Shown: in pieces, positions 1 to 64,000 of the stretch
How the letters are laid out: each line of letters opens with the position of its first letter
How positions within the stretch are numbered: position 1 is the stretch's first letter
Assembly (NCBI GenBank): GCA_020697715.1
Contig: JAEHCO010000002.1
Span: 1 to 64,000, forward strand
DNA length: 64,000 nt
Source of the DNA: Methanobacteriota archaeon
GTDB taxonomy: Archaea > Thermoplasmatota > Thermoplasmata > SG8-5 > JAGLSY01
Reading direction: 5' to 3'
Translations under genes and position numbers: made by a program
Notes under the pieces: model-generated
The model's database searches: none
What the model was told of the DNA's origin: nothing
Seen by the model: only the letters and a program-made list of their open reading frames with translations

Positions 1-369
1 TGGTCGCGGTTTCCCGCATTGCCAAGTTTTCGTAACTGCTGCGCCCCGTAGGGCCTGGATTCGTGTCTCAGAATCCATCTCCGGGCGACGTCTCCCAACG
101 CCCGTACCCGTCAGTGGCTAGTGGGTCCACTACACCCACTACTACCTGATAGGCCGCAGACTCATCCTAAGGCGCCGGAGCTTTGAACCATGAAGCATTC
201 CAGCATCCATGATCTATGGGGTATTATCTTCAGTTTCCCGAAATTATCCCCCACCTTAGGGCAGATTGTCCACGTGTTACTGAGCCGTATGCCGAGGGCC
301 GAACCCTCTCGACTCGCATGTCTTAATCGAATTCCAATAGCGGTGGCCGCCGGCAGGATCAACCGGAAT
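1..369 (-). rRNA. rrs: 16S rRNA, 5' portion (runs off the left edge of the window)
   Basis: Reverse complement begins ATTCCGGTTGATCCTGCCGG at 369 (archaeal 16S 5' end) and contains CCAGGCCCTACGGGGCGCAGCAG. Confidence 0.98.
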
Positions 370-666
370 TGATTGATCTCGCCTGGCCATTTCAATATTA
401 TCGATGTTCATAATTATACTACTCTCTCACTTGTTGAGTACTTGTTCGCAATTTTTGAGCAAACAAGGGTATTCAAGTCTCACCATATCGTCGAACGTCA
501 GACCCAAGAGATCTATTTGGTGAAGGGTTCTCAGGTCTCCATGTTTATACGCAATAATGGAGAATGTCCGATCATCGAATGGCTCTCTGCCTACTCTCAG
601 ACATACCGGATACTGCGATTTTGTCCATTAGTTGAATGCTAACGGGCTTCCCCCCAAAACCCCATG

Positions 667-687
667 TTGTATTTAATAGTTATTCCG
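667..687 (-). promoter_or_regulatory. Putative rRNA promoter (BRE/TATA)
   Basis: Minus strand CGGAATAACTATTAAATAC, a purine-rich BRE plus TATA-like box ~300 nt upstream of the mature 16S 5' end. A second TTATAT candidate lies near 735-745. Confidence 0.5.
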
Positions 688-794
688 TTCACAACGTAAA
701 ATATTGGGTATTCTTTAGTATTGTTGGTGATGGCATATAATACTTTGTATATTCATGAATATTGTGGCTCATTTATTTGACGCCATATAGCCAA

Positions 795-2060
795 CTACAA
801 TCGCCGGGAATCATAGACAAGGACATTCCCGTTCTTGATCACTGTTTGGACATGGTTCACACCAAAATGATAAGGTAAATGTTCATAATTCGGAATGTCG
901 AGTACGATCACATCCGCTCGCTTTCCGATCTCCAGTGAGCCAATGTCCGCCGCCCGGTCTATGGCATGGGCCGCGTTTATCGTCGCGCCCACGATGGCCT
1001 CCTCGGGTGTCATCTTCAGATTGTAGCATGCCAGTGATATTATGAACTGCATTGATTCGGTCCAGCAATTGGGATTGAGGTCGGTTGCGAGAGCCAAGGC
1101 CATTCCTTTTTCTATCATGCTCCTTGCCTTTGGATAATGCTCCGGGCTCTCCATGAGCGCGTACGGCGTGCCAGGTAGAAGAACACCGATGACGCCAGCC
1201 TTTCCCATCTTCTCCATCTGCTCGTCGGTTGTGACAGCCAGATGTTCGGCAGTTATCGCGCCAAGCTCAGCAGCCAGGTCCGAGCCGCCGAGGTTCTCTA
1301 TCTCATCGGCGTGGATCTTTAGCCCGAGGCCGTTCTTCTTGGCCTCGGTTAGCAATTTCTCGGAATGTGCTTTTGTGAACACATTCCTTTCGCAGAATAT
1401 GTCGCAGAACTCGGCCAATTTTTTATCAGCCAGCTCTGGAAGCATACTGATCATGAGATCAATGAATTCATCCGCACCGCCCGGTTTTCCCTTGAACTCC
1501 GGTGGTATGGCGTGGGCTCCCAGGAAGGTGGGTACAAGGTCTATCGGGTGGCTTTCATCAAGAGTCTGGATGACCTCCAATATCTTGAGTTCGTCCTCCA
1601 CATTTAATCCATATCCGCTCTTCGCTTCCACAGTGGTCGTACCGTGGACCAGCATCCTGTCCAGCCTTTTCTTCGCCTCGGCCGCCAGTTGTTCCTTGCT
1701 GGCCTTTCTCGTGGCTTCCATGGATCTCTGAATTCCACCGCCAGCCTCCAGAATTTCAAGGTAGGTCATGCCCTTCAGCTTCATGCCCAGCTCGTTCTCT
1801 CGCGAGCCAGCGAAAATAAGATGAGTGTGAGGATCGACAAAACCTGGCATTATGATCTTGCCAGTGCAGTCGATGACCTGGTCCGCATCCATCGAGATAT
1901 TCTTCCCGATCTCGATGATCCTGCCATCCTTGACAGCCACATCCCCTCCCTCGATGACTCCGAGATCGCTCATGCCCGCTCCTGTTCGAGGCTTGTTATT
2001 GGCTCCTGCAAGTGTAATTAACTGACTGGCATTCTTCAGGATAAGGTCTGCTTTGGTCAT
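795..2060 (-). CDS. hutI: Imidazolonepropionase
   Basis: PGFVDPHTHLIFAGSRENE, GTTTVEAKSGYGL, TFLGAHA, KIHADE and ALATDLNPN motifs. Confidence 0.95.
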   Translation of the reverse strand: MTKADLILKNASQLITLAGANNKPRTGAGMSDLGVIEGGDVAVKDGRIIEIGKNISMDADQVIDCTGKIIMPGFVDPHTHLIFAGSRENELGMKLKGMTYLEILEAGGGIQRSMEATRKASKEQLAAEAKKRLDRMLVHGTTTVEAKSGYGLNVEDELKILEVIQTLDESHPIDLVPTFLGAHAIPPEFKGKPGGADEFIDLMISMLPELADKKLAEFCDIFCERNVFTKAHSEKLLTEAKKNGLGLKIHADEIENLGGSDLAAELGAITAEHLAVTTDEQMEKMGKAGVIGVLLPGTPYALMESPEHYPKARSMIEKGMALALATDLNPNCWTESMQFIISLACYNLKMTPEEAIVGATINAAHAIDRAADIGSLEIGKRADVIVLDIPNYEHLPYHFGVNHVQTVIKNGNVLVYDSRRL

Positions 2061-2158
2061 CTTGTCAACTCCACTATATCTCTAATTAATAATATAGCAA
2101 TATAGTGAAGCAGATACTCTAATGATAAATAAATGATTTTGTGTATATGGTTCGTAAC

Positions 2159-5100
2159 TCATTTATCTTCGATGGATCCAGGTTCGAGATGTGGCTCTGG
2201 TCCTATGTCTGGCTCTGGAACCGCATCTGGTGCCGGAGGCGAAGCAACACCGTCTACGTCATCCATATTGCCTCCCTCTCCAATATCTTCTCCATTTTGT
2301 GCAAATGCCTCTTCATGAGACTGATCTCCTGGCACATGTGTCGGAGTCTTTTTCCTGCTCATTAATATGTAGATGAGTATTAGAGAGATTATTACCACTA
2401 TTATTATGATTATGAACCATAGATAATTCGTTTCGTCACCTGTGATATCAGGATTCTGTGGCTCGGGATCGCTTATGTCCGCGACCCCATCATCATCGTC
2501 ATCCGTATCCATCCAGTCCTCTGAATTATCTTCATCTCCATCCGGAATACCATCATTATCTGTATCGATTGGCTGGTCATTGGGATCTAATGGGTCAGTG
2601 TCCAGGAATTCCTCCCATTCATCCAGAAAACCATCATTGTCATCGTCTTCATCCAGATCATCAGGAATCCCATCTTCATCATTGTCATCCCAGGTGATGA
2701 ATGACCAAGAATATGATGAGGCTAGATTATTCTGTAAAGTGTTCATTATATCGGTTTCGATGCTTATTGAATACAGTGTGCCTGGTACTAGATCATCGGT
2801 TGGTGTGATGGTCAGGGTCATATCATTGGCCGACCACTGGAAGATAGCTGTGATCGATGGATTGATAGTTATATTTCCCTCGACCGAAGTCGCGTCCATG
2901 GCCATATTGAACTCTATTATGATTATCGTATCTGCTGGCACATCTTTGGAATTATCATCTGGGAACACGGATACGATCTTTGGAGGTGTGTCATCATGCA
3001 GTGTGCGGAAGGACCAGGAATGATCATCACCAGCAATGGTATCATTATTTCCATCCAATAGATTTCCGTCAGTGTCCTTCGCGATGCTTCCATTTATTGT
3101 CACAATGTAATCGGTATCAAAGGCCAGCATATCTGTTGGATCAAAAGTGAATATGTTCTCGATCATATTCCAGGAGCCAGTTCCATTGTCCTTGGTCCAG
3201 GTATCTATGCCATCAGTCAAGCTGAATGCATTTTCAACACTGGCTGTATCCATTTCTTCGCTAAATGTGATCATGATCAATGCCGCATTTTCAATATCGA
3301 CATTTCCATCTGCTGGATTGGTTGCCCAAATGACCGGTGATATGGTATCATCAGCCCTGCATCTTGCCTCTTTCGAGTAGCTGGATTCCGGGTTTATCGC
3401 TGTGATCACATAATATGAATCTTCAGCTTTCTCTGCATCATGGTCCGTGTAAGCAGTCCTCTCATCCGTGGTGTCCAGTAAGGTGTAAGGTCCACCACTG
3501 GCATTGGATCTGTAAATATTATATCCTGATACAGAGTTCTCATCATTCGCGCTCCATGTTAGGTCCACATATCCTTCAGTGGTATTGAAAGCATGGAGGG
3601 CCAGTGGTGTATCCATCGGTATTTGATCAGACACAGGATAAACATTTAGATATGACCAGAAATTGTCATTTCCATCAAGCATGTTCACCCAGCCGTCGAA
3701 CCCATCGACCCTGTGGGCATTGTTCTGCCTGTGATGTAGTACTGGGATATACGGAACCTGCGAAGCCAGATAACCTTCGCAGTCCTGCGCGTACTGGGCT
3801 CGCATGTCAGGGTCTAACTCTGCTTCCATCTTCTCAAGCAGAGTGTCCATATATGTATCATTGTAATTCGCATAGTTCATTGCCGAAGTGCTGTGGGCCA
3901 GATCATAAAGGAACGATGGATCATGGCTTCCCTCGATATATTCAAAATACATGTCAAAATCATCGTTCATGACATCGGCCATGTTAACGGCCGATGTGTT
4001 GGAGCGCATCACAGCATTGATGCCGATATCCTGCATCCAGCCCACGATCACGTAGGCCATGACATTCATGGTGATGTCCATCATAGGAGGCCCGAACAAT
4101 GTAATATTGAAAGATTCGTAAGGGCTATATGGCAGATCTCTCCAGCCATCCCCGTCCCGGTCGTAGAATCCTGCATTGCTCAGTATATTGTTTGCCATTG
4201 CTACATCCGCCCTGTATGCTTCCAGAGTTTTATTGCAGTAAGGATAATCAAAGCGGTTCAATATGGAATCAGCTTTATCGAGCCCACCGCCTATATCGAA
4301 TACTCTGAGGCTTTCTTTATTGACCCCATGTGCCACAGCTCTTCTGAACTCAGAATTGTTCATTGGCTCTTCCTGTGTATTGAATCCGATATACTGGAGA
4401 CCGGAGCCGACATTTCTTTTTACAGATATCTCTGAATTCTGTACAAGATTGGTGTAATTCCCACTGTCAGCTGGCATCTCGATCATTTCCGTGGTCTCAT
4501 TGCTCCAAAGGCTCCAGCCTATGTAGTCCAGCTCTCCTTCGATCAGATCGGTAGACGCCCGGTAAACCCCCCACAGCTCATCTTCATAGGATTCATAGGT
4601 CACGGGATCATCTGGATAGTAGGTGAAGGTGATCGAATCCACATTGGCGCTGCCCATAAAATAATCCTCATACGCAATAAGTTCCAGGCTATCGCCGATA
4701 ACTCTGTCGCCAAGCATGAAAGGACCGCATCCATTCTCTCCACTGGATTTAGCGAATCCAGTGGCGAACAGAGGCATTTGAAAAGCCTCTGAGAACAATG
4801 ACGCGTCCGGTGAATTGAGGATGAAGATGACGGTGTGATCATCCACCACACCCACGGAACTGATATACGAGTACGCGTAGGTGTCGAAGGTGTATTTCAC
4901 ATCACTGGCTGTCAGGCTGCTTCCATCGTGCCATGTGACATTTTCTCGAATATTGACGGTGACCATCGTATTGTTCCCGGCAATGATCCAGCTCTCTGCC
5001 ACCCAGGGTATGATCTCCATGGTCTGGGGGTCTATCCGGGTCAGTGAGTCGTATACAAGATCGATGACATTGTCTGTATTCTTATCGGCGGATATCAGCG

Positions 5101-7567
5101 GGTTTATCTGGCCAGGCTCATCTTGAAGTGCCACTCTTAAGTTGCCTCCAGTGTATTTTTCCGATATTATATCGCTCAAGGCCCCTGTGCTATTGTACTG
5201 GATAATATGAGGCGAATAGAAATCGATAGGATGTGTTACGGAAGCCGTTCCATCATTGGCCGATATGAAGTATTCGATATTATTGGGGATTGGGTTGGCA
5301 GAGGATATATTTGCGGAATAAGCATGCCCTCCATCATCTGTCATCGCGATGGATGTGAATGCCGTCTGCCCTACTTTTCTATAGGATAATGTGGCCTCGT
5401 TGATCCCCACATTATCAGAAATTATCGCATTTATGGTAAATGACTCGTTTGTGTAAATTAATACTGGCTGATGTGTGATCTTCGGAGTGCCTTGGCCGTA
5501 GACCTCTATCGAATAAGGGGCTGTGGTCGGATTGGTGGCTGGCAATGTCACTACATTACCATTCACATCCTCCACTTTCAAATAATATACGATCTCGCCC
5601 AGTTCTGTCTGAGGCGGGATCTCGGAATAATATGTATTGGTCCCCATTTTCGTTATATGGGTCATGGTGAAAAGGGTGTCACCCACATTTTTGTAATACA
5701 TTTCAGTGGCCAGTAGTTTGAAATCACTTTCAATATTGACCACTATAGGTGTGATATAATTCACACTTGTCATGATCTCTGGAGAATGGGAGATACCTAT
5801 CTGATATGGGCTGTCGACTGTGAAATTCCAGTTCCGGATGCTCATCGTGCCAGCCATATCACTGACAGACACGATCGCATTGTGGACGCCATTGGTCAGC
5901 GGGATATTTGGTTGGTAACGGATAAATCCACTCATATATTTGTCATTGTAAGGGTCTTCATTGAAAATGCTTGTCGCCCAGGCAGTTACATCCACTCCAT
6001 CCACAACTATGCTTGCGGAATATCTGTCCAGCTCGCTATTATTCGTGACAGAGAAGAAGGCGTAGATGTAAGACATTGGATCTTCAATTATCTCATCTTC
6101 CTCTGGCATAATGCTATCAAAATCAGGATATGATCTGTCCAGGATAAGTGACACTGGAACTAAGGCCAGGTCATTCACCGCATCTGTGCCGATATATATT
6201 CCGGCATAGTATTCTCCATCACTGTAGCTCGCAGGTATGTTCCAGGTAAGATCAAATTCTCTTTGGCTGAGAGCTGGTAAAGGACTGTTGTCCACACCTG
6301 TGACATTGAATATCCCTGGCATTTTGGATAACTGATTTAAAAATAAATCAAAATGGCCTGGGTTAGCGTTGACCGTGTACCCCAGGACCTGGATGATGTA
6401 GTCGCCATCCGGTGGTCTGATGAACCTCAGAGCTTCATCCGCATCCATATCCGCACAGTAAGCATAGCTGCCAGATCCATACAAACTGCCGTAGGCATCG
6501 AACTCGATATCATCCTGCGTGATGATCTCCTCCAATTGGGCTATACCATCCTTTGGCTGGCCGTTAAGACCATCCAGGTACACTGCCAGATCAAGATCAG
6601 GGCATGTTGCATCTCCTCGAATGTGGACATCCCAGATCGATGTGTTCTCTAATGTCACGACCTTGGTGTAATTACTAGATGTCAAGAGTGAGAGCCATCC
6701 TTCCATTGTACCATTGTCAATGGATAGGTCGTCCTTGTAAACTTCTTCATCCAGGAACTCTGTGCGATTGGAATTCAGAATAGTGACATTCACATCATCT
6801 AGATCATCATCTGCCCAAAATGATACCTCTCTTGAGCCAGTCAGTGAGTTTGTATGAATATCCATCTCTTCAGGATATGTGGTTATCGTGATAGGAATAA
6901 CAGTCCATGTACAATTCTCCGTAATATTGAACCAGTATCCCTCACCTCTCTTGAGAGTATGATTATCAGGCAAATCATGCGCTACTGGGAAATTCTCAGT
7001 GATATTGGTTATATTTCCCTGGACATTCATTATCTCTGGCATCTGAGCTTTCAAATCTCCTACTGTGAATGTTGAATCATCCAATGTCGGATACCCAACC
7101 ATGTTCCAATTTCCACTCGGAGAATCATCAACCCAAAGATCAATTGCATTTGGGGATGGCAGGGTTCCATTGACCCTCAGGAAACCATCGCTTCCGACAT
7201 CTGTTATATTCACATACAGGCCCATTGTGTTATCAATGGTTGGCAAGTCCCAAAGAGCAGGCGGCATGGCGGAATTATATGTTTTCCAGTGATCTGCTAT
7301 ATCCAGTGGATTATACCATTGAACAATATCTAGAACAGTGTCTCCACCATCATCATCCAGTACTGTTGGTACATCACCAGATACTTCCAATGGTATCGAG
7401 ATAAAGTTCCAGCCAAGTACAACTGGAATGTCAAATGTAGTGTCTCCTGCCATTATCTCGGGCACAGCCAGTTCTTCTCCACTGGCTGTCTCCTCTATTG
7501 AAAAAATTGTGGATATGCCACCTAATGTTAACATCATGCTCAGCATAATTACTATGAATTTCTTCAT
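2159..7567 (-). CDS. ~1800-aa membrane-anchored surface protein with a central family-5 (peptide ABC) solute-binding domain, PPC-like, Ig-like, Fn3 and Ca-binding repeats
   Basis: Signal peptide MKKFIVIML after a GAGGTGG RBS; VYDSLTRID...WHDGSSLTASDVKYTF and FRRAVAHGVNKE SBP5 motifs; FSEEMD/FNMAMD Ig modules; DDNDEDGIPD repeats; C-terminal TM plus acidic tail. Confidence 0.8.
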   Translation of the reverse strand: MKKFIVIMLSMMLTLGGISTIFSIEETASGEELAVPEIMAGDTTFDIPVVLGWNFISIPLEVSGDVPTVLDDDGGDTVLDIVQWYNPLDIADHWKTYNSAMPPALWDLPTIDNTMGLYVNITDVGSDGFLRVNGTLPSPNAIDLWVDDSPSGNWNMVGYPTLDDSTFTVGDLKAQMPEIMNVQGNITNITENFPVAHDLPDNHTLKRGEGYWFNITENCTWTVIPITITTYPEEMDIHTNSLTGSREVSFWADDDLDDVNVTILNSNRTEFLDEEVYKDDLSIDNGTMEGWLSLLTSSNYTKVVTLENTSIWDVHIRGDATCPDLDLAVYLDGLNGQPKDGIAQLEEIITQDDIEFDAYGSLYGSGSYAYCADMDADEALRFIRPPDGDYIIQVLGYTVNANPGHFDLFLNQLSKMPGIFNVTGVDNSPLPALSQREFDLTWNIPASYSDGEYYAGIYIGTDAVNDLALVPVSLILDRSYPDFDSIMPEEDEIIEDPMSYIYAFFSVTNNSELDRYSASIVVDGVDVTAWATSIFNEDPYNDKYMSGFIRYQPNIPLTNGVHNAIVSVSDMAGTMSIRNWNFTVDSPYQIGISHSPEIMTSVNYITPIVVNIESDFKLLATEMYYKNVGDTLFTMTHITKMGTNTYYSEIPPQTELGEIVYYLKVEDVNGNVVTLPATNPTTAPYSIEVYGQGTPKITHQPVLIYTNESFTINAIISDNVGINEATLSYRKVGQTAFTSIAMTDDGGHAYSANISSANPIPNNIEYFISANDGTASVTHPIDFYSPHIIQYNSTGALSDIISEKYTGGNLRVALQDEPGQINPLISADKNTDNVIDLVYDSLTRIDPQTMEIIPWVAESWIIAGNNTMVTVNIRENVTWHDGSSLTASDVKYTFDTYAYSYISSVGVVDDHTVIFILNSPDASLFSEAFQMPLFATGFAKSSGENGCGPFMLGDRVIGDSLELIAYEDYFMGSANVDSITFTYYPDDPVTYESYEDELWGVYRASTDLIEGELDYIGWSLWSNETTEMIEMPADSGNYTNLVQNSEISVKRNVGSGLQYIGFNTQEEPMNNSEFRRAVAHGVNKESLRVFDIGGGLDKADSILNRFDYPYCNKTLEAYRADVAMANNILSNAGFYDRDGDGWRDLPYSPYESFNITLFGPPMMDITMNVMAYVIVGWMQDIGINAVMRSNTSAVNMADVMNDDFDMYFEYIEGSHDPSFLYDLAHSTSAMNYANYNDTYMDTLLEKMEAELDPDMRAQYAQDCEGYLASQVPYIPVLHHRQNNAHRVDGFDGWVNMLDGNDNFWSYLNVYPVSDQIPMDTPLALHAFNTTEGYVDLTWSANDENSVSGYNIYRSNASGGPYTLLDTTDERTAYTDHDAEKAEDSYYVITAINPESSYSKEARCRADDTISPVIWATNPADGNVDIENAALIMITFSEEMDTASVENAFSLTDGIDTWTKDNGTGSWNMIENIFTFDPTDMLAFDTDYIVTINGSIAKDTDGNLLDGNNDTIAGDDHSWSFRTLHDDTPPKIVSVFPDDNSKDVPADTIIIIEFNMAMDATSVEGNITINPSITAIFQWSANDMTLTITPTDDLVPGTLYSISIETDIMNTLQNNLASSYSWSFITWDDNDEDGIPDDLDEDDDNDGFLDEWEEFLDTDPLDPNDQPIDTDNDGIPDGDEDNSEDWMDTDDDDDGVADISDPEPQNPDITGDETNYLWFIIIIIVVIISLILIYILMSRKKTPTHVPGDQSHEEAFAQNGEDIGEGGNMDDVDGVASPPAPDAVPEPDIGPEPHLEPGSIEDK

Positions 7568-7689
7568 CTCTTCCACCTCATTGCTTACTTGTTTATTACA
7601 AACATTATGTCTTAAGTTCATATAAAAGTAGTTTGGTACACTATTTTGTAAACATCATATTTATCTATCTCTAATCAATCCCTCGGCTC

Positions 7690-8559
7690 ATGGATATGAC
7701 AGCCCAGTGCGTTCATTGTGTTCTGAGACGGATCCAGTGGGAGACCGGAATAGTAGACTCTTCAAAGGAGATGGAGATCATGGAGGTCGCTCTCCAGGAG
7801 ATAGCTAGAGGTTTCAAGCCGGGGGTGAATTCTGCCGCGACAGCTACCAAAGTACACAAGTTGGTCTATGACATGCTCGGCCAGGACCCGTATCTTGAGT
7901 TGAAGAAGCACAGCACGAAAGTATCTTTACTTCTTTATCCGAGAGCCAGGGCTTATGTCGAGGCCGCGGACGATCAATTCCGAGCAGCCGCCATTGCCGC
8001 CATAATCGGCAATGTTCTGGACTTTGGCATCAATCAGAAACTGGATGACCTGACATATCTGGAAAGGGAATTTGACGAGCTTTTGAAAGAAGAGCTCGGC
8101 ATCGATGATATCGAGACCATCAGAAGCAAGCTGGCATCTGCCAAAAAGGTGGCTTTCCTCACTGACAATTGCGGTGAGATCGTCTTCGACAAATTGCTGG
8201 TGGAACAGATCCGCAAGTTCGAGAATATTGAAGAGATAGTGCTGGTGGTCAAGGGCGAGCCCATACTCACGGATGCCACACCCGAGGATGCGAAAGAGGT
8301 CGGACTGGCTCAGATGTTCGACCGCATGATAACTACGGAAGCCTTCGCAGTTGGGCTTCCGATTTACGATATGCCGGAGGAGCTGGATACACTTCTAAAA
8401 GAGGCCGACCTGATAGTTGCCAAAGGAATGGGAAATTATGAGTCGCTAACGCATACAGATTACAAGCCAGTCGCATATCTCATGCGAACAAAATGCAAAC
8501 CTGTGGCAGAGTCTGCTGGTGCGCCACTGGACAGAAATGTTGCCAAGTTGGTTGTTTGA
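7690..8559 (+). CDS. DUF89/ARMT1-family damage-control phosphatase
   Basis: CxxC N-terminus, DPY, GNVLDFG, DNCGEIVFD, KGMGNYESL, KCxPVA. Confidence 0.9.
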   Translation: MDMTAQCVHCVLRRIQWETGIVDSSKEMEIMEVALQEIARGFKPGVNSAATATKVHKLVYDMLGQDPYLELKKHSTKVSLLLYPRARAYVEAADDQFRAAAIAAIIGNVLDFGINQKLDDLTYLEREFDELLKEELGIDDIETIRSKLASAKKVAFLTDNCGEIVFDKLLVEQIRKFENIEEIVLVVKGEPILTDATPEDAKEVGLAQMFDRMITTEAFAVGLPIYDMPEELDTLLKEADLIVAKGMGNYESLTHTDYKPVAYLMRTKCKPVAESAGAPLDRNVAKLVV

Positions 8560-8609
8560 GTTGGCTTGAATTATTAGAGCAAACTCCACAAACTCTCCAA
8601 CTCTATAAA

Positions 8610-9131
8610 CTACAATTTCTTTTCATAGCAGAAATATGGTTCCTGCCTCTCATCCAATGACACCTTGCCAGCTTTTTTGAATCCGTGAGCCTCGATAAAT
8701 TTTATCACTCTTTTATTGGCCGAGTAGGTGTCCAGCCTCGCAATATTGAAACCAAGCTTTTTTGCCTTCTCATCCATCATATCCAGGAATCTCCGCGCAA
8801 GTCCTTTCCCTTGCGCGTCTGGGTGCACCGCTATCCTGTGGAATACGATGATCTTGCCCTTGGTGTGCTTCCATTTGACATTTTGATACTCCGGATGCTG
8901 GAACTTATCCATCACCACTGCTCCGATGACCTTTCTGTCATTGTCTGGATCGCGCACTATGTATAGGCTGCCAGCTTCCATATCACTTGTTAGTAATTGT
9001 CTATCTGGATAGGTATCGTCCCATTGTATCAATTTTTCTGACTCCATTTGTCGGATGCAATCAGAATAAAGGGAAAAGACGTGTTCCATATCTTCCATTT
9101 TCGCTTGCTTGACATTCAAATCGTTATGCAT
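8610..9131 (-). CDS. GNAT family N-acetyltransferase
   Basis: QWDDTYP, RIAVHPDAQGKGLA, RLDTYSAN. Confidence 0.88.
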   Translation of the reverse strand: MHNDLNVKQAKMEDMEHVFSLYSDCIRQMESEKLIQWDDTYPDRQLLTSDMEAGSLYIVRDPDNDRKVIGAVVMDKFQHPEYQNVKWKHTKGKIIVFHRIAVHPDAQGKGLARRFLDMMDEKAKKLGFNIARLDTYSANKRVIKFIEAHGFKKAGKVSLDERQEPYFCYEKKL

Positions 9132-9269
9132 ATATCACATAGTAATGTTATATCGTATTATTAATTATCATAAGAATGTTGGTGGTTAACTAAGAAGTTA
9201 ACTCAGTTATAATTGATCTATATTATAATGGATAAATGATGGATCGAAGACTAAGATATCCGAGTAAAA

Positions 9270-9434
9270 TTATACTGGCCAGGCATAGTGGGCGTAGGTC
9301 ACGAAGACGGTCGCTATAATTGACATTGCTACAACGAACCATGGATTGATCTTGATAGCCTTATCATCTTCCTGGTCGAAGTAACGGATCAGACCTGCTG
9401 CGGATTGGAATCCTGCACCTTTCTTCTTTGCCAT
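9270..9434 (-). CDS. secG: Preprotein translocase subunit Sec61beta/SecG
   Basis: GFQSAAGLIRYFD...IKINP followed by one TM; start moved to MAKKKG. Confidence 0.92.
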   Translation of the reverse strand: MAKKKGAGFQSAAGLIRYFDQEDDKAIKINPWFVVAMSIIATVFVTYAHYAWPV

Positions 9435-9537
9435 ATTATCGAGCCGAAATAAAGGAGTCGGATATATAACGATTTCGCTTGAAATCTCCATTATGGACTA
9501 TTATGTTCTATTCTATGTTATATAATTGACATATACA

Positions 9538-10107
9538 TCAATATAGCCAGCCCTCGCCCTCACCTTCAAGAGGACATCCCTCGCATCGTCCCATCTTGGA
9601 TGACTGGCAGCTGGATCCTTTTGCTCCGCCCTTGCCCATCTTCTTCTCCCATGAAGCCTCATCTATGGTCAATTGCACTGGTTGGACAAAATCCTTCTCG
9701 GATGTGATTATTATATTGAAATCCACATCCGTCACATGCTCATTGGTCCGGATGTGATTGTTCACGATAGATTCCAGGCTGGATATCTTCTCACTCATGA
9801 AAAAGAGAGTGAGATTATTGCGGCCTGAAACTGTAAAACCATTAGCGAAATAAGGACACCCGCGGAATATGTCGAGCACGCGGGCGGTGTTCGTGCTGGC
9901 AATGTCCACTTTGGCCATGAATAAACCCATTTTGAAAGGGTTGATCCCGGTGGCGGTGTCCAATGCGCCACCTTCTCTCAGTTTCCTTATTCGTACGGCA
10001 ACAGAGGGCTGTGAGAGTCCCAGTGCTCGTGCGATATCATCCTGGGAAACTTCTGGATCATTTGAATACATTGATATTATCACTCTATCTTTCTCATCTA
10101 TCTTCAT
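9538..10107 (-). CDS. Lrp/AsnC transcriptional regulator with Cys-containing C-terminal tail
   Basis: IDEKDRVII...SQDDIARALGLSQPSVAVRIRKL HTH, RAM-like domain, C-terminal C...CEGCP. Confidence 0.88.
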   Translation of the reverse strand: MKIDEKDRVIISMYSNDPEVSQDDIARALGLSQPSVAVRIRKLREGGALDTATGINPFKMGLFMAKVDIASTNTARVLDIFRGCPYFANGFTVSGRNNLTLFFMSEKISSLESIVNNHIRTNEHVTDVDFNIIITSEKDFVQPVQLTIDEASWEKKMGKGGAKGSSCQSSKMGRCEGCPLEGEGEGWLY

Positions 10108-10256
10108 TATACTACCTCTAAGCTGGCTATATTGTTCATTGTATAAGTTATTGTATAGTTTTCTATTATTTATAGTTTATTTTGGAATATCATTTATCAA
10201 CCATAGTGGAAGCCTATATATTTTATAGTTGATATGGAGGTTTAAGGTGAAAAAAG

Positions 10257-11549
10257 ATGTTCTGTAATCAATGTGAGCAAACAGCCCAGGGGACTGGGTG
10301 TACGGTAAAAGGAGTATGTGGAAAAGATGAGAATATCCAGAGCTTGCAGGAAACCCTCCTGTACGCGCTGAAGGGAATTGCGGCGTATTCATATCATTCC
10401 AGAGTTTATGGAGAACGGGATGAAGATGTGGATGCCTTCATGCATGAGGCTCTTTTCAAGACCCTGACGAATGTGGATTTCGACCTGAATGACCATGTCA
10501 AATTGGCTCTGAAGGCCGGGGAGATGAACTACAAGGCCATGGAACTACTGGACAAGGCAAATACCGGTCATTATGGCAAGCCTGGACCTGTTGAAGTTCC
10601 AACTGGCACGGTCAAAGGGCCTGGCATATTGGTGACAGGCCATGATTTTATGGATCTCGAAGAACTGCTCAAGCAGACCGAAGGAACGGGTATCAATATC
10701 TACACTCATGGTGAGATGTTGCCAGCACATGGATATCCCGAGCTTAAGAAATACAAGCATCTTGTCGGTAATTATGGCGGCGCATGGCAGAAGCAGAAGA
10801 AGGAATTTCCTGCTTTTGGAGGCGCGGTTCTGGCAACCACAAACTGTGTCCAGATACCCACGGATGAATATCGCGATAGACTTTTCACGATAGGCATCAC
10901 TGCGGTCGAAGGTGTGAAGCACATTGAAAGTCGCAAGGACTTTTCCGAGATAATCAACAAGGCGAAAGAGCTTGGAGACCTTCCTGAAGCACCCGGAAAA
11001 CCGCTCACTACCGGTTTTCATCATGATATTGTTCTATCACTGGCTCCCAAGATAATCGAGGCCGTGAAGGCAGGCAAGATAAAGCGCTTCTTCCTGATAG
11101 GAGGTTGTGACGGGGCCAAGGCTGGTCGTAATTATTTCACGGAACTTGCTGAAAAAGTTCCGGATGATTGTGTCATTCTAACACTGGCCTGTGGAAAATA
11201 CCGATTCAACCATATGGATTTTGGAGATATAGATGGAATACCACGATTGATCGATCTGGGACAATGCAACAATGCTTACTCCGCGATACAGATCGCTTCA
11301 GCATTGGCCGAAGCCTTTGAATGTGATGTGAACGATCTTCCACTGTCATTTGCAGTATCCTGGTATGAACAAAAAGCTGTAGCTATTTTGTTGACATTGC
11401 TGAATCTGAACATCAAGAATATCAGAATTGGGCCAACACCACCAGCCTTCATAACGCCTGGTGTCTTCCAGGTGCTTCAGGATAATTTCGACCTGAAGCT
11501 CATCGGCGATGTGGATGAGGACTTGGCTGCAATGATGAAGGGCGAATGA
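10257..11549 (+). CDS. hcp: Hybrid cluster protein (hydroxylamine reductase), short form
   Basis: MFCNQCEQT..GC..GVCGK, GHD, YTHGEMLPAH, TTNC, GGCDG, LACGK, GQCN, SWYEQK. Confidence 0.97.
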   Translation: MFCNQCEQTAQGTGCTVKGVCGKDENIQSLQETLLYALKGIAAYSYHSRVYGERDEDVDAFMHEALFKTLTNVDFDLNDHVKLALKAGEMNYKAMELLDKANTGHYGKPGPVEVPTGTVKGPGILVTGHDFMDLEELLKQTEGTGINIYTHGEMLPAHGYPELKKYKHLVGNYGGAWQKQKKEFPAFGGAVLATTNCVQIPTDEYRDRLFTIGITAVEGVKHIESRKDFSEIINKAKELGDLPEAPGKPLTTGFHHDIVLSLAPKIIEAVKAGKIKRFFLIGGCDGAKAGRNYFTELAEKVPDDCVILTLACGKYRFNHMDFGDIDGIPRLIDLGQCNNAYSAIQIASALAEAFECDVNDLPLSFAVSWYEQKAVAILLTLLNLNIKNIRIGPTPPAFITPGVFQVLQDNFDLKLIGDVDEDLAAMMKGE

Positions 11550-11559
11550 GGTGAGAAAT

Positions 11560-12411
11560 ATGGTGGTTCGTGAGATAATCAAAATAGATGAGGACAGATG
11601 CACAGGCTGTGGCCTGTGCATCCCCAATTGTCCAGAGGGCGCGCTGCAGATAATAGATGAAAAAGCCAGGATGATCAGCGACCTGTTCTGTGATGGTCTG
11701 GGTGCTTGCATCGGACACTGTCCGGAGGGTGCGATCCTTGTGGAGGAAAGAGAGGCTGAGCCTTACAATGAGCGAATAGTTATGGACAATGTGGTCAAGC
11801 AGGGTGCGAATACGATCAAAGCGCATCTGCAACATATGCTGGATCACAAGGAATTCGAATTCCTGGATATCGCGATAGATTATCTCAAGGAGCATGGGTT
11901 AGATGTGCCGGATATCGGATATAACCCGGAGCCACAGGAAAAGGCAGAGGAACAAGCCTCTGCCTGCGCCACCTGCCCCGGCGAAGAACCGCGCACCGTG
12001 AATATCACTGGCATCGCAGCCCCAGAAAAGGAAAGTGGGCGAGCGGAATCCACTCTCACCACCTGGCCAGTCCAGTTAAAATTACTGAACATAAACGCCC
12101 CGTATCTGAAAGATGCCAGTCTGCTCCTGGCCGCAGACTGTGTTGGCTTTGCCTATCCGAACATGCACCAGGACTTTATCAAGGACAAAGTGACGATAAT
12201 CGCCTGCCCCAAGCTCGATGATGCCAGCCAGTATGTGGAAAAACTGGCTGAGATATTCCGTATCAACCCGATAAAGGACATAACCATACTGATGATGGAA
12301 GTGCCCTGCTGCTTCGGGATGGAGAATGTGGTAACACTGGCCATGAAAAAGGCCGGTGTCCAGATACCTGTGGAAAAGCACATTATCAAGATCGACGGCA
12401 GTGTTAAATGA
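11560..12411 (+). CDS. 4Fe-4S ferredoxin-domain protein (hcp-associated)
   Basis: CTGCGLCIPNCPEGA, CDGLGACIGHCP, WPVQL, AADC, ACPKLD, MEVPCC. Confidence 0.9.
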   Translation: MVVREIIKIDEDRCTGCGLCIPNCPEGALQIIDEKARMISDLFCDGLGACIGHCPEGAILVEEREAEPYNERIVMDNVVKQGANTIKAHLQHMLDHKEFEFLDIAIDYLKEHGLDVPDIGYNPEPQEKAEEQASACATCPGEEPRTVNITGIAAPEKESGRAESTLTTWPVQLKLLNINAPYLKDASLLLAADCVGFAYPNMHQDFIKDKVTIIACPKLDDASQYVEKLAEIFRINPIKDITILMMEVPCCFGMENVVTLAMKKAGVQIPVEKHIIKIDGSVK

Positions 12412-12482
12412 TCTGAGTAATAAGAATGTAGAAGGGCTTGGGTCTTTATCTTTCGTCTCATCCCTTCCATCATCTTTATTAT

Positions 12483-13052
12483 TTAGACATATTCCTTTTT
12501 CAGAATCGAATATAGGGTATGATCGACATATTTGCCTTTCAAGAATATCTGCTCTCTCATAGTTCCCTCGAAGGTCATGCCAGCTTTTTTTAATACGGCT
12601 TGAGAACCTATATTCTCAATCCATGTCCTTCCTTCAATTCGGTTCAATTCCATCTTATCGAAGCCGAATTTCATTATCTCTTTCACGGCTTCGGTCATCA
12701 TGCCCTGGCCCCAGTATTCTTTTGACAGAGCGTAGCCAACTTCCGCGCGGAAATTGTCAGGAGACCAGCGAATGAACCCCACTGTTCCGATCAGTTTATT
12801 GTTCTCTTTTAAAACTATCCCCCAGTCAGAAACTTGATTATCCTTATATCGTTCGATCATAAAATTGAGGAAACCCTTTGAATCATCGATCGATCTGTGG
12901 GGTTCCCAGGTGAGGTATCTGGCAACATCTGGCTCACGGGCGTATTCGAATACATCCGTGGCATCTTCCAATGTCAGTTTTCGAAGTATTAGCCTATCGG
13001 TCTCCAAAGAAGGCAGATCACCATATATGTCCTCAATTTTCATCTCCTCCAC
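12483..13052 (-). CDS. RimJ/RimL-type GNAT acetyltransferase
   Basis: LETDRLILR, AEVGYAL..EYWGQG, N.GS..VL.K.GM.FEG. Confidence 0.9.
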   Translation of the reverse strand: MEEMKIEDIYGDLPSLETDRLILRKLTLEDATDVFEYAREPDVARYLTWEPHRSIDDSKGFLNFMIERYKDNQVSDWGIVLKENNKLIGTVGFIRWSPDNFRAEVGYALSKEYWGQGMMTEAVKEIMKFGFDKMELNRIEGRTWIENIGSQAVLKKAGMTFEGTMREQIFLKGKYVDHTLYSILKKEYV

Positions 13053-13117
13053 CTCTACTATGTGAATAGGAAACGTTCCTTAATATCGTTTCCATCATTC
13101 ATAATCATAATGCTATA

Positions 13118-13651
13118 TCATGATTCAATACCAACAGTGAACTCCATTCTTTGAGACGAATACATCACGATATTATCATAATAATCCCTGAGATGGAAAT
13201 CCGCTGACACATAATAGGTTCCATTGTTCATGCCTTCCGTATCCACGGTGCCATTCATGACGAATGTCTTTCCAGGGGGAACGGGAAGTATCGAATGTGG
13301 GTCATCGTAGTAACAATAACCATTATGAGCCACACTTTCGATCTTCTCTCCTGTCGGCTTGTAGATATTTATGTAATAATAGAAAGTGTCGGCATAAGCA
13401 ATAGTATAGCTCTGAGCATTTGTCACATTGATCTGGAATACAGTTCCATTCATGCTCGGGTTCATTATCGATATGCTGACATCATTTTTGGCCAGTGGTT
13501 CTGGAGGAGCGGCACCTTGTTCCTCCCCCGCCTGCATGAAGGCATATAATATTATGATAAAAACAATAAAGGTGATCGATACGATCAAGTAACTGGATGC
13601 CTTCGATCCTGATGCTGACGGATCATTTTTGTTCGAATCTTTCTTTTTCAT
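13118..13651 (-). CDS. Hypothetical single-TM protein with extracellular Ig-like domain
   Basis: Basic N-terminus, one TM segment, beta-rich domain with GTYYV; start uncertain. Confidence 0.6.
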   Translation of the reverse strand: MKKKDSNKNDPSASGSKASSYLIVSITFIVFIIILYAFMQAGEEQGAAPPEPLAKNDVSISIMNPSMNGTVFQINVTNAQSYTIAYADTFYYYINIYKPTGEKIESVAHNGYCYYDDPHSILPVPPGKTFVMNGTVDTEGMNNGTYYVSADFHLRDYYDNIVMYSSQRMEFTVGIES

Positions 13652-13798
13652 GTGAACAGCATCCGAACACGTTTCCATTATTAACAAAATTCGGAACAAT
13701 GTTTAAATCCTGTATCTCTATTTCACTCTTGGGTGAGATAAGATAGGCTGACATTTTGAACAGCTTGTCAACTTTGACTTATACCAGGAGTGAATAAA

Positions 13799-13960
13799 AT
13801 GGACAAATACAGATGTACAGTATGCGGATACATATACGACCCAGAGAACGGAGACGATGACGGCGGAATAGCCGCAGGAACAGCATTCGATGCTCTTCCA
13901 GACGACTGGCTTTGCCCTGTGTGTGGAGCCGGAAAGGACGTCTTCGAGAAAGAAGAGTGA
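13799..13960 (+). CDS. rub: Rubredoxin (53 aa, absent from the ORF track)
   Basis: Manual translation [53 protein letters not shown]; AGGAG RBS. Confidence 0.97.
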
Positions 13961-13972
13961 TGGGGCGTTCGC

Positions 13973-15160
13973 ATGGATAACCTGGAGATCAAACCTGGTG
14001 TGTACTGGGTTGGTGTTATAGATTGGGACATAAGGAATTTTCACGGATACATCACGCAGAGGGGCACGACATACAATGCTTACCTGATAGTTGATGAGAA
14101 GATCACATTGGTAGACACAGTTAAGGCATGCTTATTTGATGAGATGATGGATCGTATCAAGAAGATAATCGACCCATCCAAGATCGATATAATTGTTTCC
14201 AATCATGTGGAGATGGACCACACTGGCTCCATCCCGATGATATTGGAGCACTGTCCAAATGCGGAGATCATCACTTCCACTCAGGGTGAGAAGGGCCTTA
14301 AACGGCACTTCAAAGCCGATTGGAACCTCCGGGTGGTCAAGAGTGGGGAATCGATGTCCATTGGAAAGAAGACATTGACCTTCGTTCATATCCCGATGGT
14401 GCACTGGCCTGACTCCATGGTCACTTACATTGCAGAAGATAAACTGCTCCTATCGAACGACGCTTTCGGTCAGCATATCGCAACTCCTGAAAGGTTCGAT
14501 GATGAACTGGGCTGGGATGTTCTCAAGGAAGAGGCGGCCAAATATTACGCCAATATCGTCATGCCTTATGGCCCGCAGGCCGCGAAGGCCATCGAGGCTT
14601 TGGGTGGCATCGAGATCGACATGATCGCACCATGTCACGGCATCATATGGCGCTCGCTTATTCCAAATATTCTTGCCGAATACAATAAATGGGTCAATTA
14701 TGAGACTGAAAAACGCGCTCTGATAGTTTTCGACACAATGTGGAATTCCACCAAATCAATGGCTTACAAATTGCAGGAGGGTCTGATGGAAGCTGGCTTG
14801 CCAACGACCGTGAAGTTCCTGGGCACGAATCACATTTCCGATATTGTACCGGAAATGATGCATTCGCGACTTATCTTGCTGGGCTCACCGACCTTGAATA
14901 ATGGGATGTTGCCGACCATGGGAGCTTTCCTCACATACATCAAGGGGCTGAGGCCGAAGAAAAGAGTGGGGTTCGCCTTTGGATCCTATGGCTGGGGTGG
15001 CCAGGCTGTCGGCGAGATCAATGAGATAATGGAGAAGCTGAAATGGGACATGCCAGAGGAAAGCATCAATATCAATTATATTCCAGACCCGGAAGAGCTT
15101 GACGAAGTCAAAGCAGTTGGCAAAAAATTGGGAGAATATATATTAGCTCAGGAAGAATAG
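13973..15160 (+). CDS. fprA: Flavodiiron protein (O2/NO reductase, FprA family)
   Basis: GTTYNAYLI, NHVEMDHTG, HWPDSM, NDAFGQH, PCHG, flavodoxin motifs GSPTLN and FGSYGWGG. Confidence 0.95.
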   Translation: MDNLEIKPGVYWVGVIDWDIRNFHGYITQRGTTYNAYLIVDEKITLVDTVKACLFDEMMDRIKKIIDPSKIDIIVSNHVEMDHTGSIPMILEHCPNAEIITSTQGEKGLKRHFKADWNLRVVKSGESMSIGKKTLTFVHIPMVHWPDSMVTYIAEDKLLLSNDAFGQHIATPERFDDELGWDVLKEEAAKYYANIVMPYGPQAAKAIEALGGIEIDMIAPCHGIIWRSLIPNILAEYNKWVNYETEKRALIVFDTMWNSTKSMAYKLQEGLMEAGLPTTVKFLGTNHISDIVPEMMHSRLILLGSPTLNNGMLPTMGAFLTYIKGLRPKKRVGFAFGSYGWGGQAVGEINEIMEKLKWDMPEESININYIPDPEELDEVKAVGKKLGEYILAQEE

Positions 15161-15178
15161 TCTTTCTGAGAGGATAAT

Positions 15179-15418
15179 ATGAGCGAGATAATAGCCGATG
15201 CCGAGATAGACTGCGTGGGACAATATTGCCCCATGCCCATTGCGATGACCAAAGAAGGTATCTTGGGTATCGATATCGGCCAGATTCTGATGGTGGAGGC
15301 TGATGATCCGGCTGCGGAATCCGATATACTGGCCTGGGCGAAGAGAACGGGCCATGAGATAGTTGACTTTCGCAATGATGGAGGCATGCTCACCTTCTAT
15401 ATCAGGAGGATGAAATAA
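15179..15418 (+). CDS. tusA: TusA/SirA-family sulfur carrier
   Basis: IDCVGQYCPMP, ADDPAA..DI.AW. Confidence 0.9.
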   Translation: MSEIIADAEIDCVGQYCPMPIAMTKEGILGIDIGQILMVEADDPAAESDILAWAKRTGHEIVDFRNDGGMLTFYIRRMK

Positions 15419-15780
15419 TGGATGAAGAAAAGTTCCTATTATATGTTCAGACAACGGATGACCCGATGAGGCAATATTCGCCTTTTGTTCTTGCCCAGAC
15501 AGCGAGGATGATGGACATCCCGGCTAAGATATATTATCTTGGCCAGTCACTCAATATACTCAAGGCCGGGGAGGCGGAGAAGATCCAAATGGGTGATTTC
15601 CCCACACTGGCAGAGATGATGGACAAGGCCATCGAGCTGGGAGTGGAGATGCTGGTATGTGACGCATCCCGACAGATGCTACCCGATAAAGACATGGAAT
15701 TGAGACCTGGCTTCAAGATAGTTGGAGCTGGCACATTGAACGATCTGGCATTGGATGCAGGAGCCACAATGTGGTTTTGA
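15418..15780 (+). CDS. DsrE/DsrF-like protein
   Basis: SPF.LA..A, A.ELGV...VC..S, IVGA; overlaps the tusA stop codon (TAATG). Confidence 0.8.
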   Translation: MDEEKFLLYVQTTDDPMRQYSPFVLAQTARMMDIPAKIYYLGQSLNILKAGEAEKIQMGDFPTLAEMMDKAIELGVEMLVCDASRQMLPDKDMELRPGFKIVGAGTLNDLALDAGATMWF

Positions 15781-15791
15781 TCGGTACGGAG

Positions 15792-16997
15792 ATGATGAAA
15801 ATGGATAATAATAAGATTTACATGGATCGCGGATCGGCAACACCCATTGATCCCAGGGTGTTGGAGTTCGCTCATCCATTCCTTAAGACAGCGGGTAATC
15901 CATCCGCACTTCACAGGCAGGGCTTGGAAGCAAGATCAGCTATCGAGGAAGCCAGAGCAAAGGTGGCGGATCTGATAAATGCCGAAAAGCCAGCTTCCAT
16001 AATATTCACCAGTGGGGCTACGGAATCCAATAACATCGCGATTCGTGGGACCGCGATGAGGAATATCGGCCGTGGCAAGCACGTGATGGGCAGTGCGATC
16101 GAGCATATGTCTGTCCTCAACCCTCTGAAAGATCTAACTAAGAGTGGGTTCACGATGGATCTTGTACCAGTGGACAAAGCCGGGATGGTGGACCTGGCCA
16201 AGCTGGAGGAATTGATCTCGCAGGAGACAGTCGTTCTATCCATCATGCACGCGAACAATGAGATCGGCACCATCCAGCCTATTAAGGAAATTAGTAAGAT
16301 AGTACACGAGAAGGGCATGTACCTTCACGTTGATGCCACTGCTTCGGCGGGCAAGGTTCCGATCGATGTCCAGGATATGAACATCGACCTTCTCACGCTC
16401 TCATCCAATGATCTGGGTGGGCCGCAGGGTGCTGGCGCATTATATATCAAGACCGGAACCCGCATACAGACCGTGATGCCAGGTGGAGGTCAGGAAAGAG
16501 GCCTTCGGTCGGGTAGTGAGAACATATTCGCGATAGCTGGAATGGGAGAGGCCGCGAGATTGGCAAAGGAAGAATTGCCAGTCGAGAGCGAGCGGTTGAA
16601 ACGAATAAGGGACGACCTTATTCGTCAGATACTGAAGAATGAGAAGACCTTCCTAACTGGCCATCCAGAAAAGAGACTGCCACATCACGCCAGCTTCAGA
16701 TTCAGTTTCATAGAGGGAGAAAGCATTTTGCTTATGATGGACTTTCAGGGTGTGCAGATATCCACGGGTTCCGCCTGCTCTTCAAAGACATTGGAGGCAT
16801 CTCATGTGCTTTTGGCCACTGGCCTGACACATGAGCAAGCACATGGCTCGATGGTATTGACACTAGGGCATGAGAACAAGCCCGAAGATGTAAAAATAGT
16901 GGCTGAGGCCACCAAGAAAACAATTGATAGGCTGAGAATGCTTTCACCGATCACCCAGGAGGGTGAAGAATACCCAGAGGAGGAACATCATCATTAA
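15792..16997 (+). CDS. iscS: IscS/NifS-like cysteine desulfurase homologue with the PLP lysine replaced by Asp
   Basis: IIFTSGATESNN, IEH, NNEIGTIQP, GGGQERGLRSG, STGSACSS; SSND in place of SxHK. Start could be 15792 or 15801. Confidence 0.9.
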   Translation: MMKMDNNKIYMDRGSATPIDPRVLEFAHPFLKTAGNPSALHRQGLEARSAIEEARAKVADLINAEKPASIIFTSGATESNNIAIRGTAMRNIGRGKHVMGSAIEHMSVLNPLKDLTKSGFTMDLVPVDKAGMVDLAKLEELISQETVVLSIMHANNEIGTIQPIKEISKIVHEKGMYLHVDATASAGKVPIDVQDMNIDLLTLSSNDLGGPQGAGALYIKTGTRIQTVMPGGGQERGLRSGSENIFAIAGMGEAARLAKEELPVESERLKRIRDDLIRQILKNEKTFLTGHPEKRLPHHASFRFSFIEGESILLMMDFQGVQISTGSACSSKTLEASHVLLATGLTHEQAHGSMVLTLGHENKPEDVKIVAEATKKTIDRLRMLSPITQEGEEYPEEEHHH

Positions 16998-17014
16998 GAT
17001 GGAGAGTGGAGAAC

Positions 17015-17467
17015 ATGACTGATATAGGATATACAGAAAAAGTAATGGACCACTTCATGAACCCACGGAATGTGGGCGTGATCGAGGATCCAGATGGCTA
17101 CGGGAAGGTCGGTAACCCGACTTGCGGAGATGTGATGGAGATATTCATCAATATCGCGGACAATAAGATAACCGAGATAAAGTTCAGAACATTTGGCTGC
17201 GGTTCAGCTATTGCCACGAGCAGTATGATCACCGAGATGGCCATTGGAAAGACATTGGAAGAGGCGATGGAGATCACCAGGAACGATGTGGCTGAAAGTC
17301 TGGATGGACTTCCACCCAAGAAGATGCACTGCTCGAACCTGGCCGCGGACGCTCTCCAGGAAGCCGTGAAGGACTACTGGAAGAAGCAGGGCAAGGTAGT
17401 GGAGGATGATGGTGAATCTCCCGAGATGTCCTGTGGTGGTGGCGGGTGCGACAGCTGTGTGAAGTGA
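17015..17467 (+). CDS. iscU: Fe-S scaffold IscU/NifU with Cys-rich tail
   Basis: HFMNPRNVG, GNPTCGD, FRTFGCGSAIA, LPPKKMHCSNLA. Confidence 0.95.
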   Translation: MTDIGYTEKVMDHFMNPRNVGVIEDPDGYGKVGNPTCGDVMEIFINIADNKITEIKFRTFGCGSAIATSSMITEMAIGKTLEEAMEITRNDVAESLDGLPPKKMHCSNLAADALQEAVKDYWKKQGKVVEDDGESPEMSCGGGGCDSCVK

Positions 17468-17530
17468 TAATAATAATTGAAATTCCAAAATAATGATGAA
17501 TAAAATAAGAAATAAGAGGAGGAGAGACTA

Positions 17531-17908
17531 ATGGCAAAATTAATGGAAATATACAAGTGTGAGAAATGCGGGAACATAGTCGAGCTGGTACACGGAGGCC
17601 CAGGGGCGCTCCAGTGTTGTAATACCGATATGATATTGATGGACCCGAAGACAGCGGACTGGACAACGGAAAAGCACGTGCCAGTCATTGAGAAGACTGA
17701 CCACGGTATCAAAGTGACAGTGGGCTCAACCCTTCACCCTATGGCAGACGATCATTATATCGAGTGGATCGAGGTCATTGCAGATGGTAAGATATACCGC
17801 CAGCATCTGAACCCTGGCGATGCACCCGAGGCATTGTTCTGCATAGATGCAGTGACAGTCACAGCCCGTGAATACTGTAACAAACACGGACTTTGGGTCA
17901 CCCAGTAG
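17531..17908 (+). CDS. dfx: Desulfoferrodoxin (2Fe superoxide reductase)
   Basis: [33 protein letters not shown]. Confidence 0.96.
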
Positions 17909-17916
17909 GTGATTGG

Positions 17917-18435
17917 ATGATAAGCGAAAGAATGCAAAATGCCCTGATGGATCAAGTGAATGCGGAAATGTATTCATCCTATCTTTATCTGTCAATGTCA
18001 TCCGACCTGGACAATAAGGGTCTGGGCGGCTTTGCTTTGTGGATGAAGACCCAGGCGCAGGAAGAACTCTATCATGGCATGAAATTATATGACTTTGTTA
18101 TCGAGCGTGGTGGCAGAGCGATCCTGAAGCAGATCGAAGGACCGCAGACCGAATGGGCATCACCACTGGCTATCTTCGAGGCAGCGTATGCTCATGAGCA
18201 AAAAGTAACAGGCCTAATAAACAACCTGATGAACATGGCCATCGAGGAAAAGGATCACGCGACATCCCAGTTCCTTCAGTGGTTCATAAAGGAGCAGGTG
18301 GAAGAGGAAGCATCGGCTGATGAGATAGTTCAGAAATTGAAATTGATCGGCGATGGAGGCAATGGCCTCTTCATGCTGGACAAGGAAATGGGAGCCAGGC
18401 CTCCATTATTCGCTTTCCCAGTATCGAGTGGTTGA
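17917..18435 (+). CDS. ftn: Ferritin
   Basis: QVNAEMYSSYLY, QAQEE..H, HEQKVT, QWFIKEQVEEE; GGTGA RBS. Confidence 0.96.
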   Translation: MISERMQNALMDQVNAEMYSSYLYLSMSSDLDNKGLGGFALWMKTQAQEELYHGMKLYDFVIERGGRAILKQIEGPQTEWASPLAIFEAAYAHEQKVTGLINNLMNMAIEEKDHATSQFLQWFIKEQVEEEASADEIVQKLKLIGDGGNGLFMLDKEMGARPPLFAFPVSSG

Positions 18436-18446
18436 GGTGATTAAAA

Positions 18447-18941
18447 ATGGATCTAAGTAAATTCACACTGGAAGACGTAATACTTTCAGCGATTCGAAGT
18501 GAGATGAACAGCGGAGCCCAGTACAAGGACATCGCCAGCAAGGTGGAAAATGCTTTTCTGATAGAGAAATTGAACTTCCTGGCTGACGAGGAAGCCAAAC
18601 ATCAGAACTTCTTAGAAGGTCTATATGCGAAGTCATTCGCCGGCAAGGAATTGATCGTGCCAGAGGAAACACCAGTTCCCTTACCCGAGATGAAAGTCTA
18701 TGGCGAGGGAGTCAAACTGAGTGAAGTTCTAGAGAGCGCGATGGAAGCCGAGCGAGCTGCGAAGGACTTCTACAATGAGCTATCCAGACAATTCGAAAAA
18801 GAACCAGATATAAAGAAAAACCTGGAATATCTGGCCTCGATGGAATGGGGACATTATAAGCTCCTGGAGATCGAGAGAGATAATTCTCTGAACTTCGAAT
18901 CGTATGACGAATACTGGCCGATGATGCACGTCGGCGGTTGA
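18447..18941 (+). CDS. Rubrerythrin-like ferritin-family protein
   Basis: AIRSE, EEAKH, AMEAE, MEWGH diiron motifs; ends WPMMHVGG. Confidence 0.9.
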   Translation: MDLSKFTLEDVILSAIRSEMNSGAQYKDIASKVENAFLIEKLNFLADEEAKHQNFLEGLYAKSFAGKELIVPEETPVPLPEMKVYGEGVKLSEVLESAMEAERAAKDFYNELSRQFEKEPDIKKNLEYLASMEWGHYKLLEIERDNSLNFESYDEYWPMMHVGG

Positions 18942-19040
18942 AGTATTCTATAATGATTCATTGACAGAATCGAAAACTTTATCAAATTCACCTCATGCAT
19001 AGATTAAGGATGAGTCAGGCGATTTTGATAATTAAATAAT

Positions 19041-19080
19041 ACAGCACGAGCTAAATACCCGTGCTGTCATTTTCATTTTT
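19041..19080. terminator. Hairpin terminator between convergent genes
   Basis: ACAGCACG ... CGTGCTGT followed by a T-rich tract. Confidence 0.6.
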
Positions 19081-19101
19081 CAAGCAATTTTTAGTATATA
19101 T

Positions 19102-19638
19102 TTATCCAAACACTCTGAAGCCATAGTCTTTCATGTGAGGCATATCGGACACCTGTTCTCTTATCTTCTCTGGCTCTTCCATCATCGCGTCTTCCAGATG
19201 TTCTTTCTCTCTTTTCAGAATGTCATAGTGGCTGTGCTCGTTATTCGATATATAGGTGAACAATTTCTTCTGATCCTTGTGTACCTTGGCCAGATATTTG
19301 TACACCTTGTAACCCTTGTATTCATTCTGCATCGCGTCTCCAAGGGCGTGGATCATATTATCGATGGTCTTGATCTCCACCTCTGTCTCAAAAGGCTTTA
19401 ATCCAGTCCCCTCTGGAAATTCCCATTCTTCATTTTCAAATATATCCAGATACAGATCCTGCAACACCCGCATGTGCATGTCTTCATCCTTTGCGATACT
19501 CTCGAACTTGTGAGCTACAAGGCTGTCCTTGTCTAGGCCCTTAACTAGGTTCCTGTATAATTTCGCGGCTTCCTTCTCCGAAAATATCGCATATCCTAAC
19601 AATTGCTTTAGACTTAAACTCTTTAACTCCCCATGCAT
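19102..19638 (-). CDS. Rubrerythrin-like ferritin-family protein (paralog 1)
   Basis: AIFSE, DEDMH, AMQNE, NEHSH. Confidence 0.85.
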   Translation of the reverse strand: MHGELKSLSLKQLLGYAIFSEKEAAKLYRNLVKGLDKDSLVAHKFESIAKDEDMHMRVLQDLYLDIFENEEWEFPEGTGLKPFETEVEIKTIDNMIHALGDAMQNEYKGYKVYKYLAKVHKDQKKLFTYISNNEHSHYDILKREKEHLEDAMMEEPEKIREQVSDMPHMKDYGFRVFG

Positions 19639-19662
19639 AGCATTTGCTATTCCAAGTGGTGA

Positions 19663-19678
19663 TATTTAAATCTATTTC
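19663..19678 (-). promoter_or_regulatory. BRE/TATA promoter, probably leaderless transcript
   Basis: Minus strand GAAATAGATTTAAATA, 25 nt before the ATG; identical 16-mer at 20315-20330. Confidence 0.7.
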
Positions 19679-19705
19679 GCATGGATATGAAATTGTTTGT
19701 TCGAC

Positions 19706-19749
19706 CAGATTAAACATGACCAAATTTCAGGTCATGTTCACTTAATCTG
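19706..19749. terminator. Bulged hairpin between the tandem paralogs
   Basis: CAGATTAA-ACATGACC ... GGTCATGT-tcac-TTAATCTG. Confidence 0.55.
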
Positions 19750-19761
19750 CCGACTATTCCT

Positions 19762-20292
19762 TTACTCAAACACTCTGAATCCGAAGTCTTTGTGATGTGT
19801 CATCTCGACAAGAGGTTCATGTCTCTTCTTTGGCTCGTCCATCATCATGTCTTCCATGTGATCCTTTTCCCTCTTCAGAACATCATAATGGCCGTGCTCG
19901 AAATGCGACAGATATTTGAACAATTTCCTGTGTTCCTTGTGTGTCTTGGCCATGTATTTGTAGACCTTGAAAGCATTGTACTCGTTCTCCATAGCGGCTT
20001 CCAGTGCGCGGATAAGATTATCGATGGATTCCACCTTGACAATGGATTCGAAAGGAGGCAGTCCCTCTGGGTATGACCAGTTCTCGTCCCCGAATGTCTC
20101 TCTGTATAGGTCCTGCAACACCCATTTGTGCATATCCTCGTCCTTGGCAATGGATTCGAACTTGTGCCTGACAAGACTGTCTTCATCCATATCACTGACC
20201 AGACCCCTATAGAATTTGGCAGCTTCCTGCTCTGAGAAAATAGAATATCCAATTAGTTCTTTCAATTCAAGATCTTTTAGTTCTTCATACAT
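19762..20292 (-). CDS. Rubrerythrin-like ferritin-family protein (paralog 2)
   Basis: SIFSE, DEDMH, AMENE, FEHGH; clearly homologous to 19102-19638. Confidence 0.85.
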   Translation of the reverse strand: MYEELKDLELKELIGYSIFSEQEAAKFYRGLVSDMDEDSLVRHKFESIAKDEDMHKWVLQDLYRETFGDENWSYPEGLPPFESIVKVESIDNLIRALEAAMENEYNAFKVYKYMAKTHKEHRKLFKYLSHFEHGHYDVLKREKDHMEDMMMDEPKKRHEPLVEMTHHKDFGFRVFE

Positions 20293-20314
20293 GAACCCGA
20301 GTATTAAATGAGAT

Positions 20315-20330
20315 TATTTAAATCTATTTC
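20315..20330 (-). promoter_or_regulatory. BRE/TATA promoter, probably leaderless transcript
   Basis: Same GAAATAGATTTAAATA, 23 nt before the ATG. Confidence 0.7.
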
Positions 20331-20510
20331 CTTATTGATCGTCATTTGATCTATATATAATTCGATATCTCATTTAAAATATATTAAATATATAATTATT
20401 TATATTATTATTGTAAAATTTATAATGGGATTAATCTGACATATTATTCTAACATATTAGTGAATCACTATAAGTAAAATGCAGTGTTTCGTCTACATGA
20501 GGTTATGAAT

Positions 20511-20972
20511 ATGAAGATACCACCTATCGGAGAAAAGATCGATGATTTCGTGCTTGGTGATCAGAATGGAAAAGAGGTCAAGCTCTCGGATCATAGAGGG
20601 AAGAAAGTGCTATTGTCCTTTCATCCACTTGCATGGACTGGCGTATGTGCGAAACAGATGAAGTCTCTTGAAGATAATTTTGACAAGTTCGAGGAATACG
20701 ACACGGTCGCATTCGGGGTAAGTGTGGATTCAGCCCCATCCAAAAAAGCATGGGCTGATGAACTAGGAATTACCAAGACCAGCTTATTAGCGGACTTCTG
20801 GCCCCATGGTGGCCTGGCTGAAAAACTGGGTATTTTCATCGATGAAAAAGGAATTTCTGGCAGGGTGAACATCATAATTGACGAAGAAGGCATACTCAAA
20901 TTCGTCAAGGTCTATGATATTCCTGAACTTCCAGATATCAATGAGATACTCGAAATACTAAAGCCGGTGTGA
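20511..20972 (+). CDS. Peroxiredoxin (AhpC/TSA, AhpE-like)
   Basis: FHPLAWTGVC, SVDS, LLADFWPHG. Confidence 0.9.
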   Translation: MKIPPIGEKIDDFVLGDQNGKEVKLSDHRGKKVLLSFHPLAWTGVCAKQMKSLEDNFDKFEEYDTVAFGVSVDSAPSKKAWADELGITKTSLLADFWPHGGLAEKLGIFIDEKGISGRVNIIIDEEGILKFVKVYDIPELPDINEILEILKPV

Positions 20973-21448
20973 GTGATATCATGCTCTCTATTGGGGAAAA
21001 AGCAATTGACTTCTGCCTTCCTAACCAGTCTGAAGAAGATGTCTGTCTTGAAGATATGAAAGGTAAATGGATAGTTCTATATTTCTATCCTAAGGACAAT
21101 ACGCCCGGCTGCACGCTGGAGGCCATTAATTTTTCAAAGGACCTGGAGGATCTCACAAAGGCCAATACACTGATATATGGCATAAGCGCGGACTCATGCC
21201 AGAGCCATGTGAAGTTCCGAAATAAACATGATATCGCGATCGAGTTATTGAGCGATGCGGATCACGCAGTAATGGAGAAGTACGGTGTGTGGGGGGAGAA
21301 GAAGATGTATGGCAAGACCTTCTTAGGGATCAGCAGGACCACCTTCCTGATAGACCCGGAAGGTGTTGTGAAGCATGTCTGGAAGAAAGTGAGGGTCAAA
21401 GGGCATAGTGAGTCCGTCAAGGAAAAGCTGGCCGAGCTTCAGTCCTGA
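20969..21448 (+). CDS. bcp: Thioredoxin-dependent peroxiredoxin BCP
   Basis: LYFYPKDNTPGCTLEA, LLSD, YGVW.EK.MYGK, RTTFLID. Start may be the ATG at 20981. Confidence 0.93.
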   Translation: MSDIMLSIGEKAIDFCLPNQSEEDVCLEDMKGKWIVLYFYPKDNTPGCTLEAINFSKDLEDLTKANTLIYGISADSCQSHVKFRNKHDIAIELLSDADHAVMEKYGVWGEKKMYGKTFLGISRTTFLIDPEGVVKHVWKKVRVKGHSESVKEKLAELQS

Positions 21449-22368
21449 TCTTTATCCTTGTACACATCCAGCTCGATGTAGATCATCTTGGCTATGGGGA
21501 CTTTCTCCCTTATTTTATTCTCAAGATCATTTATGGCCTCGGCAGCCGCATCCGTTGTCATATGGCTGTCCATTTCCACCTTGGCCGCTACAAGTAATTC
21601 CTCAGGCCCGATATGCTGTGTCCGCATGTGTATGAGGTGATTGACCTGCGGATGTGCTTCTATTGTTTTGCATAGCTTATTCACAGTTTCCTCGGAGGCG
21701 CATTCTCCAAGGAGAAGCGACCGTGTCTCGATAGCAAGTACTATGGCTATCACACCAAGCAATATGCCGATTGCCAAGCTTCCCATCGCATCGTATCTGG
21801 CATCCCCGGTGATCATTGCCAGGCCTATTCCTATCAGAGCGATTATCAGTCCCACAAGTGCTCCAATGTCTTCCAGAAGGACCACTGGTAGCTCCGGTAC
21901 CTTGCTCTTCTTTATGAATTCCCACCATGTTCTTTTTCCTTTCAAAGGGCGGGATTCGATTATCGCGGTTCTGAGGGAGAATGCCTCCAGGACGATCGCC
22001 ACTACCAGAATTAGGATCGCCCATTCTGGTGATTCGAGACCATGATCGCTGGTATGGGAAAGTTTCTCCCAACCTTCATAGATGGCGAACAATGATCCAA
22101 GGGTGAAGATTATCATGGCCACGATGAAGGACCAGAAATATCTCTCTCTGCCAAAACCAAAGGGATGTTCCGATGTCGCTTTCTTCTTTGCCAGCTTCCC
22201 CCCCATAAGCAAAAGACCTTGATTGGAGGTATCTGCTAGGGAATGAACAGCTTCGGCCAGCATTGACGCCGCTCCTGTAAAAACAAATCCAATTATCTTC
22301 GCTATCATTATCCCGAGATTGGCAAAGAAAGCTGCGATTATGGCCTTTCGACCTCCATGCGCTGACAT
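21439..22368 (-). CDS. Cation diffusion facilitator (CDF) transporter
   Basis: AEAVHSLAD, HPFGFGRERY, LLED; start moved to MSAHGG. Confidence 0.92.
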   Translation of the reverse strand: MSAHGGRKAIIAAFFANLGIMIAKIIGFVFTGAASMLAEAVHSLADTSNQGLLLMGGKLAKKKATSEHPFGFGRERYFWSFIVAMIIFTLGSLFAIYEGWEKLSHTSDHGLESPEWAILILVVAIVLEAFSLRTAIIESRPLKGKRTWWEFIKKSKVPELPVVLLEDIGALVGLIIALIGIGLAMITGDARYDAMGSLAIGILLGVIAIVLAIETRSLLLGECASEETVNKLCKTIEAHPQVNHLIHMRTQHIGPEELLVAAKVEMDSHMTTDAAAEAINDLENKIREKVPIAKMIYIELDVYKDKDQD

Positions 22369-22441
22369 CGTCGGTTCATTGATGTATAGGATATATTTTT
22401 TTGCAGTGTTTGCTTTACCTATCTCATATCGAGGTCGAAAT

Positions 22442-22990
22442 ATGATAACATTTGACAAACCCGGGAAAAATAATTCAGAGGAATGTGTAAGACTGGCTGC
22501 CGAAAGAGCAAAAGAGTTGGGATTGAAGGAAGTGGTGGTCGCTACCAATGTCGGCGATACTGCATTTTTGGCCTTGAAATATTTTGAAGGCTTCAAGATA
22601 ATAGCTGTCACTCATCACGCTGGCTTTAAGAAACCCTTTCAATGCGAGATGCATGAGGAGGAAAGAGCCAAGCTGGAGTCAAAAGGCGTGACTGTTCTGA
22701 CCACCAGTCACGCGCTAAGCGGCGCGGAAAGATCCATAAGGAAAAAGTATCAGGGCATCTACCCGCTGGAAATAATCGCTGACACTCTTCGATTATTCGG
22801 CCAGGGAACAAAGGTATGTGTCGAGATAGCCATCATGGCGGCTGATGCAGGATTGCTAAGCGGCAAGGAGATAATGACCCTTGGCGGAACTGGAAAGGGA
22901 GCGGATACCGCAATCGTACTTAGTCCAGTAAATCAAAGGGATCTCTTGGACTTAAAGATACATGAGATAGTATGCAAACCCCGATTATGA
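22442..22990 (+). CDS. Pyruvate kinase C-terminal-like (MTH1675-type) protein
   Basis: F.KPG..N, VTHHAGF, HALSGAERS, FGQGTKVCVEI, ADAG, GGTGKGADTA. Confidence 0.85.
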   Translation: MITFDKPGKNNSEECVRLAAERAKELGLKEVVVATNVGDTAFLALKYFEGFKIIAVTHHAGFKKPFQCEMHEEERAKLESKGVTVLTTSHALSGAERSIRKKYQGIYPLEIIADTLRLFGQGTKVCVEIAIMAADAGLLSGKEIMTLGGTGKGADTAIVLSPVNQRDLLDLKIHEIVCKPRL

Positions 22991-23064
22991 TGTTCCAAAA
23001 TATTGAATGGAACATCTAATATTAGCTCATCCAAAACACTTAGCACGTATGTATATTTGAGTCA

Positions 23065-23586
23065 CTACCATTCGACAATATACTCGCAGTGATCGTCGCC
23101 ACTAACCTGGCACTTTGTTTGAGTGACAGTGCCTTTTGTCTTTGTCAATTCCAGCATCGCTTCCAACACGCCGATCCAGCCCTGGCAGTTCTCTTCCACT
23201 TCACTGACATCCTTCATCTTCGCAATGGCCTTATTTTCGGATATCTCAATATCTATTTTTCCGAACTTGTAAAGCTCTTTGAACCTTTCCTCCGCCTTGT
23301 GAAGCATGGTGTCCATACTAACGAATCTCACCATATAAGCGAATAGGCCAAGGTTCTTTGTTGTGTATTTTCCAGCCTGCTTGACCCTTTCCATGCCATG
23401 ATTGGCCGATATCCATTGGAGTATCCTTACCATGATCTCATTGCTATAAAAGTTCGAATCTGAGATATTTATGTCCACAATACCACTTTCTTTCCTGGCT
23501 TGTTCTTCTCCATCCTTTCCCCAGGTCTTTTTTATGAATCCCAAATATCTATTGATAACATTTCCACGGATCTTTCTCTCTGACAC
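23065..23586 (-). CDS. V4R/H-NOX-like fold hypothetical protein
   Basis: N-terminal KIRG....LGFI..TWG; C-terminal C.GW.G......KCQVSGDDHCEYIVEW resembles the V4R Cys pattern. Confidence 0.6.
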   Translation of the reverse strand: MSERKIRGNVINRYLGFIKKTWGKDGEEQARKESGIVDINISDSNFYSNEIMVRILQWISANHGMERVKQAGKYTTKNLGLFAYMVRFVSMDTMLHKAEERFKELYKFGKIDIEISENKAIAKMKDVSEVEENCQGWIGVLEAMLELTKTKGTVTQTKCQVSGDDHCEYIVEW

Positions 23587-23721
23587 AAGAAATAGTATGA
23601 GCTTTTTCTAATATAATGTTTTCCATTATCTATATTTAAGTATTATGGAATGATCAATTCAATATATCGCATACTTTCATTTTATTTCATATTGAATGGA
23701 TAAAGGTCTGATAGAAAGATG

Positions 23722-23797
23722 TGGCGCCCCGGGCGGAATTTGAATCCGCGTCGGAGCCTCGACAGGGCTCCATGATAGGCCACTACACTACCGGGGC
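23722..23797 (-). tRNA. tRNA-Asp(GTC), CCA encoded
   Basis: GCCCCGG TA GTG TAGTGGCCTAT CAT G GAGCC CTGTCGA GGCTC CGAC GCGGA TTCAAAT TCCGC CCGGGGC G CCA folds as a cloverleaf. Confidence 0.97.
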
Positions 23798-23920
23798 GAA
23801 TGGTATTATTGTTCTTTCACAGCCACGGGAGTGTAGTGAAGCTCATCCGAAGGGCCATTTATGAGCCGAGGTGAGGTTAAAACACTACCGGGGCGAATGA
23901 TATTATTGTGATATTATTGT
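23785..23920. repeat. Direct and inverted copies of the tRNA-Asp 5' end in its leader
   Basis: 28-nt direct repeat 23785-23812 vs 23882-23909 (1 mismatch); inverted copy GCCACGGGAGTGTAGTG at 23822-23838 (15/17 match to the tRNA 5' end). Confidence 0.85.
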
Positions 23921-24104
23921 TCCAGCATATGATATTTTTATATTGCCAGATGAACCCGAAAGTGCAACTTGTTTTTAAGGCTTTTGCTTCCCACCCCTAT
24001 TTTTCCGCTCATCTGCAATATACCGTAAGCTTATTTCATAACAATATTTCATGTTTTTGGGCAAATTCCTTATATTCACAATCCTTCATTGATGAGGAGG
24101 GAAC

Positions 24105-25319
24105 ATGAAATTATCGGATCTGACTGTCAATGAAAGGATATTGCTCCATTTGCGAGATTACATGGGAAACACCGATACCACATCGGCATCCATGGGCCAG
24201 ACCCAGGCTGGAATAAGCGAAGGGATCGATATCAGGATCAATCATATCCCAAGGGCGGTCAAGAAATTATTGGATGATAATTATGTGAATGAATATCTCG
24301 CACATGTGAGTGGACTGAAGAGAAAAAGGAAGGTCTACTATCTCAATGAGGCAGGCGTGAAAAAGGCTAGCCAGATGTTGGATGAGATCAAAGATCAGGA
24401 GATATCTTTGACCTTCAAAGATGGTCAGACCTCCCAGATAAAGATATCCGATATCTCTCTCACGATAAAGACAGAGGCCACGCTTCCACAATTGATACTT
24501 CATGCATTTTCCCATGGCTCCATATATGAGTCAAAACTGGGCTCGGATCATAGCAATGAAACATCATATGTCTCCAATCTATCCACGATACCCGATACTC
24601 CCGATATGATAGGCCGATCTGAACAACAGGACTGGCTTGGTTCATTCATAGATGGTGGGCGTAATGTGACCATCATCAGCGGCATAAAGGCCGTGGGCAA
24701 GACCACTCTTGTGAGAAAGACCCTTGATGATTATGAGGGAAACCGGAACATACTCTGGTTCACGGCTAATGAATGGGATAATGTCCGAACCTTCATGGAG
24801 GCCATGTCCGACCTTCTATCCCGTGTCGATCGTGGAGAGGTGAGGCGGATGCTTAGGAGCTCCAGGGATATCGACCCAACTCTTGCTTTCCCCCCCTTCC
24901 TAAAGGACGTTCTTGGTTTGGATCCCATCATCGTCATTGACAATATCTTCAATCTCCAGAAAGAGCTCATGCACTTGATCATGATGATAATGAGCGATGC
25001 CTCTAAATTTGATTCAACACACTTTATTCTGATCACCCGGGATATCGAGACCTTGAAAGCTGGCCTGACCAGGAACATGGATAGATTCACACTTGAAGGT
25101 CTAACGCCCATTGAAGTAAAATCTATGATATCATCCAATGGCCTGGAGATATCTGATGAAGATCTGGATATCATATACAGTATAACCAATGGGCATCCAA
25201 TGGCCATTGATCTCATCGTATCCGAGCTCGCGGAGGCAAGTTTTGATACCAAAGGCCTTACGCACAAAGAACTACTGATGGTCAAGTGCCTCAAAGCCTT
25301 TGACTCCATTTTCCAGTGA
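24105..25319 (+). CDS. wHTH + P-loop NTPase (STAND-like) regulator lacking a C-terminal sensor
   Basis: TQAGISEGI...VYYL wHTH; GR.EQ, Walker A GIKAVGKTT, Walker B IIVIDN, ILITR, T.GHPMAI (GxP). Confidence 0.75.
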   Translation: MKLSDLTVNERILLHLRDYMGNTDTTSASMGQTQAGISEGIDIRINHIPRAVKKLLDDNYVNEYLAHVSGLKRKRKVYYLNEAGVKKASQMLDEIKDQEISLTFKDGQTSQIKISDISLTIKTEATLPQLILHAFSHGSIYESKLGSDHSNETSYVSNLSTIPDTPDMIGRSEQQDWLGSFIDGGRNVTIISGIKAVGKTTLVRKTLDDYEGNRNILWFTANEWDNVRTFMEAMSDLLSRVDRGEVRRMLRSSRDIDPTLAFPPFLKDVLGLDPIIVIDNIFNLQKELMHLIMMIMSDASKFDSTHFILITRDIETLKAGLTRNMDRFTLEGLTPIEVKSMISSNGLEISDEDLDIIYSITNGHPMAIDLIVSELAEASFDTKGLTHKELLMVKCLKAFDSIFQ

Positions 25320-25386
25320 GTTCATTTTGATATTAAATTATCTTATATCCTAATTGATGAAAAAACAAAACTATAAATTGAAAAGG

Positions 25387-25422
25387 GAGGAAGAGAGATT
25401 ATCTCTTCCTCATTCATTTTTT
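25387..25422. terminator. Bidirectional hairpin terminator
   Basis: GAGGAAGAGA..TCTCTTCCTC flanked by A and T tracts between convergent genes. Confidence 0.7.
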
Positions 25423-25429
25423 GTAGGAT

Positions 25430-28400
25430 CTACTTCCTCTTCTTTTTGTCACCAGTTTTTGGCTCGGATCCCTTCCTGTTCATGATGAATTTAGTTCCGA
25501 CGAAGGCACCGATTCCACCAAGCACGACAACCGCAATTATGATGTATATCAGAATATCTGATTCCTCAACTGTGTAAGTTGAGTATTCAAAGAAGCCGAT
25601 ATTGTTGTTGTCTGTGTATTGTGATACATGCTCGCTGTCTGTTGTGACATTTGCCCAGATGGTGTATGTTCCCTTATTAGCTGGTTTCCAGGCTATGCTT
25701 GCTGTTGCGATCTCACCTGGTGCTATTGTGGTAACTGAGACACCGTCGATCTTCAGGGAAGCTGTTCCGCTGATCTTTGTGTCAACTCCATCAGAGTCCC
25801 TTATGTAGAAATCAACAGCAACATTGGTGGCATTGAGCGCACCGTTATTGGTTATGTTCACGGTGATGGTTGTTGTATCTCCTTTTGTTCCGGTCTCTGG
25901 GTCGAAGTTGAAGGTTGCGGCCATCAGAAGTAGGTTCGCGCTCTCGCCGATCCTCACGTTGACAACCCTTACGAGATCATTGCTGTTTCCAGCAGAGTCT
26001 GTTGCTGTAAGGGTGACGTTCACATCACCGATCTCATCAAAGGTCGTGCTGACCCATGAGCCATTTGCATCCTCAACACCATCGTCATCAAAGTCCCATG
26101 AGAATACGAGGTTCTCAAAGTCATCTGCGTCTGATGTTTCATTTGCACTGAAATAGACCATCGTGTTCTGGACAGCATCGTTGACCTCTGTAGAGTCTTC
26201 ATCGAACATCAGAATGTTCATGATCAATGGTGCGGCGGTATCCTGCACTATGACATCAAGTTCTGCTGCTACACTCTCATGACCTACAACATCTGTTGTC
26301 GTCATCTGAATGGTGTATGTACCTGGTGTGCTGTAGACCTTGTCTATGGAGTTATCTTCATTCATGGTTATGGTCTCATTGACGCTGTCGTCACCCCATA
26401 CCCAGAACCAGCTCTCTATCACACCGAGCTTGTCCCCTGCTTTGACATCGTCGTATGATGTCAAACCATCGAAAGTGATCGTCCTACCCTGATTCACTGT
26501 TAGGGTTGTTCCTGTAAGTGTGACATTGTCATCGGTTGTGTTGACGCTGATCTCAGATACTGGAGCTGTTCCATCTGCTTTCACATTGAAAGGAACGTTT
26601 GTTGTGTCTCCACCGGTCTCGACGATGCTGAGTGTGACATCATAGTCGTCTGCTGCTGTGTAGTTGTATACAGTGGTCATACCGTAGGCCATGTCCCCAT
26701 TTCCGAAGTCCCATGTAAAGTTAGCTGCTTCAATGTCTCCTACTGGGTCTGTTGAATCCTCTGCTGTGAATGTTACTTCTGTGCTGACACCATCCTGTGG
26801 TGCGCTGACTATAACATCATATCCATCTGCACTTGAGTTCAGCTCATAGAAAAGACCGCCTGAAACAAATGCTACTGCGGTTCCAGCTTCAGATGATTCC
26901 AGTGTCAATACTATCTCTTCAAGCAGTTCAACTGATCCTGCTGTGTCAATTGTTATTGGATCATTGTATCCTGTCAACTCCACATCAGTTGTCTCGGTCT
27001 CACCAGATGTCATCTCAAAGCCTTCTGGAAGGTATATCTCATATACTCTGTCCATTGTCTCTGAATCATAGGCTGCACCGAAGAAAAGTGTGTGTCCTAC
27101 AGAGTCATCTGCAAGAAGTGTGCTATCAGATATTGTGTAGTTGTATGTCTTGTTTATGTAAATTATACCGGATGCTGTGGTGATATCTTCACCATCTGCT
27201 CCCTCTATACTTACAGAGAATGTATCATCGTTGATATCATAGTATATGCCATCGATGGTGAAGGTCTGCATTGTGTCCTTGCTGCCTATTCCCTTGTTCT
27301 CAAGGTAGGTCTGCCAGCTGTCTATCTCTCCACTGTCGAGGATCCAGTCGTTCACATGAAGGCCAAGTGGTTCCATTCCCCACTTGCGGTCTGCATTTGA
27401 CCTGAGTGTGACATTGTCAACCTCTGTCATTATTGTCTCCATGACATCGACATTTCCCCAGTCATCGAAGGTGTATGTTATTTTTGTGGTGTCGACACCT
27501 GCTGGTGCAAGTTCCACCTGCTGCCTGACATCACCGGTCAATGCTGGAATGTCAATGGCATCTGCCTGATATCCATCTGCATCAACGACCAGTACATAAT
27601 TTGAGATATTGTGGACCATGAATTCGTAGTATCCGTCTGTTGTCGTGGTCGTCATGTCTGTGTAGAGTTCTGTGGTGTCGTATAATGCGACATCAGCTCC
27701 CTCTATCCAGTTGTTTGAGACTGCATCTGTGACGTATCCAGAAAGCATGTGTTGTGAATCGATCGCTGTAAGATCGATGTTCACATATGCTGTGGTCTTG
27801 TCAATTGCAGCTCCATAAACTTCTGTAAAGAAACCATCCTGCTCTACTACAAGTGTGAAAGATGAGTCATAGTGGGTGATATTGTAATCTCCACCAACTG
27901 TTGTTACAGAGTTAATGTATGTTCCATCTGCATTGTAGAGGTAGACAGTTGCTTCCTCTGCTACACCGTTATTGATGGTTCCATTCAACCAGAAGTTCTC
28001 TGGTGCGTTCTCTGTCATCATTATGTCCCACTGTTCTGTATCTGTGGTGACTGTGAGCCAGCCAACACTCTCATAGGTGAGCCACCCTTCGCATGTTGCT
28101 TTCACAGTGAATGTTCCAGGGTAGACGAGCATCTCGTATTTTCCATTTGCATTGGTAATATCAGATATCCATTTGTCATCACCAGTTGATACGGAAACAA
28201 GTGCACCCTCTACATATTCATCTGCATCCTCAACAATACCCCAAACTAAAATTGATGGCTCTGGATCGATCTTCTCCATATTGACTACGATATCATCGAC
28301 ATTACCTGTTACGGTGATCGAGTCTGCAAGGTAGTAATATCCGAATTTCTCATATGTGATCTCAATGTCGCCATTGTTCACGAATTGTGAGAATTCACCA

Positions 28401-28912
28401 TTCATTCCAGTCGAGGTCTCATATATGATACCCATTGAATCAACTATGGTCACATCCACTTCGTACAATGGAAGTTCTGTTCCATCGATCATGACCATTC
28501 CACTGACCATTGGCTTTGGAACGAGAAGTTTATCGTAATTGGATACGCCATTTGAAAAACTAGCGCTTGTAACAACGCCACTGGCTGAATAATATCCTAT
28601 CTTTGAGAAGTAAATGTCGAAGTCGACAGTCTCATCATCAACAGAAATATTGAAATGTCCATTGCTACCTGTTTCTATTGTCTTGTTGATAGCACCATTA
28701 TCGACAGTAACAGTTACCTTGTTTATGAAATCATTTGTTACATCATCTATCAATGTTCCAGTGATGTAGTATATATCCCCATCTGCGCCAGATACATTAT
28801 TGGCTGGGAACACAGCAATCACTGTGGCTACCATCGCAAAGGCCATCAAGAAGGCCATTGTTTTTCCTGCTTTACCGCTTAGCATTTTATCACTTATCCA
28901 TTTATGTTTCAA
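25430..28912 (-). CDS. Cell-surface protein with carboxypeptidase-regulatory-like repeats, PKD domains, CARDB and a C-terminal TM
   Basis: Signal peptide; repeated T..NG.F/Y..GY modules; WDFGNG, WVWGD and WDFDDDG PKD motifs; GTYTIWA; TM plus KKKRK. Confidence 0.8.
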   Translation of the reverse strand: MKHKWISDKMLSGKAGKTMAFLMAFAMVATVIAVFPANNVSGADGDIYYITGTLIDDVTNDFINKVTVTVDNGAINKTIETGSNGHFNISVDDETVDFDIYFSKIGYYSASGVVTSASFSNGVSNYDKLLVPKPMVSGMVMIDGTELPLYEVDVTIVDSMGIIYETSTGMNGEFSQFVNNGDIEITYEKFGYYYLADSITVTGNVDDIVVNMEKIDPEPSILVWGIVEDADEYVEGALVSVSTGDDKWISDITNANGKYEMLVYPGTFTVKATCEGWLTYESVGWLTVTTDTEQWDIMMTENAPENFWLNGTINNGVAEEATVYLYNADGTYINSVTTVGGDYNITHYDSSFTLVVEQDGFFTEVYGAAIDKTTAYVNIDLTAIDSQHMLSGYVTDAVSNNWIEGADVALYDTTELYTDMTTTTTDGYYEFMVHNISNYVLVVDADGYQADAIDIPALTGDVRQQVELAPAGVDTTKITYTFDDWGNVDVMETIMTEVDNVTLRSNADRKWGMEPLGLHVNDWILDSGEIDSWQTYLENKGIGSKDTMQTFTIDGIYYDINDDTFSVSIEGADGEDITTASGIIYINKTYNYTISDSTLLADDSVGHTLFFGAAYDSETMDRVYEIYLPEGFEMTSGETETTDVELTGYNDPITIDTAGSVELLEEIVLTLESSEAGTAVAFVSGGLFYELNSSADGYDVIVSAPQDGVSTEVTFTAEDSTDPVGDIEAANFTWDFGNGDMAYGMTTVYNYTAADDYDVTLSIVETGGDTTNVPFNVKADGTAPVSEISVNTTDDNVTLTGTTLTVNQGRTITFDGLTSYDDVKAGDKLGVIESWFWVWGDDSVNETITMNEDNSIDKVYSTPGTYTIQMTTTDVVGHESVAAELDVIVQDTAAPLIMNILMFDEDSTEVNDAVQNTMVYFSANETSDADDFENLVFSWDFDDDGVEDANGSWVSTTFDEIGDVNVTLTATDSAGNSNDLVRVVNVRIGESANLLLMAATFNFDPETGTKGDTTTITVNITNNGALNATNVAVDFYIRDSDGVDTKISGTASLKIDGVSVTTIAPGEIATASIAWKPANKGTYTIWANVTTDSEHVSQYTDNNNIGFFEYSTYTVEESDILIYIIIAVVVLGGIGAFVGTKFIMNRKGSEPKTGDKKKRK

Positions 28913-29013
28913 AACCCCTTAAATTGAGAGGCTGAGAGTGCCGAAAGTCCTTTTCGTATATAATAATAATGGTTAATTTACTATATATTAGATAAAAATA
29001 AATAAAGAGGTAT

Positions 29014-29034
29014 GGCTAGACATAATGCCTAGCC
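29014..29034 (-). terminator. Hairpin terminator of the HMG-CoA reductase gene
   Basis: GGCTAG..CTAGCC followed by a T-rich tract on the minus strand. Confidence 0.55.
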
Positions 29035-29060
29035 TTTTTCACTCTGGGGTATGAATTATT

Positions 29061-30341
29061 CTATTTGTTCAATTCTTCCAGAACTTCCTTCGCTCTGTCT
29101 ATTCTGACATTCTTTTCTGCTACGAGAACTGAGACCACCTTGTCTATCATGTCGCCATCTGCACCTGCCATGACTGCGATATTACGGGCGTGGAGGCCCA
29201 TATGTCCTCTCTGGATACCCTCGGTTGCCAGTGCTCTCATTGCCGCGAAGTTCTGGGCAAGTCCAACAGCCGCGACGACCTGTGCCAGCTCGGACGCGCT
29301 CTTGATATCAAGTATCTTGACCGCGATCTTCGCAGTCGGATGTACGGCAGTGGCTCCTCCGATAAGACCCACTGCCATTGGAATTTCTATTCTGCCGACG
29401 AGATCACCATTCTCATTCTTCTCATAACTTGTAAGTGGCTTGTATCCGCCATGCTTCCAGGAGGCATAAGCATGCGCGCCAGCCTCTATCGCCCTGAAAT
29501 CATTTCCAGTGGCCAAGATGACCGCGTCGATACCGTTCATTATGCCCTTGTTATGTGTGGCGCATCTGAATGGGTCTGCTTCTGCGAAAGCATAGGCCTC
29601 GATGACACCATCGACTATATTCTCGCCGCCCAGAACTTCCTTTGTCCAGGTAGCCTCTGCAAAAGCCAATCTGTATATTGCCAGATTGGAAAGGATCCTG
29701 AGGTACACCTTTCCTCCAGTGAGCTTCTCGATCTCCGGGGCGATTGCCTCGGCCATGGTATTAACTGCATTAGCCCCCATGGCGTCCAGGCAGTTTACGA
29801 GAAGATGAGAAATGACCATCTTGCCCTTTATCGTATCAATTATTCTGACCTCGATATCACGAGCCCCGCCGCCAAGCTTGACCAGCATTGGATCCTTGGC
29901 ATTGCCCATCTCGAGAAGGCTGGCCTTATTCTCTTCTATGGCGGCCTTCGCGGCTTCCGGGTCATCCATACCTGTAAGTTGTATCTGGCCTATCATGATA
30001 GGGTCTGTTGTCCTTGTTCTGAACCCGCCTGCTGATTTGGACATTCTAGCAGCATTGGAGGCGGCAGCTACGACCGATGGCTCTTCAATTGCCATCGGCA
30101 CCAGCTTATCCGTACCATTGATGACAAAGTTAGTTGCTATACCCATAGTGACTGGCATCGCTCCGACCACATTCTCTATCATGCGGTCTGCCTGATCTGG
30201 CGTGAGGCCTCCAGTGTTCTTGAGGATGGTTATCTCCTCATCACTCAGGCCTGTTGCAGCTTGCAATATGTCCAGTCTCTCATCTATGCTCTTCTTGTAA
30301 AATCCCTTGAAACTTGATTGGTCCATTTTGAATCTCTCCAT
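29061..30341 (-). CDS. mvaA: HMG-CoA reductase, class II
   Basis: MIENVVG, EEPSVVAAAS, DAMGANAVN, ILSNL, THNKGIMNG, GNDFRA, GIQRGHMGLH. Confidence 0.95.
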   Translation of the reverse strand: MERFKMDQSSFKGFYKKSIDERLDILQAATGLSDEEITILKNTGGLTPDQADRMIENVVGAMPVTMGIATNFVINGTDKLVPMAIEEPSVVAAASNAARMSKSAGGFRTRTTDPIMIGQIQLTGMDDPEAAKAAIEENKASLLEMGNAKDPMLVKLGGGARDIEVRIIDTIKGKMVISHLLVNCLDAMGANAVNTMAEAIAPEIEKLTGGKVYLRILSNLAIYRLAFAEATWTKEVLGGENIVDGVIEAYAFAEADPFRCATHNKGIMNGIDAVILATGNDFRAIEAGAHAYASWKHGGYKPLTSYEKNENGDLVGRIEIPMAVGLIGGATAVHPTAKIAVKILDIKSASELAQVVAAVGLAQNFAAMRALATEGIQRGHMGLHARNIAVMAGADGDMIDKVVSVLVAEKNVRIDRAKEVLEELNK

Positions 30342-30485
30342 CCTATTGAATCAGTTACTCTAATACGAGTTGATGGGAGGATAATTACACCGGGTGATAA
30401 AAAACAATCCCCATAAATCATCATTATGCTACTTATGATAGAAACCATAAAAACTACGTATGGTATATCCGACAATGGTGAAGAT

Positions 30486-30662
30486 ATGAATGTTAAGATA
30501 GATATGACAAAAGTGTTAGGATACATATTCTATGGTGTGGGGATCGTAGGTGGAGTGGAGAGTTTTGTAATTGGAGGATCAACTGGCCGGGGGGTGGCAG
30601 CTGTTGCCACTTGCATGATAATCGCCGGCTCCTTATTCCTTGGAATGAGGATTAAGAAATAA
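30486..30662 (+). CDS. Small 2-TM membrane protein
   Basis: GGTGA RBS before the ATG; two hydrophobic segments and a basic C-terminus. Confidence 0.55.
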
Positions 30663-30727
30663 GCAATTATAGTTACCAATCCAAACCTTTAAAAACATTA
30701 ATCCTTATCTCCTGCTCCCGTGAAATA

Positions 30728-32425
30728 ATGAGCAAAAAAACCAAGTATATTTTCGTCACGGGCGGGGTACTTTCGGGCCTCGGAAAAGGAATAACCGCAT
30801 CATCCATTGGACGTAATCTGAGATCTCGAGGATTGAAGGTCACAGCGATCAAGATAGACCCATATCTCAATTGCGACGCGGGGACAATGAACCCATACCA
30901 GCATGGAGAGGTCTATGTGATGGATGATGGGGGAGAGGTCGATCTCGATCTTGGTAATTATGAGAGATTCCTGGATGTCAATCTGACCAGGGAGAACAAT
31001 ATCACCACCGGTAAAGCCTATCTCACTGTCATAGAAAAAGAGAGACGGGGCGATTATCTTGGAAATACTGTCCAGATCATTCCTCATGTGACCAATGAGA
31101 TAAAGGACCAGATCAAAAGAGTGGCAAAGGCCTCGAAGGCCGATGTGACACTTGTGGAACTTGGTGGGACCGTGGGCGATATCGAGTCCATGCCCTTCAT
31201 GGAAGCTGTTCGGCAATTGCACATGGAGACCTATGCTGATGATTGTCTGTTCATCCACACCACACTGGTTCCGGTCATGGGGGTAGTTGGTGAGCAGAAG
31301 ACAAAGCCGACCCAACATTCTGTCAAAGAACTAAGGGCAATAGGCATTCAGCCAGATATCATAGTTGCCAGGGGCGCGAAGCCATTACGGAAGGAGATCA
31401 CGAAGAAGATATCCTTATTCTGTGATGTTCCAATGGAGGCTGTCGTGAGTGCTCCAGATGCGGAATCCATCTACTATGTTCCAGAGATACTGGAGAAGCA
31501 GGGACTTACTGATTATATCCTTGGGCGGTTCAATATCTACGCGCCTGTCATAAACAGCAAAAAATGGGACAAATTCGTTTACAATCTTGACAATCCCAAG
31601 CACGATGTTGAAATAGCCATCGTGGGCAAGTACACACATCTTCATGATTCATATATGAGCCATCTGGAGGCTCTGAACCACGCGGGTTCAGATTCGAAGA
31701 CCCGTGTAAAGGTGAGATGGGTGGAAGCCACGGACATTGAGAAGAAGGGCGCGGAAAAGCATCTAGGTGGGGTAGATGGTGTTCTGATACCAGGTGGATT
31801 TGGAGAGCGTGGAACCGGCGGAAAGATGATGTCAGCCACCTATGCCAGAGAGAATGGCATACCTTTCCTGGGCGTATGTCTTGGATTTCAGCTGGCCGTT
31901 ATAGAATTTGCCAGAAATGTATTGGACTATGAAGGTGCCAATAGCTCCGAGTTCGACGAGCACACGAAGTATCCGGTCATTGATCTTTTGCCCGAGCAGC
32001 GGAAGATAAAGGACATGGGAGCCACAATGAGACTGGGTGCCAATCCCATAATATTGAAGAAGAATTCTAAGGCCCACGACCTCTACAAGAAATTGAAGAT
32101 CTCGGAAAGGCACAGGCACAGGTATGAGGTGAACCATGAATATATCAAGGCTATCGAAAAGGCTGGCCTTAAATTTACAGGATCGTCTCCGGATGGCAGA
32201 AGGATGGAAGTTGCAGAACTGAAGGGCCATCCATACTATCTGGCCACACAGTTCCACCCTGAATTCAAATCACGACCTGCAAACCCCTCAAAAACACATC
32301 TGGGGCTTGTATTTGCCGCGGTGAAGTATTCGAAGTCAAAGTCAGATACCACAAGCAAGGCGAAAAAGAAGCCAGCTGCCAAGAAAGCGACCACGAAAAA
32401 GAAGGCCAAGGCAAAGAAGAAATAA
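30728..32425 (+). CDS. pyrG: CTP synthase with a Lys/Ala-rich tail
   Basis: [43 protein letters not shown]. Confidence 0.98.
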
Positions 32426-32441
32426 CTGAATGTGAACAAAA

Positions 32442-32486
32442 GAAACTCAGGCTCTTTAAATGAGCCTGAGTTCTCCTTTTCATTTT
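32442..32486. terminator. Bidirectional hairpin terminator
   Basis: AACTCAGGCTC..GAGCCTGAGTT between convergent genes. Confidence 0.7.
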
Positions 32487-32502
32487 ACTATATTTATTCC
32501 AT

Positions 32503-33663
32503 TCAATCCAATGCTTGCTTCAATCTATCAATGGCCTTGTTAATGGTATCCAGTGATTTCGCATAGGACAATCTGACATATCCTTCTCCACCAGGTCCGA
32601 AGGCAGTTCCAGACAGCAAAGCTATACCCAATTCATCAAGTGCATAGTCCGCGAACTCGTCACTGGTCATGCCAGTTTCCGTGATATTGGGGAAAGCGTA
32701 GAAAGCGCCCTGTGGATTCACGCATCTTATCTTGCTGATGCTGTTCAGACCTTGCACGATCGCATCCCGGCGCTTGGTGAACTCGGCCATCATCGTCGCT
32801 ATGGAATCCTGAGGGCCATTAAGGGCAGCCACCCCGCCCATCTGGACAAAGCCATTGGTACAGGAATCAATGGTCTGGTGAAGCAATCCTATCTTGCGAG
32901 CGACGTCTTTCGGAGCGACACAGAATCCCAGCCTCCAGCCGGTCATCGCATATGCCTTGGAGAAACCATCCAGTATGATCGTTCTCTCTTTGCACTCATC
33001 TCTCACAGATGGGCTGAAATGCTCCCGATCATACAGCATTTTACCATATATCTCATCTGATAGGAGGTAAATATCATGCTCCTCGGCTATATCGGCCACT
33101 TCCTCTATCTCGGATCTGGTCATCACGCCGCCAGTGGGGTTGGAGGGCGAGTTCATGAGTATCAATCTGGTATCTGGAGTTATCTGCGCCCTGATATCAT
33201 CTGGATTCATTCTGAACTCGTTCTCTTCATGTAATTGTACCCGTTGAGCATCGATATTGAAGTATTTTATAGCTGAATAATATGATAAGAACCCAGGATC
33301 CTGGACGATCATCTTTCCACCAGTTCCAACAAGCGTAGCCATGGCATAGTAGATAATTGGATTTGCACCACTGGTCACAACTATCTGATCCGTATCCGGC
33401 CTGTATCCCTTTGTCCTTTCGAACTCGTCGCATATAGCCTCCCTCAGCTCGATAATTCCAGCTGAGTTGACATAATGTGTGAAGCCATCGTCCAGGGCAT
33501 CCTTAGCGGCCTGGCCAATATGCGCGGGTGTGTCAAAATCCGGCTCCCCTATCTCAAAATGCAGGATGTCCTCACCCTGTTTTTCCAGTTCCTGCGCCCT
33601 GGCCAGTACATTGAATGCGGCCTGGCCTGTAAGTCTGTTCGCGTGGTCTGTGAATTCCTTCAT
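32503..33663 (-). CDS. PLP-dependent aminotransferase class I/II (aspartate aminotransferase-like)
   Basis: GEPDFDTP, NSPSNPTG, SDEIY, GFSKAYAMTGWRLG. Confidence 0.93.
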   Translation of the reverse strand: MKEFTDHANRLTGQAAFNVLARAQELEKQGEDILHFEIGEPDFDTPAHIGQAAKDALDDGFTHYVNSAGIIELREAICDEFERTKGYRPDTDQIVVTSGANPIIYYAMATLVGTGGKMIVQDPGFLSYYSAIKYFNIDAQRVQLHEENEFRMNPDDIRAQITPDTRLILMNSPSNPTGGVMTRSEIEEVADIAEEHDIYLLSDEIYGKMLYDREHFSPSVRDECKERTIILDGFSKAYAMTGWRLGFCVAPKDVARKIGLLHQTIDSCTNGFVQMGGVAALNGPQDSIATMMAEFTKRRDAIVQGLNSISKIRCVNPQGAFYAFPNITETGMTSDEFADYALDELGIALLSGTAFGPGGEGYVRLSYAKSLDTINKAIDRLKQALD

Positions 33664-33727
33664 ACTTCCAACTCTCCTTTCACTATGTTAAGGCGATTGG
33701 ATATTCTATTCCTCTGCATAATATTTT

Positions 33728-34075
33728 CTAGGCCTTTGATGGGAACCAACATCGAAGCCCCTTCTTTGAGACATCGATACTGAATAATCCAATGCCGACG
33801 AATATCGGGATGTATAATAATGTGATCCAGGCAGCTGGCTCCACCATGTAGGGCCCGATCCCACCATATCCCCAAAATCTATTTGGAAGTTCTGTAGATC
33901 TCCATTCCATGCCATTCAGGATCATGTCCATCAGGGAATGATATCCATATCCTGCTTCTCTTCCATCAATTGCATCTGTATATGTGCAGGGATATACCGG
34001 AAGATAAAGGGCTGCCAGAGCCATACCTATCACTATTCCCAAAGCCACGATCTTGTTAGTTTTATCCACATCCAT
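33728..34075 (-). CDS. Hypothetical 2-TM membrane protein
   Basis: GGTGTGA RBS; two hydrophobic stretches. Confidence 0.6.
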   Translation of the reverse strand: MDVDKTNKIVALGIVIGMALAALYLPVYPCTYTDAIDGREAGYGYHSLMDMILNGMEWRSTELPNRFWGYGGIGPYMVEPAAWITLLYIPIFVGIGLFSIDVSKKGLRCWFPSKA

Positions 34076-34087
34076 TTGATCACACCA

Positions 34088-34180
34088 TTAGAATACATGG
34101 CCGAAGAAACGTGCAGAGAACTTTCTCCTCACCTTCTCGATCATATCCTTTTCCTTTTTCTTTCTCCAGGCATCTTTCAC
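34088..34180 (-). CDS. Putative 30-aa basic small protein
   Basis: GGTGAT RBS then GTG: MKDAWRKKKEKDMIEKVRRKFSARFFGHVF; its stop lies just before the RBS of the next gene; BRE/TATA at ~34247-34262. Confidence 0.5.
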   Translation of the reverse strand: MKDAWRKKKEKDMIEKVRRKFSARFFGHVF

Positions 34181-34449
34181 ATTATCACCGATATAAAAAT
34201 ATGCCAGCAGGGGTTTAAAAGGACATTGGTACACGATTTTGTGTAATATTTAAGTCGTTCGGTACAGTCTTTTGTATTTACTTAATGGATTATGGCAGAT
34301 ATATAGCATATATTTCTCCCACCTGGCTGCCACCCTCACCTTGAATTCTCATTGAATACACCCACCCTCGAATTATGATATGCGATGCCCCTATCGGTCT
34401 CCTCTTCTATGTGATAAAATATTTATCCTATTGCTTTCTCCTTGGTGTG

Positions 34450-35385
34450 ATGGCAGATGTCACAGGGGTAATCGGGGAGATCATCAAGTTCCAGAAGGAC
34501 GACGAAGTGGATCAATTCACTGTGAAGAAATTGAATTCCGCATATTACGAGCACAGGGCTATTCAACGGACACCACTGGCCGAGCTCCGATGGGTCGTCA
34601 ATGGCAATAAAAGACTTTCCCTGCTTGAATCCTTTCTCGAGTTCGAAGAACTTCGGACACTGGAGATACATTTCTTCAAGCCCAATATGAAGCAGAATTG
34701 GGATTACGATGTTCCCACCAAGAAGGTCGTGCTGCTCGGACATGGCCTTGGAGGCGTGGAGACCTTTCATTACGATTCCCTCAAACTGAATAAATGGGAT
34801 CTGAGCCAGGGCGTTAAAAGGTCCAAGGTGATGATCCGTGGTTTCATTTCCAATTTCTATTATCCAATGTCCATCAAGACCAAGCTCAAGGACGACCAGG
34901 ATGCTCTCAATCGAATTTTCATCCCCGAGCTTATGACCCTGGAGAATATCTGGCAGATCGTCAGGACCACGGGCGTCGTTCCCTTCACCCTACACCTTTG
35001 TCTTTACACCCAGACGGAGCGAATAACCTATTATCTCGATCTTGTGAACAATCAGCTTATCAAGGATTTCCGAAGTGGTGTTATATCGGTGAAGGAGAAG
35101 GCCAATAGAAGTTCCATGGACAATTATAACTTCGATAGAGTACTGGCATCCACAGATATGAAGGACAAGGTCAAGAAGGTCTTCATAGCCCTATACGATA
35201 TGAATCACGCCACTGCCTCTGATATATCTTTCAGTTTTGGAATGACGGACAATATGGCTCGAAATTGTCTTGAGGCATTGGTCACCAGGGGTTTTGCCAG
35301 CAAAGAAGGTGTTTCTCCTAGGGAAGTATACGAGATAAATTCCCTGGATCTGGAGGAAGCAGTTGCTAAAATGGATGAGAAGTGA
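34450..35385 (+). CDS. Hypothetical protein with a C-terminal winged-helix domain
   Basis: GGTGTG before the ATG; C-terminal ATASDIS..FGMT..MARNCLEALV.RGF wHTH pattern. Confidence 0.7.
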   Translation: MADVTGVIGEIIKFQKDDEVDQFTVKKLNSAYYEHRAIQRTPLAELRWVVNGNKRLSLLESFLEFEELRTLEIHFFKPNMKQNWDYDVPTKKVVLLGHGLGGVETFHYDSLKLNKWDLSQGVKRSKVMIRGFISNFYYPMSIKTKLKDDQDALNRIFIPELMTLENIWQIVRTTGVVPFTLHLCLYTQTERITYYLDLVNNQLIKDFRSGVISVKEKANRSSMDNYNFDRVLASTDMKDKVKKVFIALYDMNHATASDISFSFGMTDNMARNCLEALVTRGFASKEGVSPREVYEINSLDLEEAVAKMDEK

Positions 35386-35477
35386 GACTTTTCTAAAGAT
35401 CTGGATACATATTTTGTTTAGATATCTCGGTATCTATCAGATGTCTATCGATCAATCGATCGACCCGATATGCTCTA

Positions 35478-35972
35478 TTATTTTCTATCTTTCTTATCGA
35501 TCAGTGGAGCATTCTTGAACTCTTCTGGCTCTGGTATCTCATCATGATCCTCTGGCTCTCTTCTGTGTCGGCCTGGTTTGAATGACATCTCGATGAACAC
35601 GAACACGCCAACGAACAGGATCGCTACAAGGACCAGGGGCCATTTTGAGCTATCGTCCTCAACCGGAATGACATTTAGATCTCCGGTCTCGATAACCTCT
35701 TCATCAACCTCGAGCTCCCAGGGAACTGTTCCTTCCTTAAGATTGCGTACGGAGGTCACCCAGGTTCCATCCTCTTCCTCCTCAAAAGCTTGAAAATGCT
35801 CCACACCATCTTCCCAAAAATAAATACCAACTGATACTGCATTTTCATGTGGCTGGAAGGTTATGATTATGGTCATGGGTTCCCCCACATGGATGACATT
35901 TGGTATGTCCACAACTGGCTCGCACATACCTCGATCTGCCATCAATGGAATAAAGGAGCAGATGATGATCAT
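35478..35972 (-). CDS. Hypothetical protein with an Ig-like domain and C-terminal TM
   Basis: Hydrophobic N-terminus, acidic beta-rich domain, TM; directly downstream of MBF1. Confidence 0.6.
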   Translation of the reverse strand: MIIICSFIPLMADRGMCEPVVDIPNVIHVGEPMTIIITFQPHENAVSVGIYFWEDGVEHFQAFEEEEDGTWVTSVRNLKEGTVPWELEVDEEVIETGDLNVIPVEDDSSKWPLVLVAILFVGVFVFIEMSFKPGRHRREPEDHDEIPEPEEFKNAPLIDKKDRK

Positions 35973-35980
35973 CAGGATGC

Positions 35981-36472
35981 CTATTCGTATTTTATGAAAT
36001 CTCCGAGGGTCATACTTCGTTTGAAGGCCTCCTTCTCTGTTCCAACTTCCACTTCTTCAATGGAATCTTTAAGTGATATCCCAAGTGCTCTCTCGAGAGT
36101 GCTTACTAGTTTATCACTTGGTCTGATATCCTGATTCTCCACCTTGATTATGATGCTCTTCTTCTCATTGATCTTCTTTGCCAGTTCATCCTGGCTCATG
36201 CCCATTTGTCTTCTTTTATCTCTGACCCTGGCACCATAATCATCCGCGATGATCTTCTCCGAACCTTGATTGTAAATATCCCTGGATCCCATTCTTCGGC
36301 TTCTTTGCTGCAACCGATCTGCTATTGGAGTGGATATCACCCTTCCTGTATCGGTCTTCACCACGGTCTCTCCAACAGCGAATTTTTGACAGCCTTCACA
36401 GACGTTCAAGGGTGCTCCTTCAACCATCATAAGCTTTGTTCTGACCTCTTTACCACACATTTCACAGACCAT
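35981..36472 (-). CDS. mbf1: Archaeal multiprotein bridging factor aMBF1
   Basis: CEMCG..VC.GC zinc ribbon, HTH_3 domain, TLGD motif; adjacent to pan. Confidence 0.93.
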   Translation of the reverse strand: MVCEMCGKEVRTKLMMVEGAPLNVCEGCQKFAVGETVVKTDTGRVISTPIADRLQQRSRRMGSRDIYNQGSEKIIADDYGARVRDKRRQMGMSQDELAKKINEKKSIIIKVENQDIRPSDKLVSTLERALGISLKDSIEEVEVGTEKEAFKRSMTLGDFIKYE

Positions 36473-36581
36473 GAATATTTCCTCCAATCAGACATTTCAA
36501 CGGTAAACCATAAATAGGCCTAGGGGAATATATATTTAGCGATGGGATGCTGGACAGCATCTTCTGCATCGAGGTGCATAA

Positions 36582-37805
36582 ATGGATGACGAAAATGATG
36601 AGATAGAAGAATTCTCAGAAGCCCTTTCCAAGCGGATAGCCACACTTGAAGAGATGAATGAAAGGCTATTGGACGAAGCCAAGGAAAATGAGGGTGAAAA
36701 GCGATACATCCAGAATGAAATGGGACGGTTGCAGAAGGAGATACAGAGAATTAAATTCGAGCTGGACAGGATGAAGACCCCGCCCATGATAATCGGAACC
36801 ATCAAGGATGTTCTAACCGATGGCCGGGTGGTCGTGAAATCCAGTACTGGCCCAGATTTTATTGTAAATATCGCGGAATATATAACCTCCGAGAACGTGG
36901 TAGTTGGTTCCCGGGTTGCACTTAATAAACAAAGCCTCGCGGTAGTTGGTGTCCTACCTCAATCCATAGACCCCATAATAACAGGTGGGGAGGTCATCGA
37001 GAGGCCTGAGATAAGCTATGAAGATATAGGAGGTCTAGATGATCAGATCAGGGAGATCAGGGAGTCCATTGAGGACCCTCTTTTGAAACCCGCTCTTTAT
37101 GCCAAGGTGGGCATCGAGCCTCCCAATGGTGTTCTGCTTGTTGGACCGCCAGGAACGGGTAAGACCTTGCTTGCCAAAGCAGCGGCTCATGAGACAAATG
37201 CGACTTTCATCAAGTTTGTAGGATCTGAACTTGTCCAGAAGTATATTGGAGAAGGTGCTAGATTGGTAAGAGAGCTCTTTGAGATGGCAAGGGAAAAGGC
37301 TCCTGCCATCGTGTTCATCGATGAGTTGGATTCTGTTGGAGCCAAAAGATTGGAGGTCGCAACCTCCGGTGATAGAGAAGTGCAGAGAACCCTGATGCAA
37401 TTACTGTCGGAACTGGACGGCTTCGATTCCCTGGAAAATGTCAAGATCATAGGCGCGACAAATAGGCCGGATATCCTGGACGACGCATTGCTGAGACCTG
37501 GAAGATTTGACAGGATAATCGAGATATCACCACCCACCTTCCAGGGCAGGATGGAAATATTCCAGATCCACACTCGAAAGATGAGCCTTGCTAAAGGCAA
37601 GGAAGCTGTTATTTATGAGGAACTTGCTTCAAAATCAGCTGGAGCAAGTGGAGCCGAGATAAAGGCCATCTGTACCGAGGCCGGTATATTCGCTATCCGC
37701 AGTAATAGATCCCGAGTGAGGATGTCGGATTTCCTGCAGGCCATAGACAAGGTTGTTACCGAGGACGAGAATCATAGTGAGGAAACGCAGAAGATGTTCG
37801 CGTAA
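36582..37805 (+). CDS. pan: Proteasome-activating nucleotidase
   Basis: Coiled coil, OB domain (KSSTGP), GPPGTGKT, QKYIGEG, DREVQRT, RPGRFDR, C-terminal MFA (HbYX-like). Confidence 0.96.
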   Translation: MDDENDEIEEFSEALSKRIATLEEMNERLLDEAKENEGEKRYIQNEMGRLQKEIQRIKFELDRMKTPPMIIGTIKDVLTDGRVVVKSSTGPDFIVNIAEYITSENVVVGSRVALNKQSLAVVGVLPQSIDPIITGGEVIERPEISYEDIGGLDDQIREIRESIEDPLLKPALYAKVGIEPPNGVLLVGPPGTGKTLLAKAAAHETNATFIKFVGSELVQKYIGEGARLVRELFEMAREKAPAIVFIDELDSVGAKRLEVATSGDREVQRTLMQLLSELDGFDSLENVKIIGATNRPDILDDALLRPGRFDRIIEISPPTFQGRMEIFQIHTRKMSLAKGKEAVIYEELASKSAGASGAEIKAICTEAGIFAIRSNRSRVRMSDFLQAIDKVVTEDENHSEETQKMFA

Positions 37806-37820
37806 GCCTTTTCTTTCATT

Positions 37821-38030
37821 TCTCGCTGTGCTGGCTCATTCTCCAAAGAAAAGTATTACAGTGCAAAAGAAACTCGAATGAGCCTGCTCGCTCGAAAATC
37901 TTATGATCCATTGCTGCATGATAGCATTATACAGTATTGTGAGAAAAACTCGCCGTAAGCTCAGCTTGGCTGAGATTCAACCTGCTCGCTCGGCGATACT
38001 TATGCTCTATTGATGCGTGATAGCCTTTAG
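37821..38030. repeat. Imperfect tandem and inverted repeat element downstream of pan
   Basis: ~50-nt imperfect direct repeat at 37883-37931 and 37981-38030; inverted pair GGCTCATTC (37833-37841) / GAATGAGCC (37876-37884). Confidence 0.7.
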
Positions 38031-38065
38031 GAATGGTCAAAAAAAGAAAATTTACCCTGGGTATT

Positions 38066-38587
38066 TCAGACCAGGGCATTTGGACCACATTCTCTTATGA
38101 TATCATCAAGCGCGATCTCCAATTCGATCTCATCCAGAAGATTGATCTCCACCTCTGGCTCATCACATTCCGAGTACACCTTCCATTCCATTGCATAATA
38201 GAAGCAATTGAAAAGCGTGACAGCCAGTATCAGTATCATATACTTTTCAAGGTGCAGCGAGAATTCATAAGGCCCCCAATCCTGGGTCATCACCATGCTT
38301 CCTCCAAGGAAAGCCAGGATCCACAGTAGTGCTGTGAATACATAGACGAGGTTCAATGCTAGTCTCCTTACATCTCCCATTGGATAGCGGATGCTTAGCT
38401 GGGATATGATCACCATGACCACGGCAAAGGGAATTATGGCCCAGATGATCTGCGTGTACCTTTCCTCCGATAGCTCGGGATAGCTCTCCATAATCATGTA
38501 AATGGCCATGACCGGCATTATCAGGTAGAATATCACCGCGAATACGGCCTTGACAGAAATTCTTCTTCCAGTGTCCTCAGGCAACAT
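38066..38587 (-). CDS. Hypothetical 4-TM membrane protein
   Basis: Four hydrophobic segments and an acidic tail; overlaps the upstream gene by 11 nt. Confidence 0.65.
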   Translation of the reverse strand: MLPEDTGRRISVKAVFAVIFYLIMPVMAIYMIMESYPELSEERYTQIIWAIIPFAVVMVIISQLSIRYPMGDVRRLALNLVYVFTALLWILAFLGGSMVMTQDWGPYEFSLHLEKYMILILAVTLFNCFYYAMEWKVYSECDEPEVEINLLDEIELEIALDDIIRECGPNALV

Positions 38588-39434
38588 AGTGGAAGTTCAC
38601 CTCCTTGAGATCGACGGATATCATCGCATCATACAATTCGATGCCCAATATGAAGGATAATCCAATATCCCCAGTTTCTCCGATGGGCCCAGATAAGAAA
38701 CACGCGATCTCCAATGAGCTATTGTCGATGTTCAGAACATCTAATATGAATTCGGTTCCGTTCCCGAATCCCAATTCGATCTCATCGCTATATCCAAGCA
38801 TGTCCATGAATACTGGTTCAAGTGAATCGATCCCCTGATCAACTCCACTCTCAGCTATATCCAGTAGAACTCCCAGATTGGACATGATATTATCCTCGTC
38901 CACTGCATCTTTCAAGGGTGCGGACCACGGGTATTCTATTACCTCATCCACGGTCATGTGCACTAGACCAAGCATGTAATCCGCGTCTATATCGACATAA
39001 AGACTTACCGTGTCATCCATTGTGAGGAATTCGAACCAGCCTGCCAGTCCAAATGTATCCACTGGCAGTTCCACTATTATGTCAAATGTTCTCTCGCCTC
39101 CACGTATTATTGCCAGATCTTCCTTATTGAATTCTATCAATCTAACGCCTTGCGAGTTCTCCAACCATGCCCTGACTCCCAGGTTGTCGATATCATAAGC
39201 TCCCTTGTTACTGACACTGAAATTGCTCATAAATAAAAGCTTCTGGCCAACCGGGTCTATGGCCCAGTTAAAGCTCTCTTCATCCGGTATCTCAAATTCT
39301 ATCCCATGCATTGTCACTGTTATCAAATTCAGGAAGGTCATTGTCGCCACTAGACAACTCAATGTTATCGCGACCATCCTTACGTATGCTAATTCTTTTT
39401 TTCCTATTTTCCTAATCTTTTCGAGTTCATTCAC
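38577..39434 (-). CDS. Hypothetical protein with an N-terminal TM and LEA2/Ig-like extracellular domain
   Basis: AGGAG RBS with GTG start; TM then F.VSN.G.YDI..L.V motif. Confidence 0.65.
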   Translation of the reverse strand: MNELEKIRKIGKKELAYVRMVAITLSCLVATMTFLNLITVTMHGIEFEIPDEESFNWAIDPVGQKLLFMSNFSVSNKGAYDIDNLGVRAWLENSQGVRLIEFNKEDLAIIRGGERTFDIIVELPVDTFGLAGWFEFLTMDDTVSLYVDIDADYMLGLVHMTVDEVIEYPWSAPLKDAVDEDNIMSNLGVLLDIAESGVDQGIDSLEPVFMDMLGYSDEIELGFGNGTEFILDVLNIDNSSLEIACFLSGPIGETGDIGLSFILGIELYDAMISVDLKEVNFHYVA

Positions 39435-39817
39435 CTCCTATTTTAGATGATGAATGACCTTTCTAGAACTGAGACTGAAGTATTCGATCTTTCTATACCA
39501 GATCTATCGCCAGAACCTATCTTCTAAACTATTCTGGCCCCATATATTTAATCTGAATCATATTTGATCACTACCTCGGCTCACTAGCCGATATTGCATT
39601 GATGTAAGTTTTTTTTTTGAAGACAAAGCTGAAGCTTCATCTTCAAAATCCCACATTCGAATGCAATGAATTATTGATTATCCCCAAGCTTTAGTCTTGG
39701 GGAGTTCTCAACTCTAAGCAATATGTGACATCCACGACACATATTGACTCTTTGGCCCCACGCCCTTTTTTTGGTCATTCATTGTCTATATGTTACTATG
39801 GTAAGTCCTTGTATATA

Positions 39818-41941
39818 TTACTTGTGTTCTTTGCCCCTCCTTTTTTTATCTTTCAGACCTCTGAATTTCGCGAACATGACAGCCCCTACAATGAATGTAG
39901 TGACTATGAGCAGGACTCCTGGGAATGGCATGGATAGTCCAAGATCTTCCGAATTTTCCACATTATAGTCGTCTGATGTTGAATTTCCAACTCCATCATC
40001 ATCTATATCTACTCCACCATTGGATGGGTATGTGCCGCTCACTGGTGTCGAAGGGTCTATCGCACTTGATGTTGTACTATTGGTGTCTGGAAGGGTCTGA
40101 GATGGGTCGGTATTAGCATCAGCATCAGTATCAATTGGTTGAGCTGTGGTTCCCCAGTCATATATTGTACCGTCTACTGGTATGTAACTGGTCTTGTATA
40201 ATTCATAGGTGGCGAGATCAAGACCTGCGGCTTCCAGAGCATCCTCCAGCTGATCACCAGAGATGAAGGATGTGTAGGGAGTGACAAAGTTGTAGCTCAC
40301 AGCTATTGAGATTATCTCATTAACGGTCTCATTGGTCTCACCCTCTACAGATATCTTATCCAGTAGATGATTGATCCTCGCATAGGCCCAGAATCTGGCC
40401 ACATAATCATTATCCGGGTCAGGATCTGAATGGAATGTTCTGGAATAGGTCATTGCCCCCAAGTCACTCATCGCGCTTATATCCGCTATAACCTCACTGT
40501 TACCCTTAGGGTAAATGCCAGAGACCACGATCTCCGAGCCCTGGAAGAGACTTTTTGTCTCTTTAGGATACCACATACTAGCATCTGGTGAGTATTCGAA
40601 ACTTATATTGCCGAGCATGGTCACGGATATCATGTCATAGAAATCGGTAATCTGGTCAGCTGCATCTGTCCCGAGATATATTTTCAATGCCTCTCCATCA
40701 TTCTCCAGTGAGATGGCCTCTAAAAGATCGAAATCAACATCATCTCCAAATCCAAGACAATATATCTGAGCCCCTATGCTATTTGAATTTATGATCTCCT
40801 GCCTTAGAATATCTGGATCCGTGCTGCCCTGACCATCGGTGAGCAGTACCAATATGGGATTGTCGCTCTCTGCCGATACCAGTTGATCCAAGCCGTCAAC
40901 CATTGCGTTTTTGATATTTGTCCCGCCTCCTGCACCGACACCATTTACGGTCGAGATCGCATCGGTCTTCTCTGTCGTATCTGCTGGAATAAGATCCGAT
41001 CCCAAAGGTTCACTAGTGACTGAATCGAATAGCACTATACCGAAAGAATCGCGAGTATCCAGGGCTGGCAAGATGGCGGAGAAAGCCTCTTTCACCTGTG
41101 CGATCTTATCACCAGTCATCGAACCGCTCTTATCTATACAGAAAGTGATCTGCTTGGGCATGGTATTGCCACCCACATCATCCAGTTCAGGAGAGAAGAT
41201 GTGCATGAAATAACCTGTATTATCGTCCTCGAAGAAGACCATATTCCCCTCATCCGAGGGATTGGCCACTTCATAGTTTATGATTATCATCTTCCCCAGA
41301 AATTCTGGGGCGTCGCTGGCCTTCACAAGAACCTTGCTGATGCTCTCTGTCTCGATAACAGGCTCTTGAAAACCAGATATTGTGACATTGCTGATCTCCT
41401 CCGTATAGTGGATCATGGCCTCAAATTCAAAGGTACCCTGGAAGGTTTCTGGATCAATGATCTGACTGTAATTGTAGAATCCTGTTTTTCGGGGTATGAT
41501 CTCCTCATATCTGAATACCACCTCTGCAGTCTCCCCTGCCTCGAGGTTGAAGCTATGTGTGTAAACAGAATTGCCACGGTACGTCATGTGACTGGCTGTT
41601 ACACCAATTGAGACCTGATAATCATAGGCGGCGGCAGCAATATCTTTCGGTACAACGATCGAATACATCACATCCTCTCCGATGGTCAGTGTAAGATTTG
41701 AAACAAGTGCTCTTTCCGAAATACTATAAGAAAAAGTATGTTCGGCCGCAATATCGCCATTGTTCACGAATCCCTGTGTCACCTCGGTAATGGCATATGA
41801 ATTATGTATTCTCACATCCACTTTGGTATATTCCATCTCTATATTACTGGTCTGATCGTCCTCCAATGCCATAACTGGCAGGACCAGCATCAATCCTAAT
41901 ACAAGCACACACATATTAATCAAAGCTCTTCCATCTGACAT
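39818..41941 (-). CDS. Secreted VIT + vWA (ITIH-like) protein with a membrane anchor
   Basis: Signal peptide, VIT-like N-terminus, MIDAS DKSGSM, GGTNI, LLTDG, GFG.DVD, VTPYTS, Thr/Asp linker, MPFPG + TM + basic tail. Confidence 0.88.
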   Translation of the reverse strand: MSDGRALINMCVLVLGLMLVLPVMALEDDQTSNIEMEYTKVDVRIHNSYAITEVTQGFVNNGDIAAEHTFSYSISERALVSNLTLTIGEDVMYSIVVPKDIAAAAYDYQVSIGVTASHMTYRGNSVYTHSFNLEAGETAEVVFRYEEIIPRKTGFYNYSQIIDPETFQGTFEFEAMIHYTEEISNVTISGFQEPVIETESISKVLVKASDAPEFLGKMIIINYEVANPSDEGNMVFFEDDNTGYFMHIFSPELDDVGGNTMPKQITFCIDKSGSMTGDKIAQVKEAFSAILPALDTRDSFGIVLFDSVTSEPLGSDLIPADTTEKTDAISTVNGVGAGGGTNIKNAMVDGLDQLVSAESDNPILVLLTDGQGSTDPDILRQEIINSNSIGAQIYCLGFGDDVDFDLLEAISLENDGEALKIYLGTDAADQITDFYDMISVTMLGNISFEYSPDASMWYPKETKSLFQGSEIVVSGIYPKGNSEVIADISAMSDLGAMTYSRTFHSDPDPDNDYVARFWAYARINHLLDKISVEGETNETVNEIISIAVSYNFVTPYTSFISGDQLEDALEAAGLDLATYELYKTSYIPVDGTIYDWGTTAQPIDTDADANTDPSQTLPDTNSTTSSAIDPSTPVSGTYPSNGGVDIDDDGVGNSTSDDYNVENSEDLGLSMPFPGVLLIVTTFIVGAVMFAKFRGLKDKKRRGKEHK

Positions 41942-42297
41942 ATTATCATATCCATATTTTGTACAATCCCCGGGAATTGTAATTGTATATTCATTCCGAG
42001 TTCATAAGTGGTTATTGGCAGGATCGTCCATTCGTTGACATGAACGTCAAAACGTTTTTTTTGAATTATCACTAAGCCCTTATTCCCCTATCATCGTACA
42101 TTAGAATTCAATTCAAGGCGAGCATATAAAAGCAGACTTGTACAGTTTTTTGTCTAATATTTATACTCGTTGGTACGGCCCTTTGTAAAAGGAAAGATCA
42201 ATGTTATTCTGTGAATATCATAGCTTCAAATCCTCACAATCTTCATATCAAAACTTGAGGATATTCAATAAATATAACTCCGGTATCTCGCATCCTG

Positions 42298-43245
42298 ATG
42301 AAACTTGCTCATTTGAGGATAGACAATCCCATTGTCCAGGCTCCCATGGCGGGTGTCACGGATGCTCCTTTCCGGACAATATCCAGAAGGTTCCATGATG
42401 GTCTGATCTTCACGGAGATGATCAGTGCCGAGGCTCTTTGCAGGAATAATGCTCGTACAATGGTATTCGCAAAGATGGAGAATGGTCATCATCCAATTGC
42501 TTTCCAGATAGTTGGAAGCAAGGTCGAAAGAATGGTCATCGCCGCAAGAATGGCAGAGAAGATGGGAGCAGATATCCTGGACATAAATGCCGCATGCCCG
42601 GAGAAGAATGTCATGCGTGGCGGTGCTGGTGGTGCTCTTCTGAAAGATCCTGATAAGCTGGCGGACATGGTGGGCCAGATATCCAGCAGCATAAACATTC
42701 CTGTTTCTGTCAAGCTCCGATTGGGTTATTACAGGAATGATTCACTCTTACTGGCCAGGAAATTGGAGGGCATTGGCGCGTCCTTTCTCACCTTCCACGG
42801 GCGTACTGTCGCACAGAAATTCAGTGGAGATAGTGATCGGGATGCTCTGAGAACTCTGGTCGAGGAGGTTGATATCCCTATCCTGGCCAATGGAGGCGGG
42901 CTTACCGAGCAGAAAGCAGTTGATCTGCTCCATCACACAGGGGCGGAAGGTGTGATGTTGGGTCGCGGCATACGCGGACGACCAGACCTTGTTGGCACAT
43001 CCTTTTCATTACTCAAGACCGGCCAGTATGAAAGAATGTCGAAAGACCTGCTCCTGAACACGATAATGGATCATGCAAGGTTGGAGAATGAATATTATGG
43101 GGTGGATCCTGGCATCAAGCGCATGCGCAAGCATGTTGTCTGGTATATGAAGGCCGCGGGACATCCGATTTCTCACAAGGAGGTATACCAGCTCAGGACA
43201 TTGGATGAGCTGGGTGCTTTACTGGCAATTGCTTTGGATCTATAA
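42298..43245 (+). CDS. dus: tRNA-dihydrouridine synthase (DusB-like)
   Basis: APMAGVTDAPFR, TEMIS, DINAACP, VSVKLRLG, HGRT, ANG, GVMLGRG. Confidence 0.92.
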   Translation: MKLAHLRIDNPIVQAPMAGVTDAPFRTISRRFHDGLIFTEMISAEALCRNNARTMVFAKMENGHHPIAFQIVGSKVERMVIAARMAEKMGADILDINAACPEKNVMRGGAGGALLKDPDKLADMVGQISSSINIPVSVKLRLGYYRNDSLLLARKLEGIGASFLTFHGRTVAQKFSGDSDRDALRTLVEEVDIPILANGGGLTEQKAVDLLHHTGAEGVMLGRGIRGRPDLVGTSFSLLKTGQYERMSKDLLLNTIMDHARLENEYYGVDPGIKRMRKHVVWYMKAAGHPISHKEVYQLRTLDELGALLAIALDL

Positions 43246-43385
43246 TTGTGAGGGGTCACAGTGATCTTGTGATTTTACAGGTCAGTTGATTTATATATTT
43301 TCGTAGGAATATTGATATACTATCCAATCATTATCACCATGATCATGGTAAAAGGCCATGAACGTATAATGGGAAAGTGATTAAA

Positions 43386-44036
43386 ATGGGACATGGAAAT
43401 TATCAACAACAACCGCCACCACAACAGTATCAACAACCACCACCACAATACCAGCAACCACCAAACTATTCGAATCCTGAGGCTGACAGCATCATAAGCA
43501 TGGTCAATATCGCCAGTATCTTCGGTATAATCATCGCTATAGTCGCTGTGCTTGGAGGTATTTATTTTATCTGGGCATACTCAACATATGAGGCAGTGAC
43601 CAGTATCTATGGTGACTATGGAATAACCAATCTTGAGGATTCCGCTGTAAGAACTGGCTTCATGATATACGCTGTAGTCCTTTTCTTGATATTCCTCTTC
43701 GGAGTTCTGTTCTTCGTGAGCTGTAGGAAGATCGCTGAACTGGTTCGCCAGGGCAGATATCAAGAGGGAAAATCCAAGGCATTGGTCTGGACAATAATCG
43801 GTATAATATTCGCTGGTTTGATACCAGGTATACTTTTGCTTATAGCATACCTGAAATTCGATCCACTGATAAGGAACACACAACCGAATTACATGCCACC
43901 GCCACAGCCACAGTATCAACAGCCACCACCACAACAGCAATACCAGCAACAACCACCGCCGCAGCAGTACCAGCAGCCCCCGCCACCACAACAGCAACCA
44001 CCGCAGCAGGGCCAACAACAGCCACCACAATACTGA
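43386..44036 (+). CDS. 3-TM membrane protein with Q/P/Y-rich N- and C-terminal tails
   Basis: QQQPPPQQY repeats at both ends, hydrophobic core ending IPGILLL. Confidence 0.8.
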   Translation: MGHGNYQQQPPPQQYQQPPPQYQQPPNYSNPEADSIISMVNIASIFGIIIAIVAVLGGIYFIWAYSTYEAVTSIYGDYGITNLEDSAVRTGFMIYAVVLFLIFLFGVLFFVSCRKIAELVRQGRYQEGKSKALVWTIIGIIFAGLIPGILLLIAYLKFDPLIRNTQPNYMPPPQPQYQQPPPQQQYQQQPPPQQYQQPPPPQQQPPQQGQQQPPQY

Positions 44037-44068
44037 TTTGTGACACGGTATGATACTACAAACCAAAA

Positions 44069-44110
44069 TGCAGAGGAGGGCGAAACTCCTCTGCAACTTT
44101 TAGATCTTTG
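44069..44110 (+). terminator. Hairpin terminator
   Basis: TGCAGAGGAG..CTCCTCTGCA followed by T-rich sequence. Confidence 0.75.
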
Positions 44111-44194
44111 ATAGTTTTTTCTAGATATTCTTTGTTTTAAGTGGATAGATTGAAATATATGGACTTCAGTATAGGCTCAATATAGGTGATTAAA

Positions 44195-44848
44195 ATGGGA
44201 CAAGGAAATTATTACCAGCAACCGCCACCACAGCAGCCGCCGCAACAGCAGGCCCCGCCACAGCAGCAAGGATACTATCCTCCGCAGCATATTGGAAGGG
44301 CAATGGAGCACGCAGATATCATATACAGATTCGTTGCTTATTTGATCGATGGTATCATATTAGCGATACCGGCTTTCATATTGGCCGCCGTTCTTGGCTT
44401 AGGCGCGGGAGTAGTAGGTATCTATGCCAGTGCTGCCATATCCGCTGTATTGGGTTTGTTATACTTCACTTTCATGGAGGGTGGCCAAGGTAATGCCACT
44501 TTCGGAAAGAAGATAATGAAGCTCAAGGTCGTTGATGAACAGTACAGGCCTATAACCATGAATGCTGCTTTGATCAGGAACATCATGCGTATGCTATGGG
44601 GATTGACCTTTTACGTCATGCTGATCATAGACATAATAATGATTCTCACAAGGGACGACAAGCAGAGGCTCGGGGATACCATCGCTCATACTTACGTGGT
44701 CAAGGAACCAGTATTTGCCCAGCAGGGCTACATGCCACCGCCACCACAGCAGTACCAGCAGCAACCATATCAACAGCAGGCACCACCGCCACAGCAACCA
44801 CCGCAGCAAGAATATCAGGCACCACCACCGCCGCCACCACAATATTGA
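44195..44848 (+). CDS. RDD family membrane protein with Q/P/Y-rich tails
   Basis: RFVAYLID, TFGKKIMKLKVV, RN..R, QRLGD.IA.T.VV. Confidence 0.9.
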   Translation: MGQGNYYQQPPPQQPPQQQAPPQQQGYYPPQHIGRAMEHADIIYRFVAYLIDGIILAIPAFILAAVLGLGAGVVGIYASAAISAVLGLLYFTFMEGGQGNATFGKKIMKLKVVDEQYRPITMNAALIRNIMRMLWGLTFYVMLIIDIIMILTRDDKQRLGDTIAHTYVVKEPVFAQQGYMPPPPQQYQQQPYQQQAPPPQQPPQQEYQAPPPPPPQY

Positions 44849-44886
44849 ACCAACATATTGCTGTGTGACCGTGGAATAAATGGAAT

Positions 44887-44930
44887 GCGGAGGGGATACA
44901 CACCTCTCCGCCCTCTTCTCTTTTGATGTT
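44887..44930 (+). terminator. Hairpin terminator
   Basis: GCGGAGGGG..CCTCTCCGC followed by a pyrimidine tract. Confidence 0.7.
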
Positions 44931-45026
44931 TTTATCTTATTACTCGAACTGATAACTTGTCATTCAATAGTGTTCGAAAAGTTATCGAAATAATATACAA
45001 ATTGAATCACTGAAAAATATACAAAA

Positions 45027-45276
45027 TGGCTGGCATTAGTGCGTAAGTCGAGAACCCCCAGGTCTTCTGGCCTGGGATGAATCGATTCGTCAGTAACGTG
45101 ATATCGCCGTATGCTCATCATTATCATTCACCCGAACTCGAAGCTGAATAAAGCTTCGAGTGTTCGAGCATATGGCCTTTTTTTGTAAACATACAGACAT
45201 AAAGGAACTGGCATCATATAATTGGCGTAACGCCAGGTCATTTATGGCCTGGTAGTTTAAAATAGCCAGCCAGTTC
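45027..45276 (-). mobile_element. Structured non-coding element, candidate non-autonomous IS200/IS605-type element or ncRNA
   Basis: Two related CCAGGCCA..GACCTGG hairpins (45233-45252, 45057-45076) in contexts resembling IS200/IS605 left and right ends, with a long central stem; no transposase ORF. Confidence 0.5.
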
Positions 45277-45290
45277 ATGTTTTACTTAGC

Positions 45291-45809
45291 TTATAAGGGT
45301 GCTTCGCCACTTATCACGTTCACCCTGCATGGGCTGCTGATCTTCAGACCGGCTTTCCACAGAGCGGTCTTCGCATCTTGGTAGTGGGCTTGGTTGACCT
45401 TGATCGTGATGATGGCCTGGCCTCTCTTGACCCTGGCGGCTGTACCCACGGGCTTTCCAAAGGCACCTCTCATGCCACTTGATATCCTATCTGCACCTGC
45501 TCCTGTTGCCATCTTGTTCTCCCTGATGACCTCATGAGGGTACACACGGATCTTTAAGAAATAACCCTGAGCACCTGTCTTCCTCTGGATGAACCTGTTG
45601 GCAGCAATACGAGCTGCTTCCAAAGAATTATGCCTGATCTGGCAGGAATCGTTCACAACGAGATGCATTTCTACTGCGAAATCCCCTTTCCTGTTTCCGG
45701 TCTCGAAATTGGTGATCCTCAAATGTGGAACTCCGCCCATATACTTACGTCTGGTATAGGACTGACCTTTGATCTGTCTGTACATCTTTGCTGGTTTTCT
45801 GCCTGCCAT
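45291..45809 (-). CDS. rpl10e: 50S ribosomal protein L10e (uL16)
   Basis: RKPAKMYR, YTRRKYMGGVP, LEAARIAANR, RENKMATGAGADR.S.GMR.AFGK. Confidence 0.97.
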   Translation of the reverse strand: MAGRKPAKMYRQIKGQSYTRRKYMGGVPHLRITNFETGNRKGDFAVEMHLVVNDSCQIRHNSLEAARIAANRFIQRKTGAQGYFLKIRVYPHEVIRENKMATGAGADRISSGMRGAFGKPVGTAARVKRGQAIITIKVNQAHYQDAKTALWKAGLKISSPCRVNVISGEAPL

Positions 45810-46017
45810 ATCTTTTTCCTCCTTTAAAGTCGGAATTTTGAAAGCAATCACTTCGCTCTCGCTTTCAGTTTCACCTTCCTGGTGTTGCCAATTAGGTAAG
45901 CCGCATAATAACTTGCTTTATATAACGTTTACCATTGTTCAATTAAGCCTATATAAGCCAAAATCATTTAATACAATCGCCTTTATGCCCTGATACCTTC
46001 AATAGGAGATCTGTCAC

Positions 46018-46992
46018 ATGGCTGATGATAAGAAGAAGCAAACTGCTGATAAGAAAAAGACCGAGACCAAGAAGTCCAGTCCAAAAAAGACTGAAACTAA
46101 AAAGTCCACCGCCAAGCCAAAGGCGTCCGAGACCAAGAAATCTGAAACTAAAAAGACCGAGACCAAGAAATCCAGTCCAAAGAAGGGCGAGAAAGTTTCA
46201 AAGGGAGATATAATTACCTTTGATTTCGATGCCTGGGTAGTCGATCAGGATGGTACAGATGAATTGTTCGAGACCACAAGCGAGGAGCTTGCCAAATCCG
46301 AAGATATATTTGACGAGAAGGCAAAGTACCAGTCACTGACCACATTGGTCGGAGCAAACAGAGTGGTTGCAGGTCTGGACAAGTCCCTTGAAGGCGCGGA
46401 AGTTGGCAAGAAGACAACGGTCGAGATACCACCATCCGAGGGTGATGGAGCCTGGGATCCAAAGCTTGTTGAGATATTTCCAATGAGGGAATTTGCCAAA
46501 GAGGAATATCAACCATATCCTGGAATGGAGGTCACTGTGAAGAACAAGACCGGAAGGATAGTCACTGTCCAGTCTGGACGTGTGAGAGTTGACTTCAATG
46601 CACCTCTGGCCGGCAAGACCGTCCGCTATGAATATACCATATCCAAGAAGGCGAACAAGGCCGATGAAAAGGCCCTGGGAATCATCGCCATGGACTATGG
46701 AAATTCTGAGGATTTCAATATAACTGGAAAGGATGACCTTTTGGAGATCACACTGCCCGAGATATGCAAGTACGATCAGAACTGGTTCGTCATGAAGTAC
46801 AGGGTTGTTGGGGATCTCAGGGAACACACGGATTTCAAATCCATCAAGTTCATCGAGGAATATATCAAGAAAGAAGAGCCAAAGGAAGAGAAGAAGGCAG
46901 ACGACAAGAAGGCTGATGACAAGAAGGAAGACAAGCCAAAGTCCAAGCCAAAAGCAAAACCCAAGGCCAAAAAGGATGAGAAGAAGGAATAA
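46018..46992 (+). CDS. Long-type FKBP peptidyl-prolyl isomerase (SlyD-like) with Lys-rich termini
   Basis: KGD.I..DF, FETT.EE.A, PYPGMEV, GRVRVDFN.PLAGK. Confidence 0.9.
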   Translation: MADDKKKQTADKKKTETKKSSPKKTETKKSTAKPKASETKKSETKKTETKKSSPKKGEKVSKGDIITFDFDAWVVDQDGTDELFETTSEELAKSEDIFDEKAKYQSLTTLVGANRVVAGLDKSLEGAEVGKKTTVEIPPSEGDGAWDPKLVEIFPMREFAKEEYQPYPGMEVTVKNKTGRIVTVQSGRVRVDFNAPLAGKTVRYEYTISKKANKADEKALGIIAMDYGNSEDFNITGKDDLLEITLPEICKYDQNWFVMKYRVVGDLREHTDFKSIKFIEEYIKKEEPKEEKKADDKKADDKKEDKPKSKPKAKPKAKKDEKKE

Positions 46993-47018
46993 TCCTTATC
47001 TCGCCATTCTTTCAGATT

Positions 47019-47048
47019 AAACTGCCAGGTATCTTTCCCTGGCAGTTT
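47019..47048. terminator. Bidirectional hairpin terminator
   Basis: AAACTGCCAGG..CCTGGCAGTTT. Confidence 0.7.
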
Positions 47049-47060
47049 CAATTTTCATAT

Positions 47061-48146
47061 TTATTTTTTAACAGTGAGCACGCCGATCAGGAACACGGAT
47101 GACATTGCCAGTAGTCCTCCGATACCAAGGAATGGAATGAGTATTAAGCTCATTCCCAGTGTTATGACCCTTCCCGAATTTAGGCAAAATTCTCTCATCA
47201 GCATCGCGCTTCCCTTGTTCTTTCCATCTCCGGCCTGGGTCATTAAGAATATGGCGACCATCGGTATGAAGAAGTTGAGAATACCCATTCCAAGAAGAAA
47301 TACATTGATATCACTGGCCATGCCGGCTATTACCATGCCCGGCATCGCTCCCAGCGCGCCTATCTTTGCGAATACCAGGCGCTTCTGTTCGCGGTCGGAC
47401 ACACGGGCGATGAAGACTGCCGCCAGTGTTCCGATGAGGGCGAAGAAGGAGAACATGATCCCGGTCTTGAACTCCCCACCCGCGAAATGGTAAGTGAGCA
47501 AGGGACTGGCAAAGAAGAACACACCTTCCTGCATACCCTGGAAGAACAAGCCTTTCCACAGGCTCTCTTTCATGCTCCTTATTCTCATTCTCAGCTTGCC
47601 CCAGGGCAGATCCCTGTAGATGGTGATCACGATGGCATTGATAAGTAGGATCATCGTCGCTATCAGGAATACGACATAGAAATCCAGGCTCTCGATTATC
47701 GAGCCACCCAATACTGGCATAAGAACAGCGATCACCGGGTATATGAAGAAGGAAACACCGATCGTGAACCCTCTGTTCGCATCTTTCGATTGCTGAGCCA
47801 GTAGCACATTGAGCGGTATCCAGAAAAAGACTATTTGAAAACCATAGAATATGCCTGGAATTATTAGCAGGGCGTATCCATCCAGTATGAGAAATGAACC
47901 GTAGGAGATCGCCAAAAATAGATTGGATGCCATGATCGATCTTTTGGAGTGCATGCCCCCTCTGTTCGATAGTATGATCGTTAAAACGATCGTGGTAAGC
48001 ATCGCGACTATCAGATAGATCAATGATTCCTGATACGAAAAGCCCCGATTCACAAGATATATCAGGCTGAAGGAACCCGCGATGGCCATGGCGATGTTCA
48101 TCATGGCCTGGACAATGAGCAATTTCTTGGCACCAGAGCTTATCAT
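47061..48146 (-). CDS. MFS transporter
   Basis: About 12 TM segments; ARVSDR loop motif; RE..LN.GR. Confidence 0.85.
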   Translation of the reverse strand: MISSGAKKLLIVQAMMNIAMAIAGSFSLIYLVNRGFSYQESLIYLIVAMLTTIVLTIILSNRGGMHSKRSIMASNLFLAISYGSFLILDGYALLIIPGIFYGFQIVFFWIPLNVLLAQQSKDANRGFTIGVSFFIYPVIAVLMPVLGGSIIESLDFYVVFLIATMILLINAIVITIYRDLPWGKLRMRIRSMKESLWKGLFFQGMQEGVFFFASPLLTYHFAGGEFKTGIMFSFFALIGTLAAVFIARVSDREQKRLVFAKIGALGAMPGMVIAGMASDINVFLLGMGILNFFIPMVAIFLMTQAGDGKNKGSAMLMREFCLNSGRVITLGMSLILIPFLGIGGLLAMSSVFLIGVLTVKK

Positions 48147-48151
48147 GGAGC

Positions 48152-48679
48152 CTATCCGATCTTCTTCAATCCATCAGGATATCTTTTGGTCGCCAGATCT
48201 GTGTAAATGCCTTTGAATTCCGTCCATTGTTTTCGATATTCTTCGGATGTCTGGGACACCACCTTCGCTGGCACCCCCACGGCAATGGCACCGTCCGGTA
48301 TTTCCGATTTGTTCTTCACAACAGCCCCTTCGCCTATCGCGGCCCATTCTCCGACATTGGAGTAATCGGAGACTATCGCGCCCATACCGACGACCACCCA
48401 ATCGCCAACAGTGGCATTGTGGATTATCGCGCCATGACCCAATGTGACATTACTACCTATCGTGCAGATATCTCCGGGTCTAGCGTGGATGGTACAGTTG
48501 TCCTCAACTGCGGTATTATCGCCAATTTTTATAGTCCCATAATCTCCCCGAAGAACAGCTCCAGCTCCTATGTAACATCCATCTCCGATCTCAACATCGC
48601 CGATGATCACGGCCTCATCGAAAATATAAGCACCCTTTCCTATCTTTGGCACTTTTCCTTCAAATTCGTATATTGTCAT
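48152..48679 (-). CDS. Gamma carbonic anhydrase family (hexapeptide repeat) protein
   Basis: IIGDVEIG, VLRGD, EDNCTIH, GHGAIIH, GVPAK. Confidence 0.92.
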   Translation of the reverse strand: MTIYEFEGKVPKIGKGAYIFDEAVIIGDVEIGDGCYIGAGAVLRGDYGTIKIGDNTAVEDNCTIHARPGDICTIGSNVTLGHGAIIHNATVGDWVVVGMGAIVSDYSNVGEWAAIGEGAVVKNKSEIPDGAIAVGVPAKVVSQTSEEYRKQWTEFKGIYTDLATKRYPDGLKKIG

Positions 48680-48726
48680 ATCATTACCTCTGATCGAATT
48701 GCAATTGTTCGCCAGGATCCGGTTGT

Positions 48727-49749
48727 TCAATATCGGGTATATTCCAGACCAAGAGGCGGGCATATTACCCCGGCTCCCTCTACCACGGTCCCGACCACTT
48801 GCGCATCACAATCTGGCTTCAGGCTTTTTATGATATCATCTGCCTGGTCTGGAGATGCGATGATAGTGTAACCCATTCCCATATTGAAGGTCTGGTACAT
48901 CTCTTCAATGCTTATATTGCCCAGTTCGGCCAACAGATCGAATATCGGATTTGGCTTAATGGGGTCGGATATCTCGAATCCCACACCTTCTTTCAGGCGT
49001 ATGTAATTCCTTAATCCGCCGCCGGTGATGTTCGCCATCCCATGTATGTCGAATTCCTTGATGATCCTCATGATCTCACGAACATACATCTTCGTGGGCT
49101 CGAGTAATTCAAGACCGATACTTTGCTCCAGTCTTTCGAAATTCTCATCATAGGGTATCTGATTAACTTCCAGCACCTTTCTGGCAAGTGTCAATCCATT
49201 GCAATGCACACCTGTACTTTTCATGCCTATTATGACATCGCCTACGACGATGTCCTGTCCTGTGATTATCTCATCTCTTTTGACCCATCCAAGGCATGTG
49301 CCTCCAAAGTCGAAGGAATTCACCAGCTCGGGAACCACAGCGATCTCACCTCCAACTATGGATAGGTTCGCTTGCTTTGCTCCTGTTTCCAATCCAATAC
49401 CTAATTGGCGGCTTATCTCCTCTTCTGGCACGTCGATGGAAATGAAATCAACAAAAGATAGCGGCTCCGCGCCAAGGCAGATCATGTCATTGGCACTCAT
49501 GGCGATACAATCTATTCCCAGCGTGTCCCATTTTTGGCATTCATTGGCAACCAATAGCTTTGTTCCAACAGTGTCCGTCGATAGTGCAAGGGCATAGGGC
49601 CCGAATTCCACCAGGCCGGCATATCCGCCAGGCAATTTGATCTTCTTTCCAAATCCTTCTCTGTCATAGCCAAGGGTTTTGACCAGTGCTTCTATCGCAT
49701 CTGATTTCTTGTCTATGTCCACTCCGGCATCTGAGTAGGTGAGTTTCAT
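48727..49749 (-). CDS. purM: Phosphoribosylaminoimidazole synthetase
   Basis: TYSDAGVDI, TD.VGTK, GIDCIAM..ND, GGE.A, STGVH.NG, ITGGG, TFNMG.G. Confidence 0.96.
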   Translation of the reverse strand: MKLTYSDAGVDIDKKSDAIEALVKTLGYDREGFGKKIKLPGGYAGLVEFGPYALALSTDTVGTKLLVANECQKWDTLGIDCIAMSANDMICLGAEPLSFVDFISIDVPEEEISRQLGIGLETGAKQANLSIVGGEIAVVPELVNSFDFGGTCLGWVKRDEIITGQDIVVGDVIIGMKSTGVHCNGLTLARKVLEVNQIPYDENFERLEQSIGLELLEPTKMYVREIMRIIKEFDIHGMANITGGGLRNYIRLKEGVGFEISDPIKPNPIFDLLAELGNISIEEMYQTFNMGMGYTIIASPDQADDIIKSLKPDCDAQVVGTVVEGAGVICPPLGLEYTRY

Positions 49750-49884
49750 ATTATCAGACCCCTGATTACACTAACCGATAAATATATTTGTTTGTAGCCG
49801 TATGAGGATTTTAATTCATTTACTAAGTAAATGCGATATGATAGATCCTAAATTTCTTTGATATTTTATGAAAAATAATAGGAG

Positions 49885-49907
49885 CTAACACAGGTTTCCT
49901 GTGTTAG
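49885..49907. promoter_or_regulatory. Perfect 10-bp inverted repeat in a divergent promoter region
   Basis: CTAACACAGG-TTT-CCTGTGTTAG between purM and the 1696-aa gene. Confidence 0.5.
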
Positions 49908-50031
49908 AAATGTATTTTTTGCCAAGTAATTATATATAAGTTATTTATACAACTTACATATTGACGCATTTAGCATTGTTAATATTATGCTAATATTGCA
50001 ATTTGGGGATGGGACTCTATATCAGAGGTGA

Positions 50032-53000
50032 TTGGGGGAAATGGGAAGCAAAAAAGATGTAATCAATCAATTAACACAGGTTCCTGGCATTGGTCGAGCG
50101 AGAGCTCGGGTCATGTACGATAATGGGATCATGAGCCTGGACGATCTTAGATCCTTCACTGCTTCCGAACTTTCATCCAAGATCTCAAGTATTCCTATAG
50201 ATGCCGCAGAGGAAATTGTGAAATATATCAATGATCTTTTTTCAGATGAGCTGGATGAATTGGGTGAATTATCTGAAGCTGAAGAGGATTTCATATTCAG
50301 TGATACGGAAATAACTTCGATAGATGAAAACGCGATATCCGATCTTGAAGAAGATGTACTTGATGACATTCTTGGAGAGTTCATGGGGGATGATCTCGTT
50401 GAAGATACTGGCATTGACATAAGTGATGACCTGATCGACTCTCTTGATGAGATGATATTTGATGAGAGCGAGGAAAAACCAGACCATCCAATTGGACATG
50501 AAGATATCGATGATGTGATCCTGTCAGAGGAGACCGTGGTCTTCGATCTTGACGGTGATGATATAACCCTCATATTGGAAGAACTGGATGACATTACTGA
50601 TGAAGGTTTAGATGACCAATCGATAAGTGATGTGGATCTTGATCTTGAATCTGATGATAAACCTGATGATGCCCCAATAAGCGAAGGCGATCCAGATATT
50701 CTTCCTGTCAGTGATGATGCCGAGTCTGATGAGGATTATTACGGGGTCGATATCAGTGATGATCTAATGGGTGATCTTGATGATCTGATGGGCGACACAT
50801 CTTCGTCAGAACCCGATCGGGAGTCCGAAGATGTGACAGATGTCCCAGATGAAGAATTCTCAAGTCTCTCTCCTGTAGACGACATTGAAGAAGATGAACT
50901 GACCTCCATTCTGGATGACCTTGATGAATTCCAACTGGATGATGGTGATATCGGAGATGATGAACTATCATTCTCACTTGGCATGGATATCAGCGAGGAT
51001 CTGATAGATGCACTTGATGAGATGATCGAGCCATCTTCAACTGATGAACAAGTTGAAGAGATCGACCCTGCCCCCTCCTCCCCAGATGATGACATATATT
51101 TGATGAAGCCAACCATCTTGGATGAAGAAAGTGATGAGCTGGTAGACCTGCTTGATGACCTGTCTTTAGATTCCCTTGATGAGGATGCACTTGAAGATCA
51201 GGAAGTTCCGATAGATCATATCGTGGAGGCTGATCTTGCAGATGAAGAATTACTGGATATCAGTGATGAGATCTTCAGTGATCTTGATGACCTGTTGAGT
51301 GGTGATGCTCTTGACGATGACGACGATGATGATGACTGGGATCTCGGAACTATTGGAGGGGATTCTGATCCAGGGTTCGATATTACGGAAGATGAAGATA
51401 CCATAGAGGATCTTGAATTGAGTTCCAGTGTGGACGATACTCTTGAAGACGATTTCCAGATATCCGCACCTATTATCACCCATGTGGATGATATTGAAGA
51501 TCTCGATGATGATCTCGCCAAAGACCTTGAAGATCTAAGTGAAGAACTGACCGCGTTCTCAGATCAAGAAGAAGAGCCCAATATCTGCGAACAATGCGGC
51601 GAGACCATTTATGATGATGTGTCCAAATGCCCCTCTTGCCATGATAAGGTCAAAGAAGAGAAAGGCCTGATCAATAGAGGCTTTGTACACGGGGCGATGA
51701 GTGGCCGTGGTCGTGTAACTGGCCTGGTGAATGGCATTGACAAGGTGGAAGGCCGTATCAATGGTATGATCAATGGTACTGGCAAGATCAATGGTATGAT
51801 CAATGGTGTCGGTAGCATCAGTGGAAAGGTCAATGGTCTGGAAGATGGAAAGGCCAGGATAACTGGCAAGATCAATGGAGTAAGAGAATTCGATGGATAT
51901 GTGAACGGCCTTACAAATGGAAAAGGCCGTGTCAATGGCATGGTCAATGGAATGATCAATGGCATGGTCAATGGTCGTGTCAATGGTCTTACAAATGGTA
52001 GGAGGACTGGCCGCGTCAATGGTATGGTCAATGGACAGGGTCGTGTTTACACCACATTCCAGCCAACCATGCCCGAGGTCGGCGTCCCTTCAATAGGTTA
52101 TCCACGAGAGGTCAAGCGAAGGCAATTGCTCAAGAAACTCGTTCTTATGGCATCTGTGATAATGTTGATCTCCACTCTACTGGGGGTGACGTACGACCCT
52201 GCAGGAACCCAGGATGTATTAGATATCCAAATAGATGGAGATTTCGCAGACTGGGATGATTATCAGATAATGACATTCGAAGCAGAGGAAGCGGATTTCA
52301 ATCCCAATGTGGACATTGTCCGATGTGGTGCCGAGGATAATGGAGAAATGTACCTGGCACTGTATCTCGGGGTCAGTGGAAACATGATGGGTGGTGAACC
52401 TGTAGCTTCAAGTGCCCTTCAGGACACGTTCTACATATTCATTGACAGCGACAATAGCGATTCAACAGGCTATAAGATATCTGGCATGGGGGCTGATCAT
52501 ATGCTCATGGTCTCTGGATGGAGTGGAAGAGTATTGTCTTCGGTCCTTCATGACTATGTGCCCCTGAATGATGACCAGTCTCTGGATGATGGTCTGAATT
52601 GGAATTATTTCAGACCCGGCCCTACCATTTATTCTGGTGTGAATGCTGATGAACTGGAAGTGCAGATCGGCTGGGAGCTCTTTGGACTTTATGAACCAGC
52701 TCCTGTGGATATACTGATAACCTCACGCAGTTGGGATGGGTACGAGGACAGTGTGGATCATATAATGAGCATAGAAAAGAGCGCTCTGAAGCTCACCCAG
52801 CAGGGTACAGCACCCGTGACAATAGTGTCCTCAAGCCAACATTTCCTTCAATTGGATGCAATGTCCTTCGGAGGAGACTCCCATACAATAGAGAGCATGA
52901 CGGTGGAACTCGAAGGTACTATGCCTTTGGGAGATGTTCAGAGATGCTTCATTGCCGATGGGAACGGCAATGTCCTATTCGAGACCACGGACATCCAGAA

Positions 53001-55122
53001 TGGAAGGGCAACTATCTCGATGAACCATCAGGTGACAGGAGTCCAAACACTCTATGTAGGAGCGGATATTAGCCTATCCGCCCATCCGGGCAGCACATTG
53101 AGATTGAGACTCGATGATGCTTCCAGTATCCCCGTGAACAGTGGGACCATGACATTGGACACAGACCCTTCAGTATTCTCATATTCCTATATCTGGGTAT
53201 CACCATCCCAGATAACAATGGATGGTGGTTTTTCAGACTGGCATGATGTAGGTGCTGATGCGAATGACGATGCAAGCACAAATGGAAATAATGACATCGA
53301 TGTCAGGAACTTCGCCGCGGCCTATGATGGTAGCCAGCTCGCGGTGTTCATCGATGTGGATGGCCAAATGCTTGGAGGCGAGACCATACCTCATATGAAC
53401 TATGCCCTTGCCAATGTCCCTGACCCCGGGAGCCCGCCAGTTGCTATCATCGTGGACTCGGATCGTGATGGTATACCCGATAGGAATGAATCTGGCTATG
53501 AATTTGATTTTGATAATGACGGTGTCCAAGATTCCTTGGATGATGATGATGATAATGACGGATTAACCGACTATAACAATGGCGGAACAGATGTATGGCT
53601 GAACAATACCATAACCAAGGCATCGGTATATATTGGTCCTCAAGAGGGCACTCTACCAAGGACAACTGGTGATGATGTCACGGAGATATTCATCGATTCG
53701 GATAATGATACAGGTACGGGAATGTCCATTGGTGGTATTGGAGCGGACTGGCTGATGCAAATATCTGGTAAGAACTGCCTTATCACCAATAATTCATTAT
53801 ATGTCTGGATGGAAGCTGCCAATAGGTGGTCCTATTCCCCATCCGACCTTGGTAGCGCGTATATAGATTCAACAAATATGGAATTGTCCATGGATCTTAA
53901 CACGTCCGCTGATATCAGATTGTATTTCAGAACATCGGATTGGTCAGATGGGCACGATACTCCAGATACATATTTTGATACTACAACGCAGAGCATACTT
54001 GGTACGAGAGGAGGCCCTGAATCACCTATTACCTTCGCGACCTGGGATATAGACACTATAGATGGTACCGCATCAGGAGATAATGTTGGTGAATACTGCT
54101 CAGTCGTTCTGGATTCCAGTGGATACCCGCACATCAGCTACTATAACTATACCTCAATGTCCAATGGCGACCTCAAATACGCAAAATGGACAGGAAGTGC
54201 CTGGACCATAGAGACAGTGGACAGCATGAACGATGTCGGCACGTACACTTCCATAGCACTTGATGGAAGTGGCAACCCTCACATTAGCTACTACAATGTG
54301 TCCAGTGGTGATCTGAAACATGCGAAAAGGATCAGCGGATCATGGACCAATGAGACGGTCGATGGGTCAGCTGGTGACAATGTAGGCACTTTCTCCTCGA
54401 TCGGCATTGACAGCAGTGGCAATATCCACATCAGCTATTACAACCAATCTGGTGGTGATCTGAAATATGCCAAGTATTCTGGTAGCAGCTGGAGCATCCA
54501 GACCCTTGATAAGATGAGCAATGTGGGAAAATACACATCACTTGAATTGGATGGAAGTGGCTATCCTCACATCAGCTATTATAATGTGACTGGCCAGGAT
54601 CTCATGTATGCCAAATACAGTGGAAGTGCCTGGAGCAATGAAACTGTGGATTCAGGAACTGAAATGGGCATGTTCTCTTCACTGGCCCTAGATTCCAATG
54701 GTTATGCTCACATAAGCTACATCGGGGATGTCTCATTGAAATATGCCAAGTGGACTGGCAGTAGCTGGAGCATTGCCACCGTGGACAGCGCCTCTATCTG
54801 GCCCCTATATTCGAGCATAGCCCTGGATTCTGATGAATATCCTCATATCGCCTATTCAGACACTGCGATGATGAATTTGAAATATGCTGTGTGGGATGGA
54901 AGCTCATGGAGTACGGAGAACGTAGAATCTGCAATGACGATGACAGAATCGATATTCATTGTCATCGACTCCAGTGACAGCCCAGTAATATATTATGTGG
55001 ATGAATCCGGAGGCTATCTCAAAGAGGCTGAGATATTGAATGCTCCGGAATTCCATTCGATAATACCCATTCTGGTCATGTTATGTGTTCCATTGATACT
55101 GAGAAAAAAGAATATCATTTGA
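50032..55122 (+). CDS. Giant multidomain membrane protein: HhH, acidic region, zinc ribbon, xxNG repeats, TM, extracellular beta domains, beta-propeller, PEF-CTERM-like tail
   Basis: LTQVPGIGRARA; D/E-rich region ~aa 65-515; CEQC..CPSC; 17 xxNG units; TM after KRRQ; IDGDFADW and MDGGFSDW; SIALD..G.PHISYY repeats; PEF + TM + RKK. Start 50032 (TTG) or 50041 (ATG). Confidence 0.85.
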   Translation: MGEMGSKKDVINQLTQVPGIGRARARVMYDNGIMSLDDLRSFTASELSSKISSIPIDAAEEIVKYINDLFSDELDELGELSEAEEDFIFSDTEITSIDENAISDLEEDVLDDILGEFMGDDLVEDTGIDISDDLIDSLDEMIFDESEEKPDHPIGHEDIDDVILSEETVVFDLDGDDITLILEELDDITDEGLDDQSISDVDLDLESDDKPDDAPISEGDPDILPVSDDAESDEDYYGVDISDDLMGDLDDLMGDTSSSEPDRESEDVTDVPDEEFSSLSPVDDIEEDELTSILDDLDEFQLDDGDIGDDELSFSLGMDISEDLIDALDEMIEPSSTDEQVEEIDPAPSSPDDDIYLMKPTILDEESDELVDLLDDLSLDSLDEDALEDQEVPIDHIVEADLADEELLDISDEIFSDLDDLLSGDALDDDDDDDDWDLGTIGGDSDPGFDITEDEDTIEDLELSSSVDDTLEDDFQISAPIITHVDDIEDLDDDLAKDLEDLSEELTAFSDQEEEPNICEQCGETIYDDVSKCPSCHDKVKEEKGLINRGFVHGAMSGRGRVTGLVNGIDKVEGRINGMINGTGKINGMINGVGSISGKVNGLEDGKARITGKINGVREFDGYVNGLTNGKGRVNGMVNGMINGMVNGRVNGLTNGRRTGRVNGMVNGQGRVYTTFQPTMPEVGVPSIGYPREVKRRQLLKKLVLMASVIMLISTLLGVTYDPAGTQDVLDIQIDGDFADWDDYQIMTFEAEEADFNPNVDIVRCGAEDNGEMYLALYLGVSGNMMGGEPVASSALQDTFYIFIDSDNSDSTGYKISGMGADHMLMVSGWSGRVLSSVLHDYVPLNDDQSLDDGLNWNYFRPGPTIYSGVNADELEVQIGWELFGLYEPAPVDILITSRSWDGYEDSVDHIMSIEKSALKLTQQGTAPVTIVSSSQHFLQLDAMSFGGDSHTIESMTVELEGTMPLGDVQRCFIADGNGNVLFETTDIQNGRATISMNHQVTGVQTLYVGADISLSAHPGSTLRLRLDDASSIPVNSGTMTLDTDPSVFSYSYIWVSPSQITMDGGFSDWHDVGADANDDASTNGNNDIDVRNFAAAYDGSQLAVFIDVDGQMLGGETIPHMNYALANVPDPGSPPVAIIVDSDRDGIPDRNESGYEFDFDNDGVQDSLDDDDDNDGLTDYNNGGTDVWLNNTITKASVYIGPQEGTLPRTTGDDVTEIFIDSDNDTGTGMSIGGIGADWLMQISGKNCLITNNSLYVWMEAANRWSYSPSDLGSAYIDSTNMELSMDLNTSADIRLYFRTSDWSDGHDTPDTYFDTTTQSILGTRGGPESPITFATWDIDTIDGTASGDNVGEYCSVVLDSSGYPHISYYNYTSMSNGDLKYAKWTGSAWTIETVDSMNDVGTYTSIALDGSGNPHISYYNVSSGDLKHAKRISGSWTNETVDGSAGDNVGTFSSIGIDSSGNIHISYYNQSGGDLKYAKYSGSSWSIQTLDKMSNVGKYTSLELDGSGYPHISYYNVTGQDLMYAKYSGSAWSNETVDSGTEMGMFSSLALDSNGYAHISYIGDVSLKYAKWTGSSWSIATVDSASIWPLYSSIALDSDEYPHIAYSDTAMMNLKYAVWDGSSWSTENVESAMTMTESIFIVIDSSDSPVIYYVDESGGYLKEAEILNAPEFHSIIPILVMLCVPLILRKKNII

Positions 55123-55217
55123 ACGCATTTGAATGATTAATTATAATGATTTAATAGTATCAATTATTTATTATTCTATTTTATTATTCTATTATATATG
55201 GATAATATCTATTCTTT

Positions 55218-55263
55218 ATAATATAGTATAATATAGTATAATATAGCATAATATAGCATAATA
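55218..55263. repeat. 10-bp tandem repeat (ATAATATAGY) x4.5
   Basis: ATAATATAGT x2, ATAATATAGC x2, then ATAATA. Confidence 0.85.
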
Positions 55264-55321
55264 AAGACATTATCATGAATATTAACAGAATCATATTTGT
55301 ATCATATTCATATACTGTAGC

Positions 55322-55909
55322 ATGGACCTCACAAAAAAGAATGGTCACATAGCCAGAAGAGTATTCCACTTATTTGCTCCTTTTGTCTTTATTTATTATC
55401 TATTTCCCGAGGATTTCTTTGGCTTTGGGAGGCAGAATATCCTCATCATTGTATTTGTTCTTATAATGATCCACGAGGCCAACCGTCTCAGGAGAAAAAA
55501 AGTATATTTCGGCATGAGGGAATATGAAGCAAACCAATTGTCTGCTTATGGATGGGCTTCCATAGGCGTCTTCATCGCCTTCATGTTCTTCCCATTGCTC
55601 TTTGTGATCCCCGCAATAACAGGTATTGGCTGGACCGATCCTCTTATTGGTGAGATGAAAAGACGGAATATGAAAGGCTACCCATATATTCCGCTACTTG
55701 TTTACTTCCTCATCACTTTCTTCAGCTTTCTGCTTTTCTCCGAGCCTCTTGGATATGATATGGCCGTATCTACGATGGCGCTTCTCGCCATCGTCGGAGC
55801 TATTGTGGCTATAGCTGTGGAGAAGCCCAGTGTGAAATATGTGGATGATGATTTTCTCATGATGGTGGTTCCATTGTTCGTCATATATTTCCTTTATCTG
55901 GTCATCTGA
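55322..55909 (+). CDS. Dolichol/phytol kinase-cytidylyltransferase family membrane protein
   Basis: RR.FH, E..RL, R.YE, DP..G, E....DDDF motifs across multiple TMs. Confidence 0.7.
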   Translation: MDLTKKNGHIARRVFHLFAPFVFIYYLFPEDFFGFGRQNILIIVFVLIMIHEANRLRRKKVYFGMREYEANQLSAYGWASIGVFIAFMFFPLLFVIPAITGIGWTDPLIGEMKRRNMKGYPYIPLLVYFLITFFSFLLFSEPLGYDMAVSTMALLAIVGAIVAIAVEKPSVKYVDDDFLMMVVPLFVIYFLYLVI

Positions 55910-56007
55910 GATATCATGATATTATAATGAGAGATATTGATCAATTTTGTGTGAAAATAGAGAAACCTTTATAGGACATAATCATATTATCTGTAATAGG
56001 TGAATAC

Positions 56008-56241
56008 ATGGCTGTAGGTTTTGTTCTAATATCCACGGCTCCAGCAAAGGAGCATGAAGTGTACAATGAACTAGTAAAGGTCAAAGAGATAGTCGAACTC
56101 CATCCTTTATTTGGAGAATACGATCTCATTGCCAAGATCCAAGCAGATGATTTCAATGTGCTTGGCCAGGTTGTTGTAGATAGGATAAGGAGCATCCCAG
56201 GAGTCATTGACACCAAGACATTAACCGGAATTAAATTCTGA
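56008..56241 (+). CDS. Stand-alone Lrp/AsnC ligand-binding (RAM) domain protein
   Basis: GFVLI, FGEYDLIAKI, IRSIPGVIDTKTL. Confidence 0.9.
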   Translation: MAVGFVLISTAPAKEHEVYNELVKVKEIVELHPLFGEYDLIAKIQADDFNVLGQVVVDRIRSIPGVIDTKTLTGIKF

Positions 56242-56251
56242 GGTGAATGGG

Positions 56252-56575
56252 ATGGATATCAATTTAGAGCAGTTCGCGACAGTATTCATGTTGACATTTG
56301 CATTGTTTCTTGCAGTTGCAGGTGTTTTCACGAGCTATTTTGGAAGTGGAAAGAGCAGGAAAATAGGCTTCGGACTTATGATCGGCGGTCTTGTACTTGG
56401 AATTCTATGGGTTATTTTGACATCATGGAATCCGATAATTGAGGGTGCGCCCATGGTCGATATTGGAATGAGCCTCCAGGACTTGATAACACAGTCTATT
56501 CTTGTGATCGCTGCAGCGGCCATCGGTGCCCTGGCAGCTGTTGGAATATTCTTACTTTCCATCATGAAATCCTAG
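56252..56575 (+). CDS. Small 3-TM membrane protein
   Basis: GVFTSYFGSGKSRKIG, ending GIFLLSIMKS; GAGGTGA RBS. Confidence 0.75.
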   Translation: MDINLEQFATVFMLTFALFLAVAGVFTSYFGSGKSRKIGFGLMIGGLVLGILWVILTSWNPIIEGAPMVDIGMSLQDLITQSILVIAAAAIGALAAVGIFLLSIMKS

Positions 56576-56769
56576 TTGAGCTGGATGTTCCAGTTGCCGG
56601 GATTTATTTGATATTTGTAGAAGCATAGCTTAAGATATAGCTCTGCTTTTATCATTTCAATTTCTATCAACTCCTATCAATTAAATAAGTGCATTTTCTT
56701 CATATTGCTCATATTGTTCAGATAATTCAAACCCAACATTTATCATATTCCTATCATTTCACCCTCTCA

Positions 56770-57240
56770 ATGACAGTAGATGTTATGATAATAATGGGCA
56801 GCAAGAGTGACGAGCCAGTGGGTAAGAAGGCCACTGCCGTCCTGAAGGATCTGGGTATTCCCCATAAACTCACTGTGGCTTCAGCCCACAGAACACCGAA
56901 ATTGGTGGCAGACCTTGTGGAGAACACAGAAGCGAAGGTCTTCATAACCATCGCGGGATTGGCGGCCGCATTGCCAGGTGCTGTGGCGGCTCATACTATT
57001 AAGCCGGTCATCGGAGTGCCTGTAAGTGGCAAGGTGAACCTCGATTCCATATTAGCTATAGTACAAATGCCTCCAGGAATTCCTGTTGGCGGAGTTGGAC
57101 TTGACCGCGGGGACAATGCGGCTTTACTGGCTGCGGAGATACTCGCATTATCCGATCCTGAATTGGCGCAAAAGCTGAAGGACCACCGTACCGCGCAAGA
57201 GAAGAAAGTAAGGTCCGATGCACAATCATACGAGGAGTAG
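56770..57240 (+). CDS. purE: N5-carboxyaminoimidazole ribonucleotide mutase
   Basis: IMGSKSD, SAHRTP, AGLAAALPG, PVIGVP, QMPPGIPV. Confidence 0.96.
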   Translation: MTVDVMIIMGSKSDEPVGKKATAVLKDLGIPHKLTVASAHRTPKLVADLVENTEAKVFITIAGLAAALPGAVAAHTIKPVIGVPVSGKVNLDSILAIVQMPPGIPVGGVGLDRGDNAALLAAEILALSDPELAQKLKDHRTAQEKKVRSDAQSYEE

Positions 57241-58194
57241 ATGTATATGTTCGACCCGGAGAAGTTCGTCAATGAATCAATAGAAAAGCTGAAGGCCGAG
57301 ATCGATGGCACTGCCATTATCGCCTGCTCTGGTGGTGTGGACAGCACCGTGGCCGCGGTACTTGTTGCGCGGGCCATTGGTGATCGATTATATGGTGTGC
57401 ATGTTGACACTGGCTACATGAGGAAGAATGAATCCAAAGAAGTCGCTGAACTTCTGCGCAACATGGGAGTCAACCTTCAAGTGGACGAAGCAGCCGAGGA
57501 ATTTTCCAAAGAATTGAAGGGCGCTGTCGAGCCAGAGGCCAAAAGGAAGGCTATTGGTCACACTTTCATTCGCATATTTGATAGATATGCGAAGGACATC
57601 GAAGCCAAATACTTGGTACAGGGAACCATCGCACCGGACTGGATAGAGAGCGGCGGCGACCTTCGGGATGTTATAAAATCCCATCACAATGTCGGCGCAT
57701 TGCCGGATGATATGGACCTGAAGCTCGTGGAGCCGCTCAGGGATCTTTACAAGGACGAGGTAAGAAAGCTGGGGCGATACCTCGGCATATCGATAGCGGA
57801 GAAACAGCCATTCCCAGGACCTGGTCTCGCGATAAGGATAATCGGTGAGCCCACGCTTGAAAAGGCGGATATCGTCAGGGAAGCGTGCTTTATCGTGGAG
57901 GAGGAACTCGAGTTGGCAGCAAGCGAGGGTAAGATGGAATTGCCATGGCAGTATTTTGCAGTTCTGACGCCTGTCCAGACAGTTGGAGTTCAGGGCGATG
58001 TTCGAGCCTATGGTTACACGGTTTGTGTCAGGGCGGTCCAATCAATAGACGGCATGACGGCCGCGTACTCCAAGATACCTCATGAGGTGCTGGAGAAGAT
58101 ATCCATCAGGATCACGAATTCAATGCCAGGCAAGATAAACCGCGTTGTTTATGATATTACGAACAAGCCACCTGGAACCATCGAGTGGGAATAG
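57241..58194 (+). CDS. guaAB: GMP synthase subunit B
   Basis: SGGVDS, QGTIAPD.IES, IKSHHNVG, PFPGPGL, KPPGTIEWE. Confidence 0.96.
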   Translation: MYMFDPEKFVNESIEKLKAEIDGTAIIACSGGVDSTVAAVLVARAIGDRLYGVHVDTGYMRKNESKEVAELLRNMGVNLQVDEAAEEFSKELKGAVEPEAKRKAIGHTFIRIFDRYAKDIEAKYLVQGTIAPDWIESGGDLRDVIKSHHNVGALPDDMDLKLVEPLRDLYKDEVRKLGRYLGISIAEKQPFPGPGLAIRIIGEPTLEKADIVREACFIVEEELELAASEGKMELPWQYFAVLTPVQTVGVQGDVRAYGYTVCVRAVQSIDGMTAAYSKIPHEVLEKISIRITNSMPGKINRVVYDITNKPPGTIEWE

Positions 58195-58293
58195 ACAATA
58201 CCTATCCGACCTCCCAAAATTTAATTACGCGGTCTTCCATCCCATCCAGAGGGTGACCTTCAGAGGGTTCTCCTTCCTTGAGAGGATGAGCAT

Positions 58294-60078
58294 ATGGCAG
58301 TAAGTTATCAGAACAAGTATCTTTCAATTGATTTGACGAATGGCACAGTGGAAACAGGGGAGCCAGACCCCGCCGAGCTGGAGAAATTCCTCGGCGGTAA
58401 GGGACTTGGATTATCCCTACTCTGCAAGCTGGACGAGAGCAAGGACGCGCTCGATCCTGGCAATCCATTGATATTCCTAACTGGCCCGCTCACAGGCACG
58501 ACCATGACCACCTCAAACAGGTCATGTGTTGTCACCCGCTCTCCACTCACAGGTGGCTTTCTGGACTCTCATGCTGGTGGTAAATACGGGACTGCGATCA
58601 AGGGCGCTGGCTATGATTATATTATTATCAAAGGCAAGTCCGACAAACCTGTTTATATCCATGTGACACCCGAAGGCACAGAGATACTGGATGCCGATGG
58701 ATTGTGGGGGAAAGGATGCTTCGAGACAGAGGATATTATCAAGGAAAGCCATCCAAAGGCCGAGATAGCCAGCATAGGGCCAGCTGGCGAGAATCTTGTT
58801 CGCTTCGCCTGCATCAGTACTGACAAATCGCGCCAGTTCGGGCGCGGTGGCGCGGGGGCCGTCATGGGCTCGAAGAATCTTAAAGCACTTGTCATCGAGG
58901 GCAGGGAGCTGACAAATTATCACAATTCGGATAAGTTCAGGGAATTGTCAAAAGCCCTGACGAAAGACGTGCTGGCTCACCCCGGCAAGGTCAAGAGGCA
59001 TGACCTCGGCACCATGATGTGGGTGCGCATGGGGCATGAAGATGGGCGTTTCCTGCCAACACGCAATTTCCAGAAGGGGCAATTCGATGAATATGAAAAG
59101 ATCACATCCGAGGCCATGAAAAAAGAGCTCGGAGGGTGGAAGAACACTGGATGTTTCAATTGCGCCATCCAGTGCTCGAAGGTTGCCATATGGGATGGCT
59201 ATGAGTTCGAGGGGCCAGAATACGAGACAACGGCCTATCTTGGATCAGGTTGCGAGATTGGGGATGCCAAGGCGGTGGCGAAGGCCAATTACATGTGCGA
59301 TGATCTTGGACTGGATACGATCTCAGCAGGCGTGACTATCTCATTCGCAATGGAGGCCGCGGATAAAGGATTATTATCCGATGAGGACAATGCCAGCATC
59401 AAATTTGGAAGTATAGAAAGCCTGCATGAGACCCTACGGAAGATCGCATATCGGGAAGGCATTGGCGACATACTGGCCGAGGGCACACGCCTTGCCTCGA
59501 GGAAGATAGGTAAGGGCAGTGAGTATTTCGCCATCCAGATAGGCGGAATGGAACTGAGCGGTGTGAACCCATTGGGCAGTTATTCCATGGCACTGGCACT
59601 GGCGACATCCGATTTTGCAAGCCATACAAGATTATGGAGCTGCTCGGATGAGATGGCGGGCAATCTGGAACTGGATACACTGCCGAATTATATTGCGGCT
59701 GGCCAGGATGATGTCAATATTCGAAATTGCTTGATAGCCTGTGATTTCTTACCCTTCGGTCTAGATAGACTAGCTCCTCTGGTTGAGGAAGCCACTGGTT
59801 TCAATACCACGAAGGAAAGCCTGCTTGCTATTGGGGAGAGGGTGCACAATCTGGCCAGGGAATACAATATGAGAACTGGACGGACTCATGATGACGACAT
59901 CTTGCCAGGTAGATTTCATGAAGAGGAATCTATCGCGGGCTTGATGGAAGGACAAAGAATTCCGAGGGAACTCTTCGAAAGCCAGCTTCAAGATTATTAC
60001 AAGCTCAGGGGCTGGGATGAGAAAGGCAGGCCGACCAGGGAGACCTTGGAAAAGGTTCATCTTGGCTCGTATATCTGA
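58294..60078 (+). CDS. aor: Tungsten-type aldehyde:ferredoxin oxidoreductase family protein
   Basis: LGGKGLG, SPLTG..DSH.GG, SIGPAGEN, GRGG.GAVMGSKNLKA, C..C...C, EYET, GLDTIS, YY.LRGWD. Confidence 0.93.
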   Translation: MAVSYQNKYLSIDLTNGTVETGEPDPAELEKFLGGKGLGLSLLCKLDESKDALDPGNPLIFLTGPLTGTTMTTSNRSCVVTRSPLTGGFLDSHAGGKYGTAIKGAGYDYIIIKGKSDKPVYIHVTPEGTEILDADGLWGKGCFETEDIIKESHPKAEIASIGPAGENLVRFACISTDKSRQFGRGGAGAVMGSKNLKALVIEGRELTNYHNSDKFRELSKALTKDVLAHPGKVKRHDLGTMMWVRMGHEDGRFLPTRNFQKGQFDEYEKITSEAMKKELGGWKNTGCFNCAIQCSKVAIWDGYEFEGPEYETTAYLGSGCEIGDAKAVAKANYMCDDLGLDTISAGVTISFAMEAADKGLLSDEDNASIKFGSIESLHETLRKIAYREGIGDILAEGTRLASRKIGKGSEYFAIQIGGMELSGVNPLGSYSMALALATSDFASHTRLWSCSDEMAGNLELDTLPNYIAAGQDDVNIRNCLIACDFLPFGLDRLAPLVEEATGFNTTKESLLAIGERVHNLAREYNMRTGRTHDDDILPGRFHEEESIAGLMEGQRIPRELFESQLQDYYKLRGWDEKGRPTRETLEKVHLGSYI

Positions 60079-60229
60079 GCTTGTTAGATATCCAGCACAG
60101 AGAATAATGCCTTTAGAGTTTGTGCATATCTCACAAAATATGAAAATGTAATTTTAATGTATGAATATTCGATATATTTATATATGAATAATACACAGCT
60201 TTATATACGCAATTGTCAATTCAGGCGCG

Positions 60230-60469
60230 ATGATGATCAGGGATGATTATTATGGACGGGAAAGTGACCATATTCTATTTGATATTGTAAAAGATCGTAT
60301 GCTTAGGTCCGATCTATCCCGTTCGGAGATACATCCTCGAATGGAAACAACCGAGATCGGCATGCTTTATCTGAAGTCTTTCTTGAACAATCTTGAAGAA
60401 AAGGGAATGGGAGACAAGGATTATTCTCTCGCATTGGCCAAGGCATTTTTATCATCTGTAGCCGCATAA
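60230..60469 (+). CDS. Hypothetical 79-aa protein
   Basis: TTTATATA box ~25 nt upstream (leaderless geometry); plausible helical protein. Confidence 0.5.
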   Translation: MMIRDDYYGRESDHILFDIVKDRMLRSDLSRSEIHPRMETTEIGMLYLKSFLNNLEEKGMGDKDYSLALAKAFLSSVAA

Positions 60470-60583
60470 GGACTATCTGGCCCTAAAGGTTATGGCTGTT
60501 ATTGTTCAAGACCATTATATTTAACAATAGTTCTTTAGTTAAAATTATATATCCTCCTGACTTCCCGCATCAAAGGTGATATC

Positions 60584-61630
60584 ATTACTCTCAAGATAGC
60601 GATAATTGGATGTGGCGTCGTAGGCCAGGGACTCATGAAGATACTTCGTGACAAGAAAGGATTTTTGACAGAAAAATATGGATTCGACGCAGAGGTCGTG
60701 GCCATATCGGACAAGTTCAAAGGCTCGATATTGGTCAAGGATGGAATTGACCTGGACGCCCTCATCAAGCACATGGAAAGCACCGGCAAGGTGGATGGAT
60801 TCGAGGCCACTGGAGCAATAACTGGCCTGGAGCCAATAGAGACCATCAGGCAGTCGGGAGCGGATATCATCGCGGAAGCATCTTTCACAGACATCAAAAC
60901 AGGCGAGCCAGCAACTTCCCATGTAAGAGAAGCATTGGGAAGTGGAAAGCATGTCGTGACGACGAACAAGGGTCCAGTCGCCTTGTTCGTAAGAGAGCTT
61001 GAGACATTGGCGAAACAGAACAATGTCCAGTTCAGATACGAGGGCGCGGTAATGTCCGGAACCCCGATCTTCAATCTTATCGAATTCTGCCTTGCTGGCA
61101 ATGACATAAAGGAAGTGAAAGGAATCCTCAATGGGACGACCAACTTCATCCTCACCAAGATGGAAGAGGATGATATGGCATATGAGGATGCACTGGCACT
61201 TGCTCAGAAGCTCGGATATGCAGAGGCTGATCCAACTGGCGATGTGGAAGGATATGATGCACTGGCCAAGGTCATGCAATTATCCAATATCGTTCTTGGT
61301 GGAAGTCTGACCGAGGGCGATATCGAGCGCGAGGGAATAACCGGAATAACATCCGATATGATCAAAGCCGCAGCTGCCGAGGGTATGAGATACAAGCTCA
61401 TTGGATCGACACGAAAAGAGGGCGATAAGATAATCGCCTACGTGAAACCAGTGAAGATGCCTCTCAGTGATCCACTGGCAGGAGTAGGCGGTGCGATAAA
61501 CGCCCTCACATTCAGTTGTGATCTATCTGGAGATGTCACCATCCAAGGGCCAGGAGCTGGTCAGATGGAGACTGGATTCGCATTGCTCATTGACATACTG
61601 GCCATCAACTCAGCTGTTAACTGTTGCTGA
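60584..61630 (+). CDS. hom: Homoserine dehydrogenase (apparent ATT start)
   Basis: IAIIGCGVVG Rossmann motif lies upstream of the first ATG (60635); HVVTTNKGP, YEGAV..GTP, GILNGTTNFIL, GYAEADP..DVEG.D, GPGAG..ET. Confidence 0.93.
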   Translation: MTLKIAIIGCGVVGQGLMKILRDKKGFLTEKYGFDAEVVAISDKFKGSILVKDGIDLDALIKHMESTGKVDGFEATGAITGLEPIETIRQSGADIIAEASFTDIKTGEPATSHVREALGSGKHVVTTNKGPVALFVRELETLAKQNNVQFRYEGAVMSGTPIFNLIEFCLAGNDIKEVKGILNGTTNFILTKMEEDDMAYEDALALAQKLGYAEADPTGDVEGYDALAKVMQLSNIVLGGSLTEGDIEREGITGITSDMIKAAAAEGMRYKLIGSTRKEGDKIIAYVKPVKMPLSDPLAGVGGAINALTFSCDLSGDVTIQGPGAGQMETGFALLIDILAINSAVNCC

Positions 61631-61764
61631 TCTTCGAGCACCAGGTATACCCCGTGTAAAATGAGAATCGTGCTTCGACCTCATATCTAATTAGAATTAC
61701 CTCAAATGAATTTAGGGTATAAGGTTATAAATATCAATAACTATCGTTAATTCGAGGAATGTGG

Positions 61765-62742
61765 ATGAAAATTCTGATAGTTGAAGATTATGAGCCATCT
61801 ATAGACAAGCTGGGAGCGATCTTGACCAAGGCAGGTCATAAAGTAATTTCTGCCAAGAATGGAAGTGATGGTCTCGATAAATACCGAAAGGACGTGTATG
61901 ATGTCGTGTTCATGGACTGGACACTCCCCGATATGGATGGAAACAGGCTTGCCAGTGATATGCGTGATACCGACACAATGAGACAGAGGAATTCCTATCT
62001 CATCATGACCACTGGTAGGAATAAAAAGCATGATATGTTGGAGGCCATGGAGGCTGGTATTGATGATTTCATGCTCAAGCCCTATGATAAGGCGGTTGTA
62101 ATATCCAGGTTGACCATTGCCAAGCAGATAATGGATGCCAGGGATGATAAGACAGCCGGAATCCCCGATATCATGGACATATTTGAGAAAGAACATGAGT
62201 TAGTCAGCAGGGTGACTGGCATAATGGAGATGACATTCAATATGCTGGATGAATCACGCCCCATTCCTGAAAAGCTTCTGACATGGTGCACATCCTCCGC
62301 TTTCCTCTTGGACTTCCAGGTCCATGAGAGGAAAGAGGATTTCTATATCGAAAGGTTCATCGAGAGAGCCAAGGAAGAACATGGCAAGACCTCGGAATTG
62401 TTTTCCAGATCGTCAATGGCACAGATAATGAAGGAACATGAGATAATCAAGAAGCTCCTCATAAACATGCAGAAGACCATTAAAGATAGGAATTCTGATG
62501 GGGAATTTGACATCCTGAAATTAAAGAAATTCATTGGCCAGTATGTGGAATTGATAAGATTACACAAGGCTCGTGAGGATGATATATTCTTTCCCTTCAC
62601 TATGAGATACCTAAATCCGGATGACATCAAGTATTTGGAAGATGAATTTCTGAAGATAGACGAGAAGGTGGGCATTGAAAAGATAGATGCCAGGATAAAG
62701 ACACTGGGTCATCTTGAGGACGTCCTCAAGATCGATGTTTGA
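61765..62742 (+). CDS. Response regulator receiver domain fused to a hemerythrin (HHE) domain
   Basis: KILIVED, DW.LPDMDG, T, AG.DDF..KP; EHE, H..KED, EHE, H..RED..F. Confidence 0.85.
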   Translation: MKILIVEDYEPSIDKLGAILTKAGHKVISAKNGSDGLDKYRKDVYDVVFMDWTLPDMDGNRLASDMRDTDTMRQRNSYLIMTTGRNKKHDMLEAMEAGIDDFMLKPYDKAVVISRLTIAKQIMDARDDKTAGIPDIMDIFEKEHELVSRVTGIMEMTFNMLDESRPIPEKLLTWCTSSAFLLDFQVHERKEDFYIERFIERAKEEHGKTSELFSRSSMAQIMKEHEIIKKLLINMQKTIKDRNSDGEFDILKLKKFIGQYVELIRLHKAREDDIFFPFTMRYLNPDDIKYLEDEFLKIDEKVGIEKIDARIKTLGHLEDVLKIDV

Positions 62743-62838
62743 GCCTATCCACGGTTTGAATATGCATTTATGCATCAATGCATTTATCAACCTCCACTTC
62801 CACTAATCGTTAAGTAAGATGGTGTATTTTCCAGTTCC

Positions 62839-63843
62839 ATGAAGGCCGACATCAATGGAAATATCGAGGATATCCGAGCAGTCTGGATGGAAGGAAAGAC
62901 CGTCCAGATGATAGAACAGCGTTTATTACCCCACAAGCTGGAGATATTCACTGCCAGGACCGTGGATGAAGTTTGTTATTCCATAAAGGACATGGTCACA
63001 CGTGGCGCACCAGCCATTGGTGTTACAGCGGCTTATGGAATGGCACTGGCTGTCCTCACAGGCGAGGATATTCAGGATGCGGCAAAAAGATTGAAGGCCA
63101 CACGACCCACGGCATACGACCTTTTCCATGCAGTGGATCTCATGTTGGACAAGTTGACAGATGGCGAGGAAGCCGTTTCAGCAGCCGAGGATTATGCGAA
63201 TCTCATAGTTGAAAAGTGCAGGCTCATTGGAGAATATGGCGAACCTCTCATACCAGATGGAGGGGTAGTTCTCACACATTGCAATGCTGGAGCACTGGCC
63301 ACCGTGGATCACGGAACCGCGCTCGCGCCTATGAGAGCCGCCCACAATAAAGGAAAGAAGATATTCGTATTCGCGGATGAAACGCGCCCCAGACTTCAGG
63401 GCGCGGCGCTGACATCCTGGGAACTGGTGCAGGAAGGCATTGACCATGCGATAATCGCGGATAATGCAGCAGGCCATTACATGCTGAGGAAAGAGATAGA
63501 CCTGTGCATAACAGGAGCGGACAGGATAACTGCCAATGGAGACTTTGCCAATAAGATCGGAACTTATGAAAAGGCGGTTGTGGCAAAGGAGAATGGAATA
63601 CCATTCTATGTCGCGGCTCCAGTCAGCACATTTGATTTCAGCCTGGCATCTGGTATGGACATTCCAATTGAAGAGCGGGATCAGGACGAAGTGCGAGTGG
63701 TCAATGGTGGGCTAATCTGCCACAAGGATGCCAAGGCCAGGAACCCTGCTTTCGATGTCACGCCAGCGAGATTTGTTGCTGGCTTCATAACCGAGATCGG
63801 TGTGCTGAAGCCGGATGAGATCGCTCGGTTGAAGCAGTCCTAA
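62839..63843 (+). CDS. mtnA: S-methyl-5-thioribose-1-phosphate isomerase (eIF2B-like family)
   Basis: RGAPAIG, RPTA, THCNAGALAT, ETRPRLQG, GADRI..NGD.ANKIGTY, NPAFDVTP. Confidence 0.92.
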   Translation: MKADINGNIEDIRAVWMEGKTVQMIEQRLLPHKLEIFTARTVDEVCYSIKDMVTRGAPAIGVTAAYGMALAVLTGEDIQDAAKRLKATRPTAYDLFHAVDLMLDKLTDGEEAVSAAEDYANLIVEKCRLIGEYGEPLIPDGGVVLTHCNAGALATVDHGTALAPMRAAHNKGKKIFVFADETRPRLQGAALTSWELVQEGIDHAIIADNAAGHYMLRKEIDLCITGADRITANGDFANKIGTYEKAVVAKENGIPFYVAAPVSTFDFSLASGMDIPIEERDQDEVRVVNGGLICHKDAKARNPAFDVTPARFVAGFITEIGVLKPDEIARLKQS

Positions 63844-63847
63844 TGCT

Positions 63848-64000
63848 TCAGAATTCAACTTGCATCAGTGCAAATGTATTTCCATCAGATGTCTCGATTG
63901 TGACACTCAATATTGTAACTGGGTCTATCGGCCTATCATTGGATGTTGGTACCTTGCTTATTTCATCGACGATATCCATTCCATCAACAACCATACCGAA
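63848..64000 (-). CDS. Cyclophilin-type peptidyl-prolyl isomerase, C-terminal part (runs off the right edge of the window)
   Basis: Manual translation FGMVVDGMDIVDEISKVPTSNDRPIDPVTILSVTIE... Confidence 0.85.
   Translation of the reverse strand, partial: FGMVVDGMDIVDEISKVPTSNDRPIDPVTILSVTIETSDGNTFALMQVEF

Follow-up and report, generated by a model that had tools for sequence, protein, structure and literature searches.

The analysed window is a stretch of 64,000 nucleotides from contig JAEHCO010000002.1 of a Methanobacteriota archaeon assigned to the Thermoplasmatota (assembly GCA_020697715.1). At positions 15179-17467 it carries four contiguous genes on the forward strand, in the order tusA, dsrE-like gene, iscS and iscU. 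The tusA gene (15179..15418, + strand) encodes a 79-aa TusA-family sulfur carrier (Pfam PF01206, 72.1 bits against a cut-off of 28.6, 3.5e-20) and overlaps by 1 nt the dsrE-like gene (15418..15780, + strand), whose product is a 120-aa DsrE-fold protein (Pfam PF02635 (DsrE), 1.2e-9; PF13686 (DrsE_2), 2.8e-10). The third gene encodes a lysine-less IscS/MisS (15801..16997, + strand; Pfam PF00266 (Aminotran_5), 5.3e-73). Its longest open reading frame, 15771-16997, starts from a GTG and has 408 aa. The ATG at 15801 appears to be the more likely start, because it is preceded by GGAG and because the resulting 398 aa equal the length of the closest homologue, P0001. The last gene (17006..17467, + strand) encodes the iscU/misU scaffold, a protein of 153 aa with a Cys-rich C-terminal tail (Pfam NifU_N, 8.5e-49; NCBIfam TIGR03419, 209 against a cut-off of 187.9). 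This tail was rejected as a marker of the cassette, being present in only 7 of 82 loci. Coordinates and Pfam assignments confirm all four genes of the first-pass annotation, which had described tusA and dsrE as tightly coupled upstream of iscS, with iscU after it.

The four genes are embedded in an oxidative-stress island, with Pfam-identified neighbours on both sides. Upstream are genes for a rubredoxin (13790-13960, + strand) and the flavodiiron protein FprA (13973-15160, + strand), with 18 nt between the FprA stop and the tusA start. Downstream, between 17531 and 21448, lie genes for desulfoferrodoxin, ferritin, three rubrerythrin-like proteins and two peroxiredoxins. The first-pass annotation had made no mention of this island. 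Pfam searches of the surrounding genes revealed no HscA/B, IscA or Fdx genes in the neighbourhood of the cassette.

The PLP Schiff-base motif SxHK is replaced in the window IscS by SSND (codons TCA TCC AAT GAT, 16401..16412, + strand), in frame with the open reading frame. In the 408-aa numbering these residues are S211-S212-N213-D214, which align with S203-G204-H205-K206 of E. coli IscS and with the identical SSND of Archaeoglobus fulgidus IscS2 (PDB 4EB5), where D214 corresponds to D199. The match to 4EB5 extends over residues 17-395 (E 6.8e-130). The sequence also contains YMDRGSATP, HVDATAS and the mobile loop STGSACSS (16761..16784, + strand), whose Cys (codon 16776-16778, C336 in the 408-aa numbering) is equivalent to E. 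coli Cys328; the divergent PLP-site motifs and the kept loop Cys pointed out beforehand are thus all present. In place of the canonical desulfurase triad of Lys206, His205 and Gln183 the window protein has D, N and A, and its scores stay below the NCBIfam equivalog cut-offs for both IscS (374 against 643.2) and NifS (436.2 against 530.75). No lysine occurs at the SSND Asp position in any of the 120 best database homologues (119 Asp, one Thr). Across the lysine-less clade the changes, in E. coli numbering, are H205 to N (frequency 0.99), K206 to D (0.90) and Q183 to A (0.90), whereas 85 Lys-type IscS sequences have Lys206 and His205 at 1.00 and Gln183 at 0.99. The mobile-loop Cys is retained in both groups (89/89 lysine-less and 85/85 Lys-type sequences).

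In a FastTree phylogeny the lysine-less proteins form one clade of 88 loci plus the window, with an SH-like support of 0.988, apart from Lys-type IscS. The clade ranges over Thermoplasmatota, Halobacteriota and bacterial MAGs labelled Ignavibacteria and Desulfobacterales, and identity to the window IscS drops to about 50% across it. Two A. fulgidus loci (L177 and L162) fall inside the clade, and this common position, the shared SSND and the 4EB5 match bear out the suggestion that the protein has the same type of Lys-to-Asp change as A. fulgidus IscS. Outside the clade there are two further lysine-less bacterial groups (L054/L068/L076 and L069/L081/L084); tusA is nearby in two of these six loci, too few to be accepted as a convergent linkage. 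Judged from its sequence, the window IscS is a lysine-less protein of the A. fulgidus IscS2 type. It is predicted to be unable to make persulfide from cysteine, because three PLP contacts, the Schiff-base Lys among them, are gone. This agrees with published accounts of the A. fulgidus orthologue, in which it is inactive as a desulfurase and contributes a Cys ligand to the IscU cluster (PMC7585200, PMC8918507).

The active-site Cys of TusA, of the DsrE-like protein, of the IscS loop and of IscU are all conserved. The window TusA has the motif D11-C12-x-G14-x-x-C17-P18-x-P20 and belongs to the TusA family both by its PF01206 score and by its CPxP Cys (C17-P18-M19-P20). Among solved structures E. 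coli TusA comes closest to it (1DCJ/3LVJ, about 3e-8), and C17 falls on Cys19 of that protein; the window TusA nevertheless scores under the cut-off for TusA proper, the orthologue of the E. coli tRNA-thiolation protein (NF001423, 43.8 bits against 78). C17 is invariant (100%) among 80 cassette TusA proteins, of which 95% also have the extra C12. The DsrE-like protein has a single Cys, Cys81, within LVCDAS. It belongs to the DsrE/DsrF family by profile (PF02635, 38.8 bits against a cut-off of 22.7), by fold and by the location of its Cys at a strand-helix junction, and lies far below the DsrE2 cut-off (NF047629, 19.6 bits against 210). In the AF2 model (pLDDT 92.3) Cys81 stands at the end of a strand and the start of a helix, and Foldseek retrieves 3MC3 with this model (TM 0.81, 26% identity), then DsrEFH and TusBCD (2HY5, 2D1P). 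The same 3MC3 is the best solved relative by sequence (E 6.8e-9), with Cys81 aligned to the 3MC3 Cys. Among 76 sequences, 99% retain Cys81 and 100% have Ser84. IscU is an IscU/NifU-N scaffold both by profile and by its three Cys and one Asp ligands: C40, D42, C65 and C109 correspond in the alignment to C37, D39, C63 and C106 of the E. coli protein and are conserved.

Co-occurrence of the Asp-type IscS with tusA-dsrE had been set beforehand as the test of the proposed association. Loci were taken from four sources: 80 genome-contig loci, the best 29 Thermoplasmatota loci, 50 Halobacteriota loci and 20 paired Lys-type paralogues. Of the 82 lysine-less loci whose upstream DNA reaches 800 nt or more, 80 have tusA, the dsrE-like gene or both immediately upstream, against 0 of 82 Lys-type loci, 20 of which are paralogues from cassette-bearing genomes. 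Both carriers are present in 66 of the lysine-less loci, tusA only in 11, dsrE only in three and neither in two. Since 11 loci have no dsrE, three no tusA and two neither, neither carrier is indispensable. Extending the search to 2 kb on either side of Lys-type iscS gave no tusA or dsrE in 85 loci, with the reservation that most counts relied on profiles made from cassette proteins, which could miss divergent family members beside Lys-type genes. Pfam, applied to 45 of the 91 ORFs flanking the paired Lys-type loci (12 loci and single ORFs from two more), detected no TusA or DsrE. In the reverse test, 401 genomes gave 47 strong matches of this DsrE subfamily, 41 of them in cassettes, where 39 abut a listed IscS match and two abut an IscS cut by a contig end. 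The order tusA-dsrE-iscS-iscU, with genes overlapping or near-abutting, is kept in two archaeal phyla and in bacteria. The 80 loci are not independent events, because the lysine-less clade has a single origin; the linkage shows retention, not repeated gain. The Lys-to-Asp IscS itself is known from A. fulgidus. We found no description of tusA/dsrE beside a lysine-less IscS in the full-text literature searched, in line with the first-pass annotation, which had not known the four-gene route to be described.

Oxidative-stress genes were counted no more than 2 kb away at 28 of the best 29 Thermoplasmatota loci, at 8 of 50 Halobacteriota loci and at 2 of 85 Lys-type loci, with Pfam applied to examples. 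In the window genome the cassette appears tied to oxygen defence; this context is weak in Halobacteriota and not general to the cassette. A Fur/PerR regulator (PF01475) was not found in the window genome, and was found at two other loci (L009 and L013). SufB/D (PF01458) was not found in the window genome, which is 93.8% complete, and the cassette may therefore be its main scaffold system. The same genome encodes a separate TusA inside a DsrEFH-like cluster.

Taken together, the four genes probably represent one functional cassette, in which a dead IscS would serve as adaptor and be fed by a TusA/DsrE sulfur relay to IscU. Read from gene features, synteny, clade structure and fold, the steps of sulfur transfer, their direction and source and their regulation would be as follows. 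The lysine-less IscS would not form persulfide from cysteine and, by analogy with the A. fulgidus IscS2-IscU crystal complex, may act as a non-catalytic adaptor to which IscU binds and whose loop Cys serves either as a ligand or as a point of sulfur hand-over. TusA, through Cys17 of CPxP, and the DsrE-like protein, through Cys81, would supply the missing sulfur mobilisation by bearing sulfane sulfur as Cys persulfides. From these carriers either the loop Cys of IscS or IscU itself would receive sulfur, and the [2Fe-2S] cluster would be built on IscU. The sulfur might come from a polysulfide, persulfide or thiosulfate-type pool, or, in the window genome, from loading by a Lys-type IscS. In this lineage the cassette is probably co-expressed with the surrounding oxygen-defence genes. 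A possible docking site for TusA is hinted at by a single aligned column: at the position of E. coli W45, which is L52 in the window protein, 79 of 89 lysine-less sequences carry a hydrophobic residue (Leu, Phe or Val) and 77 of 85 Lys-type sequences carry Arg or Gln, and W45R abolishes TusA binding in E. coli IscS (PMC2854127).

The source of the sulfur is the point at which this reading divides. The sources named beforehand (sulfide, polysulfide or thiosulfate) are inferred, and so is the direction of transfer. We lean towards a pool that would need no cysteine desulfurase (polysulfide, persulfide or thiosulfate-type sulfur), because some cassette genomes showed no Lys-type enzyme and because Lys-type paralogues lie in nadA/queuosine clusters. 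The most complete form of this proposal is a self-contained, desulfurase-free Fe-S route in which sulfane sulfur would pass via TusA/DsrE to the dead IscS and IscU, TusA Cys12 and Cys17 may aid sulfide release from the persulfide, and the cassette would, in anaerobes like this archaeon, be induced with the oxygen-defence genes, rebuilding clusters while free sulfide is oxidised. In all its parts together this form is a tentative proposal, possible though doubtful.

Loading of TusA by a separate Lys-type IscS is a live alternative in the window genome, which encodes a canonical enzyme with LSLSGHKIYAPKG on another contig (C11). Cysteine-derived sulfur would then be passed by TusA/DsrE to the lysine-less IscS-IscU, along the same relay; this variant sits within the preferred reading and competes solely with its proposal of a source that needs no desulfurase. 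Transfer from IscS to TusA is established in E. coli (PMC2854127), a second IscS-like match occurs in 30 of 33 cassette-bearing Thermoplasmatota genomes, with Lys in all 20 paralogues that were fetched, and at an ANME-1-labelled locus (L073) a high-scoring Aminotran_5 gene adjoins the cassette in divergent orientation. However, three Halobacteriota genomes (G577, G452 and G470) showed only lysine-less PF00266 genes at E <= 1e-30, and one of them, G577, encodes the crystallised A. fulgidus protein, with 381 of 382 residues identical to those of the 4EB5 chain. The Lys-type paralogues of the relatives are located in nadA-iscS-(iscU)-queD-queC clusters, a position that points to a dedicated role for them, and the predominant Arg/Gln at the W45 position of Lys-type proteins also speaks against their docking TusA. 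We regard the cysteine-fed variant as unlikely, if a serious competitor. The earlier proposal of a cysteine-independent relay is accordingly sustained only in part: the three genomes with only lysine-less copies favour it, and the Lys-type IscS of the window genome and of 30 of 33 relatives weighs against it. Because of these Lys-type enzymes a desulfurase-free source is not required here, and cysteine could act in trans.

Sulfur could also flow in reverse or to another end, the cassette salvaging or detoxifying sulfane sulfur from oxygen-damaged clusters or delivering it to thiolation instead of to newly built clusters. The oxygen-defence island around the window cassette and nearly all Thermoplasmatota loci would suit salvage or detoxification, and DsrE4-group proteins have, according to PMC11094781, been proposed to detoxify reactive sulfur species; yet the same context is not general, being found in only 8 of 50 Halobacteriota loci. 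A lysine-less IscS is also unable to generate sulfur for export, the cluster ligands of IscU are all kept, and the separate TusA of the DsrEFH-like cluster could serve thiolation in the window genome. A role of this kind seems to us quite improbable.

Slighter still is the chance that the genes are mere neighbours through inheritance and co-regulation, with TusA and DsrE acting on unrelated targets and IscS-IscU taking free sulfide directly. The single origin of the clade means that the linkage could be inherited, direct use of sulfide is a published hypothesis for A. fulgidus (in PMC8918507), two of the 82 loci have neither carrier, and the locus of the crystallised IscS2 has a truncated dsrE. 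Against this, gene order has been kept while identity falls to about 50%, across two archaeal phyla and bacteria, cassettes account for 41 of the 47 genes found for this DsrE subfamily, and the carriers were never seen beside Lys-type paralogues of the same genomes. An error of sequencing or assembly behind the Asp, or decay of the gene to a pseudogene, has practically no likelihood left: nothing was found in its favour, and it is ruled out by the absence of Lys from the 120 best homologues, the intact reading frame, the joint clade-wide change of three PLP-contact positions and the crystallised orthologue.

The preferred reading, of an adaptor IscS fed by TusA and DsrE, gains its interest from the A. 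fulgidus IscS-IscU pair, which is a structural reference for Fe-S assembly. How that pair builds clusters with no desulfurase activity was presented as an open question in a 2022 review (PMC8918507), and the near-universal, clade-specific link to carriers suggests where the inactive IscS gets its sulfur. If this is true, sulfur would enter Fe-S assembly by a protein relay that bypasses PLP chemistry in many anaerobic archaea and some bacteria. Like the window, the A. fulgidus system (PDB 4EB5, 4EB7, 4HVK; D199K variant 4R5F) has SSND, the loop Cys and an adjacent IscU. The other lysine-less locus of that genome (L162) has an intact tusA-dsrE-iscS-iscU, as in the window, whereas the crystallised IscS2 locus has no tusA and a dsrE truncated at its 5' end. 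The cassette of the window has all four genes and is set in an oxidative-stress island.

Elsewhere IscS-IscU has been treated as a two-protein system, and TusA and DsrE are unmentioned in the passages of PMC7585200, PMC8918507 and PMC13066941 that deal with it. In Methanosarcina acetivorans the isc1 cluster comprises IscS1 (MA0808) and IscU1 (MA0807) as well as four uncharacterised genes (Deere et al. 2020, PMC7585200), and its IscU1, of 24.2 kDa by the same account, is larger than the window IscU. The minimal iron-sulfur system (MIS, MisS/MisU) is described as an archaeal pair of IscS-like and IscU-like proteins without chaperones or carriers; in its account of MIS, a 2026 review calls MisS a cysteine desulfurase and the system one without additional components (PMC13066941). 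The window likewise has such a pair with no chaperones or A-type carriers nearby, but its MisS-like protein has no catalytic Lys and two sulfur carriers are its fixed partners.

Both the E. coli IscS-TusA complex (PDB 3LVJ) and the cassette pair an IscS fold with a TusA-family protein that has a CPxP Cys, a pairing which in the window is one of synteny. In E. coli, catalytic IscS passes sulfur to TusA for tRNA thiolation, whereas the window TusA has the extra conserved Cys12, and any flow in the cassette would be toward the lysine-less IscS, because this protein cannot make sulfur. Among DsrE proteins, the Sulfolobales DsrE3A-TusA system (Metallosphaera cuprina DsrE3A; SSO1125, PDB 3MC3) holds the closest solved relative of the window protein, and DsrE3A hands bound thiosulfate to TusA, according to PMC11094781. 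That system belongs to dissimilatory sulfur oxidation and stands beside sHdr genes, whereas the window protein appears to represent a distinct, shorter subfamily tied to IscS-IscU. The DsrE3A subgroup is characterised by homotrimers and by thiosulfonate carriage. The fused rhodanese-TusA-DsrE reductase of Pelobacter was considered as a further parallel and set aside as not relevant to the cassette. Lastly, SUF (SufS-SufE/SufU) is stress-linked and also places a small Cys-persulfide carrier between the source and the Fe-S scaffold, as outlined in PMC13066941 and generally known, but its carrier families are unrelated to TusA and DsrE, and it retains an active desulfurase.

The cassette is composed of four forward-strand genes, each assigned by Pfam: tusA (15179-15418), a dsrE-like gene (15418-15780), an iscS homologue and iscU (17006-17467). 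The iscS reading frame extends from a GTG at 15771 to 16997; its start is likely to be the ATG at 15801 instead, which has GGAG before it and yields a 398-aa product, the same as the closest homologue. The tusA and dsrE genes overlap by 1 base, and the remaining intergenic gaps do not exceed 20 nt. At the site that reads SxHK in IscS enzymes, the codons TCA TCC AAT GAT (16401-16412, forward strand) encode SSND, and the mobile loop STGSACSS is present. The first-pass annotation had described SSND in place of SxHK, a kept loop, tusA and dsrE before the gene and iscU after it, and this description holds as written. The window IscU also carries a Cys-rich C-terminal tail, SCGGGGCDSCVK, at 17429-17464; such a tail was found in 7 of 82 cassette IscUs versus none of the 47 partners of IscS proteins that have the Schiff-base lysine (Lys-type).

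The best solved relative of the window IscS is A. fulgidus IscS2 (4EB5, E 6.8e-130; 4R5F is its D199K variant), which reads SSND as well, confirming the Lys-to-Asp change that had been attributed to the A. fulgidus protein. A sequence error as the origin of the Asp is ruled out: among the 120 best database homologues, 119 have Asp and one Thr at this position and none has Lys, so that the substitution marks a large conserved family. The window protein falls below the NCBIfam equivalog cut-offs for IscS and NifS. In an alignment of 89 lysine-less and 85 Lys-type sequences (E. coli IscS numbering), three PLP contacts are consistently changed in the lysine-less proteins, K206 to D (0.90), H205 to N (0.99) and Q183 to A (0.90). 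D79 to N and H235 to Q are further differences, and H104 (89/89) and D180 (79/89) are retained. According to two papers (PMC7585200, PMC8918507), A. fulgidus IscS has no desulfurase activity, its Cys ligates the IscU [2Fe-2S] cluster, PMP is bound by both the protein and its D199K variant, and the sulfur source of the IscS-IscU pair is posed as an open question, with sulfide hypothesised.

Four samples of loci were used to compare gene neighbourhoods: 80 loci with 5 kb flanks, one genome per species; the 29 best loci out of 401 Thermoplasmatota genomes; 50 Halobacteriota loci from 401 genomes (the 30 best and 20 of the other 25 matches); and 20 additional IscS copies of Thermoplasmatota genomes in which a lysine-less copy is present as well. 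The IscS class was assigned solely from the residue at the Lys position, and neighbours were called with phmmer and HMMs made from cassette TusA and DsrE. Five further loci have other substitutions at the Lys site (AQS, GIPL, GHQ, SHT); L081 (SNQ) was tallied as lysine-less. Linkage counts were restricted to loci with at least 800 nt upstream, 82 of 89 lysine-less and 82 of 85 Lys-type. Upstream of lysine-less iscS we found both tusA and dsrE at 66 loci, tusA only at 11, dsrE only at three and neither at two (L081 and L139), whereas all 82 Lys-type loci have neither gene. The enrichment of tusA/dsrE beside Asp-type IscS, a check named in the first-pass annotation, is thus 80/82 against 0/82. 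In 84 of 89 cases iscU follows lysine-less iscS, and neither carrier lies within 2 kb on either side of a Lys-type iscS (0/85). All 20 paired paralogues have the Lys and none adjoins a carrier; TusA and DsrE were likewise absent from the 45 of 91 surrounding ORFs sent to Pfam (12 of the 20 loci and single ORFs of two more). Starting from DsrE, a profile of the cassette protein was run against these 401 Thermoplasmatota genomes and matched strongly 47 times. A listed IscS match adjoins 39 of these dsrE genes, an IscS cut by a contig end adjoins two, and the other six are found elsewhere. For six of the 39 adjoining IscS genes, identity to the window protein is as low as 49-54%; none of these six has the Lys (five SSND, one SSNA), and each is preceded by tusA and followed by iscU.

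In a FastTree phylogeny of 176 sequences, 88 lysine-less loci and the window form a single clade (SH-like support 0.988), so the linkage counts reflect long retention of one invention and not many independent gains. L081 and five odd variants were placed outside, in two bacterial groups. These bacterial homologues (L054, L068, L069, L076, L081 and L084, with AQS, SHT, GIPL, SNQ or GHQ) also lack the Lys; L076 has tusA upstream, L084 has tusA behind iscU, and an Rrf2 regulator occurs at both loci. L027, a Lys-type locus from a MAG labelled Hydrothermarchaeota, is sister to the lysine-less clade; its gene order is iscS-iscU-iscU-nadA-tetR-dsrE-tusA, with dsrE-tusA 2.4 kb downstream in the same orientation. 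This single case is possibly an evolutionary intermediate.

The cassette lies inside a 12-kb run of oxygen- and nitrosative-stress genes (window 10257-22611). By Pfam, these include a hybrid-cluster protein (10257-11546), a 4Fe-4S protein (11551-12411) and a cation-efflux protein (21442-22611, reverse strand), together with rubredoxin, FprA, desulfoferrodoxin, ferritin, three rubrerythrin-like genes and two peroxiredoxins; the FprA stop is 18 nt ahead of tusA. Stress genes occur within 2 kb of 28/29 Thermoplasmatota lysine-less loci, 5/10 in the species-wide sample, 8/50 in Halobacteriota and 2/85 Lys-type loci (calls backed by Pfam on examples). The link is strong in Thermoplasmatota, not universal. 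Two very large, probable surface proteins are also encoded on the reverse strand of the window, one of 1820 aa with SBP_bac_5 and Big_5 domains (2162-7621) and one of 1160 aa with PKD, CARDB and carboxypeptidase-regulatory domains (25433-28912).

Regarding the source of sulfur, the window genome has a canonical IscS on another contig, C11 (LSLSGHKIYAPKG), with no adjoining IscU, and a second IscS match is present in 30 of the 33 Thermoplasmatota genomes with a match at 60% identity or higher; cysteine-derived sulfur could therefore reach the cassette in trans in the window organism. This Lys-type IscS adjoins a 242-aa ORF, unlike the nadA clusters of its relatives. Among the Lys-type paralogues of cassette-bearing Thermoplasmatota (Pfam on ORFs covering 12 of 20 loci and single ORFs of two), nadA is upstream, QueC is downstream in most scanned loci and IscU or QueD also in several. 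The usual setting, nadA-iscS-(iscU)-queD-queC, recalls a desulfurase that serves quinolinate synthase specifically. In three genomes (G577, G452 and G470), the PF00266 genes at E <= 1e-30 are all lysine-less, so the cassette family cannot depend on a Lys-type partner. We lean, with moderate confidence, towards a desulfurase-independent sulfur source for the cassette. The 4EB5 chain is identical at 381 of 382 positions to a protein encoded by G577, which has two cassettes: L162 is intact, and L177, the IscS2 locus, lacks tusA and has a 5'-truncated dsrE (1635-1988) without its start and roughly eight first codons. Their IscUs are identical, as if the two loci had arisen by segmental duplication. 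A search of the window genome (93.8% complete) for PF01458 (SufB/SufD/SmsB core) gave no match, with the control positive in 14/14 reference genomes, and a lone NifU_N gene (C30:72521-72877) is the only scaffold seen besides the cassette IscU. A second TusA (74 aa) lies in a DsrEFH-like cluster (C11:558344-561541) of four small DsrE/F/H-like genes beside a regulator, apparently a separate relay unconnected with the cassette.

Cassette TusA has the motif D-C-x-G-x-x-C-P-x-P. Its Cys17 (E. coli Cys19) occurs in all 80 sequences compared; an additional Cys12 (window 15212-15214), five residues ahead of the CPxP Cys, is kept in 95% of them but is missing from E. coli TusA. The lone Cys of the DsrE-like protein, Cys81, is kept in 99% of 76 sequences, and Ser84 downstream is invariant. 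The predicted structure (pLDDT 92.3) adopts the DsrE fold and puts the Cys where a strand ends and a helix begins. Among solved structures it comes closest to 3MC3, at TM 0.81 and 26% identity, with DsrEFH and TusBCD next. The 3MC3 protein, SSO1125, is a DsrE3A trimer; M. cuprina DsrE3A hands bound thiosulfate to TusA (PMC11094781). E. coli IscS mutants W45R, E49A and D52 lose TusA binding (PMC2854127). In the W45 column, lysine-less IscS (n=89) shows Leu in 67 sequences, Phe in 9 and Val in 3, and Lys-type IscS (n=85) shows Arg in 56 and Gln in 21. This pattern, in one column of one alignment, would fit a TusA docking site that the lysine-less clade has kept or acquired. A link of TusA/DsrE to lysine-less IscS was not found described in a full-text literature search with incomplete coverage of the relevant works. 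The lysine-less IscS itself is already known, and a 2026 review (PMC13066941) assigns no additional components to the MisS/MisU minimal iron-sulfur system; gene neighbourhood and residue conservation suggest an association of the carriers with IscS and IscU.

Follow-up and report, generated by a model that had tools for sequence, protein, structure and literature searches.

PEF-CTERM proteins (TIGR03024), which are predicted substrates of archaeosortase C, and the S-layer glycoprotein of Haloferax volcanii, associated with ArtA and a PGF-CTERM tail, are among the closest described systems to the protein presented here. The former have a cleaved signal peptide and a tripartite C-terminal tail, while the latter carries another motif, recognized by another sortase subfamily, and is anchored at its C-terminus only, with no cytoplasmic domain. 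According to PMC6098224, ArtA is the sole archaeosortase with an experimental study. The processing of PEF-CTERM proteins by ArtC is itself a prediction.

The gene at 50032..55122 (+ strand, as all features below) of the window, i.e., the whole stretch of 64,000 nucleotides that was analysed, encodes a similar tripartite tail in a genome that also holds an ArtC-like gene. Unlike PEF-CTERM proteins, it has a putative internal signal-anchor transmembrane (TM) helix and a predicted 697-residue cytoplasmic head in place of the cleaved signal peptide, and its tail scores below the family cut-off; the head also separates it from the S-layer glycoprotein. We give about an even chance to the reading that this protein is an adhesin or receptor which binds glycans at the cell surface, has both of its ends fixed in the membrane and is provided with a cytoplasmic docking arm.

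Gene Structure and Sequence Divergence

The gene is a single open frame of 1696 residues starting at a TTG, with an alternative ATG at 50041. Both starts are possible, because a Shine-Dalgarno-like sequence (GAGGTGA) precedes the ATG, but the orthologue N-termini, MGDM or MGEM, align with the TTG; all residue positions follow the TTG numbering. The features listed in the initial annotation were all located where it had placed them in this intact frame, and the ORF is confirmed as a genuine membrane protein, 1,696 residues long, from an uncultured member of the Thermoplasmata.

Regarding its continuity, the draft state of the genome (34 contigs) and the absence of the C-terminal propeller from a sister genome could suggest that a misassembly joined two genes, either at the TM helix or at the GTR junction described below. 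However, the stretch from the HhH domain to the core is continuous in G021 (on a 261-kb contig), G125 and P0003, and that from the core through GTR and the propeller to the PEF tail is continuous in G132 and P0003, this identical layout in independent same-genus assemblies excluding a fusion artefact. In addition, no stop interrupts the frame and the base composition is uniform over the junction; the misassembly reading, already largely refuted, keeps hardly any probability.

The G021 orthologue is syntenic, with the corresponding genes flanking it on both sides, and a comparison between both loci indicates that the gene diverges approximately seven times faster than its flanks, as it is 67% identical with a dN of 0.22, against 93-95% identity and a dN of 0.028-0.041 (about 0.03) for the neighbours. 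Since dN/dS over the whole gene is 0.17 and dS is close to saturation, this rapid divergence may reflect relaxed constraint rather than diversifying selection. The Asn-Gly repeat preceding the TM helix is 94.6% identical, and its dN of 0.031 matches that of the housekeeping flanks.

Membrane Topology and Asn-Gly Repeat

The protein has only two hydrophobic segments, at residues 698-722 and in the C-terminal tail. The first one (52123..52197) reaches a hydropathy peak of 2.18 and is modelled by AF2 as a helix with pLDDT 95-97. It is directly preceded by six Lys/Arg residues and followed by Asp, with no Lys/Arg in the following 15 residues, a distribution that points to a signal anchor with the N-terminus inside. 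The predicted layout then comprises a cytoplasmic part of about 697 residues, joined by the only internal TM helix to some 950 residues of ectodomain and the PEF-type tail. Thus, the bitopic N-in/C-out arrangement with a second, sortase-type C-terminal anchor, as claimed initially, is supported as a prediction by the TM helix, the Lys/Arg bias and the tail.

No other segment of the gene is as conserved as the basic Asn-Gly (xxNG) repeat (residues 546-675; 51667..52056), which has 17 NG pairs in 152 residues and 22 Lys/Arg against eight Asp/Glu. Its NG runs, at residues 573-592 and 621-656, are followed by the TM helix within about 70 residues. Among the 4527 ORFs of the genome, such runs are confined to five family members, and the order of an NG run followed by a single TM helix is seen in all five paralogues and in no other ORF. 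When residues 505-745 were modelled by AF2 with a 27-row alignment, the zinc ribbon and the TM helix were confident, and no fold could be assigned to the repeat, as its pLDDT was only 33-55. A search of the ESM Atlas with residues 505-730 gave no usable match, and a three-copy complex prediction of the Asn-Gly region, run without controls, scored 0.00 against a mark of 0.42, which speaks neither for nor against such a complex.

Family Distribution and Modularity

The initial annotation knew of no characterised protein with this layout. This holds in the literature searched, mostly non-subscription journals, which gave no description of the family, of DUF7253 or of PEF-CTERM proteins in Thermoplasmata; however, the layout is not a one-off, as the gene belongs to a large unnamed Thermoplasmatota family of 673 cluster representatives. 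The family core is present in 133 of the 301 genomes sampled from the class and in 29 of the 201 sampled from the phylum, and this genome alone encodes five paralogues with an NG run, a TM helix and two IDGxFxDW modules. The core of this gene matches family members with E-values from 1e-76 to 1e-11.

The core behaves as a fixed cassette, formed by the Asn-Gly repeat, the TM helix, a CBM9-like module, a sialidase-type CBM, another CBM9-like module, which bears Ca loops, and the GTR motif; its two [ILMV]DGxFxDW modules are about 325 residues apart (734 and 1063) and are closed by GTR at 1324. Meanwhile, the heads and tails are variable among 63 family matches, the former including TPR, HhH, zinc-ribbon and KaiC-like (PF06745) domains and the latter DUF11, LTD and FG-GAP. 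The parts also recur together in homologues, since four genus-level orthologues have the layout and precomputed annotation places HhH in 23 of the 63 matches.

An invariant cassette between two variable ends, with the Asn-Gly repeat under housekeeping-level constraint, could be related to outside-in signalling, where a ligand signal would pass through the Asn-Gly/TM cassette to partners, e.g., the KaiC-like network of this lineage, and adhesion would be secondary. The TPR, KaiC-like and zinc-ribbon heads of the paralogues do suggest protein docking or signalling. Nevertheless, domain searches found no enzymatic or known output domain in this protein, none of the 17 neighbouring ORFs scanned (39.8-63.8 kb) is a KaiC-family gene, and the neighbours that G021 and G125 also keep serve purine synthesis or encode small membrane proteins, so signalling as the main role is considered unlikely, though it deserves some weight.

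Ectodomain Modules

The preferred reading, a glycan-binding adhesin or receptor, draws on the ectodomain. As predicted by AF2, its core is confidently folded into three beta modules (pLDDT 87.2, pTM 0.84). Module 1 (52198..52791), which begins with IDGDFADW at residue 734, is a CBM9/DOMON-like beta sandwich similar in fold to the CBM9 of Thermotoga maritima Xyn10A (1i82; Z 10.7, rmsd 3.6 over 151 residues), to the starch-binding protein Sas6 (7uww; Z 11.8) and, at nearly the Z of CBM9, to the DOMON-like 2ivf_C (Z 10.5), the range of Z 10.7-11.8 covering alignments of 151-170 residues. Module 2 (53206..54000), with MDGGFSDW at residue 1063, is homologous to module 1 (BLASTP E-values of 2e-7 and 7e-7) and differs from CBM9 by an Asp-rich insert of about 95 residues with three DxDxDG loops (53455-53562; residues 1142, 1159 and 1172). 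The TSP_3 profile (PF02412) reached 15.2 bits on these loops (E 0.018), below its cut-off of 25, and only the DxDxDG motif is common to both.

Between these modules, the middle sandwich (52792..53205; residues ~918-1055) resembles the N-terminal CBM of GH33 sialidases from Bacteroidetes, namely Sialidase26 (6myv_C; Z 14.0, rmsd 2.3 over 131 residues), BTSA (4bbw; Z 13.4) and NanH (7qy9; Z 13.3), altogether Z 13-14 and rmsd 2.2-2.3 over about 130 residues, while the next fold class is at Z 7.7. The identity to these sialidase CBMs is just 8-12%, however, and no sialidase catalytic domain follows here. VIA structure searches were adopted because Foldseek with the whole 612-residue model returned multi-domain matches only, with a low TM of 0.09-0.19.

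At the sequence level, residues 723-920 match no Pfam family, CBM9 (PF06452) included, at E-values up to 10, and the sialidase-like CBM profile (PF22585) gave no match to the middle sandwich; it is consequently the fold that suggests sugar binding by these modules. The ectodomain shows no enrichment of N-glycosylation sequons (11 observed against 9.5 +/- 2.7 expected).

GTR Junction and Putative Propeller

The GTRGG junction (residues 1324-1328; 54001..54015) marks the end of the conserved family core, its Gly, Thr and Arg being kept in 44, 42 and 42 of the 54 rows of the family alignment, respectively. DNA homology to G021 ends at this point. The motif appears as an island of identity inside a variable linker, with unrelated domains downstream.

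In this gene, the junction is followed by seven repeats of about 48 residues (54034..55032; anchors at residues 1361, 1411, 1460, 1507, 1554, 1599 and 1646), where some six to seven propeller blades had been noted before. These units are of the DUF7253 type (PF23911), which gave 33.6 bits in four stretches for residues 1324-1667 alone and 23.3 bits in the whole-protein scan, with a cut-off of 25.1, and would form a seven-bladed beta propeller, judging from the sequence. A PDB sequence search with the propeller returned no matches at E-values up to 1. In the ESM Atlas, 16-28% of the members of the nearest clusters have BNR_4, which is a lead only.

The propeller is an optional cassette placed exactly between GTRG and APEF: among four same-genus orthologues, it is present in G132 and P0003 and absent from G021 and G125. 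After GTR, homologues show nothing, a propeller, LTD, DUF11, FG-GAP or another domain, so the part of the earlier proposal that called this region exchangeable stands. On the other hand, the propeller is not a distal tip, since it ends about four residues ahead of PEF, leaving it membrane-proximal, beside the C-terminal anchor. No second copy of this propeller was found in the genome at an E-value of 0.001 or better, and other ORFs of G021 carry blades that are just 37-39% identical.

It is conceivable, albeit with a low probability, that the Asn-Gly repeat, the TM helix and the double-CBM core form an integrin-like archaeal coupling module not described before, with GTR as a maturation site, where cleavage would give a type-II receptor, made of head, TM helix and core, and a separately lipid-anchored variable partner, here the propeller, exchangeable alone. 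If GTR were cleaved, the partner cassette could be exchanged between lineages with the receptor untouched.

C-Terminal Tail and Archaeosortase

The PEF-type sorting tail (55042..55119) is tripartite, at the extreme C-terminus, with APEF followed by the hydrophobic helix HSIIPILVMLCVPLIL and then RKKNII-stop. The TIGR03024 model gave 13.1 bits (E 0.086), not reaching its cut-off of 23; the orthologue tails are at 13.8-14.7 bits and that of the paralogue C30 passes with 27.2, IPE[FMYL] tails being near-universal across the family. Besides an ArtA gene, the genome encodes an ArtC-like ORF of 415 residues (contig C1), with 64.8 bits for TIGR03762 (cut-off 100) and 55.8 bits for the exo/archaeosortase signature (cut-off 23).

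Over the 301 genomes, 93 have both the family core and an ArtC-like gene, 40 the core alone, eight the ArtC-like gene alone and 160 neither; 93 of the 101 ArtC-like carriers therefore also encode the family. Still, the 40 genomes having the core with no ArtC-like gene detected include the families f16 (5/5 against 0/5) and f28 (3/3 against 0/3). As kin genomes are not independent, this co-occurrence is only suggestive of a sortase link.

Anchors at both ends, tails of archaeosortase type and the presence of several large paralogues in a genome, as well as Asp-rich Ca loops, which are frequent in envelope proteins, could also fit a structural coat, i.e., a protein layer built with the paralogues in an archaeon lacking a classical S-layer, with the head as mere anchor. 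Coats, though, are usually built from one dominant and conserved protein that has a signal peptide and lacks a large cytoplasmic domain, while here heads and tails occur in varying combinations and a single genus includes members without the propeller, making the coat quite improbable compared with the adhesin or receptor reading.

Cytoplasmic Head

The N-terminal HhH domain (residues 8-70; 50053..50241) has a canonical first hairpin (VPGIG, residues 17-21) and a degenerate second one. It scores 25.8 bits (E 1.5e-5) with Pfam HHH_5 (PF14520), whose gathering cut-off is 27; among the orthologues, G021 has 24.8 bits, while G125 (33.5) and G139 (42.6) pass, as do the paralogues C11a (50.5) and C31 (42.7). 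The top PDB sequence match is domain 5 of Hel308 (2zj2; E 5.4e-5), Pol beta being also matched. In the G167 orthologue, a weak winged-helix-like head (Rrf2, E 0.0029) replaces the HhH domain.

The following polyanionic arm (residues ~71-510; 50242..51561) contains 41% Asp/Glu, with a net charge of -176, and its 440 residues are probably disordered; its length is variable, the G021 arm differing by insertions of 108 residues and deletions of 26. Four DIS motifs lie along the arm, at residues 127 (GIDISDDLIDSLDEMI; 50410..50457), 238 (50743..50790), 317 (50980..51027) and 407 (51250..51297). Their pattern, G.DIS.DL...LD.M, has four matches among the 4527 ORFs of at least 100 residues in the genome, all of them in this gene, and three to four copies are kept in all four genus orthologues despite an arm identity of 36-58%. 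These genus-specific acidic helices look like docking sites. The arm is followed by a CxxC-x10-CxxC zinc ribbon (CEQC-x10-CPSC, residues 519-536; 51586..51639; AF2 pLDDT 70-81), whose four Cys are invariant across three orthologues. It is the single zinc ribbon in the head of this gene.

In the initial annotation, a nucleoid or nucleic-acid tether was among the roles proposed for the protein. On this reading, the HhH domain, the zinc ribbon and the basic Asn-Gly repeat would fix DNA or RNA to the membrane under a surface structure. The relation of the HhH to DNA enzymes, its passing scores in orthologues and paralogues, the winged-helix-like head of G167 and the basic nature of the repeat agree with that proposal. 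Yet the only pointer from the head to nucleic acid is its domain type, such HhH domains make contacts with proteins too, the second hairpin is degenerate and no DNA-processing gene was found among the neighbouring ORFs scanned. The 440-residue polyanionic spacer between the HhH domain and the membrane would repel nucleic acid and disfavours DNA tethering, leaving it a slim chance.

DNA uptake, also proposed, is contradicted by the predicted topology. ComEA, by which competent bacteria bind DNA, likewise combines an HhH domain with a membrane anchor, but has its HhH outside, as uptake requires. Here, the domain lies 680 residues before the only internal TM helix, behind the polyanionic arm, with no signal peptide and with Lys/Arg on its side of the helix, which predicts a location inside the cell. 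As a whole, the earlier interpretation is thus partly supported.

Proposed Function

For the glycan-binding adhesin or receptor, the following mode of action can be proposed. The TM helix would serve as signal anchor, and an ArtC-like archaeosortase would cut off the C-terminal helix, leaving a lipid anchor, so that the ectodomain would be membrane-pinned twice, with the propeller adjoining the C-terminal anchor. Glycans or polymers on the surface of particles, of partners or of the cell's own coat would be the ligands of the lectin-like modules and of the propeller, both of which would diversify fast, like exposed proteins, while the constrained basic Asn-Gly repeat would sit beneath the membrane on the cytoplasmic side. 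The acidic arm would offer its four conserved DIS amphipathic helices and the HhH domain to cytoplasmic partners, protein or nucleic acid, and binding outside would thereby be coupled to an internal assembly.

Sediments, soils and oceans all hold abundant uncultured Thermoplasmatota, whose contact with their surroundings is poorly understood; the family, which spans hundreds of sequence clusters and is present in multiple copies in a genome, provides a widespread and defined candidate for it. A surface protein that would be pinned twice and bears a large modular cytoplasmic head is an unusual design for prokaryotes. This gene adds a whole propeller that is present or absent inside a single genus, its borders set by two constant motifs, and a juxtamembrane Asn-Gly repeat with the constraint of a housekeeping enzyme and no known fold. 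If the head recruits nucleic acid or a cytoplasmic assembly, it would represent a direct physical link between surface and interior in archaea.

Comparison with Known Receptors

Integrin-type receptors and the LD motifs of paxillin offer a general comparison for this architecture. Like integrins, the protein is predicted to be single-pass and to combine beta sandwiches, Ca loops and a seven-unit propeller, and its cytoplasmic acidic amphipathic helices, with an L-D-x-L arrangement, recall the LD motifs. This is an analogy only, with no homology shown, and the predicted type II orientation, opposite to that of integrins, together with a presumed second, lipid-type anchor, sets the archaeal protein apart.

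Reading frame and predicted topology

The giant gene (50032-55122, forward strand) is one uninterrupted frame of 1696 codons counted from a TTG, the numbering used here, with uniform base composition along its length, and an assembly or annotation artefact is hardly conceivable. Translation could start at this TTG or at an ATG at 50041, three codons further on, since the orthologues begin (MGDM or MGEM) at the position of the TTG while the ATG has a GAGGTGA site 9 bases upstream. All the features listed in the initial annotation lie in this single frame where it had placed them. The N-terminal part has a helix-hairpin-helix (HhH) domain with VPGIG, an acidic stretch of about 440 residues (41% Asp+Glu, net charge -176) with four copies of the motif G.DIS.DL...LD.M, one CxxC-x10-CxxC ribbon, whose four cysteines are invariant across three orthologues, and a basic xxNG repeat (17 NG in 152 residues; 22 Lys+Arg against 8 Asp+Glu). 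There are exactly two hydrophobic segments, residues 698-722 and the C-terminal tail. The first is followed by two beta-module motifs (IDGDFADW and MDGGFSDW), three copies of DxDxDG, GTRGG at 54001-54015, seven repeats of about 48 residues each and an end formed by APEF, a hydrophobic stretch and RKK.

Six Lys/Arg residues precede the helix at 698-722 and none occurs in the following 15 residues. Because of this bias, the zinc ribbon on the N-terminal side and the sortase-type tail on the other, the protein is predicted to have its N-terminus inside and its C-terminus outside, which contradicts the earlier suggestion of a role in DNA uptake.

The predicted cytoplasmic head

The HhH domain falls short of the Pfam HHH_5 cut-off (25.8 against 27 bits), its top PDB sequence match being domain 5 of Hel308 (E 5.4e-5). 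The assignment is supported by relatives, in which the aligned domain passes: 33.5 bits in the same-genus genome G125, 42.6 in G139, and 50.5 and 42.7 in the paralogues C11a and C31. In L043, the orthologue from a sister genus (G167:C32), residues 25-138 replace it with a weak winged-helix/PIN-like region (Rrf2, E 0.0029; PIN_8, E 0.0035).

The acidic arm shares 58% identity with its counterpart in the same-genus genome G021, with 108 residues inserted and 26 deleted, and 36% with the same-genus orthologue P0003. Three to four DIS motifs are kept in all four genus orthologues, and none was found in two sister-genus orthologues or in 319 other proteins compared; within the genome carrying the window (G000), they occur in the giant gene alone. 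This pattern is what would be expected of short docking motifs within a disordered arm, for which the LD motifs of paxillin may be a parallel. Extreme acidic arms are a general trait of large proteins in this organism, as 20 ORFs among those of at least 250 aa exceed 35% Asp+Glu in a 200-residue window. The Asn-Gly repeat is the most conserved part of the protein (94.6% identity to G021, 79.8% to P0003), and AlphaFold2 gave it a pLDDT of 33-55, compared with 70-81 for the zinc ribbon and 95-97 for the transmembrane helix in the same model.

The domain types in this head would suit a nucleic-acid tether, as the initial annotation proposed; however, both its polyanionic spacer and the paralogues' protein-binding heads speak against that function, which appears improbable.

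Modules of the predicted ectodomain

Residues 724-1335 were modelled with AlphaFold2 from an alignment with 54 family members (mean pLDDT 87.2, pTM 0.84), and structure comparison divides this core into three parts. Module 1 (model residues 6-193) is similar to family-9 carbohydrate-binding modules and DOMON-like sandwiches, matching Sas6 7uww (Z 11.8), 1i82 (Z 10.7, rmsd 3.6, 151 aligned), 2ivf_C (Z 10.5) and glucodextranase 1ulv (Z 9.9). The middle sandwich (195-332) matches the N-terminal carbohydrate-binding domain of GH33 sialidases, led by 6myv_C (Z 14.0, rmsd 2.3, 131 aligned), BTSA (Z 13.4) and NanH (Z 13.3), the next class of matches reaching only Z 7.7. The third part, module 2, is a duplicate of module 1, as seen from two collinear BLASTP matches (E 2e-7 and 7e-7), and has an insert of about 95 residues carrying the DxDxDG loops, which score at most 15.2 bits against Pfam TSP_3. 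Since none of the three modules has a sequence match to its Pfam counterpart, it is the modelled fold that suggests a sugar-binding ectodomain.

Scanned on their own, the seven repeats at the C-terminus exceed the Pfam DUF7253 cut-off (33.6 against 25.1 bits), and BNR_4 occurs on 16-28% of the members of the nearest Atlas clusters; the region is a predicted beta propeller. Only 12 residues separate the transmembrane helix from module 1 and about 4 separate the last repeat from PEF; therefore, both ends of the ectodomain lie at the membrane, and the propeller, for which the initial annotation considered a role as a tip, is membrane-proximal.

With roughly even chances, the giant protein is a surface adhesin or receptor for glycans or polymers, held at both ends. 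Its lectin-like ectodomain would bind these ligands at the cell surface, fixed by the transmembrane helix and the sortase-type tail, and the cytoplasmic arm would serve as a docking site. That it is instead a structural coat protein seems quite unlikely.

Predicted C-terminal sorting and archaeosortases

The tail is tripartite like archaeosortase signals, although it scores 13.1 bits against a cut-off of 23 with the PEF-CTERM model; orthologue tails reach 13.8-14.7, and that of paralogue C30 passes with 27.2. In nearly every family member the C-terminus consists of IPE(F/M/Y/L), then a helix, then basic residues. Two sortase-type genes are present in G000, encoding ArtA (TIGR04125, 120 bits, cut-off 75) and an ArtC-like protein of 415 residues (G000:C1:5365-6609), which scores 64.8 bits with TIGR03762 (cut-off 100) and 55.8 with the exo/archaeosortase family signature (cut-off 23). 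The latter extends about 140 aa beyond the 274-position ArtC model. One report describes PEF-CTERM as recognised by ArtC (PMC5244752), and another presents ArtA as the sole archaeosortase studied experimentally, with removal of the C-terminal helix and attachment of a lipid (PMC6098224). Processing of the giant protein by a sortase is predicted.

Among 301 genomes of the class, 93 have both the core and the ArtC-like gene, 40 the core only, 8 the ArtC-like gene only and 160 neither, and the ArtC-like gene is absent as well from all eight taxonomic families in which the core is missing. This co-occurrence is suggestive of a link, and only suggestive because the genomes are related and many are incomplete; the ArtC-like protein could belong to a separate archaeosortase subfamily associated with the giant-protein family. 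In families f16 (5/5 genomes) and f28 (3/3), the core is present and the ArtC-like gene was not detected; members there may use another anchor.

Family and distribution

A whole-length search matched 252 proteins. Among the 120 listed, only P0002 (78%) and P0003 (86%) cover most of the query, the other 118 covering 13-23%, apparently in the C-terminal repeat region, judging from the first-listed ones with DUF7253 or BNR_4. Residues 545-1330 retrieved 63 proteins, which come from metagenome bins of Thermoplasmata and of the Methanomassiliicoccales type. According to precomputed Pfam assignments, their heads include TPR, HhH (23 of the 63), zinc ribbons and KaiC-like ATPase domains, and their tails DUF11, lamin-tail and FG-GAP domains. 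The parts do recur in homologues, then, and a fused-gene artefact can be given very little credence.

The G000 assembly (2.12 Mb, 34 contigs, 94% complete) encodes five family paralogues. Runs of at least five consecutive xxNG units occur in five of its 4527 ORFs, exactly these paralogues, and each run is followed by one transmembrane helix and two IDGxFxDW modules. The core was found in 133 of the 301 class genomes (44 of 88 genera), in 29 of 201 genomes sampled phylum-wide, and in 673 of 1.84 billion cluster representatives at E <=0.001 (460 at <=1e-10); it is missing throughout families f9 (0/36), f13 (0/37), f20 (0/33) and f11 (0/10) of the class sample. No description of this family was found by a literature search, most subscription journals being outside its reach.

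The conserved cassette and the KaiC-like and TPR heads of paralogues would fit a signalling receptor, but the giant protein has no output domain and no KaiC neighbour was seen among 17 ORFs scanned (39.8-63.8 kb), which leaves this role rather unlikely.

Exchange after the GTR junction

The GTR columns are conserved in a 54-row family alignment (G 44/54, T 42/54, R 42/54), preceded by 10-15 variable residues. The sequence after GTR, from 49 to 1337 residues, differs by subgroup and is unrelated between them, being lamin-tail, DUF11 stalks, FG-GAP-type, propeller or almost nothing. The predicted propeller is carried by G000, the same-genus genome G132 and P0003; in G021 and G125, GTR is followed by about 20 residues and the PEF tail, without propeller, and two sister-genus orthologues have another domain there, some 200 residues long. 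The DNA of G000 and G021 can be aligned as far as the GTRG codons and once more starting at the APEF codons, with no alignable sequence between them. The core tree (maximum likelihood, 8 rows, none dropped, midpoint-rooted, two long paralogue branches) places propeller presence as (G125 without, (G132 with, (G000 with, G021 without))). Its nodes are supported at 87/93, 80/90 and 100/100, and at least two gains or losses among four genomes are therefore required. No second propeller copy was found in G000. The exchangeable part after GTR anticipated by the initial annotation is thus borne out as an evolutionary pattern.

Synteny and evolutionary rates

The giant gene is perfectly syntenic with G021, having a purM-like gene on one side and, on the other, a gene for a small membrane protein and then purE and guaA-like genes. 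Compared with G021, five flanking proteins have 93-95% aa identity (dN 0.028-0.041), and the whole giant gene 67% (dN 0.22, dN/dS 0.17), this ratio being rough because dS, about 0.4-1.8, is near saturation. The middle sandwich has 55.8% identity and a dN of 0.33, and the acidic arm a dN of 0.30, against 0.031 in the Asn-Gly repeat. These rates fit an exposed, rapidly diversifying protein around one strongly constrained element. In the ectodomain (52198-54000), dS is 1.6-1.8, above the 0.36-1.3 of flanking genes; older alleles or recombination at the locus could account for it, although the values approach saturation.

The AT-rich spacer 3' of the gene has a 13-base repeat (55167-55197) and a tandem repeat, TATAATATAG x4.7 (55217-55263); it is shorter in G021, and the two sequences become homologous again some 60 bases upstream of the next gene. 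The giant gene is immediately followed, in the same orientation, by genes for two small multi-transmembrane proteins (55322-55909, 195 aa; 56243-56575, 110 aa), for which no family match was found. They are kept beside the giant gene in G021 (93%/78%) and G125 (74%/72%) and could be functionally linked to it. The window also encodes a 707-aa protein with VIT and von Willebrand A domains (39818-41941, reverse strand), likely a surface or adhesion protein, and a protein that joins a response-regulator receiver domain to a region weakly resembling hemerythrin (61759-62742, forward strand).

Comparison with known systems

Each domain belongs to a known type, and so does the tail as a sorting signal. 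What is new is the combination of these parts with a signal-anchor helix and a head that is both large and modular, together with the conserved Asn-Gly/transmembrane/core cassette and the clean polymorphism of the cassette after GTR.
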